Shown: positions 1 through 41,430 of the stretch, piece after piece
Position numbering within the stretch: the first letter of the stretch is position 1
How the letters are laid out: each line of letters begins with the position of its first letter
Assembly (NCBI GenBank): GCA_036388715.1
Contig: DASVRH010000405.1
Location: 1 to 41,430, forward strand
DNA from: Solirubrobacteraceae bacterium
GTDB taxonomy: Bacteria > Actinomycetota > Thermoleophilia > Solirubrobacterales > Solirubrobacteraceae
DNA: 41,430 bases
Direction of reading: 5' to 3'
Position numbers and translations under genes: made by a program
Notes under the pieces: model-generated
The model's input: the letters and a program-made list of their open reading frames with translations, nothing else
The model's database searches: none
What the model was told of the DNA's origin: nothing

Positions 1-831
1 GATCTCGCCCATCCGCGCGTCGGCGAACTCCGGCGCGAACTCGTCCTCGGACTTGCCGGCGGCCTCGCGCATCGCGTCGATGAGCTCGAGCACCGTCGTC
101 TCCTCGGCCGTCCCGATGTTCACCGCGCCGCCGACGTCGGCGTCGCCCGCGGCCATGATCGCCTCGACGAGGTCGCCGACGTAGATGTAGTCGCGCGTCT
201 GGCGCCCGTCGCCGAAGACCTTGGGCTGCCCGCCGGTGAGGGCCTTGCCCGTGAAGATCGCGATCACGCCCGCCTCGCCGTGCGGGTCCTGTCGCGGGCC
301 GTAGACGTTGCCGAAGCGCAGGGCCACGGTGGACATCCCGTGCAGCCGCCGGTAGAGGCCCAGGTACGTCTCGGCGCAGAACTTCGACTGCCCGTAGCCG
401 GCCATCGGCTGCGCCTCGTGGTCCTCGGGCGTGGGGACGACGTCGGTCTCGCCGTAGATCGCGCCGCCGGTGGAGGAGAAGACGAACCGCTTGACGCCCG
501 CCTGCCGCCCGGCCTCGAGCATGTTGATCGTGCCCTCGACGTTGGTCCGCGCGTCGTACGCCGGCCGCGAGACCGAGACGCGGACGTCGATCTGCGCCGC
601 GAGGTGGAAGATCAGCTCCGGGCGCTCGCGCCCGGCGATCTCCGCCATCGCCTCGCCGTCTCGGATGTCGGCGCGGTGCAGGCGCGCTCCACGATCCAGA
701 GCCGCCGCCAGGTTCGACTCCTTCCCGGAGGAGAGGTCGTCGACGATCGACACGTCGTCGCCGCGCTCCAGCAGGGCGTCGACGAGGTTGGAACCGATGA
801 ACCCGGCTCCGCCGGTGACGAGGGCTCGCAT
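1..831 (-). CDS. NAD-dependent sugar-nucleotide 4-epimerase (GalE-like extended SDR); 3' end cut by the window edge
   Basis: Absent from the ORF track because it runs off the window. The reverse-strand ATG at 829-831 gives [27 protein letters not shown]... It has a GxxGxxG Rossmann motif, a YGQSK (YxxxK) catalytic motif and DGRQTRDYIYVGDLV, all typical of the UDP-glucose 4-epimerase family. Confidence 0.85.
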   Translation of the reverse strand, partial: MRALVTGGAGFIGSNLVDALLERGDDVSIVDDLSSGKESNLAAALDRGARLHRADIRDGEAMAEIAGRERPELIFHLAAQIDVRVSVSRPAYDARTNVEGTINMLEAGRQAGVKRFVFSSTGGAIYGETDVVPTPEDHEAQPMAGYGQSKFCAETYLGLYRRLHGMSTVALRFGNVYGPRQDPHGEAGVIAIFTGKALTGGQPKVFGDGRQTRDYIYVGDLVEAIMAAGDADVGGAVNIGTAEETTVLELIDAMREAAGKSEDEFAPEFADARMGEI

Positions 832-1092
832 AGGCGGGCGATGGTAGCCGCGTCGCCCGCGGCGGCGGCGCGACAGAGCCCGACGATCGCCATGAGCGCC
901 AGCGCCCACGCCGTCCCTGCTCCGATCGCGACCACGAGACCCATTCGCTCTCCTTGCCTCCCGTTTCTGCCCCGGCCCCCGGACTCCTAGGCCCGCGGCG
1001 TTGCGACACAACGAGGAGGCACGTGACGATAGGCACGTGGCCGGACGGCGGAGAGGACGACCCTGCACTTTGCGCAGGATCGTGGCGGCGAG

Positions 1093-2586
1093 CTACATGC
1101 CGCGGCGGCGCAGCATGTACGGGACGGTGCGGAGCAGGATCTTGACGTCCGCCCACAGCGACCACCCGGCGACGTACAGGTAGTCGATCTTCACCATCTC
1201 GTGCAGCGGCACGCGGGCCGACCCGAGGATCTGCCAGTGGCCGGTCATGCCCGGCGTGAGCTGGAGCCGGCGGCGGTCCCAGCCGGTGATCTGCTCGTCC
1301 TCGTCGAGGATGAGCGGGCGCGGCCCGACGAGGCTCATGTCACCGGTGATCACGTTGAACAGCTGCGGCAGCTCGTCGAGCGACGTCCTGCGCAGGAAGC
1401 GCCCGACGCGCGTCACGCGCGGGTCGTCGGCGATCTTGAACAGGCCGTCGGCCTCGTTCGCCTCGAGGAGCTCGGCCTTGCGCTGCTCGGCGTCGGTGCA
1501 CATCGTGCGGAACTTGAAGATGCGGAAGTGCTTGCCGTCGCGGCCCACGCGCGTCTGACGGAAGAAGACGGGGCCGCGCGAGTCGAGGCGGATGGCCAGC
1601 GCGATCGCCGCCATGACCGGCGCCGCGACCAGCAGGGCGAGGGCCGCGCCGCAGAAGTCGAAGCCCCGCTTGACGACGCGCGAGGAGCGCGTGAGGCCGA
1701 AGCGGCGCACGCCGAGCAGCGTGACGCCCTGGACCTGGTCGAAGACGACCGAGCTGCCGACCACGTCGAGCACGCGCGGCACCAGGCTGACGCGGACGCC
1801 GACGCTCTTGGCCGCCCGCACGAAGTCGAGCATCTCCTCGGCCGGGAGCGCGTGCGTCTCGATGATGATCCGGTGCGCGCCCGTCCACGAGATCAGCTCG
1901 CGCAGCTCCTGCGCGGTCGCGCCCCGGTCTCCCCGCTGGTTCGGCCGCTGCAGCGACATCCGGCCGACGAGCTGCGCCTTGACGCCGTCGCCCTCGAGCT
2001 TCGTGGTCAGGCGCTCGTAGGCGACCGCGTCGCCGATGAACAGGCAGCGCTCCACGGTCGCGAACCGCCCGACGATCGAGCGGGCCGACTGACGCGCGAG
2101 GAGCGCGAACCCGAACAGCGCGAGCCACAGCACCAGCACCTGCTTGTCACCCAGCTGGCCGTCGATGAGCTGGTCGTCGAGGATCCACAGCAGCAGCGCG
2201 TACAGCGTCGCGAGGTGGAAGAGCTGGGGCGCCTCGTCCATCGTCGTCTTGCGGATGACGAGCTCGTCGCGGTCGTACATGCCCTGGACCTTGCCGACGA
2301 GCACGATGATCGGCAGCGCGAAGAAGGTGGCCGGCCGCAGGCTGTCGTCGCCGAGGACCGACGTGCAGAGGATCAGCGCGAAGGCGGCGGACAGGACGTC
2401 GGCGTAGGCCAGCGAGCGACGGAAGAGGCGGTCGCGGGCCTCGACCTCGCGCGTGGCGGACTCGACCTCGAGGATCGCGTCGTGGTCGGCACGCGGCTCC
2501 GCGGTCGAGGTGTCGAGCCGCAGACGGCTGAGCCGCGGGACGGCTATTCCTCTGCGGCGGCGTGTGGGAGCCGGCGCTGCAGGCAT
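1093..2586 (-). CDS. Polyprenyl-phosphate hexose-1-phosphate transferase (WbaP/bacterial sugar transferase family), priming enzyme
   Basis: The C-terminal domain reads KRGFDF...RGPVFFRQTRVGRDGKHFRIFKFRTM...DELPQLFNVITGDMSLVGPRPL...PGMTGHWQI, preceded by TM helices. Start is ambiguous: ATG at 2586 is chosen here, and the track uses TTG at 2607. Confidence 0.9.
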   Translation of the reverse strand: MPAAPAPTRRRRGIAVPRLSRLRLDTSTAEPRADHDAILEVESATREVEARDRLFRRSLAYADVLSAAFALILCTSVLGDDSLRPATFFALPIIVLVGKVQGMYDRDELVIRKTTMDEAPQLFHLATLYALLLWILDDQLIDGQLGDKQVLVLWLALFGFALLARQSARSIVGRFATVERCLFIGDAVAYERLTTKLEGDGVKAQLVGRMSLQRPNQRGDRGATAQELRELISWTGAHRIIIETHALPAEEMLDFVRAAKSVGVRVSLVPRVLDVVGSSVVFDQVQGVTLLGVRRFGLTRSSRVVKRGFDFCGAALALLVAAPVMAAIALAIRLDSRGPVFFRQTRVGRDGKHFRIFKFRTMCTDAEQRKAELLEANEADGLFKIADDPRVTRVGRFLRRTSLDELPQLFNVITGDMSLVGPRPLILDEDEQITGWDRRRLQLTPGMTGHWQILGSARVPLHEMVKIDYLYVAGWSLWADVKILLRTVPYMLRRRGM

Positions 2587-2848
2587 GGGTCGACTGCTCG
2601 CTTCCAACGAACTCTCCGTACAGAACTTGTGGGTTTCGGTGGCGTCCTTCCGTGGACTGGCGGCGATCCACCGACTGAGAGCGAACCTAACGAGACTGAG
2701 CGCTCGTGTCTACACGTTGGCGGGCTTTTCACACCGGATATCCGTCCAACTCATGTCCAGCCCGCTCGTCCCCGGCCGAGGGGCGCTCGGAAAAAAATCT
2801 TCGCGAGCCGGTCAGAAACCCGCCCCCTCGTTCGTATAGGGCTGTGAC

Positions 2849-3313
2849 ATGAGCATGAACCGGGACCACGATCACCTGCCGGACGACGTCCTCGACGTCG
2901 TGCAGCAGCTGAAGGCTCACCGGCCCGAGGCCTCAGCCTTGGAGCTCGATCGAATGAAGATGAGGGCGCAGGCGAAGGCTCTGCGTCCCTCCCGAACGAA
3001 GGGGCACCTCTTGAGGTCACGTCTCACGGTCGCGCTGCTGTCGCTGGGCCTTATGGTCGGCGGCACGGGCGGCGTCATCGCCGCGAAGGGCGGCAACGGC
3101 AACGGCGGCGCTGCCAAGTCGCAGTACAAGCCGGGCATCGGCCCGTGCAAGAACGGCGGCACCACGCCGTCCGGCACCCACACCGGGGCGCCCGGCAACG
3201 GCCAGGACTGCGCCAACAAGCCCGGCCAGGGCGGCGGCTCGCAGCCCGGCAACGGCAACGGCCCGGGCGGCAACTCGTCCGCGAGCAACGGCAAGGGCGG
3301 CAACGGCAAGTAG
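2849..3313 (+). CDS. Hypothetical single-pass membrane protein with a Gly/Asn/Pro-rich low-complexity extracytoplasmic tail
   Basis: The ATG ORF has a charged N-terminus, one hydrophobic helix (LTVALLSLGLMVGGTGGVIAA) and then GNGNGG...GNGNGPGGNSSASNGKGGNGK. A perfect terminator-like hairpin follows. No family recognised. Confidence 0.55.
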   Translation: MSMNRDHDHLPDDVLDVVQQLKAHRPEASALELDRMKMRAQAKALRPSRTKGHLLRSRLTVALLSLGLMVGGTGGVIAAKGGNGNGGAAKSQYKPGIGPCKNGGTTPSGTHTGAPGNGQDCANKPGQGGGSQPGNGNGPGGNSSASNGKGGNGK

Positions 3314-3340
3314 CCGAAGCGCAGACCTTCGTCTGTTTTC

Positions 3341-3370
3341 CGAAAGGGGCGGCTCCGGCCGCCCCTTTCG
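3341..3370 (+). terminator. Intrinsic-terminator-like hairpin (13-bp perfect stem, 4-nt loop)
   Basis: CGAAAGGGGCGGC tccg GCCGCCCCTTTCG lies 28 nt after the stop at 3313. There is no long T-tract, which is common in high-GC actinobacteria. Confidence 0.6.
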
Positions 3371-3559
3371 CGTTAACCCCCGTCCGTAGACTGCGCCGCC
3401 ATCTCCGCCGAGGCGACCGCTCCCGCGATCGAGTCCGATCACCGCGCGCTCCCCGCCCCCGTCCAGGCGGGGGCCGTCGCCGGGCTGCTTGCGCTCCCGG
3501 CGGCGCTGACCGTCTACGTCGCCTTCGAGGAGGGCGGGTTCTTCCCCGACACCGTCGGG

Positions 3560-5458
3560 GTGGCCGCCATCGTCGTCCTGCAGGCGCTCGTCCTGCGCGT
3601 CCTGCTCGCCGACCGGCCGTTCGAGGGGATCGGCCGGCCCGCGGCGATCGCGATCGGCGCCTTCTCGTGCTTCGCGGTCTGGCAGCTGCTCTCGGCGTCG
3701 TGGTCGGACAGCACCGGCCGCGCGCTCGTCGAGTTCGACCGCACCCTGCTCTACCTGGTCACGCTCGTCCTGTTCGCCTCGCTGGGGCGGACGCCCGAGC
3801 GGATCGCCTGGCTCATCCGGCTGCTGGCGCTCGGGATGGTCGCCGTCTGCGTCGCGGGGCTGCTGTCGCGCACGCTCCCCGAGCTGGTGAGCGTCTCCAC
3901 CGACTACTCGGTCGACCGGCTCAGCTACCCGGTGACGTACTGGAACGCGCTCGGCCTGCTCGCCGCGCTCGCGATCGTGCTCTGCCTGCACCTGACGTGC
4001 AGCGCCAGCGAGCCGCGGGCGTCGCGGATCCTCGCCGCGGCGGCGCTGCCGGTGCTCGCCGGCACGCTGATCCTCACGTACTCGCGCGGGGGGATCCTGA
4101 TCGCGATCGTCGGCGTCGTCGCCTACTCGCTGCTCGGCCGCCCGCGCACCTGGCTGACCGGCGTCGCCGCGACAGGCCCGTTCGTCGCGATCGCCGTGGC
4201 GTCCGCCTACGGGGCGGAGGAGCTCACGGCCGACGACTACGCGACGAACGGGATCGAGGCCGGCGAGGGCGTCGCGACGACCGTCGCGCTGTGCGCGATC
4301 GCGGCGGCCGTCCTGCGCGCCGTGTTCGTCGTGCTGGTCGACCGGCGGCTGGTCCGCGCCCGGCTCGCGCCGCTGCGCCGGCTCGGCGTCAAGCCGTGGA
4401 TGGCCTGGTCGGGCGGGACCGTCGTCGTCCTCGTGGTGGCGCTCGCCGCCGGCTTGCCCGGGAAGATCGAGACGCAGTACGACCGCTTCGTGTCGGGGAA
4501 CGAGGGGCCCGTCGGCGACACGCGCGACCGCCTGACCGACCCGGCGAACGCCGGCCGCATCCCGGAGTGGGAGGCGGCGGTGCGCGGGTGGAAGGACCAA
4601 CCGCTGCGCGGCCAGGGCGCCGGGATGTACCAGCTCGACTTCTACGAGCGCCGCGACGAGGCGCGGTCGACGACGGTCACCGACGGGCACTCGCTCTACC
4701 TCGAGACGCTCGACGAGCTGGGGCTCGTCGGCGCGGTGCTGCTCCTCGTCGTGCTCGGGTCGATCCTGGTCGCGTTCGCGCGCGGCCTGGGCGGCCGTTG
4801 GCGGGCGCGCTACGGCGCGCTGCTCGCGGTCGGGCTCGGATGGGTCCTCGCCGCGGGCATCGACTGGCACTGGGAGATGCCCGTCGTCACCGCTTGGCTG
4901 TTCGCCGCCGGCGGGCTCGCGCTGGCGCGGCCCCTCGGCACGAGCGGTCGCCCGCCCATGGGCAGCAGCAACCGCGCGATCATCGCCGTCGCGTGGCTCA
5001 TCGCGGCGGTGACGCCGTTCCTCGTCCTGACCTCGTCCTCCCGCGTCCGCGACGCGGGTGCGGACTTCGCGCGCGGCGACTGCACCCCGGCGCGTCAGAG
5101 CGCCTTCGACGCGCTCGACTACCTGTCCGCGCGGCCCGAGCCGTTCGCGATCGTCGGCTTCTGCGCGCTGCTCGACGACCTGCCGCGCGCGGCGGTGCCG
5201 GCCATGCGCGAGGCCGTCTCGCGCGACCCGCGCAGCTGGGAGTACCGGCTCGGCCTGGCGACCGCGCTGGCGGCGGCGGGCCAGGACCCGGGGCCGGATG
5301 CAAAGGAGGCGCTGCGGCGCAACCCGCTCGATCCGCTCGTGCGCTCCTCGACGAGCAAGCTGCTGGCGGCGACGACGGAGAGCGAGCGCATCGAGGCGGG
5401 CCGCGATGTCTTCGCCGACCTCTTCTACAGCTACAAGCTGTCGATCCAGCACCTCTAG
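3560..5458 (+). CDS. O-antigen ligase/Wzy_C family polytopic membrane protein with a C-terminal helical (TPR-like) soluble extension
   Basis: It has many TM helices, a TYSRGGILIAIVG segment and the GQGAGMY...DGHSLYLETLDELGLVG motif typical of the Wzy_C domain. A TM-like in-frame segment (AGLLALPAALTVYVAFEEGGFF) continues upstream of the GTG at 3560 with no ATG/GTG/TTG, so the true start may be non-canonical and further upstream. Confidence 0.8.
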   Translation: MAAIVVLQALVLRVLLADRPFEGIGRPAAIAIGAFSCFAVWQLLSASWSDSTGRALVEFDRTLLYLVTLVLFASLGRTPERIAWLIRLLALGMVAVCVAGLLSRTLPELVSVSTDYSVDRLSYPVTYWNALGLLAALAIVLCLHLTCSASEPRASRILAAAALPVLAGTLILTYSRGGILIAIVGVVAYSLLGRPRTWLTGVAATGPFVAIAVASAYGAEELTADDYATNGIEAGEGVATTVALCAIAAAVLRAVFVVLVDRRLVRARLAPLRRLGVKPWMAWSGGTVVVLVVALAAGLPGKIETQYDRFVSGNEGPVGDTRDRLTDPANAGRIPEWEAAVRGWKDQPLRGQGAGMYQLDFYERRDEARSTTVTDGHSLYLETLDELGLVGAVLLLVVLGSILVAFARGLGGRWRARYGALLAVGLGWVLAAGIDWHWEMPVVTAWLFAAGGLALARPLGTSGRPPMGSSNRAIIAVAWLIAAVTPFLVLTSSSRVRDAGADFARGDCTPARQSAFDALDYLSARPEPFAIVGFCALLDDLPRAAVPAMREAVSRDPRSWEYRLGLATALAAAGQDPGPDAKEALRRNPLDPLVRSSTSKLLAATTESERIEAGRDVFADLFYSYKLSIQHL

Positions 5459-5499
5459 GACTTGCGCCGCACCTCACGGTGCGGATATGAACTCCTTGC

Positions 5500-6063
5500 A
5501 TGAAGACGACCTTGCTGTTTGCCGCGACCTGCGCCTCGGCGCTCGCGATGACCGGGCTCGCCGGGGCCGCCACGAGCACGGCGACCACCAGCGAGCTGCT
5601 GTTCTTCGGCGCGACGCGCGGGTGCGAGGCCGGCCAGGCGCCGCCCTGCATCGCGGTGAACACCGTCGACTACGACTACGACGGCGTCCGCACCGAGCTC
5701 GAGGTGTGCGTCAGCGGCGCCGACCAGGGCTGCGCGCAGGTGCCGCTCTCCGCGCTGAAGGTCGACTCCTCGCGGCGCTCGGCGTCGGCGACGGTGCCGG
5801 TCACGCTCATGCACTTCAACCCGGACGACACGTTCACCGCCCGCCTGGCCACGGTCACGCTCGGCTTCCAGGCGGGGTCCGGGGCGCTGCAGAACACGAA
5901 GACGGTGACGACCGGGGTCAACGGCGCCGGATGCCGCGTCCGCTACACGACGGTGGCGAAGCTGTGGAACGGCACCCTCCGCGCCACGCTCGACGGCGCG
6001 ACCCACGCGGGCGCCGCCCAGCTCGGGACCTACCAGATCACCGACCGCACCAAGTCCTGCTAG
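5500..6063 (+). CDS. Secreted hypothetical protein (signal peptide, Cys-containing)
   Basis: The N-terminus MKTTLLFAATCASALAMTGLAGAAT is signal-peptide-like. The amino-acid composition is coherent and non-shadow. No family recognised. Confidence 0.6.
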   Translation: MKTTLLFAATCASALAMTGLAGAATSTATTSELLFFGATRGCEAGQAPPCIAVNTVDYDYDGVRTELEVCVSGADQGCAQVPLSALKVDSSRRSASATVPVTLMHFNPDDTFTARLATVTLGFQAGSGALQNTKTVTTGVNGAGCRVRYTTVAKLWNGTLRATLDGATHAGAAQLGTYQITDRTKSC

Positions 6064-6464
6064 CCGGTCGCGGGCGGCTGGCCGGCGCAGCAGCCCTCGA
6101 TCACGAGGACGTTGCCCTTCGTCGCGCCGCGCCATGACCGGTCCGGGCTCACGGTCACGCGGTAGCGGGCGACGTCGCCCGACTTGTACCTGACCACGCA
6201 GGTCCACGGGTTGCGCAGCTCGCCGCCGGCGTTCGTCGTGCAGCGCGCCGAGCGCCCGCGGCCCCCGCCGGAGCCGGGCAGCGCGTTCGGCGCCCGGATC
6301 ACCGAGGCCTCGAGCTCCGCGGGGCGGACCGGCGACTGCCGCGACTGGTCGAGGACGAACGCGTCGCCGGGATCGCGGGCGGTCATCGCGAGCGCCGTGC
6401 CGGCGACGCCGGCGGCGAGGGCCGGGGCGACGAGCAGGACTGGACTTATGGTTGGTTTGCGCAT
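6060..6464 (-). CDS. Exported or membrane-anchored hypothetical protein
   Basis: ATG start, with MRKPTISPVLLVAPALAAGVAGTALA as a signal/anchor. It is divergent from the sigma-factor gene. No family recognised. Confidence 0.5.
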   Translation of the reverse strand: MRKPTISPVLLVAPALAAGVAGTALAMTARDPGDAFVLDQSRQSPVRPAELEASVIRAPNALPGSGGGRGRSARCTTNAGGELRNPWTCVVRYKSGDVARYRVTVSPDRSWRGATKGNVLVIEGCCAGQPPATG

Positions 6465-6493
6465 TCTCCGGCTTCAGGAATCATGACGGCTCG

Positions 6494-6979
6494 ATGCGCG
6501 ACCGCGATTTCGAGCGCCTGTACGAGGAGCATGCCCAGGGCCTGTTCGGCTTCCTGGCGTACCGGACCGGCGACCGCATCCTCGCGGAGGACCTCGTGGC
6601 GGACACGTTCGAGCGGGTTCTGCGCTCCCGCGCGCGGTTCGACCCGCGCAAGGGCCGCCAGAAGGCGTGGGTCTACGCCATCGCGCTGAACCTGCTGCGC
6701 GACAGCGCCCGCCGCACGCAGACGGAGAGCCGCGCCCTCGAGGCGGCCACCGTCGGCGCGGGCCCCGCCGAGGCGTGGCCGCACGAGGCGCTCGACGAGC
6801 GCGACCAGCTCAGGCGCGCGATGGAGCGGCTCTCGCAGGAGGAGCGCGACGTGGTCGCGCTACGGTTCGGCGCGGACCTTCCCGTCAAGGACATCGCCAC
6901 CACGATCGGCGAGTCCGTGACGACGACGGAAGGACGGCTTTACCGAGCTTTGCGCAAGCTGAAGGGCGAGCTGTCGTGA
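6494..6979 (+). CDS. ECF-type RNA polymerase sigma-70 family factor
   Basis: Region 2 reads FERLYEEHAQGLFGFLAYRTGDRILAEDLVADTFERV...WVYAIALNLLRD. Region 4 reads LSQEERDVVALRFGADLPVKDIATTIGESVTTTEGRLYRALRKL. ATG at 6494 is preferred over the TTG at 6452 used by the track. Confidence 0.88.
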   Translation: MRDRDFERLYEEHAQGLFGFLAYRTGDRILAEDLVADTFERVLRSRARFDPRKGRQKAWVYAIALNLLRDSARRTQTESRALEAATVGAGPAEAWPHEALDERDQLRRAMERLSQEERDVVALRFGADLPVKDIATTIGESVTTTEGRLYRALRKLKGELS

Positions 6980-7006
6980 GGGGTACGGGCGAAAAGGTCG
7001 TACATC

Positions 7007-7021
7007 TGCCGAATTTCGGCA
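7007..7021. promoter_or_regulatory. Perfect 7-1-7 palindrome TGCCGAA-T-TTCGGCA in the sigma/epimerase intergenic region
   Basis: Read directly from the sequence. It sits 28 nt after the sigma stop and 89 nt before the ATG at 7110. It could be an operator or a weak hairpin; function unknown. Confidence 0.3.
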
Positions 7022-7109
7022 CAGCGGCTCAGACCGCCGTTATCTTCGCCGCTCGGCGTGGCCCGTTCCCCCGCGTCGCGGACCTGCACCACCACCGGAG
7101 ACCAAGCAC

Positions 7110-8093
7110 ATGAGCAGTGATCTGATCGTCGTCGCCGGGGGCGGCGGATTCATTGGCGGCCACCTCGCCAAGACCCTTCTCGACCAGGGCTTCCGCGTCC
7201 GTTCGGTCGACGTCAAGCCGACGGACGAGTGGTACCAGGTCCACGGCGAGGCCGAGAACCTCGTCCTCGACCTCCGCCTCGCGGACGCCTGCGAGCAGGC
7301 CCTCGACGGCGCCGACGAGGTCTACCAGCTGGCCGCCGACATGGGCGGGATGGGCTTCATCGAGAACAACAAGGCCCTCTGCATGCTGTCGGTGCTCGTG
7401 AACACCCACATGCTCCAGGCCGCGGTGAAGCACGACCTGAAGAAGTTCTTCTACTCGTCCTCGGCGTGCGTGTACGCCGGCGACAAGCAGACCGACCCGG
7501 AGAACCCGGGCCTCAAGGAGAGCGACGCCTACCCGGCGATGCCGGAGGACGGCTACGGCTGGGAGAAGCTCTTCAGCGAGCGCATGTGCCGCCACTTCCG
7601 CGAGGACTTCGGCCTCTACACCCGCGTCGCCCGCTACCACAACGTCTACGGCCCCGAGGGCACCTGGACGGGCGGGCGCGAGAAGGCGCCGGCCGCGATC
7701 TGCCGCAAGGTCGCCGAGGCCAAGCTCACGGGCCGCCACGAGATCGAGATCTGGGGCGACGGCGAGCAGACGCGCAGCTTCATGTACATCGACGACTGCA
7801 CGTACGGCACGCAGGCGATCCTGAACTCGGACATCCTCGAGCCGATCAACCTCGGCAGCGACGAGATGGTCTCGATCAACCAGCTCGTCGACATCGTCGA
7901 GGGCATCGCCGGCATCAAGCTCGAGCGCCAGTACAACCTCGACGCGCCGAAGGGCGTGCGCGGCCGCAACAGCGACAACACGCTCATCTCGGAGCTCATG
8001 GGCTGGGCGCCCAGCATCACGCTGCAGGAAGGCCTCGAGAAGACGTACGCGTGGATCTACGACCAGGTCTCGGCCTCGGTCGCCGCCGCCTGA
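7110..8093 (+). CDS. GDP-mannose 3,5-epimerase homologue (extended SDR)
   Basis: Long colinear matches to my memory of plant GME: LAADMGGMGFI, FFYSSSACVY, LKESDAYPA, YGWEKL, YHNVYGPEGTWTGGREKAPAAICRK, WGDGEQTRSF, EPINLGSDEMVSIN and GVRGRNSDNTLI. A GGAGA Shine-Dalgarno lies 10 nt upstream of the ATG. Confidence 0.85.
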   Translation: MSSDLIVVAGGGGFIGGHLAKTLLDQGFRVRSVDVKPTDEWYQVHGEAENLVLDLRLADACEQALDGADEVYQLAADMGGMGFIENNKALCMLSVLVNTHMLQAAVKHDLKKFFYSSSACVYAGDKQTDPENPGLKESDAYPAMPEDGYGWEKLFSERMCRHFREDFGLYTRVARYHNVYGPEGTWTGGREKAPAAICRKVAEAKLTGRHEIEIWGDGEQTRSFMYIDDCTYGTQAILNSDILEPINLGSDEMVSINQLVDIVEGIAGIKLERQYNLDAPKGVRGRNSDNTLISELMGWAPSITLQEGLEKTYAWIYDQVSASVAAA

Positions 8094-8113
8094 GCGCCTC
8101 ACGGGGGAAAGCA

Positions 8114-9073
8114 GTGCCGGTCACAGTCATCTTCGGTGGCAGCGGGTTCATCGGCTGCCATCTCGCGAACGAGCTGGCCCGGGCCGGCGAGACGGTGGTC
8201 CTCGCGGACCTCGAGCCGCCTCGCCTGCCCGTGCCGCCGGACGTGACGTTCGTGCGGCGCGACGTGCGCGAGCCGATCGGGCGGATCGACGGCGTCGAGC
8301 GGCCGGATCTCGTGGTCAACCTGGCCGCCGTGCACCGCACGCCGGGGCACGAGGACCACGAGTACCACGACACGAACGAGAACGGCGCGCGGAACGTCAC
8401 GGCGTACTGCGAGGAGGAGGGCGTGGCCCGTCTCTGGTTCACCAGCTCGATCGCCGTCTACGGCCCGGGCGAGGAGCCCAAGGACGAGGACAGCGAGCTC
8501 ACGCCGGTCAGCGCGTACGGCAAGTCCAAGGTGCGCGCCGAGGAGATCCACGCCGAGTGGGCCCGCCGCGCCGAAGGCCGCCGCCTCGTCGTCGTGCGGC
8601 CGGCCACGGTGTTCGGCCCGGGCGAGGGCGGCAACTTCACCCGCCTGGCCAAGAGCCTGCGGACGCGCACCTTCGTGTACCCGGGCCGGCGGGAGACGCG
8701 CAAGGCGTGCGGCTACGTCGACGACCTCGCCGGGAGCCTCCTGTACATGGAGCAGTTCGCGGATCCGGTCGTGACCTACAACTTCGGCTACCCGACGCCG
8801 CCGACGACCGAGGAGATCGTCGAGGCGTTCCGGCGCGTCGGCGGCTTCGGCCGGCCCGTGGGCACGGTGCCGCTCGGCCCGATCCTCGTCGTCGCCAAGG
8901 GCCTGCACCGCGCCGGCCTGAAGACCTTCGACCCGGCGCGGGTCGTGAAGCTCGTGCACTCGACGAACATCGTTCCCAAGCAGCTCGTCGAGCGCCGCTA
9001 CTCGTACCGGACCAACCTCGACACTGCACTGGAGCGGTGGTATCGCGAGGACCCCGACGGGGCCTTCGTCTGA
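8114..9073 (+). CDS. NAD-dependent epimerase/dehydratase family protein
   Basis: GTG at 8114 has GGGGGAAAG just upstream and gives VPVTVIFGGSGFIGCHLANEL... with a YGKSK catalytic motif. The track ORF starting at 7229 is an in-frame read-through artefact that overlaps the previous gene. Confidence 0.8.
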   Translation: MPVTVIFGGSGFIGCHLANELARAGETVVLADLEPPRLPVPPDVTFVRRDVREPIGRIDGVERPDLVVNLAAVHRTPGHEDHEYHDTNENGARNVTAYCEEEGVARLWFTSSIAVYGPGEEPKDEDSELTPVSAYGKSKVRAEEIHAEWARRAEGRRLVVVRPATVFGPGEGGNFTRLAKSLRTRTFVYPGRRETRKACGYVDDLAGSLLYMEQFADPVVTYNFGYPTPPTTEEIVEAFRRVGGFGRPVGTVPLGPILVVAKGLHRAGLKTFDPARVVKLVHSTNIVPKQLVERRYSYRTNLDTALERWYREDPDGAFV

Positions 9074-9078
9074 TCGCC

Positions 9079-10305
9079 ATGGACATCCTCATCACCAGCA
9101 GCTACTACTGGCCGGAGCTGACCGGCAACGCGCCCTACGTCACGGGCATGGCGGAGTACTTCGCCGAGCGTCACCGCGTCGTCGTCGCGACCGCGTACCC
9201 GCACTACCCGCAGTGGGAGCCGCAGATGAAGCGGCGCCCGCGGCACGTCGAGCACCAGAACGGCGTCGAGATCCAGCGCCGCTTCCACTACGTCCCGCGC
9301 TCCCAGTCGGCGGCCAAGCGCGCGGTCTACGAGGCGACGATGTTCGCCGGCGGCCTGACCGCCCTGCGCCCGGGGTGGCGACCCGACGTGATCCTCGGCG
9401 TCATGCCGAGCCTGGCCAGCAGCACGCACGCCCGCGTCGCGGCACGGCTCCACAAGCGCCCCTACGGCCTCGTCTTCCACGACCTGATGGGCGAGGGCGC
9501 GCGCCAGAGCGGCGTCAGCGGCGGCGGCCGCGTCGCGGACATCGTCACGAAGGCCGAGATCGGCCTGGCGCGCGGCGCGAAGCGCATCGCCGTGTACGCC
9601 GACGGCATGCGCCGGTACTTCGAGGACGGCGGGGTGCCCGCCGACAAGATCGACCGCGTCCGGCCGTGGACGCTGAACTGGAACCCGACGGTCGACCGCG
9701 AGGAGATGCGGCGGCGCCTGGGCTGGAACGGCGAGTTCATCTGCGTGCACGCCGGCAACATGGGCCACAAGCAGGGCCTCGACAACGTGCTCGACGCCGC
9801 CGCCAAGGCGAAGGACCCCGACGTCCGCTTCGTCCTCGCGGGCGACGGCAACGAGCGGGCGCGGCTCCAGGCGCGAGCTCGCGAGATGGGCCTGAGGAAC
9901 CTCCTCTTCATCGAGCCGATGCCGTGGGGCGAGTACGAGTCGATGCTCATGGCCGCCGACGTTCTCGTCGTCAACCAGCGCCCGACGGTGGGCGAGATGT
10001 CGTTTCCGTCGAAGCTGACGTCCTACTTCCCCGCCGGGCGGCCGGTCGTGGCGGCCGTCGCGGGCGACGCCGACACGGCAGCCGAGGTGCGCCGCTCGGA
10101 GGCGGGCGTCGTCGTCGACCCGAGCCGCCCCGAGGACCTGGCCGCGACGATCGAGGACATCAAGGGCTCACCCGATCGCGGCGAGGCGCTCGGCGCGGCG
10201 GGCCGTCACTACGCGGAGAGCGTGCTGTCGCGTGAGGCGATCCTCCGCGAGTACGACCAGTTCATCGCCCGGCTGGCTCCGGGCGCCGGGCACGGGAGCG
10301 GCTGA
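9079..10305 (+). CDS. GT4-family glycosyltransferase (WcaI-like)
   Basis: MDILITSSYYWPELTGNAPYV... is typical of WcaI-like N-termini. The C-terminal GT1/GT4 core reads FVLAGDGNERARL...VNQRP...FPSKLTSYFPAGRPVV. Confidence 0.85.
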   Translation: MDILITSSYYWPELTGNAPYVTGMAEYFAERHRVVVATAYPHYPQWEPQMKRRPRHVEHQNGVEIQRRFHYVPRSQSAAKRAVYEATMFAGGLTALRPGWRPDVILGVMPSLASSTHARVAARLHKRPYGLVFHDLMGEGARQSGVSGGGRVADIVTKAEIGLARGAKRIAVYADGMRRYFEDGGVPADKIDRVRPWTLNWNPTVDREEMRRRLGWNGEFICVHAGNMGHKQGLDNVLDAAAKAKDPDVRFVLAGDGNERARLQARAREMGLRNLLFIEPMPWGEYESMLMAADVLVVNQRPTVGEMSFPSKLTSYFPAGRPVVAAVAGDADTAAEVRRSEAGVVVDPSRPEDLAATIEDIKGSPDRGEALGAAGRHYAESVLSREAILREYDQFIARLAPGAGHGSG

Positions 10306-10307
10306 GG

Positions 10308-11369
10308 GTGGACGTCGCTCGGCTCAAGCGCGGCGTGTCGGGGAGGCTCTTCACCCGCCGGCGCCTGCCCTTCCCGAGCGACGCCGTCGTCCCGATGGAC
10401 TCGACCTCGGACGTCCTGCTGCGCTTCAGCCGCACGCTGCACGAGTTCAAGCCGCCCGTCTGGTCGCAGGAGGTCGCGTTCGCCAGCGAGATGAGCGCGC
10501 GCGGCCGCGCGTTCGCGGTGACGAGCGAGCCCGGCGAGATCTTCGGCAAGTCGGTCATGTGGTACCACCGCGACGACCTCGTGAAGCCGCGGCTGTGGGA
10601 CTACGCGAAGCAGATGCAGGAGCTGATCGCGGGGATCGAGGGGCAGGGCAACCGCACCTTCAACTCCTCCGGCGAGGTCCGCTTCTGGGAGAACAAGGGC
10701 TACATGCACCGGCGCCTCGACGAGATCGGCGCGCCGACGCCGCGGACGCGTCTGCTGACCGCCGACACGTGGCGGTCGGCCGAGTTCGACCTCGAGCCGC
10801 TGCTCATCAAGGAGGAGCACTCGTCGAGCAGCAAGGGCGTGCAGCACTTCCGGACGGCCGCGGACGCGCGCCGGTACGTCGAGGGCTACGCCTTCCGCCC
10901 CGGCGAGAGCCTCGTCATGCAGGAGGTCGTGCCGGGCGCGACGAAGGACCTGAGGCTGACCATGGTCGGCGACCGGATGATCGAGTCGGCGACGTACTGG
11001 CGGATCAAGAGCCCCGAGGCGCTGGCCCGCAGCGAGTGGACGACCACCGCGACCTCGAACGAGTCGACGGTCGTGCACGGCGAGGTCCCCGAGGGCGCCG
11101 TGAAGGCGGCGGCCCGGTACATGCGCGATCTCGGGATCCGCACGGCGGGCTTCGACTTCATGTTCCGCGACGACGACGTCACGGGGCCGCCGCTCGTCCT
11201 CGAGTTCAGCCCGCTCTACGACCCGAACCCACCCAAGCCGCGCCGGTACGACGACTGGTCGTACAAGCGCTACAAGAGCAACCCGTACATCAGCGAGGGC
11301 TACTTCTTTCAGCAGCACCTGGCGTTCCGCGAGATCGCGGGCCAGGTCTTGGACCAGGAGATGTATTGA
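10308..11369 (+). CDS. ATP-grasp fold ligase (candidate amidoligase)
   Basis: ATP-grasp-like blocks are present: NKGYMHRRLDEIGAPTPRT, LLIKEEHSSSSKGVQHF, LVMQEVVPGATKDLRLTMVGD and GFDFMF...LVLEFSP. GTG at 10308 lies 2 nt after the upstream stop, which suggests translational coupling. Confidence 0.7.
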   Translation: MDVARLKRGVSGRLFTRRRLPFPSDAVVPMDSTSDVLLRFSRTLHEFKPPVWSQEVAFASEMSARGRAFAVTSEPGEIFGKSVMWYHRDDLVKPRLWDYAKQMQELIAGIEGQGNRTFNSSGEVRFWENKGYMHRRLDEIGAPTPRTRLLTADTWRSAEFDLEPLLIKEEHSSSSKGVQHFRTAADARRYVEGYAFRPGESLVMQEVVPGATKDLRLTMVGDRMIESATYWRIKSPEALARSEWTTTATSNESTVVHGEVPEGAVKAAARYMRDLGIRTAGFDFMFRDDDVTGPPLVLEFSPLYDPNPPKPRRYDDWSYKRYKSNPYISEGYFFQQHLAFREIAGQVLDQEMY

Positions 11370-11371
11370 CC

Positions 11372-12574
11372 ATGTCCGTGCAGAGCAGCGCCCAGATCAC
11401 GCCGCGCGAAGAGGAGATCCTCGCCACGCTCAAGGAGATCAAGGCGGCGTCGGGCTCGCACTCGCCGAGCCTCTTCGCGCTGAGCGACCGCATTCCCGAC
11501 CTCCAGGTCCGCATCGACGCGTGCTTCCTCTCCAACCCCTACGCGACCGACCTCTTCATCGACCGGCTGACGTCCGAGCTCGTCGAGACCGGCGCGATGC
11601 GCAAGGTTCTCGAGGCGTACCCCTCGCCGAACAACCACGTCGCGTCGCTGCTCTCGCCGACGCTCGGCGTCGACCCGGCGCAGATCTTCGTCTGCAACGG
11701 CGCGATCGAGGCGATCCAGGCGGCGATGCACCGCTTCGCCGGCACGCGGGTCGGCGTCATCCTGCCGACGTTCTCGCCCTACTACGAGTACCTGCGGCCC
11801 GACCAGCAGGTCTTCTACTACAAGCTCTCGCGCGAGAACGACTTCGCCCTCGACGTCGACCACTTCCGCGAGTGGGTCCTGGCCAACGAGCTCGACACGG
11901 TCTGCCTGATCAACCCGAACAACCCGAACGGCGGCTACGTCCCGACGAAGCTGATGCGCGGGCTGCTCGAGTCGCTCGCGCACCTCGAGCTGGTCGTCCT
12001 CGACGAGAGCTTCATCGACTTCGCGTGGGAGGACGCCGAGCGCCACCGGACGAGCCTCACGGCGGACGCGGCGGCGCAGGAGAACGTGATGCTCGTCAAG
12101 AGCATGTCGAAGGACTTCGGCGTGGCCGGCCTGCGCGCGGGCTACGCGATCATGTCGGCGGACCGCGTCCAGTCGCTGGTGGGCAACGGCTTCCTGTGGA
12201 ACATCAGCGGCCTGACCGAGTACTTCTTCCGCCTCTTCACCGACCCGGAGTTCCAGGCCGACTACTCGTGGGCCCGCCTGCGCTACCTCGCCGAGGCCGA
12301 GCCGTTCTTCGGCGCGCTCGGCGCCATCGGGGGGCTGCGCGCGTACCCGAGCAAGGCCAACTTCGTCCTCGTCGAGCTCGAGGACACGGTGCCGATCGAG
12401 CTGGTCGCGCCGCTCCTCCTCGTCCGCCACGGCGTCTACGTGCGCGACTGCCGCGACAAGATCGGCCTCGAGGACGGCCAGTACATCCGCGTCGCGAGCC
12501 GCAAGGGCGTCGAGAACGACGAGATCGTCGCGGCGTTCGAGTCGATCGTGAGCGCATGCCGCACCGACGGCTGA
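11372..12574 (+). CDS. PLP-dependent class I/II aminotransferase-fold enzyme (HisC/CobD-like aminotransferase or decarboxylase)
   Basis: It has NPNNPNGGYV, a VVLDESFIDF motif and the SMSKDFGVAGLRAGY PLP-lysine motif. The ATG lies 2 nt after the upstream stop. Confidence 0.85.
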   Translation: MSVQSSAQITPREEEILATLKEIKAASGSHSPSLFALSDRIPDLQVRIDACFLSNPYATDLFIDRLTSELVETGAMRKVLEAYPSPNNHVASLLSPTLGVDPAQIFVCNGAIEAIQAAMHRFAGTRVGVILPTFSPYYEYLRPDQQVFYYKLSRENDFALDVDHFREWVLANELDTVCLINPNNPNGGYVPTKLMRGLLESLAHLELVVLDESFIDFAWEDAERHRTSLTADAAAQENVMLVKSMSKDFGVAGLRAGYAIMSADRVQSLVGNGFLWNISGLTEYFFRLFTDPEFQADYSWARLRYLAEAEPFFGALGAIGGLRAYPSKANFVLVELEDTVPIELVAPLLLVRHGVYVRDCRDKIGLEDGQYIRVASRKGVENDEIVAAFESIVSACRTDG

Positions 12575-13203
12575 CGCCCCGCCGCCTCGCCGCCGCCGCC
12601 ACCCGTCCGATCCGCCACCTCCCCGACCGCCGCGCGGCCGTGCGCGCCGCGGCCGCCGTCGCGGCCGCGTGCCCCGGCGAGGTCCGCGTGTGCTGGGACC
12701 TCGACAACACGCTCGTCGACTCCGGCCGCCTGCTGCGCGAGGGCGTGCCGCTCGACGAGGCCGTCCGCAGCGCGGACCCGGTCGCCGGGATGCTCGACTT
12801 CCAGCGCGCGCTCGCCGCGGCGCTCCCCGGCGCCGGCCACTTCGTGCTCAGCGTCCGCGCGCGGGGGATGCGCGACGACACCCTCGCGTGGATCGCGCGC
12901 CACGGGCTCGAGCTCGCGCCCGACGCGGTGGCGCTCGTGCGCAGCCCCGCCGACAAGCCCGCGGTCTGGCGCGCGCTCGCGCGGGGAGGGAAGCTCGTCG
13001 TCGTCGACGACCTCAGCCACGGCCATGAGGGATCGGCCATCACGCCGTACGGACGGCTGGCCGAGCAGGCGCGCCGGATCGCGGACGCCTACGTCGACCT
13101 GGCAGCGATCGGGGCGATCGCCGAGGAGCCGGCGAGCGCCGCGGCGGCCGCCGAGCGCGTCGCGGCGGCGGTGGGCGGCGCGGCTTCGCCTAGTGCTTCT
13201 TGA
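12556..13203 (+). CDS. HAD-superfamily hydrolase (probable phosphatase)
   Basis: HAD motif I is CWDLDNTLVDS (DxDxT) and the late motif is KLVVVDDLSHG. ATG at 12556 overlaps the upstream gene by 19 nt. The track ORF starting at 11521 is a read-through artefact. Confidence 0.7.
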   Translation: MPHRRLTPRRLAAAATRPIRHLPDRRAAVRAAAAVAAACPGEVRVCWDLDNTLVDSGRLLREGVPLDEAVRSADPVAGMLDFQRALAAALPGAGHFVLSVRARGMRDDTLAWIARHGLELAPDAVALVRSPADKPAVWRALARGGKLVVVDDLSHGHEGSAITPYGRLAEQARRIADAYVDLAAIGAIAEEPASAAAAAERVAAAVGGAASPSAS

Positions 13204-16200
13204 CGCGCGCCCAGTCGCGGCCGCGCTGCTTCTGCCAGCGCAGCGGCGTGGACAGGCTCGACTCGACCAGCATCGTCCGTGACGTCGTGGCCGCCGCCGG
13301 CGCGACGGCCGGGTCCGTCCACGTCGACGTGCCCATCGCCGCGCCGTAGAGGTCGCCTGCCTCGGTGAGGCCCGCGGACTGCGACTGCGCGAACTGGGCG
13401 GCCTTCGTGCTGCCGGCGAGCCCGGTCGCGGTCCCGTACATCACGTTGACCATGCCGGAGTCGACGAACTGGAACGCCTCGTTCGGCGCGCCGCCGACGA
13501 GGTCGGACCGCCGGTCGCCGTCGTAGTCGCCGGTGGTGATCGCCGAGCCGAAGTGGTCGCCCGCCTGCGCGAGGCCCTCCCACGAGTTCTGCGACCACTC
13601 CTGCGCGTCCTGCGGGCGGAACCGGGTCAGCCCGCTCGCGCCGCCGTACATGACGTTCACGACCCCCGCCCCGGCGATGCCGTAGTAGTTCTCGTTCGGA
13701 GCGGCCGCGGCGAGATCCTCGCGGCCGTCGGCGTTGAAGTCGCCGGCGGTCAGCGCGCCGCCCCAGCCGTCGCCCGGCTCCTCCGCGCCGGCGGCGTCGG
13801 CCTGGCGCAGCTGTTGCGGGTTCGTGAACCCGGTCGTCGTGCCGTACAGGACGTTGACGACGCCGGCGCCGGCGTTGCCCGACCAGTCCTCGCCCGGCGC
13901 GCCGGCCACCAGCTCCGACCGGCCGTCGCCGTTGAAGTCCGCCGTCGTGAGCGCCGCGCCGAAGCGGTCGCTCTGCTCGGGCAGCCCGGCGGCGTGCTCC
14001 TGGGGGATCTGTCGCGCGCGGACGCTGCCGGCAAGCCCCGACGCGGTGCCGTACATCACGTTGACCATCCCGGACGCGGTCGCCTGGTAGTCCTCGCCGG
14101 GCGCGCCGGCGACGAGGTCCGCGCGGCCGTCGCCGTCGAAGTCCCCGGCCGCGAGCGCCGTGCCGAAGCGGTCGCCGTCCTGAGCGAGGCCCTCGAACGA
14201 GTTCTGCGACCACTCCTGGGCCTTGCCGCGGTCGTTGCCGTCGACGCCGTTCGCCGATCCGTACTGGACGTTGACCACGCCCGCGTCGGGCACGCCGTAG
14301 AAGTTCTCGCCCGGCGCGCTCGCGACGAGGTCGTCGCGGCCGTCGCCGTCGAAGTCGCCCGCGGCCAGCGCCGCCCCGAAGCGGTCACCCGCCTCGTTGG
14401 CGCCGGCGACGTCGCTCTGGAAGAACTGGCGCGGGTTCGGCCCGCCGTTGAGCCCGGTGGCCGAGCCGTACAGCACGTTGACGGCGCCCGCGCGCGCGAG
14501 GCCGGCGAGGTCCTCGCCCGGCGCGCCGACGGCGAGGTCGCTGTAACCGTCGTTGTTGAAGTCGCCGGTGGTCAGCGCCGCGCCCCACTGGTCGCCCTGC
14601 TCGCTGAGGCCGAACGCGGCCGACTGATGGAACTGCAGCTCGCCCGGCCCCGGCTTGCCGAGACCGCTCGCGCCGCCGTACTTCACGTTGACCACGCCGG
14701 CGTCCTCGAGGCCCCACAGCTCCTCGCCCGGGGCGCCGATCGCGAGGTCGTCGTAGCCGTCGCCGTTGAAGTCCGCCGCCGTGCCGAGCTGACGCGTGAA
14801 GGTCGCGCGGTACGTCGCGCTGGTGGCCGGCGTGGTGAGCACGTGCGACTTCGCGCCGCCGTCCGACCACGAGCCGAACACGTAGCGGCGGGTCCCCTTG
14901 AGCTGCGTCGGCGCGTCGACGGTGAGGCCCCAGCCCTGCCACGAGGTGATCGTCTCGGGCCCGGTGAGCGTCCGCTCGTTGACCTTGACCTTGAGGCCGG
15001 TGGGCGCCGTCTCGAACGTCAGCGTGACCTTGTTGGGGTCGAAGTCCTGCACCACGGTCGAGCTCAGGCCCGACGAGTCGGTCGCGGTGAGCCGGATCTC
15101 CAGGTTGGAGTTCGTGGCGGCCGAGAAGTCCTCCGGCGCGGGGCCCTTGAAGCTGATGTTGTTGCCCGTGACGGGCTGGACGTAGGGGTGGTAGTGCGTG
15201 TTGTGATGCAGCTTCACCTCCCACTTGAGGCTGGTGGCCGGGAGGGCGCCGTCCTCGGCGTCGTTGGCGTGGCCCGTCAGCGTGTACTGCTGGCCGACCG
15301 CGAACTTCTGCGACGTCGTGGGCGCGTCGATCACCGGCACCGGCTTGTTGCCGACCTCGATCGTGACCGTGTCGGTGTCCGTCGCCCCGGCCGTGTCGGT
15401 CACGGTCAGCTTCGCCTGGTAGGTGCCGCTCTGCGTGTAGGTGTGCGACGTCGTCGCGCCGGTGCCCGTCCCGCCGTCGCCGAACTCCCAGGCGTACGTC
15501 AGCCTGTTGCCGTCGGCGTCCGAGCTGGCCGTCCCGTCGAACTGCACGCTCAGGGGCGCGACGCCCGTCGACGGGGTGCCCGACGCGGAGGCCACCGGCC
15601 TGCGGTTGCCGCCGCCGACGTAGACGACGCGCCGGACCTGGTTCGGCTGCCCGGGCTGGACGCTCGCGCCGTGCAGGTAGTAGAGCGCCTGGCCGCCGGA
15701 CGGCTTGGGGCCGAACTCCATGTCGAGGACGCTCCAGAGTCCGTCGGCCCAGAACGTGACGGCCCCGGTCTCGGCCGGCGCATCCTTCCGCCACACCTTG
15801 CCGCACACGTAGTCGCCGTAGAGGTAGTCGCGGTCGTACTCGACCGGCCACACGCCGGTGGGCACGAAGACGCCGCCGGTGATCGAGCTGCAGCCCGTGT
15901 TGTGGTGGTACGTCGCGACCGGGTCGGTGATCCCGGCGGGCGGGCCAGGGCAGTTCGTCGACATCGCGGTCGGGCACGCGCCCTCGCGCATCGGCCACCC
16001 GTAGTTCGCGCCGAGCGCGCCCGCGTCGACCTCCTCCCAGGTGTCCTGGCCGACGTCGTTGAAGAAGAACCGCGTCGTCGCGCTCTCCTGGTCGAACGCG
16101 GCCTTGTACGGGTTGCGCACGCCGGCCGCGTAGATCTCCTGGCACTTCCTGCTCGCGTCCGACGTGAAGCCGATCGTGCCGCACTGGACGCTGTCGGCGC

Positions 16201-16873
16201 CGAGGTACGGGTTCGTGTCCGGGATCCCGCCCGTGCGGGTGATCCGCACGACCTTGCCCTGCAGCGTGTTGAGCTCCTGCCCGGCCGTGTTCAGCTCACC
16301 GCAGGCGTTCTGGTTCTTGTAGTAGCAGAGGCCGTCGCCCACCATCACGTAGAGCAGGCCGTCCTTGCCGAAGTGGACGTCGCCGCCGTTGTGCGCCCCC
16401 TGGAACGCCACGATGTTGTCGAGCAGGACGGTCTCGCTGGCGGGGTCGATGACGTTGCCGGTCATCTTGAAGCGCGACAGCCGGTTGACGGGCCCGGTCA
16501 GCAGCGTCGAGCCGCACGTCCCGTGCTTGTTGAACGTGTAATAGACGTACAGGAAGCCGTTGGTCGCGAAGCTCGGGTCGGGCGCGATGCCCATGAGCCC
16601 CTCCTCGCGGTTGCCGCAGACCTTGTTGCCGAGGCTCAGCGCCGGCGTGGTGAGCCGTACGTCGTTCTGGATGACGTCGACGTTGCCGTTCATCGTCGAC
16701 ACGAGGATCCGGCCGTCGGGCAGGATCACCATCGCGCTCGGGAAGTTCGGGATCTCGGCCACCACCTCGTTCTGGAAGCCGGCGGGGACGGCGCCCGGCG
16801 CGGGCGCCGCGCAGAGGCAGGCGGCCACGACAGCGATCATCGTGACCAGGGCGGACCTGAGAGCGGTGTTCAT
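13190..16873 (-). CDS. Secreted multidomain protein: PQQ-type soluble sugar dehydrogenase beta-propeller + PKD domain + conserved middle module + 7 FG-GAP repeats
   Basis: Signal peptide is MNTALRSALVTMIAVVAACLCAAPAPG. GSDH-like motifs include LPDGRILV, EEGLMGIAPDP, HNGGDVHFGKDGLLYVMVGDG, LQGKVVRI and AAGVRNPY. The PKD block reads LSVQFDGTASSDADGNRLTYAWEFGDGG. Seven DFxGDGxxDL...GAPGE repeats follow. Confidence 0.9.
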   Translation of the reverse strand: MNTALRSALVTMIAVVAACLCAAPAPGAVPAGFQNEVVAEIPNFPSAMVILPDGRILVSTMNGNVDVIQNDVRLTTPALSLGNKVCGNREEGLMGIAPDPSFATNGFLYVYYTFNKHGTCGSTLLTGPVNRLSRFKMTGNVIDPASETVLLDNIVAFQGAHNGGDVHFGKDGLLYVMVGDGLCYYKNQNACGELNTAGQELNTLQGKVVRITRTGGIPDTNPYLGADSVQCGTIGFTSDASRKCQEIYAAGVRNPYKAAFDQESATTRFFFNDVGQDTWEEVDAGALGANYGWPMREGACPTAMSTNCPGPPAGITDPVATYHHNTGCSSITGGVFVPTGVWPVEYDRDYLYGDYVCGKVWRKDAPAETGAVTFWADGLWSVLDMEFGPKPSGGQALYYLHGASVQPGQPNQVRRVVYVGGGNRRPVASASGTPSTGVAPLSVQFDGTASSDADGNRLTYAWEFGDGGTGTGATTSHTYTQSGTYQAKLTVTDTAGATDTDTVTIEVGNKPVPVIDAPTTSQKFAVGQQYTLTGHANDAEDGALPATSLKWEVKLHHNTHYHPYVQPVTGNNISFKGPAPEDFSAATNSNLEIRLTATDSSGLSSTVVQDFDPNKVTLTFETAPTGLKVKVNERTLTGPETITSWQGWGLTVDAPTQLKGTRRYVFGSWSDGGAKSHVLTTPATSATYRATFTRQLGTAADFNGDGYDDLAIGAPGEELWGLEDAGVVNVKYGGASGLGKPGPGELQFHQSAAFGLSEQGDQWGAALTTGDFNNDGYSDLAVGAPGEDLAGLARAGAVNVLYGSATGLNGGPNPRQFFQSDVAGANEAGDRFGAALAAGDFDGDGRDDLVASAPGENFYGVPDAGVVNVQYGSANGVDGNDRGKAQEWSQNSFEGLAQDGDRFGTALAAGDFDGDGRADLVAGAPGEDYQATASGMVNVMYGTASGLAGSVRARQIPQEHAAGLPEQSDRFGAALTTADFNGDGRSELVAGAPGEDWSGNAGAGVVNVLYGTTTGFTNPQQLRQADAAGAEEPGDGWGGALTAGDFNADGREDLAAAAPNENYYGIAGAGVVNVMYGGASGLTRFRPQDAQEWSQNSWEGLAQAGDHFGSAITTGDYDGDRRSDLVGGAPNEAFQFVDSGMVNVMYGTATGLAGSTKAAQFAQSQSAGLTEAGDLYGAAMGTSTWTDPAVAPAAATTSRTMLVESSLSTPLRWQKQRGRDWARVKKH
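13325..14773 (-). repeat. Seven tandem FG-GAP (integrin-alpha-like) coding repeats of 66-71 aa each
   Basis: Counted from the translation: 70, 69, 71, 68, 66, 71 and 68 residues. Each starts D[FY][ND]xDG and contains APGE/APNE, VNVxYG and a [RQHGL][FWY]G[AGST]A element (DRFGAA, DQWGAA, DGWGGA, DHFGSA, DLYGAA). Seven repeats predict a 7-bladed propeller. About 200-bp periodicity is visible in the DNA. Confidence 0.85.
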
Positions 16874-17042
16874 CAGCGGCGTGGGGAGGTTGGCGGCGTG
16901 GGGGATCCTGCGGTGAGGCCGGCCATCCGTGGCGGCCGACGAGAACCTACCTCAGTCCTGCGCCCGCTTGACCGGCTTTCCGTCCAATTCGGCGGATGTA
17001 CGAGTTCATGGGCCTCGCTCACCTCCTAGGCTTCCGACCGGC

Positions 17043-18578
17043 ATGCAGTCCACGCCCGCGACCCGCGCCCAGCTGGTCCGCGCCGACCCCCGGCGCGAGG
17101 ACCGCCTGCGCGTCGCCGTCTACGCGCTCGGCGGGTTCGCGCTGATCGCCGGGCCGCTCCTCGCGGCGCTGAACCCGTCGACCGACGTGCTGCTCATCGC
17201 CGCGACCGCGCTGGTGCTGATCGCGCCGCTCGCGGTCCGGGCCGTGCAGGGGCGGTTCGATCCGTTCGAGCCGATCGTGATCTTCTGCCTCGCCTACGGC
17301 GTGATGTTCGTCGTCCGCCCGGCGGCGATGCTCGTCAACAACGACATGACGTTCTCGATCGCGATGCAGGGCATCGACGTCCAGGACACGTTCCGCCCCG
17401 CGCTCGTCCTCGGGCTGCTCGGCGCCATCGGGTTCGTGGGCGCGCACTCCGCGCGCCTCGGCTCGCGGATCGCCGAGCGCATCCCGACCCCGCCCGAGCC
17501 GAGCCTCGACCGGATCCTGCTGGCGGGCGGCGCGCTGTGGGGCTTCGGCGCGGTGCTCTACGGCCTGTTCCTCTCCTCGGCGGCCGGCCGGCGCTCGATC
17601 GTCGACGTGATCCTGTCCGGCCGCAGCTTCGAGCTGACCCAGGCCTACAAGGCGTCGAGCGGCTACCTCTACAACGCGCCGTTCCTCATGGTCTCGGCGA
17701 CGCTGATCTTCTTCGGCGTCGGCCTCGCCCGCCGCAGCGGGCGCCTGCTCGGCCTCGCGGCGTTCTCGACGGCGACCCTCCTCCTCCTGCTCGGGCCCTC
17801 CGGCAGCCGGACGATCCTCTTCCCGCTGCTGCTCGGCCTCGGCGTCATCTACTACACCAACCGCGGCACGCGGCCGAAGGCGATCTCGCTGCTCGTCGTC
17901 ACCCTGCTGGCGCTCACCGCCTCGGCGATCCTGCTCGACGTCCGCAGCAGCGCGGAGCGCCAGGCGATCGGTGTCAGCGCCGCGGTCCAGAAGACGTTGC
18001 GCGACCCGATCCGGATCTTCGCTCCGCTGACCAAGGACCACGACGCCGCCGAGCTTCCCGCCCTGGCCGCCGCGCTGAACGTCGTGCCCTCGGTCGTCGA
18101 CCACCAGTGGGCGTCCGGCACCGCGCAGGACGCGCTCGCGCGCCCGATCCCGCGGCAGCTGTGGAGCGGCAAGCCGCGCCAGCCGAAGGAGCGCGTGATC
18201 GAGGCGCTGTGGCCGACGCTCTACCAGTACGGCGTGGCGAACCCGGAGTTCTCCGTGCTGCTGCCGTTCTACATCGACGGCGGCTACCCGGGCGCGCTGG
18301 TCGGGATGATGCTCTACGGCCTGCTCGCCGGGACCCTCTACCGGTGGTACCGGCGCTCGGCCGACAACGTGGGCACGCGCGTCATGTTCGCGTCGGCGCT
18401 GCCCTTCATCGTCAGCGCCGTGCGCGACACGCCGGTCGACACCCTGTACCGACTGACGTTCGTGGCGCTGCCGGTGCTGCTGATCTTCTACTTCGTCGCG
18501 TCGCCGGAGCGGACCGCGAGGGTCGGCGTCCTCCGGCCGCGGCGCGCGGTCCGCCGCACGCTCATCGAGCCGTCGTAG
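17043..18578 (+). CDS. Polytopic membrane protein, probable oligosaccharide repeat-unit polymerase (Wzy-like)
   Basis: About 10-12 hydrophobic helices lie inside the glycan locus. ATG at 17043 (MQSTPATRAQL...) is preferred over the track start at 16929. The family call rests on context and topology only. Confidence 0.6.
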   Translation: MQSTPATRAQLVRADPRREDRLRVAVYALGGFALIAGPLLAALNPSTDVLLIAATALVLIAPLAVRAVQGRFDPFEPIVIFCLAYGVMFVVRPAAMLVNNDMTFSIAMQGIDVQDTFRPALVLGLLGAIGFVGAHSARLGSRIAERIPTPPEPSLDRILLAGGALWGFGAVLYGLFLSSAAGRRSIVDVILSGRSFELTQAYKASSGYLYNAPFLMVSATLIFFGVGLARRSGRLLGLAAFSTATLLLLLGPSGSRTILFPLLLGLGVIYYTNRGTRPKAISLLVVTLLALTASAILLDVRSSAERQAIGVSAAVQKTLRDPIRIFAPLTKDHDAAELPALAAALNVVPSVVDHQWASGTAQDALARPIPRQLWSGKPRQPKERVIEALWPTLYQYGVANPEFSVLLPFYIDGGYPGALVGMMLYGLLAGTLYRWYRRSADNVGTRVMFASALPFIVSAVRDTPVDTLYRLTFVALPVLLIFYFVASPERTARVGVLRPRRAVRRTLIEPS

Positions 18579-19293
18579 GCCGGCGCCGGAAGAGGAAGTC
18601 GCCCTGGACCTGCGTGCGGTCCGGGCCGGGGGTGATGTTGAAGACGCCGGCCAGCGAGAGCCCGTGCCGGCCCAGCTCGGAGATGATCTCGCTGGCCAGG
18701 GCCTGCCCGGCGTAGAGCTCCTCGAACGAGCACTCGACGTAGGCCTCGTCGACGGCGGCGAGTGTCGCGTGGGCGCCGCGCAGGACCTCCAGCTCGAAGC
18801 CCTGGACGTCGATCTTCAGCAGGCACGGCCGCTCGATCTCCCCGACGAGGTCGTCGAGGCGCGCGACGGGCACGTCGACGGCCTCGGCCCGCTCGGTCCC
18901 GAACAGCTCGTGCTGGCGCTCGCCGATCGGGCGCAGCGACGAGGAGTCGTCGGCCGTCGCGACGTTCATGACCTCCGTGCCCGCGCTCTCGCCGAGCGCC
19001 GTGGCGTGGACCTCGACGCGGTCGCCGAGGACGGCGACGAGCTGCGACCGGGGGCGCTCGAGCGGCTCGAAGCAGACGACGCGGGCCGACGGCCAGCGGC
19101 CCGTCGCGAACAGCGAGAACTGGCCGCTCGCGGCGCCCACGTCGAGCACCGTGCGGTGGCCGTCGGAGAACGGGACGCGCTCGTGCTCGGCGCCGGCCGC
19201 GACGCCTTGTCGCAGCGCGTCGCGGTAGGGCTTCCGGGTGAGGATGCGCGCCAGCTTGCGGGCGCGGAGATGGGTCTCCCGGAGGCGATTCAC
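18562..19293 (-). CDS. FkbM-family SAM-dependent methyltransferase
   Basis: VLDVGAASGQFSLFA is the SAM-binding glycine loop. Also present are VVCFEP..., LLKIDVQGFELEVLRGA and the FEELY tail typical of Methyltransf_21/FkbM. Confidence 0.85.
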   Translation of the reverse strand: MNRLRETHLRARKLARILTRKPYRDALRQGVAAGAEHERVPFSDGHRTVLDVGAASGQFSLFATGRWPSARVVCFEPLERPRSQLVAVLGDRVEVHATALGESAGTEVMNVATADDSSSLRPIGERQHELFGTERAEAVDVPVARLDDLVGEIERPCLLKIDVQGFELEVLRGAHATLAAVDEAYVECSFEELYAGQALASEIISELGRHGLSLAGVFNITPGPDRTQVQGDFLFRRRPTTAR

Positions 19294-19312
19294 GGCGCGG
19301 GAGCGTACAGGT

Positions 19313-20428
19313 TCAGAACTCCTGCACCACGGCGGCGTCGCGGGCGCCGAGCAGCTCCATCAGCGCCCGGTGCTGCGCCTGCGAGCGCGTGCACTCCTCG
19401 ACCATCGACGCCTTGATCGCCGTCGCGCGCCGCCCGCGGTCGTCGTCGTCGATCGAGAACCCGGCCAGCCGTTCGAGGACGAACGCGGTGAAGTCGCCGT
19501 GGCGGTCGCAGACGGCGCCGCTCTCGCCCGAGACCATCTCGGGAAGGCAGCCGCGGTCGAAGGCGAGGACGGGGACGCCGGCGGCCAGCGACTCGTAGCC
19601 GACGTTCGGCGCCGCCTCCTGCTCGAAGCGCGTGGGGAACAGGAAGACGTCGAGCCCGCGGTAGAAGTCGCGCTTCTCGGCGCCCGCGAGCGGGCCGTGG
19701 GTGCGGACCGCGTCGCCGTAGGCCGCCCGCAGCGCGGCGAGGCGCGGCTCGACCTCGGGCTCCACGACCGGGCCGGCGACGTGCAGCTCAGCGTCCGCGC
19801 CCTCCCGCCGCAGCGCCTCGTAGGCGTCCGCGACGTCGAAGAACCCCTTCTCACGACAGAGGTTCGACAGGTGGCCCAGGCGCAGCGGGCCGGGCGCGCG
19901 CGGCACCACGGGCGCCGCCGCCTCGTCGCACACGTAGCGCGCGTTCGACGCCACGAGGTGGGTGACCTCGCCGTAGCGGGCCCGGAACCCGTCGGCCTGG
20001 CCCGGTGAGAGGAAGACGTGCGTGGTCTTCTCGGGGAACGCCTGCGTCAGTCGCTGCATCGGCCCCACCAGCTCGTCGATGTAGCGGAACGAGCGGTGGT
20101 GGCAGACGAGCCGCGCGTACCGCGCGCCGACCGCCTTGACCTGGGCGAGCGTGTACCAGAGGCCTGAGCCGGCGTTGGGGACGAAGTAGAGCGTCGCGTC
20201 GGGTCGCGCGGCCCTGCGTGCGCCCACGAGGGCGGTCGTGTTGCCGCGGATCCGCTCGGCGTGGAAGCGCAGGGAGCGCTTGTGCGACACCGTCGAGGCG
20301 GACGTGTCGAGCTTGACCGCCTCGACGCCGGCGTCGCGCAGCGACTGGTGGAGGATCGCGTTGTTCTTCGCGGCGCCTCCGACCGGCGGCGGGAACGCGC
20401 CGAGGATGACGGTGCGCGGCGCGCTCAC
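19313..20428 (-). CDS. GT4-family glycosyltransferase
   Basis: GTG at 20428 forms a GTGA start/stop overlap with the upstream gene. The C-terminal core reads LHVAGP...DVFLFPTRFEQEAAPNVGYESLAAGVPVLAFDRGCLPEMV (the E-x7-E region). The track ORF extending to 20968 is a read-through. Confidence 0.8.
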   Translation of the reverse strand: MSAPRTVILGAFPPPVGGAAKNNAILHQSLRDAGVEAVKLDTSASTVSHKRSLRFHAERIRGNTTALVGARRAARPDATLYFVPNAGSGLWYTLAQVKAVGARYARLVCHHRSFRYIDELVGPMQRLTQAFPEKTTHVFLSPGQADGFRARYGEVTHLVASNARYVCDEAAAPVVPRAPGPLRLGHLSNLCREKGFFDVADAYEALRREGADAELHVAGPVVEPEVEPRLAALRAAYGDAVRTHGPLAGAEKRDFYRGLDVFLFPTRFEQEAAPNVGYESLAAGVPVLAFDRGCLPEMVSGESGAVCDRHGDFTAFVLERLAGFSIDDDDRGRRATAIKASMVEECTRSQAQHRALMELLGARDAAVVQEF

Positions 20429-21429
20429 CGGCGCTTGAACTCGGCCGGGTGCTCGCGACGCAGCCAGTCGACCGTGTCGGCGATGCCCTGCTCGAGCGAG
20501 ACCGGGCCGCGGCCCAGCGCCTCGAGGGCGGGCGCCATCGGCACCGCGTAGTCGGCGGTGATGCGGAAGAGGCGCCCGCGGTCGAACGGCGCGCCGCGGC
20601 CGGCCCGCTTGATCAGCTCGCCGGCCTCGGCGCCCGCCTTCAGCAGCGCGCGCGGCACGCGGCGCGCGGGCTTGCCGGTCAGCGTCCGCGAGAACCCGTC
20701 CAGCCACGTGGCGAGCGGCATCGGCTCGTCGCCCACGTAGAAGACCTGGTGGTCGACGGCCTCCGCGGGCCCCTTGGCCGCCGCCAGCAGCTGGGCGGCG
20801 ACGTTCTCGACGTAGCCGAAGCTGCGGATCGTCCGCGCGCCGCGCGGGATCGCGTACCAGCGGCGGTTGAGGTACTTCCACGTCGAGAGCGCGAAGCTCG
20901 GGTGGTAGGGGCCCCACACGTTCGTCGGTCGCGCGATCGTCCACTCGAGGTCGTCGGCGTGCGTCCACAGCACCTCCTCGGACGTCGCCTTCGTCTTGCC
21001 GTACTCGCTGTAGGGCCGGTAGTCGCGCGGCCCGGACGGCGCGTAGCCGGGCTCCACCACGAGCTGCGTCGAGATGTGGACGATCCGCGGCGGGGCGTCG
21101 ACCGCGCGGGCGGCGCCGACGAGGTTCTCGACCCCGACGTAGTTGACCGCCATGTCCTCGTAGCTCAGCGCGAGGTCGGCGACCGCGGCGAGGTTGACGA
21201 TCGCGTCGGGGCGGAACTCGGCGACGAGCCGCTTCAGCCCCTCGGCGTCCATCAGGTCGAGTTCGCGCCAGTGGTCGCCCTGCTCACCGAGGAGGGGACG
21301 GCGGATGTCGACGTTGACGACGTCGTCGCCGGCGGCGAGCGCGGCCGCGACGGTGTGCGTGCCGATGAAGCCGGACCCGCCCGCAACGAGCAGGCGCGAG
21401 CCCGCGGAGTCGCCGGAGCCGTCTGACAT
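20425..21429 (-). CDS. NAD-dependent epimerase/dehydratase family protein
   Basis: ATG at 21429 gives MSDGSGDSAGSRLLVAGGSGFIGTHTV..., with a YSEYGKTK (YxxxK) motif. Confidence 0.8.
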   Translation of the reverse strand: MSDGSGDSAGSRLLVAGGSGFIGTHTVAAALAAGDDVVNVDIRRPLLGEQGDHWRELDLMDAEGLKRLVAEFRPDAIVNLAAVADLALSYEDMAVNYVGVENLVGAARAVDAPPRIVHISTQLVVEPGYAPSGPRDYRPYSEYGKTKATSEEVLWTHADDLEWTIARPTNVWGPYHPSFALSTWKYLNRRWYAIPRGARTIRSFGYVENVAAQLLAAAKGPAEAVDHQVFYVGDEPMPLATWLDGFSRTLTGKPARRVPRALLKAGAEAGELIKRAGRGAPFDRGRLFRITADYAVPMAPALEALGRGPVSLEQGIADTVDWLRREHPAEFKRR

Positions 21430-21449
21430 GCGCGGGGAGGGTAGCGACG

Positions 21450-22679
21450 CTATGGGCGCGCGAGGACGACCACGGTCATCCCGATCATCGCCGCCAGGCC
21501 GACGGCGTACGAGCCGGAGATCGCCCACGCGACCCCCTCGGGGCCCCAGTGGGTGCCGGCGACGATCAGCGACGGGATGGCGACGGCGGCCGTGACGCCC
21601 TCGGCGATCGTCCCGAGCGCGGGCTCGCCGGCGCCGCGTGTCCCGTCCGTCAGCACGCGCCGCAGCCCGAGGAACAGCGAGCCGACCAGGAGGATGTGCG
21701 CGAGCGGCACGGCGTCCTGGAACTCATCGCCGAAGAACAGCGGGATGAGCGTGCCGATCGCGACCTCGAGGACGGCGATCGCCGTGGCGCAGACGACGAA
21801 GGCCAGGAGGAAGAACCGCCAGACCGCGGCGCGCGCCTCCGCGCGGGTCGCCTTGCCCGCGACGTGGGGGTAGGCGATCACGCCGAGGCTCTGGGGGATG
21901 AACAGACGCGTCAGGTTCGTGAAGGCCGCCGCGACGACGTAGAGGCCGAGGTCGGTCGCCGACAGCGCGAGCCCGATGAACAGCTGGTCGAGCTGGAAGC
22001 TCTCGAGCGGGGAGATCCAGCCGACCATCCCCTTCAGGCCGAAGCGCTTCATCTCGTCGAGCGGCGGCGGCGGCTTGCCGCCGGCGCGCGCGTGGCGCAC
22101 CGCGTCGACGAACGCGATCAGGCAGCCCGTCAGCATCGTGACCGCCCAGATCGCGGCCACGACCGGGATCTTCTCGACGCCCGCCGCGAAGATGGCGGCC
22201 AGGCCGATGCTGTAGAGCAGCGGGGCGACGAGCCGCGACACGTTGTACGCGCGGAAGCGCTGCTCGCCCTGGAGCGCCGCCTGCGCCCAGTTGAGCATGA
22301 AGAGCGCAGGCAGTCCCAGGACCGACAACGCGGCGGCGAGCTGCACGCTCCCGTCCTCGTTGTGGAAGACCACGGCGACGACGACCAGCTCGACGAGGAG
22401 GCAGACCGCGAACTGGCTCAGCGCGGGTCGCCGGACCACCCCCAGGAGCGCGCGCACGTCGTGGCCCTGCGCCGCGTAGTACGTCACGGCCGTGTGCAGT
22501 CCCAGGGTCCCGGAGATCGAGAGGATCAGCGGGAAGAGCAGCATCAGCGCCAGGTGACCGCGGTTCTCGACGCCGAGCAGCCGCGCGACGAGGATCCCGC
22601 TCGCGACGAGCATCCCCTGCGCCACCACTCCGGTGGCGACCGTCTCGATGCTGTCGCGTCTGACCGAGTTGGCCGCCAT
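21450..22679 (-). CDS. Wzx-like polysaccharide flippase (MOP superfamily)
   Basis: ATG at 22679 gives MAANSVRRDSIETVATGVVAQGMLVASGILVARLLGVENRG..., followed by about 12 hydrophobic helices. The track ORF extending to 23684 is an in-frame read-through across the next gene. Confidence 0.8.
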   Translation of the reverse strand: MAANSVRRDSIETVATGVVAQGMLVASGILVARLLGVENRGHLALMLLFPLILSISGTLGLHTAVTYYAAQGHDVRALLGVVRRPALSQFAVCLLVELVVVAVVFHNEDGSVQLAAALSVLGLPALFMLNWAQAALQGEQRFRAYNVSRLVAPLLYSIGLAAIFAAGVEKIPVVAAIWAVTMLTGCLIAFVDAVRHARAGGKPPPPLDEMKRFGLKGMVGWISPLESFQLDQLFIGLALSATDLGLYVVAAAFTNLTRLFIPQSLGVIAYPHVAGKATRAEARAAVWRFFLLAFVVCATAIAVLEVAIGTLIPLFFGDEFQDAVPLAHILLVGSLFLGLRRVLTDGTRGAGEPALGTIAEGVTAAVAIPSLIVAGTHWGPEGVAWAISGSYAVGLAAMIGMTVVVLARP

Positions 22680-22693
22680 CGGAGGCCGACCGC

Positions 22694-23632
22694 TCAGCGC
22701 AGGCGCGCCCGGTGCCACGCGACCTGCTCGCGCAGGCCGTTGGCGACGTTCCACTTCGGGTCGTAGCCCAGCTCCTCGCGCGCGAGCGAGATGTCGGCGG
22801 CGGTGTCGCGCGCGTCGCCGCGCTGGCGCTCCTCGTGGCGCACCTCGAGGCCGCCGGCCTCCTCGCGGATCACGTCGAGCACCTCGAGCATCGACACGCG
22901 CGAGCCGCCGCCGAGGTTGTACGCGCGGCCGGGCACGCCCTTCTCCGCCGCGAGGATGGTGCCCTCGACGGTGTCGGCGACGAAGGTGAAGTCGCGCGTC
23001 TGGCGCCCGTCCCCGAAGAGGCGGAACTCGCGCTCGTGCAGCCCCGCCTCGATCGCGCGGTGGAAGGCCATGTCGGGGCGCTGGCGCGGCCCGTAGACGG
23101 TGAAGTAGCGGAGGCTCAGCACCGGGACGTCGAAGCTCCGGTAGTACAGGTAGGACAGGTGCTCGCCGAGCGCCTTCGTGGCGCCGTACGGCGACACGGG
23201 CCGCAGGATCTGGTCCTCCGACGTGGGCAGCGCCTCGGCGTCGCCGTAGACCGACGACGAGGAGACGAAGACGAACTTCTGCAGCTCGGTCTGCCGCGCC
23301 GCCTCGAGCAGCCGCTGGAGCACCGTGACGTTCAGCTGCGTGTAGACGTCGAAGCTCTGACCCCAGCTCGCGCGTACGCCCGCCTGCGCGGCCAGGTGGA
23401 ACACGACGTCGACGTCCGCGAGGATCGCCGTCAGGTCCAGGTCGAGGATGTCCTGCTCGTGGTAGGTGCAGCGATGGTGGCCCGCGAAGGCCTGCGCGTT
23501 GCGCACCTTCGCCGCCGGCGAGTAGTAGGTCGTCAGCGAGTCGCACGCGACGACCTCCCAGCCGCGCTGGAGGCACGTCTCGGTCAGATGGGATCCCACG
23601 AACCCCGCCGCGCCGGTGATGAAGGCCCGCAT
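22694..23632 (-). CDS. NAD-dependent sugar-nucleotide epimerase (UDP-glucuronate/UDP-glucose 4-epimerase-like)
   Basis: MRAFITGAAGFVGSHL, SSSSVYGD, SPYGATK, LRYFTVYGPRQRPDMA and GDGRQTRDFTFVAD are typical of the WbpP/Cap1J-like epimerase branch. Confidence 0.85.
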   Translation of the reverse strand: MRAFITGAAGFVGSHLTETCLQRGWEVVACDSLTTYYSPAAKVRNAQAFAGHHRCTYHEQDILDLDLTAILADVDVVFHLAAQAGVRASWGQSFDVYTQLNVTVLQRLLEAARQTELQKFVFVSSSSVYGDAEALPTSEDQILRPVSPYGATKALGEHLSYLYYRSFDVPVLSLRYFTVYGPRQRPDMAFHRAIEAGLHEREFRLFGDGRQTRDFTFVADTVEGTILAAEKGVPGRAYNLGGGSRVSMLEVLDVIREEAGGLEVRHEERQRGDARDTAADISLAREELGYDPKWNVANGLREQVAWHRARLR

Positions 23633-23805
23633 AGGGCGGAGAGACTAGAAGCTGGATCAGCGGGAGCCGGGGCTCGCGCGCCACGACCCGAACACGCGTC
23701 CAGAACGCTGGCGGGGGCTAAGGCCCGCCGCTATGCTCGCCGCGAATACCACGGTGAGTCCGGCACGGGGCCGCGACGAACCCGCCGTGGCGGAGGGGAC
23801 CACTC

Positions 23806-25410
23806 TTGCTCGATTCGCGGCCACCCGAAGGATCTCCGAGTCGCCGTAGGGCCCTCAGGGCGCTGCGTCGCCGGCTTCCCGTCTTCCTGCTCGTCGCGGT
23901 CGCCGTCCCGGCGACCTCCGTCGCGTACTCGCTGACGCAGGAGAAGCAGTACACCTCGAGCGCCGCGCTGCTGTTCCGCGACTCCGGCCTCGACCAGGCC
24001 ATCCTCGGGATCCAGACCTACCGCACGAGCGGCGACTCCGCCCGCGACGCGGCGACGAACCTCAACCTCGCGAACCTCGACGTCGTCGCCGACCGCACGG
24101 CGCGACGACTCGGCGGCACGCTCCGGCGCAACGACGTCAAGAGCCGCATGGACATCAGCCAGGAGGGGCTCTCGAACATCGTCCGCGTCGAGGCCACCGA
24201 CGCCGACCCGCGGTTCGCCGCCCGTCTGGCCACGACGTTCGCCGAGGAGTTCATCGGCTTCCGCGAGGAGTCCGACAGCAAGCGGCTGGCCGATGCGCAG
24301 CGGATCACCAAGCAGCAGTACGAGGCGCTGCCGGCGGTCACCAAGAACAGCCCGCAGGGCCGCCAGCTGCGAGACCGCTCGCAGCAGCTGGAGATCCTCG
24401 CCTCGCTGCAGACCGGCGGCGCGGAGCTCGTCCAGCGCGCCGACGTGCCGTCGAGCCCGTCGTACCCGCGGCCGCTGCGCAACGCGATCATCGGGCTGCT
24501 GCTGGGGCTGGGCCTGGGCCTGATGCTCGCCTACCTGATCGACCGCCTCGACCGCCGCATCCAGGACCCGGAGGAGATGCAGGAGGAGTTCGCCAAGCCG
24601 ATCCTCGCGACGATCCCGCACAGCGCGAAGCTCGACAAGGGCAAGGGCATCCTCGCCCAGGACGCCGCCACCGCCGAGGCCTTCCGGATGCTCCGGGCGA
24701 ACCTCCGCTACTTCAACGTCGACCGCGGCCTGCACACCGTCCTCATCACCTCCGCCGCGCCGGGCGACGGCAAGAGCACCGTCGCCGCCAACCTCGCCGC
24801 GGCGGCCGCCGCGAACGGCATGAAGACGCTGCTCGTCGAGGTCGACCTCCGGCACCCGACGATCGCCAAGGGCCTCGGCGTCCCCGCGACGCCGGGTCTC
24901 ACGCACGTGCTGGCGCGCGACGCGCAGCTGGACCTCGTCGTGCGGGCCGTGGCCGTCCAGGCCGGCGATCACGACGCGGCGTCCGGCCGCACGATGGACG
25001 TCGTCGTGTCGGGCCCGCTGCCGCCGAACCCGACCGACCTCATCGAGTCCGAGCGCATGCGCGACGTCCTCCGTCAGGCCGCGCAGGAGTACGAGTTCGT
25101 CGTCATCGACACGCCGCCGACGGCGGTCGTGCCGGACGCGATCCCGCTCGTCACCCAGGTCGACGGCGTGGTCGTGGTCGGCCGTGTCGGCAAGAGCACG
25201 CGTGAGGCGCTGGCGCACCTGCGCAAGCAGCTCGACAACCTCGACGCGCCCACGCTGGGCGTCGTCGTCAACGACGTCAGCTCGAAGGCCGCGGGCTACG
25301 CGTACGGCTACGGCTACGGCTACCACGCCGACCCGGACGCCGTCGACGCGTCGATGACGATGAACGGCACGGCCGGCCGCCCGGCCGAAGACGAGCTGCT
25401 GAAGCGCTAG
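23806..25410 (+). CDS. Polysaccharide co-polymerase (Wzz) fused to a BY-type tyrosine autokinase
   Basis: It has an N-terminal TM helix plus a Wzz-like segment, Walker A ITSAAPGDGKST, Walker A' LLVEVDLRHP, Walker B FVVIDTPP and a C-terminal Tyr cluster GYAYGYGYGYH. TTG start at 23806 has GGAGGGG upstream. Confidence 0.9.
   Translation: MLDSRPPEGSPSRRRALRALRRRLPVFLLVAVAVPATSVAYSLTQEKQYTSSAALLFRDSGLDQAILGIQTYRTSGDSARDAATNLNLANLDVVADRTARRLGGTLRRNDVKSRMDISQEGLSNIVRVEATDADPRFAARLATTFAEEFIGFREESDSKRLADAQRITKQQYEALPAVTKNSPQGRQLRDRSQQLEILASLQTGGAELVQRADVPSSPSYPRPLRNAIIGLLLGLGLGLMLAYLIDRLDRRIQDPEEMQEEFAKPILATIPHSAKLDKGKGILAQDAATAEAFRMLRANLRYFNVDRGLHTVLITSAAPGDGKSTVAANLAAAAAANGMKTLLVEVDLRHPTIAKGLGVPATPGLTHVLARDAQLDLVVRAVAVQAGDHDAASGRTMDVVVSGPLPPNPTDLIESERMRDVLRQAAQEYEFVVIDTPPTAVVPDAIPLVTQVDGVVVVGRVGKSTREALAHLRKQLDNLDAPTLGVVVNDVSSKAAGYAYGYGYGYHADPDAVDASMTMNGTAGRPAEDELLKR
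25294..25323 (+). repeat. Hexanucleotide tandem repeat (GGCTAC GCGTAC GGCTAC GGCTAC GGCTAC) encoding the kinase Tyr cluster
   Basis: Read directly from the sequence. There are three perfect consecutive GGCTAC units, plus one further perfect unit separated from them by a degenerate GCGTAC unit. Confidence 0.8.
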
Positions 25411-26192
25411 CCGCGGCGCCGGCGCAGGAACCGGCCGACCCCGCGGGGCCGTGCGATCGGCTCCGGGCGCTCGGGCAGGTCGACGCCCGCGAGCATCGCG
25501 CGCGGCGCGTGGAGCGTGTACCACCCGAGCTGCCCGAGCACGCCGGGGAGATCTTGCTCGAGGCTCTCGAACGCCGGCCGCAGCTCGGGCGGGCGCCGCG
25601 TCGCGTCGTGCGCGTCGCTCGCGACGTTGTGGACGAGGCCGCGCTCGTACAGCTCGATCGAGAAGGCCCGCACGGTGCTGCCGAACTGGCCGGCCAGCGA
25701 GGCCGCCGTCACCGAGCAGAGGATCCCGCGCTCGACGAGCTCGGCCAGGCGGTCGGCGTCGCCGATGAACGAGGGCGAGCGCTCCGGGTGGGCGAGGACC
25801 GGCCGGACGTTGCGGGTCTGGAGGTCGAAGAGCGTCTCCTCGAGCAGCTCGCCCACGGAGGTGTAGGGCGTCTCCACCAGCGCGTAGCGACCCTCTCCGA
25901 GGCACAGGGCGCCCAGGGTCTCGTCGTCGAGGTCACCGACCCGGGTGATGGCGATCTCGCCGCCCGCCACGACGCGCAGCGCCGAGCCGCCGGACGCGAC
26001 CGCGGCGTTGACCTCGGCGACGCGCTCCGGGATGAGGGACGGCGCGAACGGGTGGTCCTCGCGGATGTGCGGCGTCGCCACGATCGTCTCGATGCCGGCG
26101 GCGGCGGCGTGCCGGGCCAGGGCGAGGCTGCCGTCGAGGTCGGGCGGCCCGTCGTCGAGCCCGGGGAGGACGTGGCAGTGCAGGTCGATCAA
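25407..26192 (-). CDS. PHP-family (CpsB/YwqE-type) protein-tyrosine phosphatase
   Basis: The TTG start gives MIDLHCHVLPGLDDGP...TIVATPHI..., the signature N-terminus of CpsB/CapC phosphatases. It is convergent with the BY-kinase, with a 4-nt overlap. Confidence 0.9.
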   Translation of the reverse strand: MIDLHCHVLPGLDDGPPDLDGSLALARHAAAAGIETIVATPHIREDHPFAPSLIPERVAEVNAAVASGGSALRVVAGGEIAITRVGDLDDETLGALCLGEGRYALVETPYTSVGELLEETLFDLQTRNVRPVLAHPERSPSFIGDADRLAELVERGILCSVTAASLAGQFGSTVRAFSIELYERGLVHNVASDAHDATRRPPELRPAFESLEQDLPGVLGQLGWYTLHAPRAMLAGVDLPERPEPIARPRGVGRFLRRRRG

Positions 26193-26199
26193 CGCGCGG

Positions 26200-26889
26200 T
26201 CACGCGGCCGGCGGCGGCGTGACCCGGAAGCGCAGGACGCCGATCGCCTTCTCGGCGGGCTGCTCGTCCCACGGCCTGACGCCGAGCTCCGCGCGGCCGC
26301 CGAGCCGGCGCAGCAGCGCCGCTCGTCCCGGGGTGAGGGGGAACCGCAGCGTCGTGGTGACGCCCTCCATCGTCGGCACGCGGACGTCGCCCGACGGCGC
26401 CGCGTCGAGGCGTACGCCGTTGAGGTTCACGTAGATCTCCTGGCCCCCGGCGATGATGCCCTGCTCGGCGCCGGTCTCGTTGCGGACGCGCAGCCGGAGG
26501 ATCAGGGAGGCCGGGGTCGACGAGGCCGACAGGAGGCGCACCTGCGTGCCGCCGAGCAGCAGCGGGCGGTCCTCGCCGCCGAGCAGGAGCGTGGCGCTGC
26601 GCGTGCTGCAGCGGACGGCGTCGTCGGACGGGCCCGGGTCGGCGACCTCGCTGCACGGCGGGACGCCGCCCGCGTCCGACGAGGTCGTGGTGGGAGCCGT
26701 CGTCGTGGTCGTCCCGGGCACCGTGGCGCCCGCGGGCTCGTTGGTGCCGCTCTCGCGCGGCGGCGCGTCGTCGGCGCGGCCGAACGCAATGATCGCGACG
26801 TCCGCCGCGAGGACGAGCACGAGCACGGCGATGATCGCCTTCTCGAGCGCGGTCGCGCTGCTGAACCTCTTGCCGAATCCCGATGCCAT
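26200..26889 (-). CDS. Hypothetical single-pass membrane protein with a Thr/Pro-rich linker
   Basis: The ATG at 26889 is 3 codons inside the track's TTG start. One TM helix (IIAVLVLVLAADVAIIAF) is followed by a TTTTAPTTTS linker and a beta-rich domain. It lies upstream of the phosphatase in the same operon. Confidence 0.55.
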   Translation of the reverse strand: MASGFGKRFSSATALEKAIIAVLVLVLAADVAIIAFGRADDAPPRESGTNEPAGATVPGTTTTTAPTTTSSDAGGVPPCSEVADPGPSDDAVRCSTRSATLLLGGEDRPLLLGGTQVRLLSASSTPASLILRLRVRNETGAEQGIIAGGQEIYVNLNGVRLDAAPSGDVRVPTMEGVTTTLRFPLTPGRAALLRRLGGRAELGVRPWDEQPAEKAIGVLRFRVTPPPAA

Positions 26890-26985
26890 GGCTGCCAATC
26901 CCGACGGGGGAGCGCCGACGTTAGCCGAATCGGCCCCCCTCGCGACGGCAATGCACCTTCCGCACGTCCTTTAGGCTCCCTGCCG

Positions 26986-27933
26986 ATGCGCTCGACGATC
27001 GCCGCGGCTTTCAGCCTGCACCTCGATCTCGCGGCGGACGAGGCCATCCGGGCGCTGCGCGATGCCGGCGTGCCGGCGATCGTGCTCAAGGGGCCGTCGA
27101 TCGCGACGTGGCTGTATCCCGAGGGGACGCGCCGCTACAACGACATCGACCTCCTCGTGCCGGTGGACGGGCTGCCACGGACGCGCGCGGCGCTGGCGGG
27201 CCTCGGGTACAGCGGCGGCTACGCGCCGCTCGAGGAGGCGCGCGAGGCCCCGGGACACATCGACCACCACGCCGAGAACTGGCGCCGCCCGGGCTCGGGC
27301 ATCGACCTGCACTGGCGCATCCCCGGGATGACCGTGCCCGCCGAGCGGGCGTGGGAGCTCCTGGCCGACCACGTCGAGCCGCTGCCGGTCGGCTCGCGGA
27401 CCCTGCCGGTGCTGGACCACACGGCGCTCGCGCTGCACATCGCGCTGCACGCCGCCCAGCACGCCGGCGTCGTGGACGGGCACCCGCTCCGCGACCTCGA
27501 GCGCCTGGTGGCGACGCTGCCGGACGACGCGTGGCCGCAGGTCGAGCGCCTTGCGGCCGAGGTGGGGGCCACCGGCGCGCTCGCGGTCGGCCTGGGCCAG
27601 ACGCCCCAGGGCCGCGAGATCGCCGAGCGCCACGGCATCCGCGGCGGCATCGACGACCTCCACGTCGCGCTGAACGCCATCGGCGCGCCGCCGTCGACGG
27701 CGGGCCTGAGCACGCTCGGCCGGGGCGTGCTCGGCCGCGCGCCGGCCCGCGACGTCGCCCGCGTCCTCTTCCCGCCGCCGTCGCTGATGCGCGAGACGCA
27801 CCGGATCGCCGGGCGCGGGAGCGCCGGGCTGGCCCTCGCCTACGCCGCCCGCCTGGGCGACCGGCTGGTGCACCTGCCGCGCGCCGTCGTCGCGCTCAGG
27901 CGCGCCCGGCGGCTCCTGCGCGAGGGCGGCTAG
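26986..27933 (+). CDS. Nucleotidyltransferase family protein (PF14907-like uncharacterised nucleotidyltransferase)
   Basis: ATG at 26986 gives ...AIRALRDAGVPAIVLKGPSIATWLYPEGTRRYNDIDLLVPVDGLPRTRAALAGLGY...GIDLHWRIPG. This matches my memory of the family pattern (LKG...R...DIDLLV...LH). The track ORF starting at 25945 is a read-through. Confidence 0.75.
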   Translation: MRSTIAAAFSLHLDLAADEAIRALRDAGVPAIVLKGPSIATWLYPEGTRRYNDIDLLVPVDGLPRTRAALAGLGYSGGYAPLEEAREAPGHIDHHAENWRRPGSGIDLHWRIPGMTVPAERAWELLADHVEPLPVGSRTLPVLDHTALALHIALHAAQHAGVVDGHPLRDLERLVATLPDDAWPQVERLAAEVGATGALAVGLGQTPQGREIAERHGIRGGIDDLHVALNAIGAPPSTAGLSTLGRGVLGRAPARDVARVLFPPPSLMRETHRIAGRGSAGLALAYAARLGDRLVHLPRAVVALRRARRLLREGG

Positions 27934-28901
27934 AGCGCGGGGACGGGCTGCCGGCGCAGCCACTCGACGGTCTGCGCGACGCCCTCCTCGAGCCCGATCC
28001 GCGCCTCCCACCCGAGCAGCCGCTTCGCCTTCTCGACCGAAGGCCACCGGCGCACGACGTCGACCTCGAACGACGGGAGGTGCTCGACCTCGAAGGCGTC
28101 CGGATCCTCGCCGCAGGCGGCCCAGATGACCCGCGCGATGTCGAGCACCGTCCGCTCGTCGGCGGCGCTGACGTTGAAGTCCTCGTTCAGCCCGTTCGGA
28201 GAGGAGGTCGCGGTGACGATCCCGTCGGCGATGTCGTCGACGTGCGTCAGCGTGCGCGTCTGCGTGCCGTCGCCGAAGAGCTGGAGCGGCCGCTGGCCGC
28301 TGAGGACCTTGCGGATGACGTCGGGGACCCTGTGCGCGATCCCCGGCTCGGGCTCGGGCATCTCGCCGGGCCCGTAGGCGTTGAACGGGCGGCAGATCGT
28401 GAAGGGCAGGCCGTGCTCGTCGTGCGCGGCGCGGCAGTAGACCTCGCCGGTGAGCTTGCTGAACCCGTACGCCGAGCGCGGGATCGGCGTGTCGTGGATG
28501 TGCTCCTCGCTCGTGGGGTACTCGGTGGCGCGCTCGAAGACCATGCTCGAGCTCACGTACACGAAGCGCTCGGCGCCGTGGTCCAGCGAAGCGCGGATCA
28601 CCGCGTTGTAGAGCGCGTTGTTGACCTCGGTCAGGGTGTGGGGGAGGCGGTGGAAGTTCGCGATGCCGCCGACGATCGCCGCGAGGTGGATGACGTGGGA
28701 GCAGCCCTGGGTCGCCGCCCGCGCCTCGGAGATGTCGCGCAGGTCGCCGCGGTGCACCTCGCAGCCCTCGCGCATCCACTGGGGCGCCTCGCGCTGGTCG
28801 GAGACGCGCACGTCGAAGGCGGGGTCGCGCAGCAGCCGGCGCACGACGGCGGCGCCGATCGTGCCGGCTCCGCCGGTGACGAGAACCCTGCTCACGGCCA
28901 T
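27930..28901 (-). CDS. NAD-dependent epimerase/dehydratase family protein
   Basis: MAVSRVLVTGGAGTIGAAVV..., with YGFSK (YxxxK) and FGDGTQTRTLTHVDDIADG. Confidence 0.85.
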   Translation of the reverse strand: MAVSRVLVTGGAGTIGAAVVRRLLRDPAFDVRVSDQREAPQWMREGCEVHRGDLRDISEARAATQGCSHVIHLAAIVGGIANFHRLPHTLTEVNNALYNAVIRASLDHGAERFVYVSSSMVFERATEYPTSEEHIHDTPIPRSAYGFSKLTGEVYCRAAHDEHGLPFTICRPFNAYGPGEMPEPEPGIAHRVPDVIRKVLSGQRPLQLFGDGTQTRTLTHVDDIADGIVTATSSPNGLNEDFNVSAADERTVLDIARVIWAACGEDPDAFEVEHLPSFEVDVVRRWPSVEKAKRLLGWEARIGLEEGVAQTVEWLRRQPVPAL

Positions 28902-28930
28902 CGAGGCTAGCCATATACTCGCCGCCGCGA

Positions 28931-29563
28931 ATGACCGAGGCCCGCCCTGACCTGGTGGAGATCGAGGGCCTGGGGCGGAGCTTCGGCGCCCGCGAGGTCA
29001 TCCGCCGGCTGGATCTGCGCGTGCCCGCCGGCGCCCGTGTCGCGCTCCGTGGCCCGAACGGCGCGGGCAAGTCCACGGCCCTGCGCTGCGTCGCGGGCAC
29101 GCTCGCGCCCACGCGCGGGACGGTCGCCATCGACGGCTTCGCGGCGGGCAGCGTCCCCGCCCGGCGCCGGATCGGCGTCTCGTTCGCCCAGGAGCGCTCG
29201 TTCCACATGCGGCTGAACGGCCGGGCCAACCTGATCTTCTTCGCCCAGCTGCACCTCGGCAGCCGCCGCGCCGCGGTGCGCGAGGTGGACGCGCTGATCG
29301 AGGAGCTCGACCTGCGGGAGATCGCGCCCCGCCGGCTCGACCAGTGCTCGACCGGCATGGTCCAGCAGCTCGCGATCGCGCGGGCGCTGAGCGCCGACCC
29401 CGACGTGCTCCTGCTCGACGAGCCGACGCGGTCGCTCGACAAGGAGGCGATCGCGCGGTTCTGGGCGGCGATCGACCGGCGCCCGGACGCGGCGGTGCTC
29501 ATCGCGACGCACCGCGACGAGGATCTCGAGAGGTGCGGGAGCATCGTTGACTTCCCGACCTGA
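28931..29563 (+). CDS. ABC transporter ATP-binding protein
   Basis: Walker A is GPNGAGKST, the signature-like motif is CSTGMVQQLAIARAL, and Walker B is LLLDEPTRSLD. Confidence 0.9.
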   Translation: MTEARPDLVEIEGLGRSFGAREVIRRLDLRVPAGARVALRGPNGAGKSTALRCVAGTLAPTRGTVAIDGFAAGSVPARRRIGVSFAQERSFHMRLNGRANLIFFAQLHLGSRRAAVREVDALIEELDLREIAPRRLDQCSTGMVQQLAIARALSADPDVLLLDEPTRSLDKEAIARFWAAIDRRPDAAVLIATHRDEDLERCGSIVDFPT

Positions 29564-30365
29564 GCTGCCGCGCCTGGGCGCCATCGCCGCCTTCACGCGG
29601 CGGGATGCGTCGAACGCCTCCTCCTACCGGCTCGCGATCGCTCTCGATCTCGTCCTCAGCGTGCTGCCGCTGGTCATCTACTTCTACATCTCGAAGCTGT
29701 TCGACATCCCGCCGAGCGCCGCGCTGCAGAACGCGCCGTCGTACTTCGCGTTCGTCGTCGTCGGGCTCACGCTCGCGACCGTCGTGCAGGCGGGCACCAT
29801 CGGCATCGCGGCGACCCTGCGCCAGGAGCAGTTCACCGGCACGCTGGAGGCGATGGGCGTCAAGCCCGTGACGCCGATCGAGATGGCGCTCGGGATCGCT
29901 TCCTATCCGTTCCTGTTCGGCACGCTGCGCGCGACGCTCTACCTCGTGCTCGCGGCGACGGTCTTCGGCGCCGACTTCTCGGACGCGAGCGTGCCCGGCC
30001 TGGTGATCGGGTTCGCCGTGACCGGCCTCGCCCTCGTGGCGATCGGCATCGCGGTCGCCGCCGTGGTCTTCGTCGTGAAGCGCGGCGAGGTCTTCAGCAA
30101 CATCACCGTCTCGTTGCTCGTGATCCTCGGCGGCGCGTACTTCCCCGTCACGATCTTCCCGGCCGGCGTCGAGGGGGCGGCGAAGGTCGTGCCGACGCGC
30201 TTCGCCTTCGAGGGTCTCCGATCCGCGCTGTTCACGGGGACGGACTGGGCCGCGCCGATCCTCAAGCTGCTCGTGTTCGGTGCCCTCGCGCTGCCGTTGG
30301 CCCTGCTCTTCTTCAGCTGGGCGCTCGACCTCGCGAAGCGACGTGGCTCCCTCGGGCAGTACTGA
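29547..30365 (+). CDS. ABC-2 type transporter permease
   Basis: Six predicted hydrophobic helices. The start overlaps the ATPase gene by 17 nt. The TTG start is as given in the track. Confidence 0.8.
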   Translation: MTSRPELPRLGAIAAFTRRDASNASSYRLAIALDLVLSVLPLVIYFYISKLFDIPPSAALQNAPSYFAFVVVGLTLATVVQAGTIGIAATLRQEQFTGTLEAMGVKPVTPIEMALGIASYPFLFGTLRATLYLVLAATVFGADFSDASVPGLVIGFAVTGLALVAIGIAVAAVVFVVKRGEVFSNITVSLLVILGGAYFPVTIFPAGVEGAAKVVPTRFAFEGLRSALFTGTDWAAPILKLLVFGALALPLALLFFSWALDLAKRRGSLGQY

Positions 30366-31536
30366 GCAGCCGCTGCGCCCCACGCCGCTCGAGGTCGCGA
30401 GCGGCGTGGTCGTCGGCGAGGCGCCGGCGGCCGCCCCGCCCGACGCGGGCGGCGGGCTGAGCCCGCGACAGGCGCTCGAGCGGCTGGTGCTGCCGGCGTT
30501 GCTCCGGCCGCCGTGCCTCGTGAGCTTCTCCGGCGGTCGCGACTCGTCGCTCGTGCTGACGATCGCCGCGCATGTGGCGCGGCGCGAGGGGCTGCCGCTC
30601 CCGAGCCCCATCACCGTCCGGGTCGCCGACGCGCCCGCCGCGCAGGAGGACTGGCACCAGCAGACGCTCCTGCATCACCTCGGCCTCACGGACCAGTGGA
30701 TCAGGCTCGACGTCCCGCAGGGGGAGTTCGACTGGGTCGGCCCGGTCGCGGGACGAGTGCTGCGGCGGCACGGGCTCCTGTGGCCGCCCAACGCGTTCTT
30801 CCACGCGCCGCTCTTCGAGCAGGCGCGCGGCGGGTCGCTGCTCACCGGTGTCGGCGGCGACCAGATGATGGCGACGTGGCGCTCGGCACGGGCGATGCAG
30901 GTGGTGTCGGGTCGCGCGCGGCCGGCCCCCCGCGACGCCCTGCACGTCGGCCTCGCCTTCGCGCCGCGGGCGGTGCGAGCCGCGGTGCGGCGACGGCGCG
31001 ACGACGTCCCTTCGTGGCTGCGCCCGCCGGTGGCACGCGACGTCATGCGCAGGCGCGCGGCCGAGGACGCGAGCGAGCCCCGCCGCTGGGACCGCCGCCT
31101 GCCCTGGGTCGAGCGGCGGCGGATCCTCGCCGCGACACGCTGGAGCCTCGCGCTGATCGCGGCCGACTCCGGCACGCACGTGGCGCACCCGCTTGCCGAC
31201 CCGCTCTTCGTCGGCGCGCTGGCCCGGGCCGGCGGCGCCGGCGGTCTCGGCGACCGTCGCGCGATCATCAACATGCTTCTCTCCGACCTGCTCCCCGACG
31301 TCCTGCTCGGCCGCGCCGACAAGGCGTTGTTCCAGGAGGTGTTCTTCAGCGCGCCGTTCCGGGAGTTCGTGCGGACGTGGGACGGCCGCGGCGTCGACCC
31401 CGCGCTGGTGGACGTCGAGCGCCTTCGGGCGGAGTGGGCGCAGGAGGTGCCGCACTCCCGCACCGCGCTGGTGCTGCAGGCGGCCTGGCTCTCAGCCCAG
31501 GGCGGCGAGGCGGTCGACCGTGGCATCGAGCGCTGA
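30343..31536 (+). CDS. Asparagine-synthetase-domain (PP-loop, lasso-cyclase-like) protein lacking an N-terminal glutaminase-type domain, paralogue 1
   Basis: PP-loop is LVSFSGGRDSS. AsnB C-terminal blocks are HVAHPLADPLF and LLPDVLLGRADKALF. Similarity to paralogue 2 already covers PLEVASGVVVG, so the start must lie upstream of about 30385. GTG 30343 is chosen here and GTG 30280 is also possible. Confidence 0.8.
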   Translation: MAPSGSTEQPLRPTPLEVASGVVVGEAPAAAPPDAGGGLSPRQALERLVLPALLRPPCLVSFSGGRDSSLVLTIAAHVARREGLPLPSPITVRVADAPAAQEDWHQQTLLHHLGLTDQWIRLDVPQGEFDWVGPVAGRVLRRHGLLWPPNAFFHAPLFEQARGGSLLTGVGGDQMMATWRSARAMQVVSGRARPAPRDALHVGLAFAPRAVRAAVRRRRDDVPSWLRPPVARDVMRRRAAEDASEPRRWDRRLPWVERRRILAATRWSLALIAADSGTHVAHPLADPLFVGALARAGGAGGLGDRRAIINMLLSDLLPDVLLGRADKALFQEVFFSAPFREFVRTWDGRGVDPALVDVERLRAEWAQEVPHSRTALVLQAAWLSAQGGEAVDRGIER

Positions 31537-32367
31537 CCAGTCCCTCGGGCGCGTCAGCTCGTAGGCCGGGAGGCTCACGAGGTCGAGCAGGCCGACGGGA
31601 TCGTCGCCGGGCAGGATCGCCGAGCGCTGCGCGACGAGCGGAGCGAACCGCTCGGAGATCGGGACGGGCCGCAACGCGACGTCGTCGCCCCACGACAGCT
31701 TGATCCACCCGCCGAGGGGCACCGCCGCGGGGACCGGTGGCACCGCCAGGCGGCGACGCGTCGCGTCGCGCACGAGCGGCGCCGCGCCGTCGCCCGTCAG
31801 CCGCTCGGCGGCCTCCGGGCGCAGGTCGATCGCACGCGGCCCCGCGAGGGCGTCGCGACCCTCGATCACGAGGACATCATCGGTCACGATCGGCGCCCCG
31901 GCGAGGTGCAGCGCGGCCATCAGCGTGCTCTTCCCGGCCTCCCGCGCGCCGATCACCGCCCACGCCCTGCCGCCCGCGACGAACGCGCCCGCGTGGAGGC
32001 TCTCCCGGCCCGCCCAGCGCGCGAAGACCGCGCCCACCGGCGCCAGATAGGGGTGGACGAGCTCGTCGTCGGCGATCTCGTACGGGGTGACGAACGTGGC
32101 CGAGCGATCCTGCCGACGCAGGACCAGCGATCCGCCGCGCAGCAGCGGGAACGTCGCCTCGTCGCTGCCGATGTGGATCGGCAGCGACCCATCTCCGGTG
32201 CGGCGGTCGATGTCGATACCTCCCCAATCCTCACCAGCGCTGTTGAGAAGGCCTGAATCGACGTCACTCCGGATTTGCAACCCGTAGGCGCCTCGTAGTA
32301 GCGTGCCGACATTCTTCTGCTGCGGCGACGTCGCAGGAGGCCGCCAAGACTTCCAATCAGGAGGCAC
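31492..32367 (-). CDS. HPr-kinase-like (HprK-related) P-loop kinase
   Basis: VIGAREAGKSTLMAAL is the P-loop, followed by APIVTDDVLVI as in HPr kinase/phosphorylase relatives. Start is uncertain. GTG 32367 would sit 1 nt from the divergent peptide ATG, and its first codons CCT CCT are the antisense of that gene's AGGAGG. TTG 32280 is the only other in-frame candidate. Confidence 0.75.
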   Translation of the reverse strand: MPPDWKSWRPPATSPQQKNVGTLLRGAYGLQIRSDVDSGLLNSAGEDWGGIDIDRRTGDGSLPIHIGSDEATFPLLRGGSLVLRRQDRSATFVTPYEIADDELVHPYLAPVGAVFARWAGRESLHAGAFVAGGRAWAVIGAREAGKSTLMAALHLAGAPIVTDDVLVIEGRDALAGPRAIDLRPEAAERLTGDGAAPLVRDATRRRLAVPPVPAAVPLGGWIKLSWGDDVALRPVPISERFAPLVAQRSAILPGDDPVGLLDLVSLPAYELTRPRDWSALDATVDRLAALG

Positions 32368-32368
32368 G

Positions 32369-32545
32369 ATGCCGAAGGCAGAGTATTACGCGCCGTCGCT
32401 CACGACACTCGGGTCCGTGCAGGACCTGACCCTGGGCTCCGGTGGTGGTTTCCCCGACACCTGCGACCTCGCGGTCGGCTCGGTGATCGGCGCCGATCCG
32501 TGCTCCGGTCAGCCGGCGCCGGGCGGCATCGGGACGAAGCCGTAG
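32369..32545 (+). CDS. Lasso-type RiPP precursor peptide (58 aa)
   Basis: AGGAGG lies 4 nt upstream of the ATG. The product is MPKAEYYAPSLTTLGSVQDLTL-GSGGGFPDTCDLAVGSVIGADPCSGQPAPGGIGTKP. The leader fits YxxPxLx3Gx5Tx exactly, and the core starts with Gly1 and has Asp8. Confidence 0.8.
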   Translation: MPKAEYYAPSLTTLGSVQDLTLGSGGGFPDTCDLAVGSVIGADPCSGQPAPGGIGTKP

Positions 32546-32550
32546 GCAGT

Positions 32551-32571
32551 TCCGGCCGCGAACCGGCCGGA
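32551..32571 (+). promoter_or_regulatory. Intercistronic hairpin between the precursor gene and the downstream cyclase-like gene
   Basis: TCCGGCCG cgaac CGGCCGGA forms an 8-bp stem with a 5-nt loop. It starts 6 nt after the precursor stop and ends 6 nt before the ATG at 32578. Confidence 0.55.
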
Positions 32572-32577
32572 CACGCA

Positions 32578-33732
32578 ATGCAGGACGTGGCGGCGGGGAG
32601 ACCCGCCGTTCGTCTGTCCGGACTCGAGATCGCGACGCATCTCGTCTTCGGCCGTGCGCGACACACGCGCCTGCCGGAGGCGCGCGCGGAGTCGCCGCGC
32701 GAGGCGCTGGAGGCGGTCGTCCGCGAGGCGCTCGTGCGGCCGCCGTGCGTCGTCAGCTTCTCGGGCGGCCGCGACTCGTCGGTCGTCCTCGCGGTCGCCG
32801 CGCACGTCGCTCGCCGCGAGGGGCTCCCTCTGCCGGTCCCCGCGACGATCCGCGCGCCCGCGGTGGCCGGGAGCGTCGAGGACGACTGGCAGGAGCGGGT
32901 CGTCGCGCACCTGAGGCTGCCCGAGTGGCAGCGCGAGGTCGTCGACGACCAGCTCGACTTCGTCGGGCCCGTCGCCCGGGACGTCCTCGCGCGGCACGGA
33001 CTGCTGTTCCCCGCGCAGGTCCACTTCCACGTCCCCCTCCTGCGCCACGCGTCCGGCGGCACGCTGCTGACCGGCGCCGGCGGCGACGACGTGCTGGAGG
33101 CGGGCCCGCGGGCGGTGCTCGCCTTCGCCTGGCGCCGGTTCCGCGCGGGTCATCAGCGCACGGCGGTCACGCCGCTGATCGCGGCCGCGCCGCGGAGGGC
33201 CCAGGTCGCGTACGTACGGCGACGGCGCCGGCTGCGCGCCCCCTGGCTGACCGACCGGGCGCACCGGGAGCTCGACGATTCCATCGCCGAGCAGATCAGG
33301 CCGCCCGGCGCGGCGGCCGGGATGCGCTGGACGTACGAGCAGCGCTGGCTCGAGCTCGTCAAGGACAGCCTCGGCCTGCTCGCCACCGATGCGGGCGCCG
33401 CGATCGCCCACCCGGTCGCCGACGGCCGCTTCGTCGCCGCGCTGGCGGGCGCGGCGGGATGGGCCGGGCCGGGCGGGCGCTCGCGGCTGCTGCCGCGTCT
33501 GGCGGGCGACCTCCTGCCCCGCGACGTCCTGCAGCGCCGCGACAAGACGGCCTTCGCCGGCGTCTACTGGAACCGCCACACGCGCGAGCTGCTCGAGACG
33601 TGGCAGGGCGAGGGCGTCGACACCGACGTCGTGGACGTGGAGGCCCTGCGCGAGACGTGGGCGTCCCGCCACGTCAACATGGCGACCGCGCTGCTGCTGC
33701 AGTCAGTCTGGCTGGCCCGCCGCGGCGGCTGA
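32578..33732 (+). CDS. Asparagine-synthetase-domain (PP-loop, lasso-cyclase-like) protein lacking an N-terminal glutaminase-type domain, paralogue 2
   Basis: VVSFSGGRDSS, AIAHPVADGRF and LLPRDVLQRRDKTAF are colinear with, and highly similar to, the 30343-31536 product. ATG 32578 is chosen so the gene does not overlap the precursor gene. Confidence 0.8.
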   Translation: MQDVAAGRPAVRLSGLEIATHLVFGRARHTRLPEARAESPREALEAVVREALVRPPCVVSFSGGRDSSVVLAVAAHVARREGLPLPVPATIRAPAVAGSVEDDWQERVVAHLRLPEWQREVVDDQLDFVGPVARDVLARHGLLFPAQVHFHVPLLRHASGGTLLTGAGGDDVLEAGPRAVLAFAWRRFRAGHQRTAVTPLIAAAPRRAQVAYVRRRRRLRAPWLTDRAHRELDDSIAEQIRPPGAAAGMRWTYEQRWLELVKDSLGLLATDAGAAIAHPVADGRFVAALAGAAGWAGPGGRSRLLPRLAGDLLPRDVLQRRDKTAFAGVYWNRHTRELLETWQGEGVDTDVVDVEALRETWASRHVNMATALLLQSVWLARRGG

Positions 33733-34989
33733 GGCGTCCGGCGCCATGGCCGCGATCTCCGCGGCGTAGCCGAACACCTGCGCGGCGCCGAAGCAGTTCC
33801 ACGGGTCGACGACGAGCGCCTCCGGCGCCGCGAGGCGCGAGATCTCTCGAAGAGGACCGGCTCCACAAAATTCTCTGTGGTTCGTCGCGACGACGACGGC
33901 CTCGGCGCCCGCGACGGCCTCGTCGAAGGTCTGGGTCGGCGTGGGGACGTGCGGGTCGTGCACCGCGACCTCGACCAGCTCGCGCTCGAGCAGGCGCACG
34001 AGCTTGTGGGCCAGCGAGTCGCGCTCGTCGTCGGTGTCGGCCTTGAAGGCCAGGCCGAGCACGGCGACCTTGCGGCCGCGCAGCGCGCCGAGGCGGCGCT
34101 TCATGCCCTCGACGAGGAAGAGCGGCACGCTCTCGTTCACGCGCGAGACGGCGAGCAGCATGCCGGGCGCGTGCGAGCGCTCCTCGCTGAACGTGAAGTC
34201 CTTGCGCAGGCAGGTGCCGGCGGTGAAGCCCGGCATCTTGATCCCGCCCCTGGGGTAATCGTGGTTGATGAGGTCGATGACCTCGAAGACGTTCGCCTCG
34301 TACTGCTCGCAGTCCATCATCAGGAGGTTGGGCAGCGCGAACGTCGTGTAGCGCAGGATGTTGGTCCAGATCTTCGCGAGCTCGGCCTGGACGGGCGTGG
34401 TCTCGACGACGTCGGACTCGTAGACGTCGAACAGCTCGCGGCACACCTGCGTCGAGCGGTCGCCGACGCCGCCGACGATCTGCGGCAGCGAGTCGATCTC
34501 CTCGAAGAACTTGCCGGCCGCGATGCGCTCGGGGGCGTGCGAGACGAAGAGGTCCTCGCCGACCTTGAAGCCGAGCTTCGACTCGAGGTAGCCGGCGACG
34601 AACTCGGTCGTGCCCGGGGCGATCGTCGAGCGCAGGACGACGGAGTGGCCGGGCTCGAGGACCGGCAGGAGGTCGTCGAGGGCCGAGCGGATGTCGCGCA
34701 TGTCGATCTCGATGTGCGAGAACGACGGCGTCCCGATCGTGAGGATGATGTGCTTGGCCCGGGCGGCGTCGGCGACGCGGTCGGAGGCCTCCAGCCCGCC
34801 GGAGGCGTGCACGCGGCCCATGACCTCGTCGCCGCCGGTCTCCTCGAACGGCATGCGGCCGTCGCGGACGGCGGCCAGCCGCTCGGGGTCGCGGTCGACG
34901 CCCACGACGCTCAGGCCGCGGTCGGCGAGCGACAGGGCGAGCGGCAGGCCGACCCGGCCCAGCCCGATGACGGAGACGTCGCGGTCCAC
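33703..34989 (-). CDS. Nucleotide-sugar dehydrogenase (UDP-glucose/GDP-mannose dehydrogenase family, WecC-like)
   Basis: VSVIGLGRVGLPLA is the Rossmann motif, GFTAGTCLRKD holds the catalytic Cys, and LGLAFKADTDDERDS is the C-terminal domain motif. GTG start at 34989. Confidence 0.9.
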   Translation of the reverse strand: MDRDVSVIGLGRVGLPLALSLADRGLSVVGVDRDPERLAAVRDGRMPFEETGGDEVMGRVHASGGLEASDRVADAARAKHIILTIGTPSFSHIEIDMRDIRSALDDLLPVLEPGHSVVLRSTIAPGTTEFVAGYLESKLGFKVGEDLFVSHAPERIAAGKFFEEIDSLPQIVGGVGDRSTQVCRELFDVYESDVVETTPVQAELAKIWTNILRYTTFALPNLLMMDCEQYEANVFEVIDLINHDYPRGGIKMPGFTAGTCLRKDFTFSEERSHAPGMLLAVSRVNESVPLFLVEGMKRRLGALRGRKVAVLGLAFKADTDDERDSLAHKLVRLLERELVEVAVHDPHVPTPTQTFDEAVAGAEAVVVATNHREFCGAGPLREISRLAAPEALVVDPWNCFGAAQVFGYAAEIAAMAPDASAAAAGQPD

Positions 34990-35000
34990 GTCCCGTCAGG

Positions 35001-35828
35001 CTATCGACGGGTGCTGCTGTACTGGCGCGCGAAGCCCGCGACGAAGCGCGGGTTGTAGCGCGCGTAGCGGCGCCACAGGCGCCGCGGCTCCTTCGAGAGG
35101 CGGTAGACCCACTCGAGGCCGATGTTCTGCATCCAGGTCGGCGCCTGGGGCACGAGGCCGGCGTGGAAGTCGAAGGCGGCGCCGACGCCGATCAGCATGG
35201 GGGCGTCGAGGAGCGGGCGCATCTCGCGCATCCAGATCTCCTGCTTGGGCTGGCCGGTGCCGACCCACACGACGTCCGCCTTGGAGCGGTTGATGTCGTG
35301 GACGACCCAGTCGCGCTCCTCGTCGGAGAGCGGCCGGAAGGGCGGGGAGTAGCCGCCGACGATCTGCAGGCCGGGGTAGCGGCGGCGGAGCTTGAGCGCG
35401 AGCTCGACGAGCGCGCCCTGGTTGCGGCCGCCGTAGAGGTACATGCGGGCGCCGGTGGTCGCCGAGCGCTGGCAGTACTTGGCCATCAGGTCGGGGCCGT
35501 ACACGCGGGTGGCCTGCTCGTGGCCGAGCGCCTTGAGCGCCCAGACCAGCGGCTGCCCGTCGGGGACCACGAGGCTGACGTCGGCGACGGCGTCGCGCGT
35601 GGCCTGGTCCTCCTGGGCGACCATGACGAGGTGCACCGCGGCGGCGCTCAGCGTCGCCCGGCCGCCCGCGGCCACGGTCTGGTCGATCCAGTCCATCGTC
35701 CGCTCGTAGTCGGCGAGCGCGAGCGGGACGCCGAGGACCTCGGCGGTGGCCGGCTTGCCGGCGGCGCCGTTCTGATGGCCGTTGACGGCCTGGTCGGCGC
35801 GCGTGATGTCGATGAGCGGCTGGTTCAT
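35001..35828 (-). CDS. WecG/TagA/CpsF-family glycosyltransferase (GT26)
   Basis: VLGVPLA..., VVPDGQPLVWA, YLYGG, VVWVGTGQPKQEIWM and IGVGAAFDFHAG are characteristic of GT26. ATG 35828 is preferred; the track start at 35912 adds 28 aa. Confidence 0.85.
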   Translation of the reverse strand: MNQPLIDITRADQAVNGHQNGAAGKPATAEVLGVPLALADYERTMDWIDQTVAAGGRATLSAAAVHLVMVAQEDQATRDAVADVSLVVPDGQPLVWALKALGHEQATRVYGPDLMAKYCQRSATTGARMYLYGGRNQGALVELALKLRRRYPGLQIVGGYSPPFRPLSDEERDWVVHDINRSKADVVWVGTGQPKQEIWMREMRPLLDAPMLIGVGAAFDFHAGLVPQAPTWMQNIGLEWVYRLSKEPRRLWRRYARYNPRFVAGFARQYSSTRR

Positions 35829-35980
35829 AGGGGGATCGCCGGTACAGAACGGGCCGCCGGCGGAAAAGTCGCGTCCTTGCTGCGGGACGAACGGCAAGAG
35901 CGCGCGGGACATCCAAGAAGTCGCGCTCGCCTCGTAGCATAGCCGCCCATGGCGCCGCCCAAACGCAAGCGATCTTGCGC

Positions 35981-37033
35981 ATGACGGCGCTCGTCGACGA
36001 GGGCTTCTGGGCGGGGAGAAACGCCCTTGTCACCGGACACACCGGATTCAAGGGCGCCTGGCTGGCGCTGTGGCTCGAGTCGCTGGGCGCCTCCATGCAC
36101 GGCCTCTCGCTCGACCCTCCCTCGACGCCGTCGCTGCACGAGCTGGCCGGCCTTCCCGCCTCCCCGCGCATCGACGTCCGCGACGCCGGCGCGGTGCGCG
36201 ACGCGGTCGCCTCCGCCCGGCCGTCCGTCGTCTTCCACCTCGCCGCGCAGCCGCTCGTCCGCCGCTCCTACGCCGAGCCGGCCGAGACGTTCGCCGTCAA
36301 CGTGCAGGGGACGGCGCACGTCCTCGACGCCGTCCGCGCGGTGGAGGGCGTCGAGGCGGTCGTCGTCGTCACGTCCGACAAGTGCTACGAGCCGCACGAG
36401 GGCGAGTTCGGGCACCGCGAGACGGATCCTCTCGGCGGCCGCGATCCGTACTCGGCCTCGAAGGCGGCGGCGGAGGTGGTCTGCGCCGCGTACCGGTCGT
36501 CGTTCGGGCTGCCGCTGGCGACGGCGCGTGCGGGCAACGTCATCGGCGGCGGTGACTGGGGCGCCGACCGGCTGCTGCCCGACGTCATGCGGGCGGCGCA
36601 GGGCGGAGGGGCGGTCGAGCTGCGCAGCCCCTCGGCGGTGCGGCCGTGGCAGCACGTGCTCAACCCGCTCGCCGGCTACCTCGTCCTCGCCCAGGCGCTG
36701 GCCGGCGACCCGGAGGCGTTCGCCGACGCGTGGAACTTCGGGCCGGCGGTCGACGACGCGCTGACGGTGCGCGAGCTGGTCGGGCGGATCGGGATGCTGT
36801 GGGGCAGCGAGATCCCCGTCGCGACGCAGCCCGGCGAGCACCCGGCCGAGACCGCGACGCTGCGGCTCGACTCGACCCGCGCGCGGGTGCGGCTGGGGTG
36901 GCGCCCGGTGTGGGACCTCGACGAGGGGCTGCACGCGATCGTCGACTGGTACCGGGCCTACGAGCGCGGCGCCGACCTGCGAGAGACCTCTTTGGCGCAG
37001 ATCGCGGCGTACGAGGCCGCCGCGCGGCGTTAG
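35981..37033 (+). CDS. rfbG: CDP-glucose 4,6-dehydratase
   Basis: FWAGRNALVTGHTGFKGAWLALWLESLGA is the signature N-terminus. Also present are VVVTSDKCYE, DPYSASKAAAE, RAGNVIGGGDW and VRPWQHVLNPL. ATG 35981 is 2 codons inside the track's TTG start. Confidence 0.9.
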   Translation: MTALVDEGFWAGRNALVTGHTGFKGAWLALWLESLGASMHGLSLDPPSTPSLHELAGLPASPRIDVRDAGAVRDAVASARPSVVFHLAAQPLVRRSYAEPAETFAVNVQGTAHVLDAVRAVEGVEAVVVVTSDKCYEPHEGEFGHRETDPLGGRDPYSASKAAAEVVCAAYRSSFGLPLATARAGNVIGGGDWGADRLLPDVMRAAQGGGAVELRSPSAVRPWQHVLNPLAGYLVLAQALAGDPEAFADAWNFGPAVDDALTVRELVGRIGMLWGSEIPVATQPGEHPAETATLRLDSTRARVRLGWRPVWDLDEGLHAIVDWYRAYERGADLRETSLAQIAAYEAAARR

Positions 37034-37046
37034 GCTCGCGCCCCTC

Positions 37047-39563
37047 ATGCTCCGCCGCGCCCTCGCCGTCGCGTTCCTCGCGACGCTCCTCCTCGCCCCT
37101 CCCGCCTCCGCGATCGACTTCGTCGACGAGGACTTCGCCGCCGGCTTCGAGGAGGTGGTGGTCGCCGAGGGCCTCAACGAGCCGACCGGGATGGCGTACG
37201 GACCCGGTGGCCGGCTCTACGTCGCCGAGCGCGAGGGGCGCGTGCGGGTCGTCGAGCCGGACGGGACGCTGGCCCCCGACCCCGTCGTCGACATCTCCGA
37301 CCACGTCAACTCGTACTCCGAGCGCGGGCTGCTCGGGATCGCGGTCGACAACGACTTCGCCTCCCACCCGTTCCTCTACCTGCTGTACACGTACGAGCAC
37401 GACGGGGAGGACCCGTTGGCGGCGAAGACGTCCCGCCTCACCCGCGTGCGCCTCGACGAGCTGAACCCCTCGGTCGCCTACGCCCCGTTCGAGGAGACGG
37501 TGCTGATCGGCGACGACGACGACGACGGCGACGAGCTCTGCGACATCGGCGAGGTGTGCATCCCGGCCGACGACGAGTATCACTCGATCGGCACCGTCCG
37601 CCAGGGTCCCGACGGGACGCTCTACGCGGGCAGCGGGGACTCCAACGCGACCGGGGACTTCTGGGCGCAGTCCGACGCGATGCGCCCGTTCGACCCTCAG
37701 AGCCTCGCCGGCAAGATCATGCGCGTCGATCGCGACGGCGACCCGGTCGAGCCCTCCTTCTGCACCGACCCCGCGCAGCCGTGCTCGCACGTCTTCGCGA
37801 TGGGCTTCCGCAACCCGTACCGCTTCAGCGTCCGCGGGAACGCGGATCTCATCGTCGGCGACGTCGGGTCCTCGCAGTACGAGGAGGTCAACCGCGTGCT
37901 CCCCGGGCGCGACCACGGCTGGCCGTGCTGGGAGGGCTACGGGTGGACGGCGATCTACCAGGGGCGCGAGGAGTGCCAGGAGCGCTACGCCCTCACTCCG
38001 CCGCCGTCGAACCTGACCTCGCCGTGGATCGTCTACGGCGGCAGCCGCGCGGTCGGGCAGGGCGCCGCGGTCTACGCGGGCCCGACGTACACGGGCGCGA
38101 CCTTCCCGCCGAAGTTCGCCGCGCAGCAGCGCTTCTTCTACGGCGACACCGTGCGCGGGTGGCTGAACACCGCGTACTTCGACGGCGGCGCGGTGCGGAC
38201 GAAGTCGTTCGCGACCGGCGTGAACTACGCGGTCGAGATGATCCAGTCGCCGGAGGGCGACGTCGTCTACAGCGAGTACGGCGGCGCGATCAAGCGGATC
38301 CGCTTCGCGTGCGCGCCGGACGGCACCGCGTGCAACAAGACGCCGATCGCGCGCCTCTCCGCGATCCCCGACCACGGCGAGGACGTCGACGAGATCACCT
38401 TCTCGGCGGCCGGCAGCTCCGACCCAGACGGCGACGCCCTGACCTACAGCTGGGACTTCGACGGCGACGGCGACTTCGAGCTCACCGGGCCCGACGCCAC
38501 GCCGCCACCGCAGTCCTTCGCGCCCGGCCGCTACGTCCCGCGCGTCGTCGTGGGTGACGGCTCGCGCACCGCCGTCGCGCAGCAGGTCGTCTTTCCCGGC
38601 TACGACCCGCCGTCGGTCACGATCGACCCGGTCGACGAGGAGTTCCGCGCCGGCGAGTCGGTCGACGTGAGCGGCTCGGCGAGCGATCCGAACACGCCGG
38701 CCCAGGCGCTCGACCCGCTCGTCTGGAAGGTCACGCTGCTGCACAATGACCACGTCCATCCGCGCGGGCGCTGGGTCGGGCCGACCGCGACGTTCAAGAC
38801 GCTCGACAGCCACGACGCCGACTCCGGCTACCTCGTCGAGCTGACCGCGCGCAACGCGATCGGGATGACGGCGACGAAGTCGGTCCAGCTGCATCCGAAG
38901 ACGGTGAAGGTGACGTTGGCCAGCGACCCGCCGGGGGCGCGGCTGCTCTACGGCGCGCGGGAGGGCTGGGCGCCGTTCACGATCGACGCGGCGGTGAACT
39001 ACACGACGCCGCTGACCGCCGACTACTCCGTCTACTACGAGGGCGAGTGGCTGCCGTTCTCGCACTGGGAGCACACGCCGTCGCAGCAGTTCTCGAACGT
39101 GAAGGTCCCGGACCACGACGTCACGTACACCGCGGTCTACGGCCCGCGGAGCACGAAGGAGCGCCCGCCGGGAGAGCTCGCGCCGCCGCTCGAGCCGCCG
39201 GGCCCGCCGATCGGCCCGTTCCAGCCGCCGCGCGGCCCGCGGGGGACGCTGGGCGCGTTCCGCGGTCGTCGCGTGAGCGGCACCGCCACCGCTCCGCTCG
39301 GCGTCCGCCGGGTGCGGATCGCGCTGGCCCGCCGCGCCGGCCGCCGCTGCCGCCTCCTCCGCGCCGGGCGCTTCACGAAGCCCACCCGCTGCTCGCGCCG
39401 GACGTGGACGAAGGCGAGGCTCGGCCGCGGCAAGGCCACCCGCGCCTGGTCGCTCACCCTCCGCAAGCCGCTCCGCCCGGGCCGCTACACGATCGTCGTC
39501 CGCGTCGAGGACATGGCGGGCGCCACCGCCAACCGCTCCTTCGCCCGCCGCCTCACGCGCTAG
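37047..39563 (+). CDS. Secreted PQQ-type soluble sugar dehydrogenase beta-propeller + PKD + conserved middle module + Arg-rich C-terminal domain
   Basis: Signal peptide is MLRRALAVAFLATLLLAPPASA. GSDH-like motifs are GLNEPTGMAYGPGGRLYVAEREGRVRVV, ERGLLGIAVD, LAGKIMRV and FAMGFRNPYR. The PKD block reads ITFSAAGSSDPDGDALTYSWDFDGDG. It is a paralogue of the N-terminal two thirds of the 13190-16873 product. Confidence 0.9.
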   Translation: MLRRALAVAFLATLLLAPPASAIDFVDEDFAAGFEEVVVAEGLNEPTGMAYGPGGRLYVAEREGRVRVVEPDGTLAPDPVVDISDHVNSYSERGLLGIAVDNDFASHPFLYLLYTYEHDGEDPLAAKTSRLTRVRLDELNPSVAYAPFEETVLIGDDDDDGDELCDIGEVCIPADDEYHSIGTVRQGPDGTLYAGSGDSNATGDFWAQSDAMRPFDPQSLAGKIMRVDRDGDPVEPSFCTDPAQPCSHVFAMGFRNPYRFSVRGNADLIVGDVGSSQYEEVNRVLPGRDHGWPCWEGYGWTAIYQGREECQERYALTPPPSNLTSPWIVYGGSRAVGQGAAVYAGPTYTGATFPPKFAAQQRFFYGDTVRGWLNTAYFDGGAVRTKSFATGVNYAVEMIQSPEGDVVYSEYGGAIKRIRFACAPDGTACNKTPIARLSAIPDHGEDVDEITFSAAGSSDPDGDALTYSWDFDGDGDFELTGPDATPPPQSFAPGRYVPRVVVGDGSRTAVAQQVVFPGYDPPSVTIDPVDEEFRAGESVDVSGSASDPNTPAQALDPLVWKVTLLHNDHVHPRGRWVGPTATFKTLDSHDADSGYLVELTARNAIGMTATKSVQLHPKTVKVTLASDPPGARLLYGAREGWAPFTIDAAVNYTTPLTADYSVYYEGEWLPFSHWEHTPSQQFSNVKVPDHDVTYTAVYGPRSTKERPPGELAPPLEPPGPPIGPFQPPRGPRGTLGAFRGRRVSGTATAPLGVRRVRIALARRAGRRCRLLRAGRFTKPTRCSRRTWTKARLGRGKATRAWSLTLRKPLRPGRYTIVVRVEDMAGATANRSFARRLTR

Positions 39564-39638
39564 CGCCGCGACCCTTCGGGCGCGCCGCGACCCTCGCCGG
39601 GCCGCCGCCCGCGGCGCTCGCGTTCACACTTCTGTCGC

Positions 39639-39653
39639 AATTTCCCGGAAATT
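39639..39653. promoter_or_regulatory. AT-rich perfect 7-1-7 palindrome AATTTCC-C-GGAAATT upstream of the tandem winged-helix genes
   Basis: Read directly from the sequence. It lies in the lowest-GC stretch I noticed in the window (about 39620-39760), 78 nt upstream of the ATG at 39732. Candidate operator. Confidence 0.35.
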
Positions 39654-39731
39654 CGTGACTCACCGCGTGACATCTGCGGGAGTTCTTCGGGCAGGATGTC
39701 TCGCGTAATGAAGTCGTTGAGTGAACTGTAG

Positions 39732-40058
39732 ATGTCACGCATATATCGAGCCGCCCCTCGCCACGCCCTTCCCCGTCCCCTGAGCCTCGCGCAGAAGCGG
39801 GCGCTGGTGGCGCTGGCGCGGGCGTGTCCGGAGATGGGGGACGAGGCGGATGTGGCGGCGGTCGCGCGGGTGAGCGGGCTGAAGCCGAACGCGGCGGTGC
39901 TGGCGCTCGAGGGACTGGTCCGCCGCAGGCTCGCCGTCGGTCACGACGACCCCGCCGCCTGGTCGCCGACGATGAGCGGCCGGGGGATGGCGAAGTACGT
40001 CCGCGCGGCCGAGCCGCGCACGCGGCCGGTCGCCGGATCGCGTAAGCCAGAAGACTGA
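39732..40058 (+). CDS. Small winged-helix (LexA-N-terminal/MarR-like) putative DNA-binding protein, paralogue 1
   Basis: LSLAQKRALVALARA...VAAVARVSGLKPNAAVLALEGLVRRRLAV...DPAAWSPT is colinear with the next gene product. The pattern resembles the LexA N-terminal wHTH. Confidence 0.55.
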   Translation: MSRIYRAAPRHALPRPLSLAQKRALVALARACPEMGDEADVAAVARVSGLKPNAAVLALEGLVRRRLAVGHDDPAAWSPTMSGRGMAKYVRAAEPRTRPVAGSRKPED

Positions 40059-40107
40059 CCGGCGTTCATTCGGCGCGCGAATCGGGGACACTCCGTGGCG
40101 CGTCGGA

Positions 40108-40380
40108 ATGTCGTACGTCTTCGTCCCCCCACCCTCGCCGGATCGCGCGCTCACGCCCGCGCAGAAGCAGGCCCTGCTCGCCATGCGCCGCGGCGCCGAG
40201 GTCGAGGCCGCAGCGCTCGCGCGCGTCACGGGGATGAAGCCGAACGGCGCGGCCCTCGCGCTGCGCGGGCTCGAGCGGCGCGGGCTCGTCGCGCGTCAGG
40301 AGGGCGACCCGGCGGCATGGACGGTGACGTTCGCCGGCCACGCGCTCGCGGAGCGCCTCTCCGGGGGGGACGCCGGCTAG
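40108..40380 (+). CDS. Small winged-helix (LexA-N-terminal/MarR-like) putative DNA-binding protein, paralogue 2
   Basis: [15 protein letters not shown]...[41 protein letters not shown]. Its end overlaps the stop of the convergent decarboxylase gene by 4 nt. Confidence 0.55.
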
Positions 40381-41321
40381 GCGGCGCCGACGAGGGCCTC
40401 GAGGCCCGACTGCTCGACGGTCCGCTCCAGGCCCTCGCGGAGCTTGACCTTCGGCTCCCACCCGAGGATGTCCTTGGCCAGCGAGATGTCGGGCTGGCGG
40501 ACCTGCGGGTCGTCGGTGGGCAGCGCCTCGAAGACGATCTCCGACTTCGATCCGGTCACCTCGACGACGGTCTGCGCGAGCTCGAGCAGCGTGAACTCGT
40601 CGGGGTTGCCGATGTTCACCGGCAGGTGGTAGCCGGACTCGGCGAGCCGGATCATCCCGTCGATCAGGTCGGAGACGAAGCAGAACGACCGCGTCTGCTT
40701 GCCCTCGCCGAACACGGTGATCGGGCGGTCCGTGAGCGCCTGGCGCAGGAAGGTGGGGATGGCGCGGCCGTCGTGCGAGCGCATCCGCGGCCCGTACGTG
40801 TTGAAGATCCGCATGATCGCCGTGTCGACGCCCTGCGCCCGGTGGTAGGCCATCGTCAGCGCCTCGGCGTACCGCTTGGCCTCGTCGTAGACCCCGCGCG
40901 GCCCGATCGGGTTCACGTTGCCCCAGTAGGACTCCGGCTGCGGATGGACCTGCGGGTCGCCGTAGACCTCGGACGTCGACGCGATGAGGAAGCGGGCGCG
41001 GTGGTTCTTCGCCAGGCCGAGCGTGTGGTGCGTCCCGTACGAGCCGACCTTCAGCGTGTGCAGCGGGATGCGCAGGTAGTCGATCGGCGAGGCGGGCGAG
41101 GCGAGGTGGTAGACGAAGTCGACCGGCTCGTCGACGAAGTACGGCTCGATGATGTCGACGTTGAGGAGGACGAACTCCGGCCGCCGGATGTGCTCGATGT
41201 TGTTGAGCGACCCGGTCTCGAAGTTGTCGACGCAGATCACGCGGTGCCCGCGCTCGAGCAGCGCGTCGCAGAGATGGGACCCGAGGAAGCCGGCGCCGCC
41301 GGTGACGAGAGAGGTCGGCAT
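40377..41321 (-). CDS. UDP-glucuronate decarboxylase (UDP-xylose synthase family)
   Basis: [77 protein letters not shown] and [15 protein letters not shown] are hallmark UXS/ArnA-decarboxylase-type blocks. Confidence 0.9.
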
Positions 41322-41430
41322 GGCGGTCAGGCTAGCGTCCGTGCCGTGTCGCTCCGCTCCGAGCGCCGGCTCGCGGTCGCGGCCGCGGCAGTCGTCGCGG
41401 TCGCCGACGTGACGCTCGCCCGGCGCCGGC

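Follow-up and report, generated by a model that had tools for sequence, protein, structure and literature searches.

A predicted three-gene cassette for ethanolamine amidation of polysaccharide carboxyl groups in a Solirubrobacteraceae bacterium

Amide-linked amino alcohols on uronic acids take negative charge off surface polysaccharides, which alters how these hydrate, bind ions and are recognised by phages, enzymes and immune systems. Within the literature searched, the biosynthesis of such uronamides has been worked out only in Campylobacter jejuni. The DNA analysed here (41,430 nucleotides of a Solirubrobacteraceae bacterium, hereafter the window) contains adjacent genes for an ATP-grasp ligase, a PLP-dependent enzyme and a HAD-like phosphatase, which raises the question of whether this organism decorates a polysaccharide in a comparable way. 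We consider it probable that the trio forms a cytoplasmic module by which a carboxyl group in the repeating unit of the polysaccharide is converted to its 2-hydroxyethyl (ethanolamine) amide.

Gene arrangement and conservation of the cassette

The forward strand encodes a WcaI-like GT4 glycosyltransferase (9079-10305; Pfam Glycos_transf_1 and Glyco_trans_4_4), an ATP-grasp ligase of 353 aa (10308-11369), a PLP-dependent decarboxylase of 400 aa (11372-12574) and a divergent HAD-superfamily phosphatase of 215 aa (12556-13203), all four in coding frames according to a third-position GC frame plot. The TGA of the GT4 gene (10303-10305) is followed by the GTG of the ATP-grasp gene at 10308, and the TGA of the latter (11367-11369) by the ATG of the PLP gene at 11372, with an AGGAG about 12 nt upstream of this ATG. 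The HAD-like gene begins with an ATG at 12556 and overlaps the PLP gene, which ends with a TGA at 12572-12574, by 19 nt. The chosen start codons are supported because homologues match in length and N-terminus. The four genes are real and tightly packed, and the original prediction of a coupled gene set agrees with these data in its coordinates, 2-nt gaps and overlap, as well as in the SMSKDFG lysine motif of the PLP enzyme (the lysine being K247) and the DxDxT motif of the hydrolase, which is present as WDLDNTL (D48, D50 and T52). Two SDR genes (7110-9073, forward strand) stand at the head of the same gene run; the first (7110-8093) resembles GDP-mannose 3,5-epimerases (328 bits) and has a 93% identical orthologue in the cassette-bearing locus L004, and the second ends at 9073.

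The ATP-grasp family is uncommon, 185,579 species genomes yielding 31 loci. Its most tightly linked partner is the HAD gene, which adjoins the ATP-grasp gene in 29 of these loci, and a PLP gene similar to SMUL_1544 of Sulfurospirillum lies within 5 kb in about 25 of the 31. Linkage of the trio spans Solirubrobacterales, Bacteroidota, Chloroflexota and Acidimicrobiia, in every case within polysaccharide loci, and the gene order differs between Solirubrobacterales (ATP-grasp-PLP-HAD) and Bacteroidota (PLP-HAD-ATP-grasp). Since the trio recurs together in the related loci examined that have room for all three genes, the arrangement is not due to chance. Three loci (L023, L024 and L032) contain the HAD and ATP-grasp genes without a PLP gene nearby, and in one (L019) the PLP gene and the ATP-grasp gene have no HAD gene between them. 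A GT4 gene is also found directly upstream of the cassette in L006, L007 and L029, where it is not a close orthologue of the GT4 in the window; the latter, which scores 228 bits on the NCBIfam WcaI model (cut-off 276), is part of the same operon and lies outside the conserved cassette. The close carriers of the cassette are uncultured MAGs.

Proposed pathway and comparison with Campylobacter jejuni

O-phospho-L-serine is an intermediate of serine biosynthesis and thus a primary metabolite. By homology with SMUL_1544, the PLP enzyme is predicted to decarboxylate it to phosphoethanolamine. PLP-dependent decarboxylation needs a free alpha-amine, so this step would have to precede amide formation, and as the amine is the sole ligatable group of the product, the ATP-grasp ligase would have to activate the carboxylate of its partner. 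Judging from its fold, conserved catalytic residues and strict gene linkage, the ligase would convert a sugar carboxylate, most likely C6 of galacturonate, glucuronate or ManNAcA on a lipid-linked oligosaccharide, to an acyl phosphate, which could then be attacked by the amine of phosphoethanolamine to give an N-(2-phosphoethyl) uronamide. Removal of the phosphate by the HAD-like protein, as suggested by its motifs, its fold and the parallel with Cj1435 of C. jejuni, would leave the predicted neutral amide, and assembly could subsequently proceed via the Wzx/Wzy machinery that the window also encodes.

This scheme resembles the C. jejuni HS:2 capsule system in its three chemistries and their predicted order (phospho-amine formation, amide formation on a uronic acid, dephosphorylation) and in its location in a surface-polysaccharide locus beside glycosyltransferases. 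According to the published work, Cj1436, Cj1438C and Cj1435 carry out these steps on glucuronate already added to the chain, two different phospho-amines are employed, and ligation must be followed by dephosphorylation before the next sugar can be transferred (PMC11800397, PMC12409886). The parallel originally drawn with C. jejuni stands for the chemistry of the three steps, as an analogy, and fails for the ligase and the phosphatase, which show no homology to Cj1438C and Cj1435 beyond the superfamily level. Cj1438C (residues 453-776 of Cj1438) is a TupA-like ATP-grasp domain (PF14305, 130 bits) fused to a GT2, whereas the ATP-grasp protein of the window has no PF14305 match and no homology to Cj1438C was detected (BLASTP E 0.41; hhalign probability 0.8%). 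Likewise, Cj1435 is a PF12710 HAD protein (75 bits), whereas the HAD-like protein of the window has no PF12710 match and no detected homology to Cj1435 (BLASTP E 10; hhalign probability 0.05%, with motif I alone aligned). No match to Cj1438C was found in any of the fetched loci that were searched. Furthermore, the cassette lacks the Cj1437-type serinol-phosphate aminotransferase present in C. jejuni, and the Wzx/Wzy pathway of the window contrasts with the ABC-transporter-dependent, Kdo-linked pathway of C. jejuni. The prediction of amidation is therefore supported as a mechanistic analogy with Campylobacter and not as orthology.

Acceptor sugar, amine and fate of the phosphate

The three nucleotide-sugar genes to which the original prediction appealed, all on the reverse strand, were assigned correctly, with one refinement. 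The UDP-glucuronate decarboxylase (UXS; 40377-41321) matches human UXS1 with 360 bits (E 1e-106), and its presence shows that the organism makes UDP-glucuronate. An SDR at 22694-23632 resembles UDP-glucuronate 4-epimerases (266 bits to 6ZL6/6ZLA, 192 bits to MoeE5) and is a candidate source of UDP-galacturonate, galacturonate being the favoured acceptor sugar. The nucleotide-sugar dehydrogenase (33703-34989) looks like a UDP-ManNAc dehydrogenase and not a UDP-glucose dehydrogenase, with best scores to Cap5O (200 bits) and the UDP-ManNAcA dehydrogenase of P. horikoshii (199 bits) versus only 83-128 bits to UDP-glucose dehydrogenases; together with the WecG/TagA-family glycosyltransferase with which it pairs (35001-35912, reverse strand), it could possibly provide a second uronic acid, ManNAcA.

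The same sequence of ligation and dephosphorylation might nevertheless act on an acceptor other than a hexuronic acid, such as a pyruvyl ketal, a nonulosonic acid or a lactyl or amino-acid substituent, or on a nucleotide sugar instead of a lipid-linked glycan. The sequence of the ATP-grasp protein itself gives no clue to the acceptor, uronic-acid genes are not universal within 10 kb of the cassette (a UDP-sugar dehydrogenase is found at this distance in only about 7 loci), and in L008 the cassette has genes for NeuB and for a CMP-sugar synthetase close by. We regard such an acceptor as unlikely, given that 8 of 12 distinct Solirubrobacterales-type loci have an orthologue of the 4-epimerase-like gene (45-64% identity) no more than 10 kb from the cassette, directly adjoining it in two (L004 and L009), that L001 and L029 have pectate-lyase-like genes next to it, that the sole characterised precedent works on glucuronate, and that no pyruvyltransferase was seen in the window.

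The assignment of phosphoethanolamine as the amine to be joined to a uronic acid derives from the PLP enzyme. This member of the Pfam family Aminotran_1_2 matches PDB 6OUX with 324 bits (E 1.7e-95, residues 15-394) and 41% identity over 386 aa. 6OUX is Sulfurospirillum SMUL_1544, which is named 'norcobamide biosynthesis serine-O-phosphate decarboxylase [Sulfurospirillum]' at NCBI. The likeness is near full length and includes the N-terminal region and the SxSKDFG motif, in which K247, the predicted Schiff-base lysine, is aligned with the lysine of SLSKDFG in 6OUX. Alignment to CobD, suggested along with the original prediction, gave 84 and 81 bits for the available structures, and HisC structures score at most 69 bits, so the enzyme stands apart from bona fide HisC proteins and its full-length similarity to 6OUX is clearly above that to either family. 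An identity as CobD or HisC was rejected, as the scores on both NCBIfam equivalog models fall below the cut-offs (CobD TIGR01140, 166 versus 290.55 bits; HisC TIGR01141, 127 versus 276.55 bits) and the window offers no cobamide or histidine context. At 41% identity, the enzyme likely shares the reaction type of SMUL_1544, with phosphoserine rather than phosphothreonine as its presumed substrate. SMUL_1544 is encoded in a cobamide operon next to CbiB; in contrast, the cassette lacks cobamide genes, and the product of its PLP enzyme is predicted to feed a glycan ligase.

A different amide would result if the enzyme converted threonine-phosphate to aminopropanol-phosphate or supplied another phospho-amine. 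This is quite unlikely in our view, even though the identity to SMUL_1544 is modest, CobD threonine-phosphate decarboxylase is the top-scoring NCBIfam model and C. jejuni itself uses two phospho-amines. The score to the serine-phosphate decarboxylase is four times that to the CobD structures, phosphoserine is readily at hand in primary metabolism, and no threonine kinase, cob/cbi genes, his genes or cobalamin riboswitch were identified in the window, nor a threonine kinase in the cassette. Relatives in the PLP subfamily are also found in other ethanolamine-phosphate contexts, namely norcobamide synthesis and, in L044, a pair of methyltransferases.

The HAD-like protein, the predicted remover of phosphate after ligation of phosphoethanolamine, had no match in Pfam, NCBIfam or PDB sequence searches, in the case of Pfam and NCBIfam even at E 5. 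All four HAD motifs are nonetheless kept, as judged on 9 close and 34 wider homologues, and occur in order on a Rossmann-like fold (I, D48-x-D50-N-T52; II, S99; III, K134; IV, D151-D152), the motif II residue being serine in 30 of the aligned matches and threonine in 7. The AF2 model (pLDDT 89.5) has an alternating strand-helix order, and its Foldseek neighbours are class C acid phosphatases, a deoxyribonucleotidase-like protein and the Pnkp1 phosphatase domain; these structural matches are weak (E 8.5e-3, probability 1.0, TM about 0.42). Its relatives show sub-threshold Pfam matches only, all of them to HAD phosphatase domains (LNS2, HAD_PNKP, APP1_cat and Hydrolase). These features place the protein among the HAD-superfamily phosphatases, and the genomic context suggests the substrate.

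Its structural matches being weak, the HAD-like protein might instead dephosphorylate a sugar-phosphate or act before ligation, and the polymer would then retain a phosphoethanolamine amide. The arrangement in L019 is in line with such an outcome, which we judge very unlikely: the phosphatase gene accompanies the ATP-grasp gene almost throughout the family, even where the PLP gene is missing, and the order of steps in C. jejuni calls for dephosphorylation after ligation.

The ATP-grasp family and its relation to other ligases

The ligase of the preferred amidation pathway has no Pfam family match. In NCBIfam, the only matches were weak ones to the models for RimK, LysX and a graspetide maturase, all falling well short of the cut-offs (RimK TIGR00768, 25.1 versus 143.4 bits; LysX TIGR02144, 22.4 versus 275.6 bits), and a Pedobacter member of the family passes the Pfam RimK model (30.8 bits, cut-off 21). 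The AF2 model (pLDDT 93.1) has ArgX, RimK and LysX as top Foldseek matches (E 4e-14, probability 1.0; TM up to 0.68 on the target). RimK, LysX and ArgX each couple a small amine to a carboxylate that they have activated on a macromolecule. With these enzymes the window protein shares a K...DxR...D...E catalytic framework, represented by the invariant residues K130, K168, D214/R216, D283 and E299, which together with the fold place it in the ATP-grasp superfamily. The residues invariant in 33 sequences drawn from several phyla are W127-E128-N129-K130, K168, H171, S172, G177, D214, R216, D283, E299, S301 and N307. The protein differs from RimK, LysX and ArgX in its low identity (about 16%), a C-terminal extension that contains an invariant PNPP motif, the replacement of the canonical Glu-x-Asn magnesium motif by Glu-x-Ser (Ser301 in place of the usual Asn) and its glycan context, as opposed to ribosomal protein S6 or LysW. 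Membership of the RimK/LysX family was rejected because the scores are far below the curated cut-offs and the protein's own family is found only within glycan loci; RimK and LysX are thus structurally nearest, yet the protein does not group with RimK-type enzymes unrelated to such loci (25 versus 143 bits). The genomic context points to the substrates of the ligase, which is predicted to join a glycan carboxylate and ethanolamine-phosphate.

That the ligase instead modifies peptides or proteins in the manner of RimK, LysX or graspetide maturases, or that the PLP enzyme serves cobamide or histidine synthesis with a fold common to CobD and HisC, the clustering with glycan genes being incidental, is extremely unlikely despite the structural neighbours, as every score is far below family cut-offs, neither a precursor peptide nor a LysW-like carrier is encoded nearby, cobamide and histidine genes are equally missing there, and the trio stays linked in polysaccharide loci across four phyla.

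More broadly, we tentatively propose, with slightly less than even confidence, that these ATP-grasp proteins, which form 111 clusters (E<=1e-30) in a set of 1.84 billion representatives, are an unrecognised, phylum-spanning family of RimK-like glycan amidoligases with their own HAD phosphatase family, one of at least three independent ligase solutions around the same serine-phosphate decarboxylase, and that making, ligating and dephosphorylating a phospho-amine is a general modular strategy by which environmental bacteria neutralise acidic polysaccharides. If so, functions could be assigned to a second amidoligase family, unrelated to that of C. jejuni, and to a novel family of HAD phosphatases, neither of which is in Pfam or NCBIfam, and SMUL_1544-type enzymes would be general suppliers of phosphoethanolamine, norcobamide synthesis being just one of several branches that draw on it. 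The three genes could furthermore serve as a simple genomic marker by which to recognise soil Actinomycetota, Bacteroidota and Chloroflexota likely to make uronamide-decorated polysaccharides, and their products would be new tools for amidating uronic-acid polymers chemo-enzymatically.

Of the two remaining types of ligase, one would be the TupA-like ATP-grasp of C. jejuni and the other the CapK-like adenylating enzymes. The latter are exemplified by Aliarcobacter butzleri, in which genes for a SMUL_1544-like PLP protein, a PF12710 HAD protein and a CapK-like ligase lie beside two UDP-sugar dehydrogenase genes, and by a second genome with the same trio, whose PLP protein is placed by NCBI in Candidatus Kapabacteria bacterium. 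As in the window, a PLP enzyme of the same subfamily is flanked by a phosphatase and a candidate ATP-using ligase near a GT4. The Aliarcobacter PLP protein, 46% identical to that of the window, is encoded next to an orthologue of Cj1435; the phosphatase of this trio is of the Cj1435 type (39% identity to Cj1435), and its ligase slot is filled by an adenylate-forming CapK-like enzyme instead of an ATP-grasp protein.

Gene organization and enzymes of the cassette

The window has a G+C content of ~72%, and third-position GC frame analysis reveals an unbroken run of + strand genes over 7110-13203, which contains all four open reading frames named in the original prediction. A WcaI-like GT4 glycosyltransferase (9079-10305, +; Pfam Glycos_transf_1 and Glyco_trans_4_4) is followed by an ATP-grasp protein of 353 aa (10308-11369, +), whose GTG start lies 2 nt past the GT4 stop, a PLP enzyme of 400 aa (11372-12574, +), whose ATG lies 2 nt past the preceding stop with AGGAG upstream, and a HAD-like protein of 215 aa (12556-13203, +), which shares 19 nt with the PLP gene. 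The start codons are backed by homologues equal in length and N-termini. A promoter and terminator scan for operon boundaries returned 0 promoters and one terminator-like site (13172-13192), no more than expected by chance. The GT4 was rejected as part of a conserved module, as neighbouring GT4s at related loci are often present yet non-orthologous and none lies upstream in L001, L003 and L004.

The first gene of the operon (7110-8093, +) encodes a GDP-mannose 3,5-epimerase-like protein (328 bits). WcaI is a transferase using GDP-fucose, and the epimerase-like gene and the WcaI-like GT4 together suggest that the operon adds an L-galactose or L-gulose residue. An ECF-type sigma factor, a possible dedicated regulator of the operon, is encoded just upstream (6452-6979, +), and another is found near the cassette in the closest metagenome-assembled genome (MAG; L004, 1892-2377).

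SMSKDFG (K247) is confirmed in the PLP enzyme, a member of Pfam Aminotran_1_2, as is WDLDNTL in the HAD-like protein. The best match of the PLP enzyme among solved structures is 6OUX (E 1.7e-95, 324 bits, residues 15-394), compared with 84 and 81 bits for CobD structures and at most 69 bits for HisC structures. 6OUX is identified as Sulfurospirillum SMUL_1544 because its sequence is 100% identical to P0130, named 'norcobamide biosynthesis serine-O-phosphate decarboxylase [Sulfurospirillum]' by NCBI, and because the annotation of SMUL_1544 in the Sulfurospirillum cobamide operon ('threonine phosphate decarboxylase-like enzyme') matches. The window enzyme shares 41% identity with SMUL_1544 over 386 residues and widely misses the NCBIfam equivalog models for CobD (166 vs cut-off 290) and HisC (127 vs 276); structure and family scores thus both set it apart from HisC, as the proposed role requires. 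A cobamide role of the cassette is ruled out by the gene context and the lack of a riboswitch. Among the matches listed, those closest to SMUL_1544 (47-55% identity) are not cobamide enzymes but come from polysaccharide loci, Pedobacter cassette genes included.

The ATP-grasp protein has no Pfam match, and its NCBIfam matches, to RimK, LysX and a graspetide maturase, are all weak. Its AlphaFold2 model (pLDDT 93, from 59 homologues) resembles ArgX, RimK and LysX (E 4e-14, probability 1.0). K130, K168, D214/R216, D283 and E299, the residues expected of an active ATP-grasp enzyme, are invariant among 33 sequences from several phyla, in which Glu-x-Ser replaces the usual Glu-x-Asn. The HAD-like protein matches no sequence family and no PDB sequence. 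It keeps the four HAD motifs (D48-x-D50-x-T52, S/T99, K134 and D151-D152), and its model (pLDDT 89.5) has a Rossmann-like element order, with HAD phosphatases as the closest structures at a weak match (E 8.5e-3, TM ~0.42). Pfam searches with its relatives returned sub-threshold matches, to HAD phosphatase domains only. Nine of these homologues came from a word-indexed search, the rest being visible only when the fetched loci were searched locally with a profile.

Predicted chemistry and acceptor sugar

In Campylobacter jejuni, Cj1436 forms ethanolamine-phosphate by decarboxylating serine-phosphate, the TupA-like ATP-grasp domain at the C terminus of Cj1438 (Cj1438C) amidates chain-attached glucuronate with ethanolamine-phosphate or serinol-phosphate, and Cj1435 acts last by removing the phosphate (PMC11800397, PMC11800379, PMC12409886). 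The sequences of Cj1438C and Cj1435, obtained from the PMC11800397 supplement, are assigned by Pfam to PF14305 and PF12710, respectively. The window ATP-grasp protein aligned with Cj1438C at a BLASTP E of 0.41 and an hhalign profile comparison probability of 0.8%, and the HAD-like protein with Cj1435 at an E of 10 and a probability of 0.05%; no Cj1438C homologue was identified in the fetched loci searched. BLASTP, Pfam and hhalign therefore reject orthology of the window ligase and phosphatase to Cj1438C and Cj1435, and any homology beyond the superfamily level. By these sequence comparisons, the two proteins represent new families without annotation, and beyond that level they are analogues rather than homologues of the Campylobacter enzymes. 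The lack of BLASTP or profile similarity argues for a functional likeness rather than membership of the Campylobacter system: the window cassette would work alike yet is no member of it, with a related enzyme in the decarboxylase slot only, where the comparison was made with SMUL_1544 and not with Cj1436 itself.

Of the original Campylobacter parallel, the homology of ligase and phosphatase thus falls away, whereas its functional prediction is the best-supported reading. We consider it fairly probable that the cassette directs ethanolamine amidation of a glycan carboxylate, with ligation followed by dephosphorylation. As phosphoethanolamine offers the ATP-grasp enzyme only an amine, the carboxylate must be on the partner. 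Any particular acceptor sugar is proposed with less confidence than the amidation itself.

Relevant to uronic-acid supply, the window encodes a UDP-glucuronate decarboxylase and a UDP-glucuronate 4-epimerase-like SDR. The SDR matches 6ZL6/6ZLA (266 bits), taken here as the UDP-glucuronate 4-epimerase of Bacillus cereus, with which further checks agreed. Orthologues of this SDR (45-64% identity) are located no more than 10 kb from the cassette in eight of 12 distinct Solirubrobacterales-type loci and directly adjoin it in L004 and L009. Furthermore, pectate-lyase-fold or beta-helix proteins are encoded beside the cassette in two distant lineages (L001, 6937-7989 and 12929-15445; Pedobacter yulinensis L029, 15203-16570), consistent with polymers containing uronic acid. 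Galacturonate is favoured as acceptor because of these SDR orthologues and pectate-lyase-fold neighbours, although no other step of the argument is as weak; glucuronate and ManNAcA are the alternatives. The nucleotide-sugar dehydrogenase noted in the original prediction is present and can be described more closely: it is nearest to UDP-ManNAc dehydrogenases and adjoins a WecG-family transferase, so that its product is probably UDP-ManNAcA.

Distribution and linkage of the cassette

The ATP-grasp family is small: a word-indexed search yielded 148 clusters at 90% identity, a profile run exhaustively against 1.84 billion representatives yielded 111 clusters (E<=1e-30) or 185 (E<=1e-10), and only 31 loci exist among 185,579 species genomes. 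Close relatives (52-74% identity) occur in Solirubrobacterales MAGs and one Dehalococcoidia MAG, and distant ones (28-36% identity) in Bacteroidota, Anaerolineae and Acidimicrobiales/Microthrixaceae. The window evidently also stems from an actinobacterium of Solirubrobacterales type. Cultured Bacteroidota carriers are Pedobacter yulinensis, P. nyackensis DSM 19625, Pedobacter sp. BAL39 and SYP-B3415.

The HAD-like gene adjoins the ATP-grasp gene in 29 of the 31 loci (profile search), and a SMUL_1544-like PLP gene lies within 5 kb of it in ~25 of 31 (tblastn). Gene order differs between clades (ATP-grasp-PLP-HAD vs PLP-HAD-ATP-grasp), which argues for co-occurrence under selection rather than synteny by inheritance. 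The flanks vary by locus and always consist of polysaccharide genes, including Wzx, Wzy, Wzz, priming transferases and glycosyltransferases. L023 and L024 (Anaerolineae) and L032 (Sphingobacteriales) encode HAD and ATP-grasp proteins, but the flanks fetched for these loci contain no SMUL_1544-like PLP gene; their amine donor may be different or made elsewhere in the genome. L019 carries the cassette without the HAD gene, and L011 and L030 are interrupted by contig ends or a gap. An apparent HAD-ATP-grasp fusion in L030 is an artefact of an N run between two genes. The long-read MAG locus L016 (10001-12706) has each of the three genes (ATP-grasp, PLP and HAD) broken across reading frames, reflecting either cassette decay or sequencing indels.

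Other loci with a SMUL_1544-like gene and additional window genes

In Aliarcobacter butzleri (L040/L041, 6662-11149), a SMUL_1544-like PLP gene has CapK-like adenylate-forming enzymes on one side and a Cj1435 orthologue (PF12710, 39% identity) on the other; two UDP-sugar dehydrogenases adjoin this group, as do an SDR and a GT4. The same trio, with its Cj1435-type HAD, is present in a second genome (L043, 4652-7822), for whose PLP protein NCBI gives a Candidatus Kapabacteria bacterium as source. This trio seems to represent a third type of ligase serving the same predicted chemistry. A Flavobacteriaceae locus (L042, 5930-10086), which also carries WecB, a dehydrogenase and WecG, contains a SMUL_1544-like PLP gene bordered by a PHP phosphoesterase gene and by genes for two proteins without a Pfam family (431 and 298 aa), and may represent a fourth variant. 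Because the SMUL_1544-like PLP gene recurs with different partners, the decarboxylase seems to be the constant core around which differing ligases and phosphatases were recruited. In L044 (5144-7873), a SMUL_1544-like PLP gene lies between two SAM methyltransferases, one matching Methyltransf_PK, which could constitute a bacterial route from phosphoserine via phosphoethanolamine to phosphocholine.

The window also encodes two Asn_synthase-domain proteins that lack a glutaminase domain and have an ABC transporter pair and an unknown gene as neighbours (30280-31536, +; 32500-33732, +; 28931-30365, +; 31492-32367, -); these two proteins might serve a second, different polymer amidation or a separate small pathway. 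In both Pedobacter (L029) and L043, the cassette is followed by a full-length AsnB. In two very large proteins (13190-16873, -; 37047-39563, +), a glucose/sorbosone-dehydrogenase beta-propeller is joined to PKD domains, with seven FG-GAP repeats in one of the two; the related MAG L004 has an orthologue at the corresponding place after the cassette (11827-15396). In addition, a CDP-glucose 4,6-dehydratase (35975-37033, +; 431 bits, over the NCBIfam cut-off) implies a CDP-linked deoxyhexose in a polymer made at the locus.

Follow-up and report, generated by a model that had tools for sequence, protein, structure and literature searches.

The window analysed here is an entire contig of 41,430 nucleotides from a soil actinobacterium in the Solirubrobacteraceae. 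Positions 26986-33732 hold eight genes, all at or close to the coordinates of the original prediction, which had listed a nucleotidyltransferase (N), an epimerase, an ABC pair, two PF00733 proteins (here C1 and C2), a P-loop kinase (K) and a 58-aa precursor (A); that list is correct, and the one coordinate correction is the start of K (Table 1). The motif KGPS...NDIDLLV is visible in the translation of N, and the ABC-2 permease gene overlaps the genes on both sides, which suggests that it is translationally coupled to each of them. C2 is co-transcribed with A, and the hairpin between them is possibly an attenuator. Among related loci, which are referred to by number, L090 shows a G+C-rich stem and then a U run at the same position, the stems of L001 and L088 are weaker and not significant (28/200 and 16/200 shuffles reach them), and in L007 no stem was found there between the precursor gene and C2.

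Table 1. Genes and other features of the module and its flanks in the window
Feature	Coordinates	Strand	Evidence or remarks
Wzz/BY-kinase (upstream context)	23806-25410	+	syntenic in L001, L007, L087
CpsB phosphatase (upstream context)	25407-26192	-	syntenic in L001, L007, L087
Membrane-anchored protein without Pfam match (upstream context)	26200-26898	-	syntenic in L001, L007, L087
N, NTP_transf_5 (PF14907) nucleotidyltransferase-like tailoring enzyme, 315 aa	26986-27933	+	Pfam E 1.8e-28
Extended-SDR NDP-sugar epimerase/dehydratase	27930-28901	-	PF01370 Epimerase, E 8e-53
ABC transporter ATPase (exporter D1)	28931-29563	+	ABC_tran PF00005, E 2e-26
ABC-2 permease (exporter D2)	29547-30365	+	ABC2_membrane PF01061, E 1.6e-10; SagH-type permease match, 1.2e-9
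C1, truncated Asn-synthetase-like macrolactam synthetase	30343-31536	+	PF00733 Asn_synthase only, E 1e-6; start uncertain, ORF opens at 30280
K, HprK/PEPCK-fold P-loop kinase	31492-32310	-	predicted structure and family profile; Walker A GAREAGKST; longest ORF to 32367
A, 58-aa precursor gene	32369-32545	+	Shine-Dalgarno AGGAGG at 32359-32364, 4 nt 5' of ATG
GC-rich hairpin, precursor stop codon to C2 start	32546-32576	+	-18.2 kcal/mol, z -3.1, 0/200 shuffles reach it
C2, second truncated Asn-synthetase-like enzyme	32578-33732	+	PF00733 only, E 1.6e-11
UDP-glucose/GDP-mannose dehydrogenase (downstream context)	33703-34989	-	syntenic in L001, L007, L087
WecG/TagA glycosyltransferase (downstream context)	35001-35912	-	syntenic in L001, L007, L087

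The precursor consists of the leader MPKAEYYAPSLTTLGSVQDLTL and the core GSGGGFPDTCDLAVGSVIGADPCSGQPAPGGIGTKP. The leader is of the canonical lasso type (Y-17, P-14, L-12, T-2), as the original prediction had recognised, and the core runs Gly1...Asp8; the leader score against NF033521 (lasso_leader_L3) is 18.1 bits, slightly below the curated cutoff of 19, with two orthologues at 22.8 and 29.9, and a leader HMM of the family matches A at E 1.8e-6. Differences between A orthologues fall mostly in third codon positions (dN/dS 0.27-0.36), and the Shine-Dalgarno sequence is kept. The core is neutral to acidic, with a Gly/Pro-rich tail that ends in -TKP and no follower helix; it has no Ser or Thr that is invariant among five orthologues, and the position of the tail Lys is not fixed. 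In precursors across the family a Lys at D-6 is conserved, a hint that the chemistry of the short cyclases is Lys-directed.

C1 and C2 are 42% identical, are 384-397 aa long, share an SGGRDSS PP-loop and lack a glutaminase domain. C1 is the positional orthologue of the single cyclase found elsewhere in the family (45-49% identity to single-copy members) and retains 74 of the 80 residues conserved in the family, SGGRDS and GGD among them (dN/dS 0.41-0.58); C2 keeps 79 of the 80 (dN/dS 0.37-0.65), and its AlphaFold model (pLDDT 89) matches TsnB9, ASNS, beta-lactam synthetase and carbapenam synthetase in Foldseek. No NCBIfam lasso-cyclase model matched the window cyclase (~390 aa). The shortness of these cyclase homologues had been pointed out as a peculiarity of the locus; the truncation is confirmed, but it is a trait of the whole family, with a characterised precedent in TriC, the triculamin cyclase. 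K has no significant Pfam match, PF07475 included, and only a weak one to NCBIfam HprK_rel_A (22.8 bits against a cutoff of 200). The label 'HPr-kinase-like' nevertheless holds at the level of the fold, since the AlphaFold model of K (pLDDT 94) matches PEPCK (4e-8) and HprK/P (1kkl, 2e-5) in Foldseek; K has 436 homologues, and its family profile matches the Hpr(Ser) kinase 3tqf at E 0.0015. The start of K is probably the GTG at 32310, not 32367, because the orthologues are 262-266 aa long and the HMM envelope begins near 32325.

Sequence comparisons place the module in a large, uncharacterised family in Actinomycetota, with the closest relatives of the window in Solirubrobacteraceae. C2 has at least 877 Asn_synthase-only homologues, nearly all of ~340-450 aa; at E <= 1e-30 there are 1,064 clusters (50% identity), and the best 150 are mostly 380-420 aa. 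The family module comprises an ABC-2 exporter, N, PqqD (B1), a B2 peptidase, a truncated cyclase C, K and a precursor A, the ABC/ABC-2 pair and N both being conserved components. In a set of 86 well-flanked loci, PqqD and B2 accompany the cyclase in 64, K in 81 and a leader-type precursor in 66; most family loci carry N too, and Pfam annotations of the neighbourhoods agree with these counts. The AsnB-like genes thus travel with a leader-bearing peptide, a kinase and a nucleotidyltransferase, which bears out the assignment of the locus as a lasso-type RiPP module.

In canonical lasso systems B1 reads the leader YxxP and B2 reads Thr-2, and both are essential. The original prediction had seen no PqqD or transglutaminase ORF in the window, and profile searches agree: PF05402 (PqqD) and PF13471 (B2) were not found by Pfam on any coding-like ORF of the 41-kb window, and family-specific HMMs, for which 78 PqqD and 65 B2 proteins were taken from related loci, detected neither gene among six-frame ORFs of >=25 aa, the best E-values being 2.7 and 0.34. 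This state is common to the window, L001/L002 and L007/L087, and both B genes are missing from 13/86 family loci, in which the leader is mostly kept. It is a recent, derived loss, because the sister loci L088/L089 and L090 share the order C1-K-A-C2 and homologous precursors (G.G..GFPD.C[DE]LA.G.V.G.DPC) and carry B1 and B2 in cis. Their gene content is N-ABC-ABC2-PqqD-B2-C1-K-A-C2, except that PqqD lies just 5' of the ABC pair in L090; in L088/L089 the PqqD and B2 genes sit precisely where the permease gene adjoins C1 in the window; the B2 of L088 passes NF033537, the leaders of L088 and L090 pass NF033521, and the PqqD is lasso-type. A sub-lineage gained a second cyclase 3' of the precursor, giving C1-K-A-C2, and within it the clade of the window cleanly deleted B1 and B2 between the permease and C1. 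The epimerase gene between N and the ABC genes is found only in this clade (L001, L007 and L087) and is missing there in L088 and L090.

Several observations argue that the module is still functional. The arrangement lacking B genes recurs, with all reading frames intact, in four or five independent assemblies whose proteins are 59-69% identical; dN/dS across A, C1, C2, K and N is 0.27-0.65, below 1 for each gene and lowest for A, so that all are under purifying selection; and the Shine-Dalgarno sequence, PP-loops and conserved residues are kept. The leader, too, is still constrained, as its HMM score in the window lies within the range of loci that have B genes.

The best explanation overall, with a probability of about 0.5, is a leader-dependent lasso-type pathway in which B1 and B2 come from elsewhere, a second amide is formed, and K and N tailor the product. 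The 'different maturation logic' also contemplated by the original prediction is not favoured, because L088/L089 and L090 keep PqqD and B2 and the leader motif is unchanged after the loss. One MAG that carries both a satellite lacking B genes (L049) and a complete cluster (L043) gives a precedent for supply in trans. A search with the L088 B2 gave no match assignable to the 1.3-Mb L087 contig; this search is weak, since the listed lengths may be those of cluster representatives only. The precursor would be recognised through its unchanged Y-17/P-14/L-12/T-2 leader, which would be cut off after Thr-Leu, most likely by B1 and B2 encoded elsewhere in the genome. One cyclase would then adenylate Asp8 and close the Gly1-Asp8 macrolactam, and the second could form another amide, for instance one that links the tail Lys with Asp11 or Asp21, which are both conserved; this second ring is a conjecture, as the tail Lys position is not fixed. 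A Cys10-Cys23 disulfide may form, K and N would attach phosphate and sugar in the manner known from paeninodin and pseudomycoidin, with the nucleotide sugar coming from the neighbouring epimerase and the sugar genes around the module, and the ABC-2 pair would export the product. Counting against the analogy for K, the precursor ends in -TKP, whereas PadeK-type kinases use a C-terminal Ser.

The main rival to B1 and B2 supplied elsewhere is direct docking of the leader on the truncated cyclases, one paralogue perhaps serving as leader binder, with the leader trimmed by housekeeping proteases or retained, the tail Lys epsilon-amine then being the nucleophile. Triculamin is made without B1/B2 by an N-terminally truncated cyclase for which direct docking of a recognition segment in the precursor is predicted (PMC12070363; bioRxiv 10.64898/2026.07.03.736388), and the pseudomycoidin cyclase needs neither leader nor peptidase (PMC6993621). 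The conservation and selection of a cluster without B genes in cis, the 13 such loci in the family and the D-6 Lys are also consistent with B-independent maturation. We nonetheless find it less likely, given that B1 and B2 are retained in the sister clade, whose two cyclases are the same and whose precursor is homologous, that YxxP and Thr-2 are unchanged where these genes are lost, and that the precursor has a Gly/Pro-rich C-terminus in place of a follower helix. The loss of two genes essential in canonical pathways could alternatively have left an inactive, decaying remnant, a reading that is very hard to reconcile with intact frames at such divergence, kept catalytic motifs and dN/dS below 1 in each gene, with the precursor lowest.

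The sugar-polymer surroundings suggest further readings. The peptide might be phospho-glycosylated by K and N and be joined to, prime or cap the polysaccharide of the locus, the second AsnB-like enzyme perhaps forming an amide to a uronic acid or amino sugar. Every member of the clade has the module inside the same EPS locus, as do L088 and L090, a UDP-sugar dehydrogenase gene abuts C2, and PsmN attaches hexoses to phosphoserine (PMC6993621). The position in an EPS locus, which had been thought unusual, recurs in the family: a Bac_transf priming transferase gene lies within 10 kb in 26/92 loci (a raw count), and in L050 the reading frames of Bac_transf, a GFO_IDH oxidoreductase and the cyclase abut or overlap, with the same spacing in L051. 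Such a glycan role is improbable all the same, as the support for it is contextual throughout, L004 and L006 lie away from sugar genes, and the module has an ABC-2 exporter of its own, which suggests that the product is a free peptide. Still less credible is that C1 and C2 are amidotransferases for EPS sugars or polysaccharide beside an incidental small ORF, as the sugar genes and the PF00733 domain might imply: the glutaminase domain is missing, their homologues accompany a leader-bearing peptide, K, N and mostly PqqD and B2 across the 86 loci, and the precursor itself is conserved, with its Shine-Dalgarno sequence and canonical lasso leader. The synteny comparison thus strongly disfavours the sugar-amidation alternative raised in the original prediction.

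Among known systems, the triculamin cluster of Streptomyces triculaminicus (triA, triC, triD, triT) is, like the window, from Actinomycetota and devoid of RRE/B1 and B2, and its macrocyclase is described as lacking an N-terminal domain of ~150-250 aa, as the window cyclases do (PMC12070363; 10.64898/2026.07.03.736388). However, its precursor is leaderless, has a cationic PGDG core and carries a follower helix at the C-terminus, whereas A has a full canonical N-terminal leader; the window also encodes two cyclases along with K, N and an epimerase, and most relatives of its cyclases do have B1/B2. According to a 2025 paper, no non-canonical lasso BGC with a non-triculamin precursor had been found so far (PMC12070363). 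Paeninodin and pseudomycoidin clusters likewise place K and N genes, for phosphorylation and then hexosylation of the phosphate (PMC8498205, PMC6993621), beside a lasso-type precursor, a cyclase and an exporter, but they come from Bacillota and Pseudomonadota, encode B1/B2 in cis and use a C-terminal Ser acceptor; the window differs in its truncated, duplicated cyclases, lack of B genes, -TKP end, ABC-2 type exporter and EPS context. Class V lasso peptides (lariocidin B, gelatinamin A) gain a second macrocycle through a Lys side chain (PMC13178200), yet by a secreted clostripain-like transpeptidase, not a second ATP-dependent cyclase, and Pfam scans of the window genes found no clostripain-like peptidase. 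With the canonical split-B actinobacterial clusters (A, B1/PqqD, B2, C, D) the window shares Y-17/P-14/L-12/T-2, Gly1 and Asp8 and an Asn-synthetase-homologous cyclase, and its sister loci add an NF033537-type B2 and a lasso-type PqqD; it differs in the missing B1/B2, the ~390-aa cyclase and the presence of a second one. The module is best described as an uncommon variant of a known lasso system, not a wholly new one, with two shortened cyclases and its B genes lost.

Nearly the whole window, which spans its entire contig and has a G+C content of 72%, is recognizable as a polysaccharide locus by codon-position G+C profiles and Pfam matches. It codes for a Bac_transf priming transferase, Wzy_C, a flippase, GT1 glycosyltransferases, eight extended-SDR epimerases/dehydratases, Wzz/BY-kinase, a CpsB phosphatase, a UDP-sugar dehydrogenase, WecG, an ECF sigma factor, and two large, apparently secreted GSDH-PKD proteins. 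The latter (13190-16873, minus strand; 37047-39563, plus strand) each combine PKD domains with a beta-propeller of the glucose/sorbosone-dehydrogenase type, and the first has FG-GAP repeats in addition. The genes flanked by the two sugar-gene blocks are precisely those named in the original prediction, including a 58-aa precursor (A), two cyclases (C1 and C2), a P-loop kinase (K), and a nucleotidyltransferase (N).

Genes of the lasso-type module within the polysaccharide locus
Feature	Coordinates	Strand	Match
PF14907 nucleotidyltransferase N	26986-27933		Pfam E 1.8e-28
SDR epimerase	27930-28901	minus	
ABC ATPase	28931-29563		
ABC-2 permease	29547-30365		
C1, Asn_synthase-only protein	~30343-31536		
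K, P-loop protein	31492-32310 (or to 32367)	minus	
A, 58-aa ORF	32369-32545		
C2, Asn_synthase-only protein	32578-33732		

Several other genes of the locus recur in related loci. The CpsB-adjacent position at 26200-26898 (minus strand) holds a gene for a 232-aa protein with an N-terminal hydrophobic segment, no Pfam match and one sub-threshold NCBIfam match (E 0.019), and the same position is occupied in the related loci L001, L007 and L087, and not in L088. Two adjacent plus-strand small ORFs (39732-40058 and 40108-40380, the second with a MarR_2 match) look paralogous, sharing an ...AQK.AL.A... motif, and L001 also has the pair. The ECF sigma factor gene (6452-6979) adjoins the Wzy_C polymerase/ligase gene (3560-5458), a pairing repeated in L090 (2291-5367), and this adjacency in both loci suggests that the EPS and RiPP genes are under common regulation.

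As predicted, we found no gene in the window for either a PqqD-like RRE (B1) or a transglutaminase-fold leader peptidase (B2). Neither PF05402 nor PF13471 matches any coding-like ORF of the window, and family HMMs, built from 78 PqqD and 65 B2 proteins encoded beside homologous cyclases, gave best E values of 2.7 and 0.34, respectively, among its six-frame ORFs of at least 25 aa. The permease and C1 genes overlap, leaving no room for a B1 or B2 remnant. Three candidates for a hidden RRE were rejected: K has an all-beta N-terminal portion, as do PEPCK and HprK; the first 56 residues of C2 form two short helices; and N is equal in length to its counterpart in L088, which has B1 and B2. Genes found only in the B-less clade (the epimerase, CpsB, the 26200-26898 protein, and a 193-aa ORF of L001 and L002) have no protease or RRE signature.

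Both cyclases match PF00733 and have an SGGRDSS PP-loop. They are 384-397 aa long, the Asn_synthase domain begins at about residue 67-78, and the inactive, glutaminase-like N-terminal domain of the canonical cyclase is absent from each, which is the norm across the whole family. NCBIfam lasso-cyclase models do not match the window cyclases, and phmmer with C2 and K as queries returned nothing useful from the PDB sequences, such that profile and fold searches were needed; the AlphaFold model of C2 (pLDDT 89) matches TsnB9, asparagine synthetase, beta-lactam synthetase and carbapenam synthetase. Of 80 family-conserved positions, 74 are kept in C1 and 79 in C2, including the PP-loop and GGD motif. 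The two lie in separate sub-branches of a neighbour-joining tree, and we therefore take the duplication to be old; C1 is the positional orthologue of the family's single cyclase, and C2 is a later addition downstream of A. Five family cyclases (P0384, P0424, P0438, P0455 and P0456) are 537-768 aa long with the cyclase match at one end, indicating fusion with a partner domain.

The 22-residue leader of A has Tyr-17, Pro-14, Leu-12 and Thr-2, counted from a predicted cleavage site in ...YYAPSLTTLGSVQDLTL/G (the slash marks cleavage), and this is the motif given for lasso leaders (PMC12070363). The lasso precursor model NF033521 scores A at 18.1 bits against a cutoff of 19, and its orthologues in L088 and L090 at 22.8 and 29.9 bits. 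The core has Gly1 and Asp8 (Asp9 in L088), giving a small first residue and an acidic residue at 7-9, and has an FPD motif and a Gly/Pro-rich C-terminus (PAPGGIGTKP). The L088 precursor reads ...TL/GAGMQGFPDDCELATGSVVGEDPCSG...IIKP and that of L090 ...TL/GSGVGFPDTCDLAVGPVLGADPCKGQMGKTQA; five orthologous cores have in common Asp8, Asp/Glu11, Asp21, two Cys and a tail Lys. The window core ends in -GTKP and its orthologues in -TKP, -IKP or -TQA; many other family precursors end in -NAS(P) or -CS(S/P). An AGGAGG lies 4 nt 5′ of the ATG of A. An internal core repeat (DLTL/GSGGGFPDTC versus DLAV/GSVIGADPC), which if real would have paired two modules with two cyclases, was rejected, as 323 of 2,000 shuffles reach the window score and the orthologues do worse. 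Between the A stop codon and the C2 start is a GC-rich hairpin (32546-32576; -18.2 kcal/mol, z -3.1) that may set the precursor:enzyme ratio; at the same site L090 forms a G+C-rich stem with a U run after it, L001 and L088 form weaker stems that are not significant against shuffles, and L007 forms none.

Short cyclases of this type form a large family, with at least 877 C2 homologues, nearly all of them Asn_synthase-only proteins of ~340-450 aa. An exhaustive profile search yielded 1,064 clusters at 50% identity (E ≤ 1e-30), and the best 150 are mostly 380-420 aa. The genomic relatives are Actinomycetota (Solirubrobacterales, Gaiellales, Acidimicrobiia and some Actinomycetes), the closest genome being a Solirubrobacteraceae MAG at 63% identity; cultured carriers include Nocardioides mangrovicus, Jiangella asiatica and Phytoactinopolyspora halotolerans, and K homologues are also found in Micromonospora. 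No homologue was present in the plasmid collection searched. Pfam-annotated neighbourhoods reveal a recurrent module of ABC, ABC-2, NTP_transf_5, PqqD, Transglut_core3 and short cyclase genes, followed by K on the opposite strand and then one or two small ORFs. Among 86 loci flanked by 4 kb or more on each side, 64 have both PqqD and B2, 81 have K, 66 have a precursor matching the family leader HMM, 11 have two cyclases, and 13 have neither B gene.

The family assignments are consistent with a lasso-type system: NCBI names its B2 proteins 'lasso peptide biosynthesis B2 protein', the L088 B2 passes NF033537, the L088 PqqD is nearest to lasso PqqD models, and the precursors of the sister loci pass NF033521. 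We also considered whether the AsnB-like proteins are amidotransferases of polysaccharide synthesis. They have no N-terminal glutaminase domain, and their homologues co-occur with a precursor, K and B1/B2; the synteny census shows that these genes travel with the peptide gene and not merely with sugar genes, ruling out sugar amidation in favour of the lasso-type module originally proposed.

A position inside an EPS locus, at first called unusual, proved to be shared: 26 of 92 family loci have a Bac_transf gene no more than 10 kb away. Genomes hold only a few Bac_transf genes, and the enrichment near family loci is probably large. These frequent polysaccharide-priming neighbours hint that RiPPs and cell-surface glycans are connected in a way not yet recognised. 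In L050 (7390-11134) the frames for Bac_transf, a GFO_IDH oxidoreductase and the cyclase abut or overlap, with the same gene spacing in L051 (7405-11137), and L003 (1957-4478) has a Bac_transf-GFO_IDH pair. Sulfate-activation genes (APS kinase and ATP sulfurylase) flank the clusters in L033 (6788-9291), which also has a TauE exporter, and L091 (15986-17666), a hint of sulfated products or glycans in some family members.

The arrangement C1-K-A-C2 without B genes is found in the window, in L001 and L002 (metagenomes), in L007 (a Solirubrobacteraceae MAG) and in L087 (a 1.3-Mb JGI contig), and the EPS surroundings are the same each time. A metagenome scan with C1 alone found no relative and one with an alignment found nothing closer than ~51%, so this clade was not enlarged. 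The next relatives, L088/L089 (K 56% identical) and L090, are EPS loci with the same two cyclases and homologous precursors that also code for PqqD and B2; both lie between the permease and C1 in L088/L089, and in L090 B2 abuts C1 with PqqD just upstream of the ABC pair. Since these sister loci retain B1 and B2 with the same cyclases and homologous precursors, the ancestor had both, and the window clade deleted them. The remaining module is not decaying: all frames are open in orthologues diverged to 59-69% identity, dN/dS is 0.27-0.36 for A, 0.41-0.58 for C1, 0.37-0.65 for C2, 0.33-0.42 for K and 0.43-0.61 for N, and the conserved cyclase positions are retained.

How, then, might the leader be processed? 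On the simplest view, the leader is still recognised and removed as before, by B1 and B2 encoded elsewhere in the genome, because it keeps the residues read by the RRE and B2 in canonical systems and the sister clade has B1/B2 for a homologous precursor; the leaders of the B-less clade are no further from the family consensus than those of B-containing loci. Genomes of this group often have several such clusters, and in one MAG (JAJYMB01, isolate DBS2-4.bin103) a complete cluster, L043 (PqqD, B2, K, N and C), is on one contig and a B-less satellite, L049 (A, C and K), on another, providing support and a precedent for supply in trans. A search for a trans B2 on the L087 contig, with the L088 B2 as query, gave no match on contigs of 1,303,129, 50,369, 81,641 or 41,430 bp. 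This is a weak test, as the listed contig sizes may not cover all cluster members: the 361-aa C2 of L087 corresponds in length and source to P0006, yet P0006 is listed with a longest contig of 3.7 kb.

The main rival is that the truncated cyclases might dock the leader directly, one paralogue possibly serving as the binder, with housekeeping proteases trimming the leader. Triculamin is made without B1/B2 by an N-terminally truncated cyclase for which direct docking to a recognition segment in the precursor has been predicted (PMC12070363; bioRxiv 10.64898/2026.07.03.736388), and the pseudomycoidin cyclase works without leader or peptidase (PMC6993621). The retained leader residues and the B1/B2 of the sister clade argue against this explanation just as they argue for supply in trans. 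The view of the module as lasso-type and B-less in cis stands, but a new maturation logic, the other course envisaged, is not favoured.

With B1 and B2 supplied from elsewhere, the leader would be read and cut off, and one cyclase would then close a Gly1-Asp8 ring (Asp9 in L088). We conjecture that the product has two rings, matching its two amines (the Gly1 alpha-amine and the Lys epsilon-amine) and the two cyclases. By analogy with K- and N-type genes, which direct phosphorylation of a lasso precursor followed by hexosylation of the phosphate (PMC8498205, PMC6993621), K would phosphorylate the peptide and N would then hexosylate the phosphate; the nucleotide sugar could come from the SDR epimerase, specific to the B-less clade, together with the sugar genes on either side. 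Export of the product is likely the task of the ABC-2 pair, itself a component of the family module. K itself has no significant Pfam match, with PF07475 not detected and TIGR04352 at 22.8 bits against a cutoff of 200; its AlphaFold model (pLDDT 94) matches PEP carboxykinases and HprK/P, and the K family profile weakly matches the Hpr(Ser) kinase structure 3tqf (E 0.0015). The longest ORF of K, to 32367, is head-to-head with the ATG of A with no promoter space. A GTG start at 32310 is likelier given an orthologue length of 262-266 aa and a family HMM envelope that begins near 32325, and this start leaves a 58-nt divergent intergenic region.

Many precursors elsewhere in the family, in loci L003-L171 (e.g., L004:10049-10432, L017:12221-12400 and L003:12099-12305), have a different core. 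Of 127 distinct precursors, 91 have a K-x5-D motif, in which Lys precedes a conserved Asp by exactly six residues; in shuffled cores the mean is 9.2 and the maximum 17. The Lys is at core position 1-20 relative to the predicted cleavage site. Examples of the motif are DKKxGxSDGFTF... and CxWxKTIGPPDY.... An N-terminal ring of 7-9 residues is hard to reconcile with the 57 K-x5-D precursors that have no Asp/Glu at core positions 7-9, and the sequences suggest a Lys-Asp side-chain ring, not a classical N-terminal one, in much of the family. The window clade does not have K-x5-D and looks canonical, with Gly1...Asp8. The combined proposition, that family cyclases close Lys(epsilon)-Asp rings, that the window clade dispenses with a leader peptidase, and that its product is phospho-glycosylated and coupled to the EPS pathway, we regard as improbable.

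Until 2025, triculamin was the sole known lasso pathway without an RRE and leader peptidase, and its authors found no non-canonical lasso BGC besides triculamin-like ones (PMC12070363). The locus described here is a candidate second B-less type, with truncated, duplicated cyclases, no B genes and a fully canonical leader. Its B-containing sister loci are a natural control, and with the pair both the need for the RRE-peptidase pair and the role of the cyclase N-terminal domain are testable. If B1/B2 are encoded elsewhere, the finding is merely one of a split gene cluster of a kind that genome-mining tools would miss. The family offers further leads, with ~1,000 clusters, members in cultured Micromonospora, Nocardioides mangrovicus and Jiangella asiatica, and many precursors outside the 7-9-residue ring rule.

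The window module is, by its genes, a variant of the lasso kind, neither canonical nor triculamin-type. It resembles a canonical lasso BGC in its leader motif, Gly1/Asp8 core and Asn-synthetase-homologous cyclase, but differs in having no B1/B2, a truncated cyclase and a second cyclase. The absence of B1/B2 and an N-terminally truncated macrocyclase are shared with the triculamin type, as defined in PMC12070363; however, triculamin-type precursors are leaderless, with a C-terminal follower helix and a cationic PGDG core, whereas the window precursor has a canonical leader, no follower and an FPD core. Although it has neither the B genes nor the C-terminal Ser acceptor of the paeninodin/pseudomycoidin type, ending instead in -TKP, the module shares with that type its PF14907 gene N and probably its kinase gene K.

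Follow-up and report, generated by a model that had tools for sequence, protein, structure and literature searches.

Gene organization

The window analyzed here, a 41,430-nucleotide stretch of DNA from a Solirubrobacteraceae bacterium, contains a cluster in which two Asn_synthase-domain proteins, here called Asn1 and Asn2, are encoded on either side of a kinase gene and a precursor peptide gene (Table 1). This bracketing, and the paralogy of the two proteins, had been described in an earlier note; both ORFs were found at the coordinates given there, as were all of the peptide blocks it quoted, and by BLASTP the proteins are 43% identical over ≈390 columns (E 3e-60).

Table 1. Features of the cluster, in order along the window.
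Feature	Position	Strand	Description
NTP_transf_5 nucleotidyltransferase (PsmN-like)	26986..27933	+	315 aa; Pfam PF14907, E 1.8e-28
NAD-dependent sugar epimerase/dehydratase	27930..28901	-	Pfam Epimerase PF01370, E 8e-53
ABC transporter ATPase	28931..29563	+	Pfam ABC_tran, E 2e-26
ABC-2 type permease	29547..30365	+	Pfam ABC2_membrane, E 1.6e-10
Asn1	30343..31536	+	N-truncated Asn_synthase-domain protein, 397 aa; PP-loop SFSGGRDSS at residues 61–69
HprK/PEPCK-fold P-loop kinase	31492..32367	-	291 aa; antisense to flanking genes
Precursor peptide	32369..32545	+	58 aa; leader MPKAEYYAPSLTTLGSVQDLTL, core GSGGGFPDTCDLAVGSVIGADPCSGQPAPGGIGTKP
GC-rich stem-loop	32550..32571	+	Between precursor stop codon and Asn2 start
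Asn2	32578..33732	+	N-truncated Asn_synthase-domain protein, 384 aa; PP-loop at residues 60–68

The ABC ATPase gene is the first of the cluster in most related loci. The nucleotidyltransferase gene keeps its position in L001, L004 and L085, and the epimerase gene, between it and the ABC genes, does so in L001 and L085. The kinase gene overlaps the Asn1 gene convergently at the 3′ ends, as it does in related loci with one cyclase, and Asn1 occupies the position of the single cyclase in those clusters. The kinase matched the NCBIfam HprK_rel_A model (TIGR04352) with an E of 4e-05, well under the model cut-off; its AF2 model (pLDDT 94) matched PEP carboxykinase (E 1e-07) and HprK/P (E 7e-05) in Foldseek, and part of its homologues are annotated as HPr(Ser) kinase at source.

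The precursor scored 18.1 bits against the NCBIfam lasso leader model NF033521, near the cut-off of 19, and its leader residues, read from the sequence, are those of a canonical lasso leader: Y-17, P-14, L-12 and T-2. An AGGAGG motif lies 5 nt ahead of the ATG. Six distinct orthologous precursor sequences all kept G1, D8, C10, D11, D21, C23 and the C-terminal KP, while the 9–12 residues preceding KP varied in sequence and length. No second lasso-type precursor ORF was found in the window. The stem-loop downstream of the precursor gene has a predicted folding energy of -19.9 kcal/mol (z = -1.7 against shuffles, alone not significant); a hairpin of differing sequence was present in the same place in 6/6 loci of this type examined.

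Asn1 and Asn2 are intact, N-truncated AsnB homologues

A Pfam scan found only the Asn_synthase domain (PF00733) in Asn1 (E 9e-07, model positions 19–333 of 354) and Asn2 (E 1.3e-11, positions 3–331 of 354), with no other domain, glutaminase-type or otherwise, in either protein. Both matches exceeded the gathering cut-off and spanned nearly the entire model, in agreement with the previous description of the proteins as N-terminally short AsnB homologues. The PP-loop serine (SGGRDS) is Ser63 in Asn1 and Ser62 in Asn2, so that ≈60 residues precede it rather than the 40–50 given previously. The permease coding region, ending at 30365, overlaps the Asn1 start, and the precursor gene ends at 32545, leaving no space for an upstream domain on either protein; a hidden glutaminase-type domain is thereby ruled out, since the upstream DNA is taken by other genes. 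An alternative GTG start at 32587 would shorten Asn2 to 381 aa. Nearly all homologues, among the more than 1000 homologue clusters listed, are ≈380–420 aa long, and the short form is the norm across a very large family. Judged by the neighboring reading frames and the homologue lengths, the two starts are not mis-set.

The AF2 model of Asn2 (pLDDT 89) had as its top Foldseek matches the AsnB-family synthetases TsnB9, carbapenam synthetase, beta-lactam synthetase and human ASNS. The sole sequence match to a solved structure at E < 0.1 was AsnB, in an alignment beginning at AsnB residue 205. Asn1 kept 72 and Asn2 76 of the 78 family-conserved columns, corresponding to 6 and 2 departures from the consensus, with a family median of 3. 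SGGRDS, TGxGGD and the conserved Lys were among the columns retained in both. Both proteins thus look functional from their sequences and neither copy looks degenerate, which gives no sequence support to the idea of a catalytic subunit paired with a degenerate scaffold.

The earlier note had also taken the DNA similarity around the PP-loop as a sign of recent duplication or gene conversion. This did not hold up: identical residues in the PP-loop block shared the same codon in 55% of cases, against an expectation of 54% from codon usage, and synonymous sites between the two genes were saturated. The block is invariant throughout the whole family. Asn1 and Asn2 each have their own orthologues in other genomes (59–69% identity), and in the family tree these two groups do not form sister clades. 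The codon and tree evidence indicates that the duplication is old, with no sign of gene conversion.

A family tied to lasso-type precursors

Asn1 and Asn2 are both intact and belong to a large family of actinobacterial, N-truncated AsnB-synthetase-domain (PP-loop) proteins, whose genes are linked to those for lasso-type precursors and lasso maturation. Most of 80 genome loci contained ABC, ABC-2, NTP_transf_5, PqqD, Transglut_core3, short Asn synthase and antisense kinase genes together with precursors, and a Y..P.L...G....T leader was found in the precursors of 81/84 loci. Natural fusions of the short Asn synthase to B2, to NTP_transf_5 and to sulfotransferase likewise tie the family to lasso-type maturation. 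For a Jiangella member of the same locus type, antiSMASH reported a lasso cluster (PMC13608877). Matches to curated models were sub-threshold: 11/30 family members matched the lasso cyclase model NF033561 (best 2e-13) and 15/30 matched NF033535 (best 2e-06). Asn1 and Asn2 themselves matched no curated lasso cyclase model at E 0.01 or better, and a McjC profile comparison detected no similarity.

A K-x5-D spacing occurred in 61/94 cores, compared to 7.2 ± 2.5 in shuffled cores, and 45 cores had a K-x5-D or K-x6-D pair without Asp/Glu at positions 7–9. Family enzymes may thus use Lys amines as nucleophiles.

The window-type cluster consists of two short Asn synthases and one precursor, without B1 (PqqD) or B2 (the transglutaminase-like protease), neither of which turned up anywhere in the 41-kb window or in such flanking sequence as was available for related loci. 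Only ≈8 related loci share this layout, with the same synteny and protein identities of 59–69%. The leader nevertheless retains the exact B1/B2 recognition motif, which leaves an essential step unexplained. B1 and B2 were also undetectable in some loci with one cyclase, showing that their loss does not need a second cyclase.

Comparison with known systems

The nearest precedents are triculamin TriC and the kinase/nucleotidyltransferase-tailored paeninodin and pseudomycoidin. TriC is an N-truncated lasso cyclase, an AsnB-like macrocyclase without the 150–250-aa N-terminal domain, that functions in a cluster without the RRE (B1) and leader peptidase (B2) (PMC12070363), and it is already a precedent for B1/B2-independent cyclases of this kind. 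The triculamin/albusnodin-type model, NF033561, was the best curated model for the relatives of the window proteins, although Asn1 and Asn2 themselves fail E 0.01 on it. Triculamin precursors, however, have a follower peptide and no leader, whereas the window precursor has a fully canonical leader; the window cluster also has a kinase and a nucleotidyltransferase, two cyclase paralogues instead of one, and no acetyltransferase gene among the window genes scanned.

Paeninodin/pseudomycoidin-type clusters resemble the locus in that an AsnB-like cyclase and a precursor with a leader are accompanied by an HprK-like kinase, an NTP_transf_5 enzyme and a transporter (PMC8498205, PMC6993621). Sulfotransferases accompany some of them, as they are fused to some members of the present family. 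The pseudomycoidin homologue of the NTP_transf_5 enzyme adds hexoses to a phosphoserine, and PsmC cyclises without a leader and without a leader peptidase (PMC6993621). These clusters (A, C, B1, B2, K, N, D) belong to Bacillota, are reported to have standard C proteins and encode B1 and B2, and phosphorylation there takes place on a C-terminal Ser; the window comes from another phylum, lacks B1 and B2, has an ABC-2 type transporter and encodes a precursor ending in Lys-Pro.

Canonical lasso cyclases (McjC; NF033535) share with Asn1 and Asn2 a presumed mechanism in which ATP is used to activate an Asp/Glu side chain for attack by an amine, and the precursor next to the window genes is of lasso type, carrying Gly1 and Asp8. 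They differ in their N-terminal GATase-like domain, absent from Asn1 and Asn2, and NF033535 was matched sub-threshold only by relatives. Escherichia coli AsnB, beta-lactam and carbapenam synthetases and TsnB9 share the synthetase-domain fold and PP-loop ATP pyrophosphatase motif, but all have a glutaminase-type Ntn domain, whether active or inactive, at the N-terminus, act on small molecules and are only 12–19% identical in sequence.

Possible roles of the two enzymes

The reading we favor, at somewhat less than an even chance, is that Asn1 and Asn2 make two ATP-dependent amide bonds on one precursor. The locus is a rare variant of lasso-peptide biosynthesis, and its product may be doubly cross-linked. 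Family enzymes would be lasso cyclase-like, ATP-dependent peptide macrolactam synthetases that adenylate an Asp side-chain carboxylate for attack by an amine, and in the rare two-cyclase sub-lineage both would act on the precursor encoded between them. This single precursor offers two candidate nucleophiles, the invariant Gly1 and penultimate Lys, along with invariant D8, D11 and D21. After leader removal by a protease encoded elsewhere, Asn1 would close the Gly1 alpha-amine–Asp8 ring (8 residues, 25 atoms), a role assigned to it because it occupies the position of the family's single cyclase. Asn2 would install the second bond, most likely linking the invariant penultimate Lys35, through its epsilon-amine, to the invariant Asp11 or Asp21 and giving a bicyclic peptide further braced by Cys10–Cys23. 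Tailoring by the HprK-like kinase (phosphorylation) and the NTP_transf_5 enzyme (possibly glycosylation) might follow, with export by the ABC-2 pump.

Such a product would resemble the class V topology of lariocidin B and gelatinamin A, in which a second macrocycle is formed through a Lys side-chain amine (PMC13178200). In class V, which has the only known second macrocycle of lasso peptides, that ring is closed between Lys and the C-terminal carboxylate with loss of a Gly, and the step is catalyzed by GelP, a clostripain-like transpeptidase acting outside the cell, rather than by another AsnB-like enzyme (PMC13178200). The window lacks a gene for such a peptidase, and the proposed catalyst is a second ATP-dependent AsnB-like enzyme. 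We counted this difference, the B1/B2 motif kept in the leader where B1 and B2 are missing, the one-cyclase loci that also lack them, the negative McjC comparison and the lack of a curated-model match at E 0.01 against two bonds. One locus, L041, has one cyclase yet both core types, suggesting that a single cyclase might be able to form either type of ring, which also counts against two bonds.

Alternatively, Asn1 and Asn2 could be an obligate pair that makes only the Gly1–Asp8 macrolactam, one catalyzing while the other, with its catalytic motifs kept, would bind the leader or keep the peptide in place, standing in for the absent RRE (B1) and perhaps also for the N-terminal domain that both proteins lack. 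B1 and B2 are missing exactly in the lineage with the second copy, and a leader motif still under selection implies that some reader of it is needed; the truncated triculamin cyclase is thought to bind its follower (recognition) peptide directly (PMC12070363; bioRxiv 10.64898/2026.07.03.736388). A non-catalytic partner would be expected to drift, however, and the PP-loop, TGxGGD and conserved Lys are not relaxed in either copy; the one-cyclase loci without B1/B2 argue in the same direction. We regard this arrangement as rather unlikely.

Less probable still is a satellite cluster that receives B1 and B2 in trans from another lasso-type cluster of the same genome, its cyclases being alternative or partly redundant, differing in ring or substrate preference, or one of them serving precursors encoded elsewhere. 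The canonical Y-17/P-14/L-12/T-2 leader is indeed kept, and at least two family clusters per genome or contig do occur (L023, L065 and L067; L042 and L050 come from one MAG). Two-cyclase arrangements have also arisen more than once, with L046 and L031 as examples. However, the conservation of two cyclases and one precursor across the ≈8 related loci, at 59–69% protein identity, points to a joint function on this precursor, and there is no second precursor nearby.

It is very unlikely that one copy is the cyclase and the other an ammonia-dependent amidating enzyme, converting Asp to Asn or acting on the C-terminal carboxylate by glutaminase-free AsnB chemistry. The AsnB synthetase-domain fold, the PP-loop and the three invariant Asp residues of the core would suit such an activity, but the two copies are members of one cyclase-associated family and show no active-site changes that set them apart, and the context of the family gives no hint of amidation.

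It is highly improbable that Asn1 and Asn2 serve the polysaccharide locus around them as amidotransferases for sugars or uronic acids, with the small ORF incidental. The cluster does lie among genes for epimerases, an adjoining UDP-glucose dehydrogenase, a WecG glycosyltransferase, a Wzy-like protein and a tyrosine-kinase-type protein, with synteny kept in L001 and L085, and 8/30 family members weakly matched an XrtA-associated amidotransferase model (best E 1.5e-03), but the proteins lack a glutaminase domain, a polysaccharide marker lay within 10 kb in only 25/84 loci, and the family accompanies lasso precursor, PqqD, B2 and kinase genes regardless of polysaccharide content and is fused to B2 and NTP_transf_5, in line with the lasso assignment favored in the earlier note.

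Gene Content of the Peptide Gene Set

Most of the window, which has a GC content of 72%, is a polysaccharide-biosynthesis locus with a compact peptide gene set embedded within it, as judged from Pfam matches and translations. The set encodes one lasso-type precursor and two enzymes, Asn1 and Asn2, both intact AsnB-type PP-loop proteins from a lasso-associated family. Kinase, nucleotidyltransferase and exporter genes accompany the pair, and there is no cis-encoded B1 (the PqqD-like, leader-binding protein) or B2 (the Transglut_core3 leader peptidase). Asn1 occupies the place of the family's single cyclase, its 3' end overlapping that of the kinase gene, and Asn2 is an additional gene placed after the precursor.

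Features of the peptide gene set and of the surrounding polysaccharide locus
Feature	Position	Strand	Gene set	Basis
NTP_transf_5 nucleotidyltransferase	26986-27933	+		PF14907, E 1.8e-28
Epimerase	27930-28901	-	Peptide
ABC ATPase	28931-29563	+	Peptide
ABC-2 permease	29547-30365	+	Peptide
Asn1	30343-31536	+		Pfam Asn_synthase PF00733
P-loop kinase	31492-32367	-		Weak TIGR04352 match; HprK/PEPCK fold
58-aa precursor ORF	32369-32545	+		Strong AGGAGG ribosome-binding site
Asn2	32578-33732	+		Pfam Asn_synthase PF00733
Several NAD-dependent epimerases/dehydratases			Polysaccharide	Pfam
UDP-glucose dehydrogenase			Polysaccharide	Pfam
WecG/TagA glycosyltransferase			Polysaccharide	Pfam
Wzy-like polymerase			Polysaccharide	Pfam
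FkbM methyltransferase			Polysaccharide	Pfam
CpsB-type phosphatase			Polysaccharide	Named after Pfam match of counterpart in related locus L001
Tyrosine-kinase-type protein			Polysaccharide	Translation; L001 counterpart matches CbiA/AAA_31
Sugar transferase			Polysaccharide	Translation

Domain Structure of Asn1 and Asn2

Asn1 and Asn2 share 43% identity (E = 3e-60), and all of the peptide blocks quoted in the earlier note, which had described them as two paralogous AsnB-type genes, were found in the two proteins. PF00733 spans nearly the full model in each, with no other Pfam domain in either. Both carry the PP-loop SFSGGRDSS, its first residue at position 61 in Asn1 and 60 in Asn2. The N-terminal shortness that had been claimed thus holds, while the claimed 40–50 residues before the PP-loop should read about 60 before the SGG motif. 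AsnB has roughly 230 residues ahead of its PP-loop. With only ~60 residues there and no Pfam match, both proteins lack a GATase-like N-terminal domain of 150–250 aa, and the alignment of the family profile with E. coli AsnB begins at AsnB residue 205.

Mis-set gene starts concealing a glutaminase domain were considered and rejected, because other genes fill the upstream DNA and short proteins make up nearly all of the homologues. The ABC-2 permease matches its Pfam model to its end and overlaps the start of Asn1, and 32 nt separate the end of the precursor ORF from the start of Asn2, so neither start can be moved upstream. A search of 5.8 billion proteins returned more than 877 homologues (341–454 aa among the 120 listed), and a profile search run exhaustively over 1.84 billion representatives gave 1064 clusters at 50% identity (E ≤ 1e-30), nearly all of 380–420 aa; these lengths show that the short form is a trait of the family.

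The AF2 model of Asn2 (pLDDT 89) had its best fold matches among AsnB-family synthetases (TsnB9, carbapenam synthetase, beta-lactam synthetase and human ASNS); the sequence and fold matches included no solved structure of a lasso cyclase. One role proposed earlier for the pair was that of a catalytic subunit with a degenerate scaffold. At 78 columns conserved by 85% or more of family members, Asn1 departs from the family 6 times and Asn2 twice, compared with a median of 3 and a maximum of 14 across the family, and these counts do not support a degenerate paralogue. SGGRDS, TGxGGD (which we take to be equivalent to the S346–D351 segment of AsnB) and a conserved Lys are kept in both proteins, and by sequence both look functional.

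Association of the Family with Lasso Peptide Genes

Curated protein models matched the family weakly. Among 30 members, 29 matched asn_synth_AEB (best 1e-07), 15 the lasso cyclase model NF033535 (best 1.9e-06), 11 the albusnodin-type macrolactam cyclase model NF033561 (best 2.3e-13, sub-threshold) and 8 the XrtA amidotransferase model TIGR03108 (best 1.5e-03), and none of these matches approached the curated cut-offs; TIGR01536 gave 15.6 bits against a cut-off of 267. Asn1 and Asn2 themselves matched neither lasso model (NF033535, NF033561) at E ≤ 0.01, and Asn2 had no match to NF033561 even at E ≤ 1. Profile comparison with McjC from an E. coli plasmid by hhalign gave a probability of 4%, which is uninformative, McjC being too divergent as a single sequence.

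The genomic context was more informative. Eighty loci were taken from GTDB species genomes, all but one of them from Actinomycetota, including Solirubrobacterales, Gaiellales, Acidimicrobiia and the cultured Nocardioides mangrovicus, Jiangella asiatica and Phytoactinopolyspora halotolerans. The prevailing order is ABC ATPase, ABC-2 permease, NTP_transf_5, PqqD, Transglut_core3, short Asn synthase, opposite-strand kinase and one or two small ORFs, and the lasso leader signature Y-x-x-P-x-L-x3-G-x(4-6)-T-x was found in small ORFs of 81 of 84 loci. This context is strong evidence for a link between the family and lasso peptides, and natural fusions confirm it: the short Asn synthase is joined to an N-terminal Transglut_core3 domain in homologue P0155, to a C-terminal NTP_transf_5 domain in P0211 and to a C-terminal sulfotransferase in P0188 and P0203. 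In a further homologue, P0217 (768 aa), ~360 aa without a Pfam match extend the C-terminus. The Jiangella version was reported in a 2026 genome-mining study as an antiSMASH lasso cluster with cyclase, B2 and PqqD, its precursors rejected by RODEO and its product not known (PMC13608877).

Age of the Duplication

In the earlier note, DNA similarity around the PP-loop had been taken to mean that the duplication was fairly recent or had been homogenized by gene conversion. In this block the two proteins are 71% identical, and 55% of the identical residues share a codon, where codon usage alone predicts 54%; moreover, the block is invariant in 93 family members. Orthologues of each paralogue exist in other assemblies at 59–69% identity, and the Asn1 and Asn2 clades are not sisters in a neighbor-joining tree of the family, which is star-like and was used only for clade separation, not exact placement. 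Because codon identity is at expectation, the block is invariant and the orthologues form separate clades, we rejected a recent duplication or gene conversion.

The Precursor Peptide

The precursor has a canonical 22-aa leader, MPKAEYYAPSLTTLGSVQDLTL, with Y-17, P-14, L-12 and T-2, all kept in six distinct orthologous precursor sequences. The core begins GSGGGFPD, with a small first residue and an acidic residue within positions 7–9, and runs to the stop codon. The lasso leader model NF033521 gave 18.1 bits against a cut-off of 19, and no second precursor was found in the window, even with a relaxed leader pattern. The calculated monoisotopic mass of the linear core is 3241.50 Da, which one lactam would lower to 3223.49 Da and two to 3205.48 Da.

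In the cores, the six orthologous sequences keep G1, F6-P7-D8, C10, D11, D21, C23 and the C-terminal K-P. This Lys-Pro terminus (32540–32545) is present in all precursors from two-cyclase loci lacking B1/B2, including L001, L085, L086, L087 and L088; the 9–12 residues ahead of it differ between the precursors in both sequence and number, and the Thr preceding the Lys is not kept in all of them. Ser or Thr is among the last three residues in 76 of 94 wider-family cores, and most cores of the wider family have Ser-containing tails (N-x-S-P, N-C-S-S) that resemble kinase acceptor sites.

A GC-rich hairpin (32550–32571) separates the stop codon of the precursor gene from the start of Asn2. It was found at the same intergenic place in all six loci examined (window, L001, L085–L088), with a different stem sequence in each and no T-run, and may be an attenuator or an mRNA-stabilizing element that sets the precursor-to-enzyme ratio.

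Two Cyclases without B1 and B2

Two short Asn synthases without PqqD and Transglut_core3 genes were found only in the window and in L001, L002, L004, L085, L086, L087 and L088, the last two being short fragments that cover part of the cluster only. Searches of the window, L001, L002 and L004 with HMMs built from the relatives, with filters off, detected no B1 or B2 (best E-values 1.2 and 0.67). Most one-cyclase relatives have both genes, and some also lack detectable B1/B2. In two of the latter, L052 and L062, the immediately upstream genes are not B1/B2-like by manual inspection; the GC3 gene filter was unreliable at 65–68% GC.

The family enzymes would be expected to form peptide macrolactams through Asp adenylation. 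Our preferred reading, which we hold tentatively, is that two amide bonds are made on one precursor, with Asn1 closing Gly1–Asp8 and Asn2 joining the invariant Lys35 to Asp11 or Asp21. Its weaknesses are that leader removal is left without explanation and that B1/B2 also go undetected in some one-cyclase loci. The only known second macrocycle in a lasso peptide is made by a transpeptidase (PMC13178200), which also counts against two bonds.

Alternatively, the paralogues might function only as a pair, with one copy reading the leader. The leader is conserved and no leader-binding B1 is encoded nearby, which would suit such a pair, and the B1-less loci with a single cyclase bear on it as they do on the two-bond reading; we consider it unlikely, but the first of the alternatives. 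Less probable still is a satellite cluster with B1 and B2 supplied in trans. Ammonia-dependent amidation would be compatible with the missing GATase-like domain, but we give it little credence beside the lasso-type genes and precursors around the family. A sugar, uronic-acid or XrtA-type amidotransferase, for which the polysaccharide surroundings might speak, is hardly credible, since there is no GATase domain by Pfam, TIGR03108 and TIGR01536 fall below their cut-offs, a polysaccharide marker lies within 10 kb in only 25 of 84 family loci, and the lasso genes, precursors and fusions place the family, as the earlier note had supposed, with lasso biosynthesis and not in a sugar-amidotransferase clade.

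Lys–Asp Pairs in the Cores of the Wider Family

Cores were predicted from precursor ORFs beside the kinase gene in related loci L003–L083. The motif K-x5-D, usually in the form K-x-x-G-x-x-D-[GY]-[FWY], occurs in 61 of 94 unique predicted cores, compared with 7.2 ± 2.5 in shuffles, and the Lys of the pair lies 0 to 19 residues past the predicted leader cleavage site. Of the cores with a K-x5-D or K-x6-D pair, 45 have no Asp or Glu at positions 7–9 past that site, so a canonical alpha-amine ring is impossible from there; among the cores without such a pair, 23 of 26 do carry Asp or Glu at 7–9. By our own count, a ring from Lys N-zeta to Asp(i+6) has 26 atoms, the same as a Gly1–Glu8 ring and inside the 22–29-atom lasso range; the counting convention is borne out by a published "8 aa/25 atom ring" (PMC13352647). 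In L041, which has one cyclase and two precursors, the ring segments GAGQGMDD (G1 to D8) and GLVKGQGMSD (K4 to D10) align.

The two proposals can be combined: two ATP-dependent AsnB-like ligases acting without B1/B2 would yield a bicyclic, disulfide-braced lasso-type peptide (Gly1 alpha-amine to Asp8; Lys35 epsilon-amine to Asp11 or Asp21), and the family might often close its rings from Lys through K-x5-D, giving lasso-like peptides that keep an N-terminal extension. That both hold is rather doubtful, more so than the two bonds by themselves. We know of no lasso-like topology with a retained N-terminal extension described so far.

The Kinase and Nucleotidyltransferase

The kinase had no Pfam match and only a weak match to TIGR04352 (HprK-related kinase A). 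A sequence search against solved structures gave nothing useful, so a fold search was needed: the AF2 model (pLDDT 94) matched PEP carboxykinase (E = 1e-07) and HprK/P (E = 7e-05), which have a common P-loop fold. The gene is antisense to an otherwise co-directional row (window 31492–32371), and its 3' end overlaps that of Asn1 by 45 nt, a convergent cyclase/kinase overlap that recurs in most related loci. The only in-frame start upstream of its conserved RGAYG motif is a GTG at 32367, 1 nt from the precursor ATG (32369), so the upstream region of the kinase gene lies inside the precursor gene and vice versa.

HprK homologues of Bacillota phosphorylate lasso precursors at their C-terminal Ser, as in paeninodin, and the NTP_transf_5 protein PsmN adds hexoses to that phosphate in pseudomycoidin (PMC8498205, PMC6993621). 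The actinobacterial family is a counterpart of these clusters with a truncated cyclase.

Comparison with Known Lasso Systems

Asn1 and Asn2 share with canonical C proteins an AsnB-type synthetase domain with an SGGxDS PP-loop and an adjacent precursor with a canonical leader, but they lack the N-terminal domain and a match to NF033535 above its cut-off, and their cluster lacks B1/B2. The function of the N-terminal domain of lasso cyclases is described as unknown (PMC12070363). A macrocyclase without this domain in a cluster without B1 and B2 also defines the TriC/albusnodin type (PMC12070363), which has a follower peptide in place of a leader, whereas the precursor here has a canonical leader of 22 aa and nothing after the core; neither paralogue matches NF033561 above its cut-off. 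In triculamin, the N-truncated macrocyclase works without B1/B2, with a follower peptide and an acetyltransferase (PMC12070363), so the window locus is not a member of that system. Paeninodin and pseudomycoidin clusters likewise have an HprK-family kinase and an NTP_transf_5 gene, but they have B1/B2 and a C-terminal Ser acceptor, whereas the window-type precursors end in K-P. In neither system does a truncated cyclase occur together with a canonical leader, a second cyclase paralogue, the absence of B1/B2 and a precursor ending in Lys-Pro.

Lasso peptides are valued scaffolds whose cyclases are poorly understood, and in this very large, uncharacterized actinobacterial lineage (>1000 clusters at 50% identity) the domain-stripped cyclase is the rule. 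Since its cyclase is truncated, yet canonical leaders and usually B1/B2 are kept, the family is intermediate between the canonical and triculamin systems. The window variant takes this a step on: B1/B2 are missing, two cyclases are encoded, and in the precursor three Asp residues and the penultimate Lys are invariant. Should two bonds be made, bicyclic lasso-type peptides would have a compact genetic route that differs from the class V transpeptidase route; a complex of the paralogues would instead show how a cyclase can itself come to recognize the leader. The locus, with its predicted product, is a clear lead into an abundant uncharacterized branch of lasso biosynthesis.

The Surrounding Locus

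The epimerase gene lies between the nucleotidyltransferase and ABC genes, and UDP-glucose dehydrogenase and WecG glycosyltransferase genes lie directly downstream of Asn2; both arrangements are kept in L001 and L085. The polysaccharide surroundings could be a source of NDP-sugars for PsmN-like glycosylation, or could reflect simple inheritance. Consensus scans for promoters and terminators gave no sites, as expected at 72% GC.

Adjoining the nucleotidyltransferase gene, 26284–26970 (minus strand) encodes a protein that is conserved and either membrane-anchored or secreted; with its L001 counterparts (3601–4341 and 11152–11733) it spans about 190–250 aa, had no Pfam match and is not obviously a protease. 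A paralogue lies just downstream of Asn2 in L001, L002 and L086. At 10395–11369 (plus strand), an ORF of 324 aa has good coding statistics and no Pfam match, and appears ATP-grasp-like by eye. From their translations, two large secreted proteins, 13190–16951 (minus strand) and 36765–39563 (plus strand), have in common an N-terminal region resembling the beta-propeller of a sugar dehydrogenase, with a PKD-like segment after it, and the former additionally carries many FG-GAP/integrin-like DGxxDL repeats.

Follow-up and report, generated by a model that had tools for sequence, protein, structure and literature searches.

To our knowledge, the tailoring of lasso peptides by a kinase together with a nucleotidyltransferase has been followed by experiment in a few systems only, from Bacillota and Proteobacteria. 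Paeninodin-type precursors receive a phosphate on their C-terminal Ser from HprK homologues, and in the pseudomycoidin pathway, PsmK adds a phosphate and PsmN adds a hexose (PMC8498205; PMC6993621). For the transfer of a hexose or nucleotide onto a peptide phosphate, in vivo proof exists for PsmN only (PMC6993621). BsfK of Bradymonas sediminis is a validated lasso precursor kinase whose residues H148, G163, K169, S170, D186, and D187 matter by mutagenesis; it phosphorylates Ser3 of the core and is strongly stimulated by the B1 protein (PMC10368454). In 2026, the LPPs were described, in which the HprK-like kinase LppK and the uncharacterized NTP-transferase LppN serve a leader-bearing peptide, and whose clusters sit within loci for capsular polysaccharide. 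In a heterologous host, LppN caused no detectable change of product, and the authors speculate about a partner outside the core cluster (PMC13381572). A Ser or Thr at core position 3 is the site used by both BsfK and LppK (PMC10368454; PMC13381572).

The locus described here lies in a window of 41,430 nucleotides (the whole stretch of DNA analyzed) from a member of the Solirubrobacteraceae. An earlier note on this DNA had proposed an HprK-like kinase gene divergent from a lasso precursor gene and had named the paeninodin-type kinases and the pseudomycoidin kinase and nucleotidyltransferase as precedents, an account of the literature that proved accurate (PMC8498205; PMC6993621). The features of the locus are as follows:

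23806-25410, + strand, BY-kinase (Wzz plus P-loop; Pfam)
25407-26192, - strand, CpsB-type PHP phosphatase (Pfam)
26200..26898, - strand, membrane-anchored protein with no family match (tblastn matches in L001, L056, and L057)
26986..27933, + strand, PF14907 nucleotidyltransferase (100.2 bits, cut-off 31.2)
27930..28901, - strand, NAD-dependent epimerase/dehydratase (PF01370, 179.7 bits)
28931..29563, + strand, ABC transporter ATPase of the module (PF00005, 93.6 bits; syntenic in relatives)
29547..30365, + strand, ABC-2 type permease of the module (PF01061, 41.4 bits)
30343..31536, + strand, short Asn-synthetase-like protein 1, putative lasso cyclase (PF00733, 29 bits; position conserved across the family)
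31492..32367, - strand, putative precursor-peptide kinase with an HprK/PEPCK-fold P-loop (ORF, family alignment, AF2, Foldseek, BsfK match)
32369..32545, + strand, lasso-type precursor peptide of 58 aa (NF033521, motif scan, ribosome-binding site, orthologues in L001/L056 and L057)
32578..33732, + strand, short Asn-synthetase-like protein 2 (PF00733, 44.9 bits; conserved in L001, L056, and L057)

The pseudomycoidin cluster, where a kinase and a nucleotidyltransferase tailor the lasso peptide, has the same gene pairing as the window, and the paeninodin/pseudomycoidin gene set (K, A, C, B1, B2, N, and D) is that of most relatives of the window module; PadeK, PsmK, and PsmN were compared with the window proteins by description rather than by sequence. 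PadeK, ThcoK, SyanK, and PsmK act on a C-terminal Ser, whereas the relatives of the window mostly carry a penultimate Ser and the window core ends in TKP. The described types come from Bacillota and Proteobacteria, while the window is actinomycetotal and has truncated putative cyclases. The Bsf cluster shares with the window an HprK-like P-loop kinase beside a PF14907-type nucleotidyltransferase (bsfN) in a lasso cluster, and neither BsfA nor the window precursor has a C-terminal Ser. They differ in that Bsf has a Ser3 acceptor and B1, where the window has Gly3 and no B1; leader position -2 is Ile in Bsf and Thr in the window; and BsfK, of 340 aa, has an N-terminal half unrelated to that of the window kinase. 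The LPP systems have in common with the window the capsular or polysaccharide setting and the pair of HprK-like kinase and nucleotidyltransferase. LPPs lack a cyclase and use a signal-peptidase-like leader peptidase and a leader-binding protein, whereas the window has two cyclase homologues and neither B protein.

The kinase gene and its fold

The kinase ORF (31492..32367, - strand) encodes 291 aa from a GTG start, and its codon-position GC of 0.75/0.55/0.87 is like that of the other genes in this window of 72% GC. Genes were called from frame plots and homology; whole-ORF GC3 overlooks genes inside long stop-free frames. The GTG at 32367 is the sole in-frame start 5' of the conserved GAYGL strand and lies one base away from the ATG of the divergent precursor gene, while residues 1-20 are predicted to be disordered. 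A scan of 31300-32800 for promoters and terminators found none, a result that is weakly informative at 72% GC. The GAREAGKST and IVTDDVLVI motifs reported in the earlier note are present at residues 140-148 (nt 31924-31950) and 160-168 (nt 31864-31890). The key residues of the protein are H125, G140, G145-K146-S147, D163-D164, R178, D181-L182-R183, R204, and R206. A search for homologues found 412, the best with an E-value of 8e-107, and the invariant positions of the family are Walker A, His125, Asp163/Asp164, and the D-L-R motif; the ORF is thus confirmed as a conserved gene, and a chance ORF is ruled out.

HprK/P and PEPCK are structurally related enzymes. The AF2 model of the kinase has a pLDDT of 89.8, and Foldseek matched it to ATP-PEPCK at E 3e-8 (the top matches being small-molecule kinases, PEPCK) and to the HprK/P structures 1ko7, 1kkl, and 3tqf at E 2e-5 to 6e-5. 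Searched against PDB sequences, the family profile found the Coxiella Hpr(Ser) kinase 3tqf as its best match (E 0.007), with H125, G145-K146-S147, and D163-D164 aligned with the His, GKS, and DD of 3tqf; the profile was required, as the single kinase sequence returned from the PDB only generic ABC P-loop matches at E ~1. The P-loop fold and the His / Walker A / Asp-Asp arrangement are common to HprK/P, ATP-dependent PEPCK, and the kinase, whereas substrates, domain additions, and genomic context differ.

The closest functional comparison is BsfK, with 30% identity over a 113-aa catalytic core (E 4e-6). The BsfK residues H148, G163, K169, S170, D186, and D187 correspond to H125, G140, K146, S147, D163, and D164 of the kinase with identical spacing, so that all six residues essential in BsfK are kept. 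Foldseek, 3tqf, and the BsfK alignment thus agree with the HprK-like assignment of the earlier note. Its proposed check with TIGR04352 and TIGR04355 came out differently, since neither model claims the kinase. TIGR04352 (HprK-related kinase A) scored 22.8 bits and TIGR04355 (HprK-related kinase B) 11.6 bits against cut-offs of 200, with alignments of only ~60 residues. Among curated Pfam and NCBIfam models, none covers the kinase and its scores are far under every cut-off; judged by sequence, TIGR04352 and TIGR04355 are the closest. Within the family, TIGR04352 weakly matches 17 of 26 members over the P-loop region, the phosphonate kinase FomB gives a weak sequence match in 14 of the 26, and a weak precomputed match to Pfam ScmC exists on the L066 kinase; a literature search on ScmC found nothing relevant.

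Precursor peptide, putative cyclases, and nucleotidyltransferase

The precursor gene has a GGAGG ribosome-binding site at 32360-32364. Its leader is MPKAEYYAPSLTTLGSVQDLTL (YxxPxL...G.....T at -2), and its core is GSGGGFPDTCDLAVGSVIGADPCSGQPAPGGIGTKP, in which a G1-D8 lactam is possible and Cys10 and Cys23 are present. The sequence YYAPSL...LTL|G1...D8 fits the lasso pattern of a YxxPxL leader with Thr at -2 and a core with a small residue at position 1 and Asp/Glu at 7-9, and NF033521 (lasso_leader_L3) scores 18.1 bits, just under its cut-off of 19. The clade orthologues (window, L001/L056, and L057) share the leader YxxPxL, Thr(-2), and the ring positions G1...D8. As the earlier note had read, the core ends in ...GTKP and not in Ser; the penultimate Ser that 53 of 72 related cores (74%) carry is missing here. 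The known acceptor positions (C-terminal Ser and Ser/Thr3) are likewise missing, position 3 being Gly in all three clade cores, and Ser2 is not conserved. The C-terminal T(P)KP is conserved, and the tail before it is variable. Candidate acceptors would be Ser16 and Ser24, both invariant, the Ser/Thr at position 9, and the Thr of the conserved T(P)KP. A metagenome scan for further clade members found none above 51% identity, so that the evidence on acceptor conservation comes from three distinct cores.

Two short Asn-synthetase-like proteins flank the kinase and precursor genes. Both exceed the PF00733 cut-off of 21 with a synthetase domain only (~385-400 aa). Protein 1 has an SGGRDS PP-loop and lacks the N-terminal glutaminase-like domain; its earliest possible start is 30280, and its 3' end overlaps that of the kinase by 45 nt. 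Protein 2, a 43%-identical paralogue, begins 33 nt 3' of the precursor gene. The cyclase family profile aligns to E. coli AsnB from residue 206 onward, and BLAST of the short cyclases against the full-length 578-aa L066 cyclase found no similarity. A class V-like second macrocycle was considered as the role of the second cyclase and rejected as without precedent, the second ring of gelatinamin being made by a clostripain-like transpeptidase and not by an Asn-synthetase homologue (PMC13178200). Metanodin was also rejected as a related system, having no kinase or nucleotidyltransferase (PMC12670498).

Pfam, tblastn, and family HMMs found neither B1 (PF05402) nor B2 (PF13471) anywhere in the window or in L001, L056, and L057, a search that covered the window and ~20-kb pieces of the relatives. 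B2 being absent, lasso maturation in cis is therefore incomplete. The earlier note was silent on the missing B1 and B2 and on the two truncated putative cyclases.

The nucleotidyltransferase placed by the earlier note at 26986-27933 is borne out by its PF14907 score. It has the motif K35-G36-P-S ... D53-I-D55 together with H109 and H155, and K35, G36, D53, D55, H109, and H155 are invariant in alignments of 37 and 18 sequences. Its AF2 model (pLDDT 89.5) is matched by Foldseek to MenT1 and ANT(2'')-Ia, and the predicted fold is of the pol-beta type. Outside the clade, its closest relatives are found in lasso clusters or as fusions with the leader peptidase B2 (PF14907-B2 fusions P0273 and P0279). 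An epimerase gene separates the nucleotidyltransferase from the ABC genes in the window, and L001, L056, the P0268 contig, L064, and L066 also have a gene of this kind next to the nucleotidyltransferase or cluster; the epimerase/dehydratase at 27930..28901 could be a source of NDP-sugar. The membrane-anchored protein at 26200..26898 is kept beside the nucleotidyltransferase in the clade of the window.

Conservation of the module across genomes

The kinase family is mostly found in Thermoleophilia, Acidimicrobiia, and Micromonospora. An exhaustive search at E<=1e-30 gave 854 representative clusters at 50% identity, so that the family size, as a lower bound, is at least 854 clusters. Synteny was compared in 55 species-level loci carrying the family; the locus search used eight closer kinase sequences, the 26-sequence alignment having no sufficiently conserved stretch. 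Lasso-type precursor genes adjoin the kinase in 51 of the 55 loci, a short Asn-synthetase-like cyclase convergent with the kinase is present in 47, the PqqD-type leader-binding protein B1 in 44, the leader peptidase B2 in 40, the PF14907 nucleotidyltransferase in 38, and an ABC permease in 35. Micromonospora has overlapping kinase and PF14907 ORFs, arranged head to tail in an operon-like manner, with no flanking glycan-assembly genes and no B2 nearby, and the L016 locus has the kinase and precursor alone. These co-occurrence counts make the kinase and the nucleotidyltransferase constant members of the peptide module, which parallels the paeninodin, pseudomycoidin, Bsf, and LPP systems. The earlier note had held that its proposal would fail if the nucleotidyltransferase co-varied with the BY-kinase and phosphatase genes and not with the peptide. 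The outcome favors the proposal, since PF14907 goes with the peptide module in 38 of the 55 loci and a BY-kinase is present in 3; one relative, L064, does have the nucleotidyltransferase beside a BY-kinase.

The window module is a rare variant found in about three other genomes (L001, L056, and L057), characterized by the lack of B1 and B2, two paralogous short putative cyclases, a TKP-ending core, and an exopolysaccharide-locus setting. Each of the seven ORFs of the module is intact in three to four genomes whose proteins are 30-40% apart in sequence. Comparison of the window, L001/L056, and L057 gives dN/dS values of 0.42-0.43 for the kinase, 0.30-0.36 for the precursor, and 0.5-0.65 for the nucleotidyltransferase and cyclases, all module values being <1. 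Amino-acid identity is 58-73% in the module against 86-92% in the flanks, and the module is thus the faster-evolving part.

Proposed role of the kinase and competing readings

The product of the gene at 31492..32367 is probably an ATP-dependent Ser/Thr kinase in the functional class of PadeK, PsmK, BsfK, and LppK, with the adjacent lasso-type precursor as its substrate; among the possible readings, tailoring of the peptide by phospho or glycosyl groups has the best support. In the order of steps that we infer, the 58-aa precursor would be synthesized, and a hydroxyl residue of its linear core would then be phosphorylated by the kinase, with ATP held by Walker A K146/S147, Mg2+ by D163/D164, and catalysis aided by H125. 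The PF14907 nucleotidyltransferase would next extend the phosphate, the likeliest addition being a sugar whose NDP-sugar donor possibly comes from the adjacent epimerase/dehydratase and the polysaccharide genes around the module. The leader would be taken off, presumably by means other than B1 and B2 in cis, the G1-D8 lactam would be closed by one or both short Asn-synthetase-like enzymes, and the product would be exported by the ABC-2 transporter. What speaks against a peptide kinase is that the scores are under the curated cut-offs, that the core has neither a penultimate Ser nor a Ser/Thr at position 3, that B1 and B2 are missing, that the module evolves faster than its flanks, and that the top structural matches are small-molecule kinases (PEPCK).

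The surroundings suggest an extension of the peptide-kinase reading. The BY-kinase and CpsB-type phosphatase belong to a polysaccharide locus that surrounds the module and spans 41 kb. Since the L064 nucleotidyltransferase stands beside a BY-kinase, the link to the polysaccharide locus may be functional rather than accidental. It is conceivable, with a modest chance at best, that the phosphopeptide is phosphoglycosylated with sugars made by the locus and serves as a peptide-linked glycan carrier, primer, or regulator and not as a free antibiotic, the pathway of the clade having been remodeled accordingly; the remodeling might comprise the loss of B1 and B2, a new acceptor site, and a second, synthetase-domain-only cyclase that perhaps adds another cross-link. 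Bac_transf occurs within 10 kb of the cluster family in 14 of the 55 loci and is co-directional with the cluster in L063. This recurrence fits such a role, as do the PF14907::B2 fusion of L064 and the independent report that LPP clusters co-localize with capsule loci in Bacilli (PMC13381572).

The same setting could be read in another way, with the kinase and perhaps the nucleotidyltransferase acting on a non-peptide substrate (a sugar, sugar acid, or lipid-linked glycan) and the peptide genes as mere neighbors. The module does lie within the 41-kb polysaccharide locus, PEPCK gives the best fold matches and FomB weak sequence matches in 14/26 members, and the usual penultimate Ser of the family is missing from the core. 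In L064, the PF14907::B2 gene stands co-directionally between the BY-kinase and an epimerase gene, and no peptide genes can be seen there. Yet this nucleotidyltransferase carries a fused domain of the lasso leader peptidase and therefore still points to a peptide substrate, the kinase adjoins precursors in 51 of 55 loci with or without glycan genes (as in Micromonospora), and its catalytic residues are those of the peptide kinases at identical spacing, all of which makes a non-peptide substrate unlikely.

Decay of the module is about equally improbable. By this account, it would be an orphaned remnant that yields no mature lasso peptide, the kinase being kept by inertia or making a linear phosphopeptide only. 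The absence of B1 and B2 in all four genomes even with family-specific HMMs, the relaxed constraint relative to the flanks, and the rarity of a clade to which the metagenome scan added no members are what decay would leave. A remnant is, however, hard to reconcile with seven ORFs intact across proteins 30-40% apart, with a conserved YxxPxL, Thr(-2), and G1...D8, and with dN/dS below 1 throughout. The components are also scattered in other members (L016, and Micromonospora without a nearby B2), and B1 and B2 could therefore act in trans; moreover, pseudomycoidin forms without leader or leader peptidase (PMC6993621).

Little chance is likewise given to an obligatory phosphorylation in the variant without B1 and B2, in which the N-terminal domain of the kinase would replace B1 and the phosphate or phosphoglycosyl group would be required for cyclization or to keep the thread in place. 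The kinase is kept where both B proteins are lost, its start codon abuts the precursor gene, and T(P)KP is conserved behind a variable tail; the pseudomycoidin authors speculate that bulky C-terminal modifications help keep the threaded topology (PMC6993621). The same N-terminal domain, however, occurs in B1-bearing relatives, so it is not a clade-specific replacement. Finally, a genuine HPr kinase/phosphorylase regulating carbon metabolism can be dismissed despite the common Walker A, His, and DD motifs, for the kinase matches neither PF07475 (none at E<=1; weak in 3/26 family members, best 2.4e-5) nor TIGR00679 (which matches 2/26 members), has a different N-terminal domain, no identified HPr-binding C-terminal helices, and a TM-score of ~0.3 over the query against HprK/P, and stands in fixed synteny with RiPP genes in a 41-kb window where no HPr or PTS genes were found.

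The locus is part of a large, uncurated kinase family that counts at least 854 clusters at 50% identity and occurs in soil actinobacteria, which have been little studied; with this family, precursors, a cyclase, a leader-binding protein, a peptidase, a nucleotidyltransferase, and an exporter travel together. The window variant is a natural experiment on how such kinases recognize their substrates and on whether modification can replace canonical leader handling. With a cluster family of this kind now seen inside polysaccharide loci in a second phylum, a link between peptides and cell-envelope glycans becomes testable.

A peptide module within a polysaccharide locus

Pfam annotation of the whole window revealed a large polysaccharide locus composed of Bac_transf, Wzy-like proteins, a flippase, glycosyltransferases, an aminotransferase, UDP-glucose dehydrogenase, WecG, a BY-kinase, the CpsB phosphatase, and six or more epimerase/dehydratases. 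A peptide module sits within this locus. The window also encodes two secreted giants carrying GSDH (glucose/sorbosone dehydrogenase, a beta-propeller).

Features of the window (coordinates, strand, feature)
13190-16873, minus, large secreted GSDH + PKD + FG-GAP-repeat protein
26986-27933, plus, PF14907 nucleotidyltransferase (100.2 bits against a cut-off of 31.2)
27930-28901, minus, epimerase (Pfam annotation)
28931-29563, plus, ABC ATPase (Pfam annotation)
29547-30365, plus, ABC-2 permease (Pfam annotation)
About 30343-31536, plus, Asn-synthetase-like protein 1 (Pfam annotation)
31492-32367, minus, kinase ORF of predicted HprK/PEPCK fold, 291 aa, GTG start
32369-32545, plus, precursor, 58 aa, strong GGAGG ribosome-binding site
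32578-33732, plus, Asn-synthetase-like protein 2 (Pfam annotation)
37047-39563, plus, large secreted GSDH + PKD protein

The earlier note had described a kinase gene containing GAREAGKST and IVTDDVLVI, divergent from a precursor, together with a PF14907 nucleotidyltransferase, and this observation was confirmed. The kinase ORF follows the codon-position GC pattern of a real gene in a 72% GC window, with the two motifs at residues 140-148 and 160-168. GTG 32367 is the sole in-frame start upstream of its conserved GAYGL strand; it lies 1 base from the precursor ATG (32369) and overlaps the precursor ribosome-binding site (GGAGG, 32360-32364), and therefore the promoter of each gene must reside inside the coding sequence of the other. 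At the 3' end, the kinase ORF converges on the Asn-synthetase-like ORF with a 45-nt overlap (31492-31536), and comparable overlaps exist in the related loci L004, L062 (87 nt), and L063 (69 nt). Giants with GSDH/PKD/Laminin_G also flank the peptide cluster of relatives (L062, 4878-9671; L065, 2088-4172), and GSDH matches occur in 9/55 loci.

These 55 loci were collected by a scan of one genome per species, and nearly all belong to Solirubrobacteraceae, Gaiellaceae, other Thermoleophilia, and Acidimicrobiia. The kinase family is also found in Micromonospora genomes, where the kinase ORF has a head-to-tail overlap with the PF14907 ORF. Usually, the kinase is flanked on one side by the precursor(s) and on the other, convergently, by Asn-synthetase-like, B2 (transglutaminase-like leader peptidase), B1 (PqqD-type leader-binding protein), PF14907, ABC-2 permease, and ABC ATPase genes. 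The precursor is present in 51 loci, Asn-synthetase-like in 47, B1 in 44, B2 in 40, and the ABC permease in 35, several of the loci that miss a component being truncated contigs; CpsB occurs in one. Whether the nucleotidyltransferase tracks the BY-kinase or the peptide module, a question raised with the original reading, is answered in favor of the module, as PF14907 is found in 38 loci and the BY-kinase in three. Some Solirubrobacteraceae loci (L011, L045, L002/L061, and L042) possess two cyclases and two precursor types (DKK..DG and W..PDY) but only one set of B1, B2, nucleotidyltransferase, and ABC genes; two kinase genes are present in L045.

The nucleotidyltransferase of the window is a divergent PF14907 member whose nearest relatives outside its own clade share 33-39% identity; some lie in lasso clusters (L041, L053, L054, and L066), and others are PF14907::PF13471 fusions of nucleotidyltransferase and leader peptidase (P0273 and P0279). 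It retains the invariant K-G, R49, D53-x-D55, H109, and H155, and its model (pLDDT 89.5) has a pol-beta-type nucleotidyltransferase fold, as in MenT1 and ANT(2'')-Ia. A non-peptide compound from the surrounding polysaccharide pathway would be an alternative substrate for the kinase; it is considered improbable.

A variant with two putative cyclases and no B1 or B2

One gene order is common to the window, the near-identical L001 and L056, and L057: Asn-synthetase 2, precursor, kinase, Asn-synthetase 1, ABC permease, ABC ATPase, epimerase, nucleotidyltransferase, membrane protein, CpsB, and BY-kinase, surrounded in each by a polysaccharide locus. Neither B1 nor B2 was found in the Pfam annotation of the whole window, and family HMMs derived from relatives (41 B1 and 38 B2 sequences) had no match in the window, L001/L056, or L057 loci. 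The two Asn-synthetase homologues of the window are 43% identical paralogues alongside a single precursor and, as in relatives, consist of the synthetase domain only (about 385-400 aa); the alignment of the family profile with E. coli AsnB begins at residue 206, so the N-terminal domain is missing. BLAST of these Asn-synthetase-like "cyclases" against the L066 lasso cyclase (578 aa) detected no similarity. Unlike a canonical lasso cluster, that of the window is missing the defining B1 and B2 and has truncated putative cyclases. The YxxPxL and Thr(-2) leader motifs, normally read by B1 and B2, are still kept in the clade despite the missing genes, and the B-less two-cyclase arrangement is conserved in three to four genomes.

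The missing genes could mark the module as a decaying remnant, a reading given only a slim chance, with all module ORFs intact across the clade. The kinase has a dN/dS of 0.42-0.43, the precursor 0.30-0.36, the putative cyclases 0.48-0.65, and the nucleotidyltransferase 0.63, against 0.15-0.32 for the epimerase and dehydrogenase of the flanks; since dS is probably underestimated at a GC3 near 0.9, all of these values should be read as upper estimates. Between the window and L001/L057, amino acid identity is 58-73% in the peptide module (26986-33732) and 86-92% in the polysaccharide genes (27930-28901 and 33703-34989), with dS of about 0.5-0.7 and 0.3, respectively, which suggests that the module has evolved faster than the interleaved polysaccharide genes or has been exchanged. 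It is likewise doubtful that phosphorylation is obligatory rather than decorative in this B-less variant.

The kinase and its candidate acceptor sites

A Pfam search with the kinase matched no family, and its NCBIfam scores are far under the cut-offs (TIGR04352, 22.8 bits against 200; FomB model, 18.4 against 400); weak matches to TIGR04352, FomB, and PF07475 occur in 17, 14, and 3 of 26 diverse family members. A word-indexed search returned 412 homologues (top E 8e-107), and with an exhaustive profile search the number of representative clusters was 854 at E<=1e-30, rising to 2,349 at E<=1e-10. H125, G145-K146-S147, D163-D164, R178, D181-L182-R183, R204, and R206 are invariant among the 26 members. 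The top PDB sequence match of the family profile is the Coxiella Hpr(Ser) kinase 3tqf (E 0.007), with the His, GKS, and DD aligned. The AlphaFold2 model (pLDDT 89.8, pTM 0.87; residues 1-20 predicted disordered) matches ATP-dependent PEP carboxykinases (E 3e-8, TM ~0.5) and the HprK/P entries 1ko7, 1kkl, and 3tqf (E 2e-5 to 6e-5); HprK/P and PEPCK have an established common fold. BsfK, a lasso precursor kinase characterized by mutagenesis and whose sequence was taken from the Methods of its study, is 30% identical over 113 aa (E 4e-6), and its H148, G163, K169, S170, D186, and D187 correspond with identical spacing to H125, G140, K146, S147, D163, and D164 (PMC10368454). The modeled fold, invariant residues, and BsfK match identify the protein as a predicted HprK/PEPCK-fold kinase with intact active-site residues, from an uncurated family. 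A genuine HPr kinase, for all the 3tqf match, was rejected as vanishingly improbable, the protein lying outside PF07475 and TIGR00679. It is not a member of TIGR04352 or TIGR04355 either.

The precursor has a textbook lasso leader (YYAPSL...G.....T-L; 18.1 bits against NF033521, cut-off 19), and its core, GSGGGFPD..., would permit a G1-D8 lactam. The three distinct cores of the clade are collinear over 25 residues (G-[SA]-G-x-G-F-P-D-[TS]-C-D-[LF]-A-V-G-S-V-[IV]-G-x-D-P-C-S-G), followed by a variable tail and a conserved T-K-P or T-P-K-P end. Among 72 distinct cores encoded beside the kinase family, 53 have a penultimate Ser, spanning unrelated types (...NASP, ...NCSS, ...CSSA, and ...GSI), and in 63 the final three residues include a Ser or Thr. 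This C-terminal hydroxyl is the feature most widely shared among otherwise unrelated core types and so the obvious candidate acceptor in relatives, with the penultimate Ser a candidate family-wide phosphorylation site, whereas paeninodin uses a strictly C-terminal Ser. Lys at -2 sets the clade of the window apart from this pattern. BsfK and LppK phosphorylate Ser3 of the core, a precedent for such kinases not being bound to the C-terminus (PMC10368454, PMC13381572), whereas position 3 is Gly in the clade. Candidate acceptors there are the conserved hydroxyls Ser/Thr9, Ser16, Ser24, and the Thr of T(P)KP, unranked; of the residues proposed earlier, Thr34, Ser24, Ser16, and Thr9 are thus kept, while Ser2 is dropped, being Ala in L001.

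A K-x5-D-[GY] motif is present in 51/72 related cores from loci L002-L055 at variable distance from the leader Thr, and with cleavage after Thr-x, Asp/Glu would fall at core position 7-9 in only 18/72. On that assumption, a canonical 7-9-residue N-terminal ring would not be possible for most relatives, and their cleavage site or ring chemistry (perhaps Lys side chain to Asp) may be unusual.

Proposed tailoring and the link with glycan genes

The pair in the window was likened to the kinase/nucleotidyltransferase tailoring pair of the paeninodin, pseudomycoidin, Bsf, and LPP systems. Alongside the fold, catalytic residues, conservation, and synteny observed here, each chemical step is drawn by analogy. 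The kinase would act first, phosphorylating a Ser or Thr in the linear precursor; the phosphate would next be elaborated by the nucleotidyltransferase, most likely with a sugar taken from an NDP-sugar that neighboring genes supply; a protease not encoded in cis would remove the leader; an Asn-synthetase homologue would subsequently close the G1-D8 ring; and the ABC-2 system would export the product. This scheme as a whole is regarded as rather probable.

The glycan-gene association reaches beyond the window. Bac_transf lies <=10 kb from the kinase in 14/55 loci, often directly adjacent and, in L063, co-directional with the cluster; GFO/MocA oxidoreductase occurs in 11/55 loci and WecG in 8/55. 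An epimerase/dehydratase adjoins the nucleotidyltransferase or cluster in the window, L001, L056, the P0268 contig, L064, and L066. In L064 (4291-9921), a nucleotidyltransferase::B2 fusion (PF14907 + PF13471) is co-directional with its neighbors: Bac_transf and a BY-kinase lie to one side, an epimerase and WecG to the other, and this 9.9-kb contig shows no precursor, peptide-module kinase, or cyclase. A 2026 study found paeninodin-type lasso and related LPP clusters of Bacilli often inside capsular polysaccharide loci. The LPP NTP-transferase caused no detectable product change in a heterologous host, and the authors speculated that it depends on a partner whose gene lies elsewhere than in the core cluster (PMC13381572).

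The kinase/nucleotidyltransferase tailoring idea itself is already established. The new elements, each of them testable, are how large the uncurated family is, an architecture with two cyclases but neither B gene, a changed acceptor region, and repeated integration into polysaccharide loci. The locus of the window extends the pattern of capsule/polysaccharide-locus embedding to a second phylum.

Follow-up and report, generated by a model that had tools for sequence, protein, structure and literature searches.

We describe a lasso-type gene cassette from a Solirubrobacteraceae bacterium that encodes a genuine precursor peptide together with two short cyclase-like enzymes, and that is missing the genes for both the RRE protein (B1) and the leader peptidase (B2). 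The precursor itself is ordinary. What sets the locus apart is the conserved B-less, two-short-cyclase architecture, a natural arrangement that can usefully serve as a test case. Provided that the locus is active, it would be a natural and evolutionarily stable instance of lasso-type biosynthesis with neither a dedicated RRE nor a leader peptidase, carried out with cyclases reduced to the synthetase domain. It makes two questions testable: what minimal machinery is able to pre-fold and close a lasso, and what role a conserved leader plays once its usual readers are lost.

The window, by which we mean the whole 41,430-nucleotide stretch of DNA that was analyzed, is a large polysaccharide biosynthesis locus in which the lasso-type cassette is embedded. 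Its polysaccharide genes encode a Bac_transf priming transferase, Wzy-like proteins, a flippase, a Wzc-type tyrosine kinase and a CpsB phosphatase, as well as glycosyltransferases, many epimerases, a UDP-glucose dehydrogenase and WecG. The cassette includes an NTP_transf_5 nucleotidyltransferase gene (N; 26986–27933, forward strand, 315 aa; PF14907, E = 1.8e-28), whose family also occurs in the cassettes of loci L003, L021, L125, L127, L129 and L130. An epimerase gene lies within the cassette on the reverse strand (27930–28901), and the forward strand carries the ATPase (28931–29563; Pfam ABC_tran) and the permease (29547–30365; Pfam ABC2_membrane) of an ABC-2 exporter, with tblastn homologs in 52 and 38 of 82 related loci, respectively. 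Two genes encode short Asn-synthetase-like, cyclase-like enzymes: C1 (30406–31536, forward strand, 376 aa; PF00733, E = 1.1e-6) and C2 (32578–33732, forward strand, 384 aa; PF00733, E = 1.3e-11). K, encoding an HPr-kinase-like P-loop kinase, is on the reverse strand (31492–32280, 262 aa; TIGR04352, E = 4e-5), divergent from the precursor gene, A (32369–32545, forward strand). C1 has an alternative GTG start at 30280, and independent gene calls also place the start of K at 32280. A previous interpretation of this DNA, made without database searches and hereafter called the sequence-only reading, had put the precursor next to an HprK-like gene; it indeed adjoins one, lying between K and the cyclase gene C2. 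Rfam and tRNA scans of the 41-kb window returned no match.

Read directly, the precursor ORF extends on the forward strand from an ATG at 32369 through 58 codons to a stop at 32543–32545. A Shine-Dalgarno sequence, AGGAGG (32359–32364, forward strand), precedes the ATG with a 4-nt spacer, and the same context, CAGGAGGCACG-ATG, is present in the orthologs of L129 and L131, with CAGGAGGAGG in L130. The leader, MPKAEYYAPSLTTLGSVQDLTL, occupies 22 codons (32369–32434), and the core, GSGGGFPDTCDLAVGSVIGADPCSGQPAPGGIGTKP, occupies the following 36, which with the stop codon span 32435–32545. The end coordinate given in the sequence-only reading, 32545, likewise counts the stop codon in.

Because the window is 72% G+C and open frames are abundant, we used codon-position GC as a test of coding. 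The precursor frame has values of 0.64/0.59/0.86, the pattern of genuine genes in the window, although its third-position value is weaker than the 0.9–0.98 of the neighboring genes; no other forward frame has a comparable pattern. Three other readings of the region were rejected. The sole antisense frame with a coding-like GC pattern is interrupted by two stops. The frame that would make the region the 5' end of the C2 gene has a third-position GC of 0.60 and lacks sequence conservation. Finally, an upstream GTG start at 32303 was discarded because the ribosome-binding site and the Met-Pro start are kept in orthologs. In five independent metagenome contigs, drawn from separate samples of ENA, Logan and JGI, gene callers predicted the identical 58-aa peptide. 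Pairwise Nei-Gojobori dN/dS of the peptide is 0.26 against L125, 0.35 against L001 and 0.36 against L127, and six assemblies all proved free of frameshifts. The precursor ORF is a real, conserved gene under purifying selection.

Downstream of the precursor stop and ahead of the C2 start lies a GC-rich hairpin (32551–32571, forward strand) with an 8-bp stem and a 5-nt CGAAC loop, and hairpins of differing sequence are found at the equivalent position in five of six orthologous loci. We count the hairpin as weak evidence because its fold energy, in GC-rich sequence, is not significant against shuffles (z = -0.26). A scan for promoter and terminator consensus sequences returned no match.

Counted backwards from Gly23, the leader contains Tyr-17 (Y6), Pro-14 (P9), Leu-12 (L11), Gly-8 (G15) and Thr-2 (T21), which together spell the motif YxxPxLx3Gx5Tx. 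The sequence-only reading had recognized in this motif a lasso leader consensus on a genuine precursor, and profile searches agree. We built a first leader HMM from ten leaders and ran it on all fetched loci; nearly every cyclase-related locus contains one to three small ORFs with a leader of the form YE(A/P)PxLxxLG(S/T)xxxLT(L/Q). For a second leader HMM we took 94 precursors from other lineages and excluded the subclade of the window. Of 566 six-frame segments in the window, this model matched a single one, the precursor ORF (E = 6.2e-9), with the runner-up at E = 1.1. These profiles place the leader in a large lasso-leader family of actinobacteria.

Comparison with the NCBI lasso leader models, which the sequence-only reading had suggested as a check, gave a divided answer. 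With NF033521 (lasso_leader_L3), the window peptide scores 18.1 bits (E = 0.0019), below the curated cutoff of 19, whereas its orthologs from L001, L127 and L130 score 25.5, 29.9 and 22.8 bits, all above it. These orthologs pass as "lasso RiPP family leader peptide-containing protein", whereas by this model alone the window peptide would go unnamed. The NCBIfam cyanobacterial lasso model NF033528 matches the window peptide weakly (E = 0.003).

The 36-aa core contains Gly1, Asp8, Cys10, Asp11, Asp21, Cys23 and Lys35 and ends in TKP. By its Gly start and its Asp at position 8 it has the form expected of a lasso core, which begins with Gly, Ala, Ser or Cys and carries Asp or Glu at position 7–9. 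Conservation of the small ORF in related loci had been named beforehand as a check on the prediction, and it is found: there are about ten distinct orthologous peptides (P0121–P0125, P0246, P0247 and those of L001/L129, L130 and L131). The Y, P, L, G and T-2 of the leader are invariant in all full-length orthologs. Gly1 and the ring-acceptor Asp8, whose spacing had first pointed to a macrolactam, are kept in all orthologs, although a one-residue insertion in L130 and P0247 puts the Asp at position 9. Equally conserved is the core block GFPD.C(D/E).A.G...DPC.G, including both Cys, and every ortholog has a Lys within its last 2–5 residues, the rest of the C-terminal tail being variable. The residues singled out in advance as unusual (Cys10, Cys23 and the near-C-terminal Lys) are therefore shared by the whole group, and Asp/Glu11 and Asp21 are invariant with the Lys in the roughly ten orthologs. 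A C-terminal Ser is absent from the window core and from all of these orthologs, and the tail of the window core has no aromatic or Arg plug. A metagenome scan found distant relatives only (37–59% identity) and no member of the window's subclade.

The remark that the core is unusually long holds in one sense only. At 36 aa it is long against characterized lasso peptides, and to our knowledge it would exceed the characterized examples, but it falls within the 11–39 aa (median near 24) of the 94 distinct cores of its own wider family. A very long C-terminal tail is also a feature of long-tailed lasso peptides such as pandonodin, and the presence of two Cys, both in the tail, resembles the class IV disulfide pattern of the lasso peptide LP2006. 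Exactly two Cys occur in 34 of the 94 family cores. Ser is the C-terminal residue in 41 of them and lies within the last three residues in 77, and the residue following the Thr-x site is highly variable across the set.

Residues Tyr-17, Pro-14, Leu-12 and Thr-2 of lasso leaders serve B1 and B2, and the sequence-only reading had argued from this basis, invoking an RRE and a leader peptidase. Here that argument lost its footing, as neither is encoded in the window. No predicted protein of the 41-kb window has a Pfam match to B1 or B2. Family HMMs were equally negative, with a best E of 0.64 for B2 (PF13471/NF033537) in six-frame ORFs, and of 2.6 for PqqD/B1 (PF05402) in six-frame translations, of the window and L001. 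Fusion into neighboring genes, or concealment within them, was rejected because the family HMMs are negative in six frames and only ~40 nt separate the permease from C1. A literature search on RREs hidden in kinases found nothing relevant.

The absence of B1 and B2 is a shared property of the subclade rather than a peculiarity of one assembly. The B-less gene order recurs in L001/L129, L125/L126 and L131, and neither gene was found within 10 kb on either side in L001, L125, L129 and L131. Counting the window, the architecture is stable over at least four diverged subclade lineages. Sister loci L127/L128 and L130, which have the same C1-K-A-C2 core, do carry both PqqD and Transglut_core3. In L130 the two genes sit exactly between the ABC permease and C1, where the window has its gap of ~40 nt, and the loss in the window is thus derived and clean. 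The L130 B2 passes NF033537, and the L130 PqqD finds its best matches among the lasso PqqD chaperone models. The B-less state recurs in further branches of the family: L043, L044/L045 and L080 have neither PqqD nor B2 within 8 kb on either side.

The second distinguishing feature is the pair of cyclases. Against E. coli AsnB, the profile of the short-cyclase family begins to align only near residue 204, which indicates that the N-terminal domain of canonical lasso cyclases is absent from these enzymes; the Asn_synthase Pfam domain of C2 begins at residue 41. Neither C1 nor C2 reached any of the NCBIfam lasso-cyclase models, and a family member from Jiangella has as its best match the macrolactam cyclase model NF033561, only over positions 192–530 of 561. 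The PP-loop SFSGGRDSS is intact in both window enzymes. The short-cyclase family has 83 residues with a conservation of 90% or more, of which C1 keeps 75 and C2 keeps 82. We rejected a role for these Asn-synthetase-like genes as polysaccharide amidotransferases, since they have no glutaminase domain and their family accompanies PqqD, B2, HprK-like genes and precursors. The ortholog of C1 in L127 and L130 is the cyclase encoded beside B2. For C2, the best match in L127 occupies the C2 position, and the C1/C2 duplication therefore predates the loss of B1/B2. All six independent loci that carry the window peptide type have the gene order C1-K-A-C2. Literature searches found nothing characterized among the short-cyclase family and nothing relevant on truncated lasso cyclases.

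The assignment of K as an HprK-like kinase rests on the weak TIGR04352 match, a set of invariant residues, an AlphaFold model and its fold matches. The window protein carries H76/H96, the Walker-A K117 and D134-D135, none of which varies in the family. The predicted structure has a pLDDT of 90, and its fold matches are PEPCK (PEP carboxykinase) and HprK/P. On the strength of sequence and model, all cassette enzymes (C1, C2 and K) look intact.

The kinase/nucleotidyltransferase gene set of the window matches published paeninodin and pseudomycoidin clusters (PMC6993621, PMC9266682, PMC8498205), and the locus would work like, and derives evolutionarily from, kinase-associated lasso clusters. The pseudomycoidin cluster of Bacillus pseudomycoides comprises psmA, C, K, B1, B2, N and D (PMC6993621). 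Compared by gene content, the window shares with it a precursor, an Asn-synthetase-like cyclase, an HprK-like kinase, a nucleotidyltransferase and an ABC exporter. In contrast, the native psm cluster encodes B1/B2 whereas the window has neither; the psm precursor ends in a Ser that is phosphorylated and then glycosylated, whereas the window core ends in TKP; and two cyclases, each of them short, are encoded in the window. In vivo, PsmC by itself suffices to make pseudomycoidin from the precursor or even from the core alone, so that B1/B2 and the leader are dispensable, and bulky C-terminal modifications may replace its steric plugs (PMC6993621).

With the paeninodin-type systems (PadeK, ThcoK and SyanK) the window shares a cluster-encoded HPr-kinase homolog with conserved His, Lys, Asp and Asp (PMC9266682). 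The characterized lasso kinases act on the precursor and not on the mature lasso, and their target site is a C-terminal Ser (PMC9266682), which none of the roughly ten window-subclade orthologs has. Those systems also belong to Firmicutes or Proteobacteria, whereas the window belongs to Actinomycetota. A natural cluster of C, A and K without B genes is mentioned for Stanieria cyanosphaera PCC 7437 (PMC6993621). Like the window it combines a cyclase, a precursor and a PsmK-like kinase with no B proteins, a likeness drawn by description only, and according to that description it differs in having a single cyclase and a glycosyltransferase. Altogether, the window locus lacks two hallmarks of lasso clusters, B2 and an RRE in cis, and one of the kinase subtype, the C-terminal Ser.

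The reading we favor, and to which we give somewhat better than an even chance, is that the ORF is the genuine precursor of a kinase/nucleotidyltransferase-associated lasso family (paeninodin/pseudomycoidin type) whose leader is processed by B1/B2 encoded elsewhere. B1 and B2 from a paralogous cluster elsewhere in the genome would recognize and cleave the 22-aa leader, removing it after Thr-2/Leu-1. A short cyclase would adenylate the Asp8 side chain and join it to the Gly1 amine to give an 8-residue macrolactam, a Cys10–Cys23 disulfide in the tail could compensate for the absent bulky plugs, and the ABC-2 transporter would export the product. We predict as the most likely product a peptide with a Gly1-Asp8 macrolactam, freed of its leader by factors that genes outside the locus encode; it may or may not adopt a threaded lasso topology. 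Action in trans is favored because Tyr-17, Pro-14, Leu-12 and Thr-2 are invariant in every B-less lineage, these leader contact residues being unchanged at a synonymous divergence of ~0.5–0.6. Paralogous clusters in one genome are common in the short-cyclase family, for example in L058 and L060, each of which holds two within 17 kb. Against this reading stand the absence of B1/B2 from the 41 kb, and from the 10 kb on either side of L001, L125, L129 and L131, the missing N-terminal domain of the cyclases, a tail with no aromatic or Arg plug, and the lack of the Ser on which lasso kinases are known to act.

The main rival dispenses with B proteins altogether: a housekeeping protease would trim the leader, a short cyclase alone would close the macrolactam, and the leader motif would serve the cyclase or the kinase. 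We consider this possible but clearly less probable than processing in trans. It draws on the in vivo formation of pseudomycoidin with PsmC only and on the Stanieria cluster of C, A and K without B genes (PMC6993621), although the native pseudomycoidin cluster does contain B genes. The persistence of the B-less order over at least four diverged subclade lineages, and the recurrence of the B-less state in L043, L044/L045 and L080 (8 kb on either side), also point this way. Since the kinase acts on the precursor in characterized systems (PMC9266682), a leader-reading enzyme other than B1 is plausible. Yet the invariance of Tyr-17, Pro-14, Leu-12 and Thr-2 in the B-less lineages is most simply explained if B1/B2 still act. 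Least probable is that the cassette is a decaying relic, non-functional after the loss of B1/B2, with a peptide that is no longer matured. B1/B2 are absent, the window peptide falls just below the curated leader cutoff (18.1 against 19 bits), and in a comparison of the window, L001 and L125 the cassette genes share 59–77% identity as against 80–95% for the flanking polysaccharide genes. This decay reading is unlikely because the peptide is under purifying selection (dN/dS 0.26–0.36) and the reading frames and catalytic motifs of C1, C2 and K are intact in all B-less lineages; the ribosome-binding site is also retained, and frameshifts are absent from the six assemblies.

The presence of two cyclases raises another prospect, which we regard as doubtful: C1 would make the Gly1-Asp8 ring, and C2 would add a second amide, for example from the near-C-terminal Lys to Asp/Glu11 or Asp21, or would amidate a carboxylate. 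The PP-loop and nearly all residues invariant in the family are preserved in both enzymes, their duplication is older than the loss of B1/B2, the C1-K-A-C2 order holds in 6/6 independent loci with the window peptide type, and the near-C-terminal Lys, Asp/Glu11 and Asp21 are invariant in the roughly ten orthologs. Two other two-cyclase loci, L026 and L039, also have a near-C-terminal Lys, but L018 and L101, which likewise have two cyclases, lack it. Overall, 5/9 two-cyclase versus 11/81 single-cyclase precursors have the Lys, an association that involves few and phylogenetically non-independent cases. Moreover, action of lasso cyclases on Lys side chains has no known precedent, and C1 and C2 could equally be a heterodimer or redundant. 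Two cyclases and conserved Lys/Asp pairs nevertheless make the second cross-link a hypothesis that mass spectrometry can test. Bolder still, and a long shot in our judgment, is a self-sufficient lasso-like pathway without RRE or leader peptidase, in which two synthetase-domain-only cyclases would install one amide cross-link each (Gly1-Asp8, and the C-terminal Lys to Asp/Glu11 or Asp21). The polysaccharide locus would then yield a bicyclic, disulfide-braced peptide, possibly modified by the kinase and the nucleotidyltransferase.

Beyond its own subclade, the window points to a large actinobacterial family, mostly from uncultured Thermoleophilia and Acidimicrobiia, whose short cyclases number in the hundreds and whose distinct precursors number ~94 in the fetched loci. 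C2 has 877 homologs of about 390–410 aa. A query of genomes with the single C2 protein matched none, and an alignment query retrieved 80 genome loci. The usual cassette of this family consists of an ABC ATPase, an ABC permease, NTP_transf_5, PqqD (B1), a transglutaminase-like B2 of about 120–150 aa, a short cyclase, an HprK-like gene on the opposite strand and at least one precursor. PqqD is present in 69 of the 80 loci, B2 in 56, an HprK-like gene in 74 and a recognizable precursor in 63, with all four together in 45. Cluster-finding rules that require a B protein would miss B-less members such as the window locus. Literature searches found no experimental characterization of this actinobacterial family and nothing relevant on lasso peptides in Thermoleophilia. 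The 80 loci come mostly from metagenome-assembled genomes of Thermoleophilia (Solirubrobacterales and Gaiellales) and Acidimicrobiia, and a few are from cultured Nocardioides, Jiangella and Phytoactinopolyspora.

The cassette (nucleotidyltransferase, ABC exporter, the short Asn-synthetase-like, cyclase-like enzymes C1 and C2, HprK-like gene and precursor) has an evolutionary tempo distinct from that of its surroundings. We compared window positions 23806-41429 with L001 and L125, two related loci that encode the same peptide type and, like the window, lack both the PqqD-like RRE protein (B1) and the transglutaminase-like leader peptidase (B2). When the window is set against either locus, protein identity is 74-95% for the flanking polysaccharide genes, among them those for a Wzc-type kinase, CpsB phosphatase, UDP-glucose dehydrogenase and WecG, and drops to 59-77% for the cassette genes. 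The position of the cassette within the polysaccharide locus is unchanged in all three. Judged from these identities, the cassette is evidently diverging much faster than its neighbors.

The association itself is older than the subclade that lacks B1 and B2. L127, a distant sister locus in which both are present, encodes homologs (L127:1-458 and 11821-12192) of the window's ECF-type sigma factor (6494-6979, + strand) and small hypothetical protein (2849-3313, + strand) at 58% and 61% identity, as well as a homolog of its Wzy_C protein at 47%. The occurrence of all three in this B1- and B2-containing locus thus places the link between the cassette and the polysaccharide/ECF-sigma neighborhood before that subclade arose. 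The polysaccharide locus of the window also encodes two very large predicted proteins (13190-16873, - strand; 37047-39563, + strand), each of which joins a beta-propeller of the glucose/sorbosone dehydrogenase type to PKD domains; the former has seven FG-GAP repeats in addition.

One protein type, by comparison across all fetched loci, is confined to loci without B1 and B2, all of them close relatives. Its window member (26200-26889, - strand) is membrane-anchored or secreted, with an N-terminal hydrophobic segment, a Thr/Pro-rich linker and a beta-rich domain carrying the motif RLRVRN.T.AEQG.IAGGQE; it has no match in Pfam. Paralogs occur at L125:11359-11940 and 3808-4548, L131:681-1253 and L129:15343-16023, and in L125 and L131 one lies immediately 3' of C2. 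The protein could be an immunity, receptor or processing accessory, although its co-occurrence with these loci is limited to close relatives.

B1 and B2 seem to have been lost or relocated more than once in the wider family of loci with short cyclases. In other branches, L043, L044, L045 and L080 retain a precursor and short cyclase, and neither PqqD nor B2 was detected in the 17 kb fetched for each, which reaches 8 kb to both sides of the cyclase. Over the same span, L043-L045 carry an HprK-like gene; none was detected in L080.

Many wider-family precursors (L002-L119; for example L012:10046-10216 and L021:10027-10200) have in their cores a common motif of the form xDKxxG.SDGFTF.G...N(A/C)S(P/S). 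Immediately after the predicted Thr-x cleavage site they often have Gln, Thr, Arg, Lys or Asp, residues unusual at lasso position 1. Relative to characterized systems, these precursors would be cut at a different site, or else the short cyclases would have another N-terminal specificity. In Jiangella asiatica (L071), sulfate-activation genes for a CysQ-like phosphatase, CysD-like PAPS_reduct protein and CysN-like GTPase (L071:4303-7038) lie immediately 5' of PqqD, two precursors, a short cyclase, B2 and an HprK-like gene, an arrangement suggestive of sulfation, or of reliance on a phosphosulfate donor, in this cluster.
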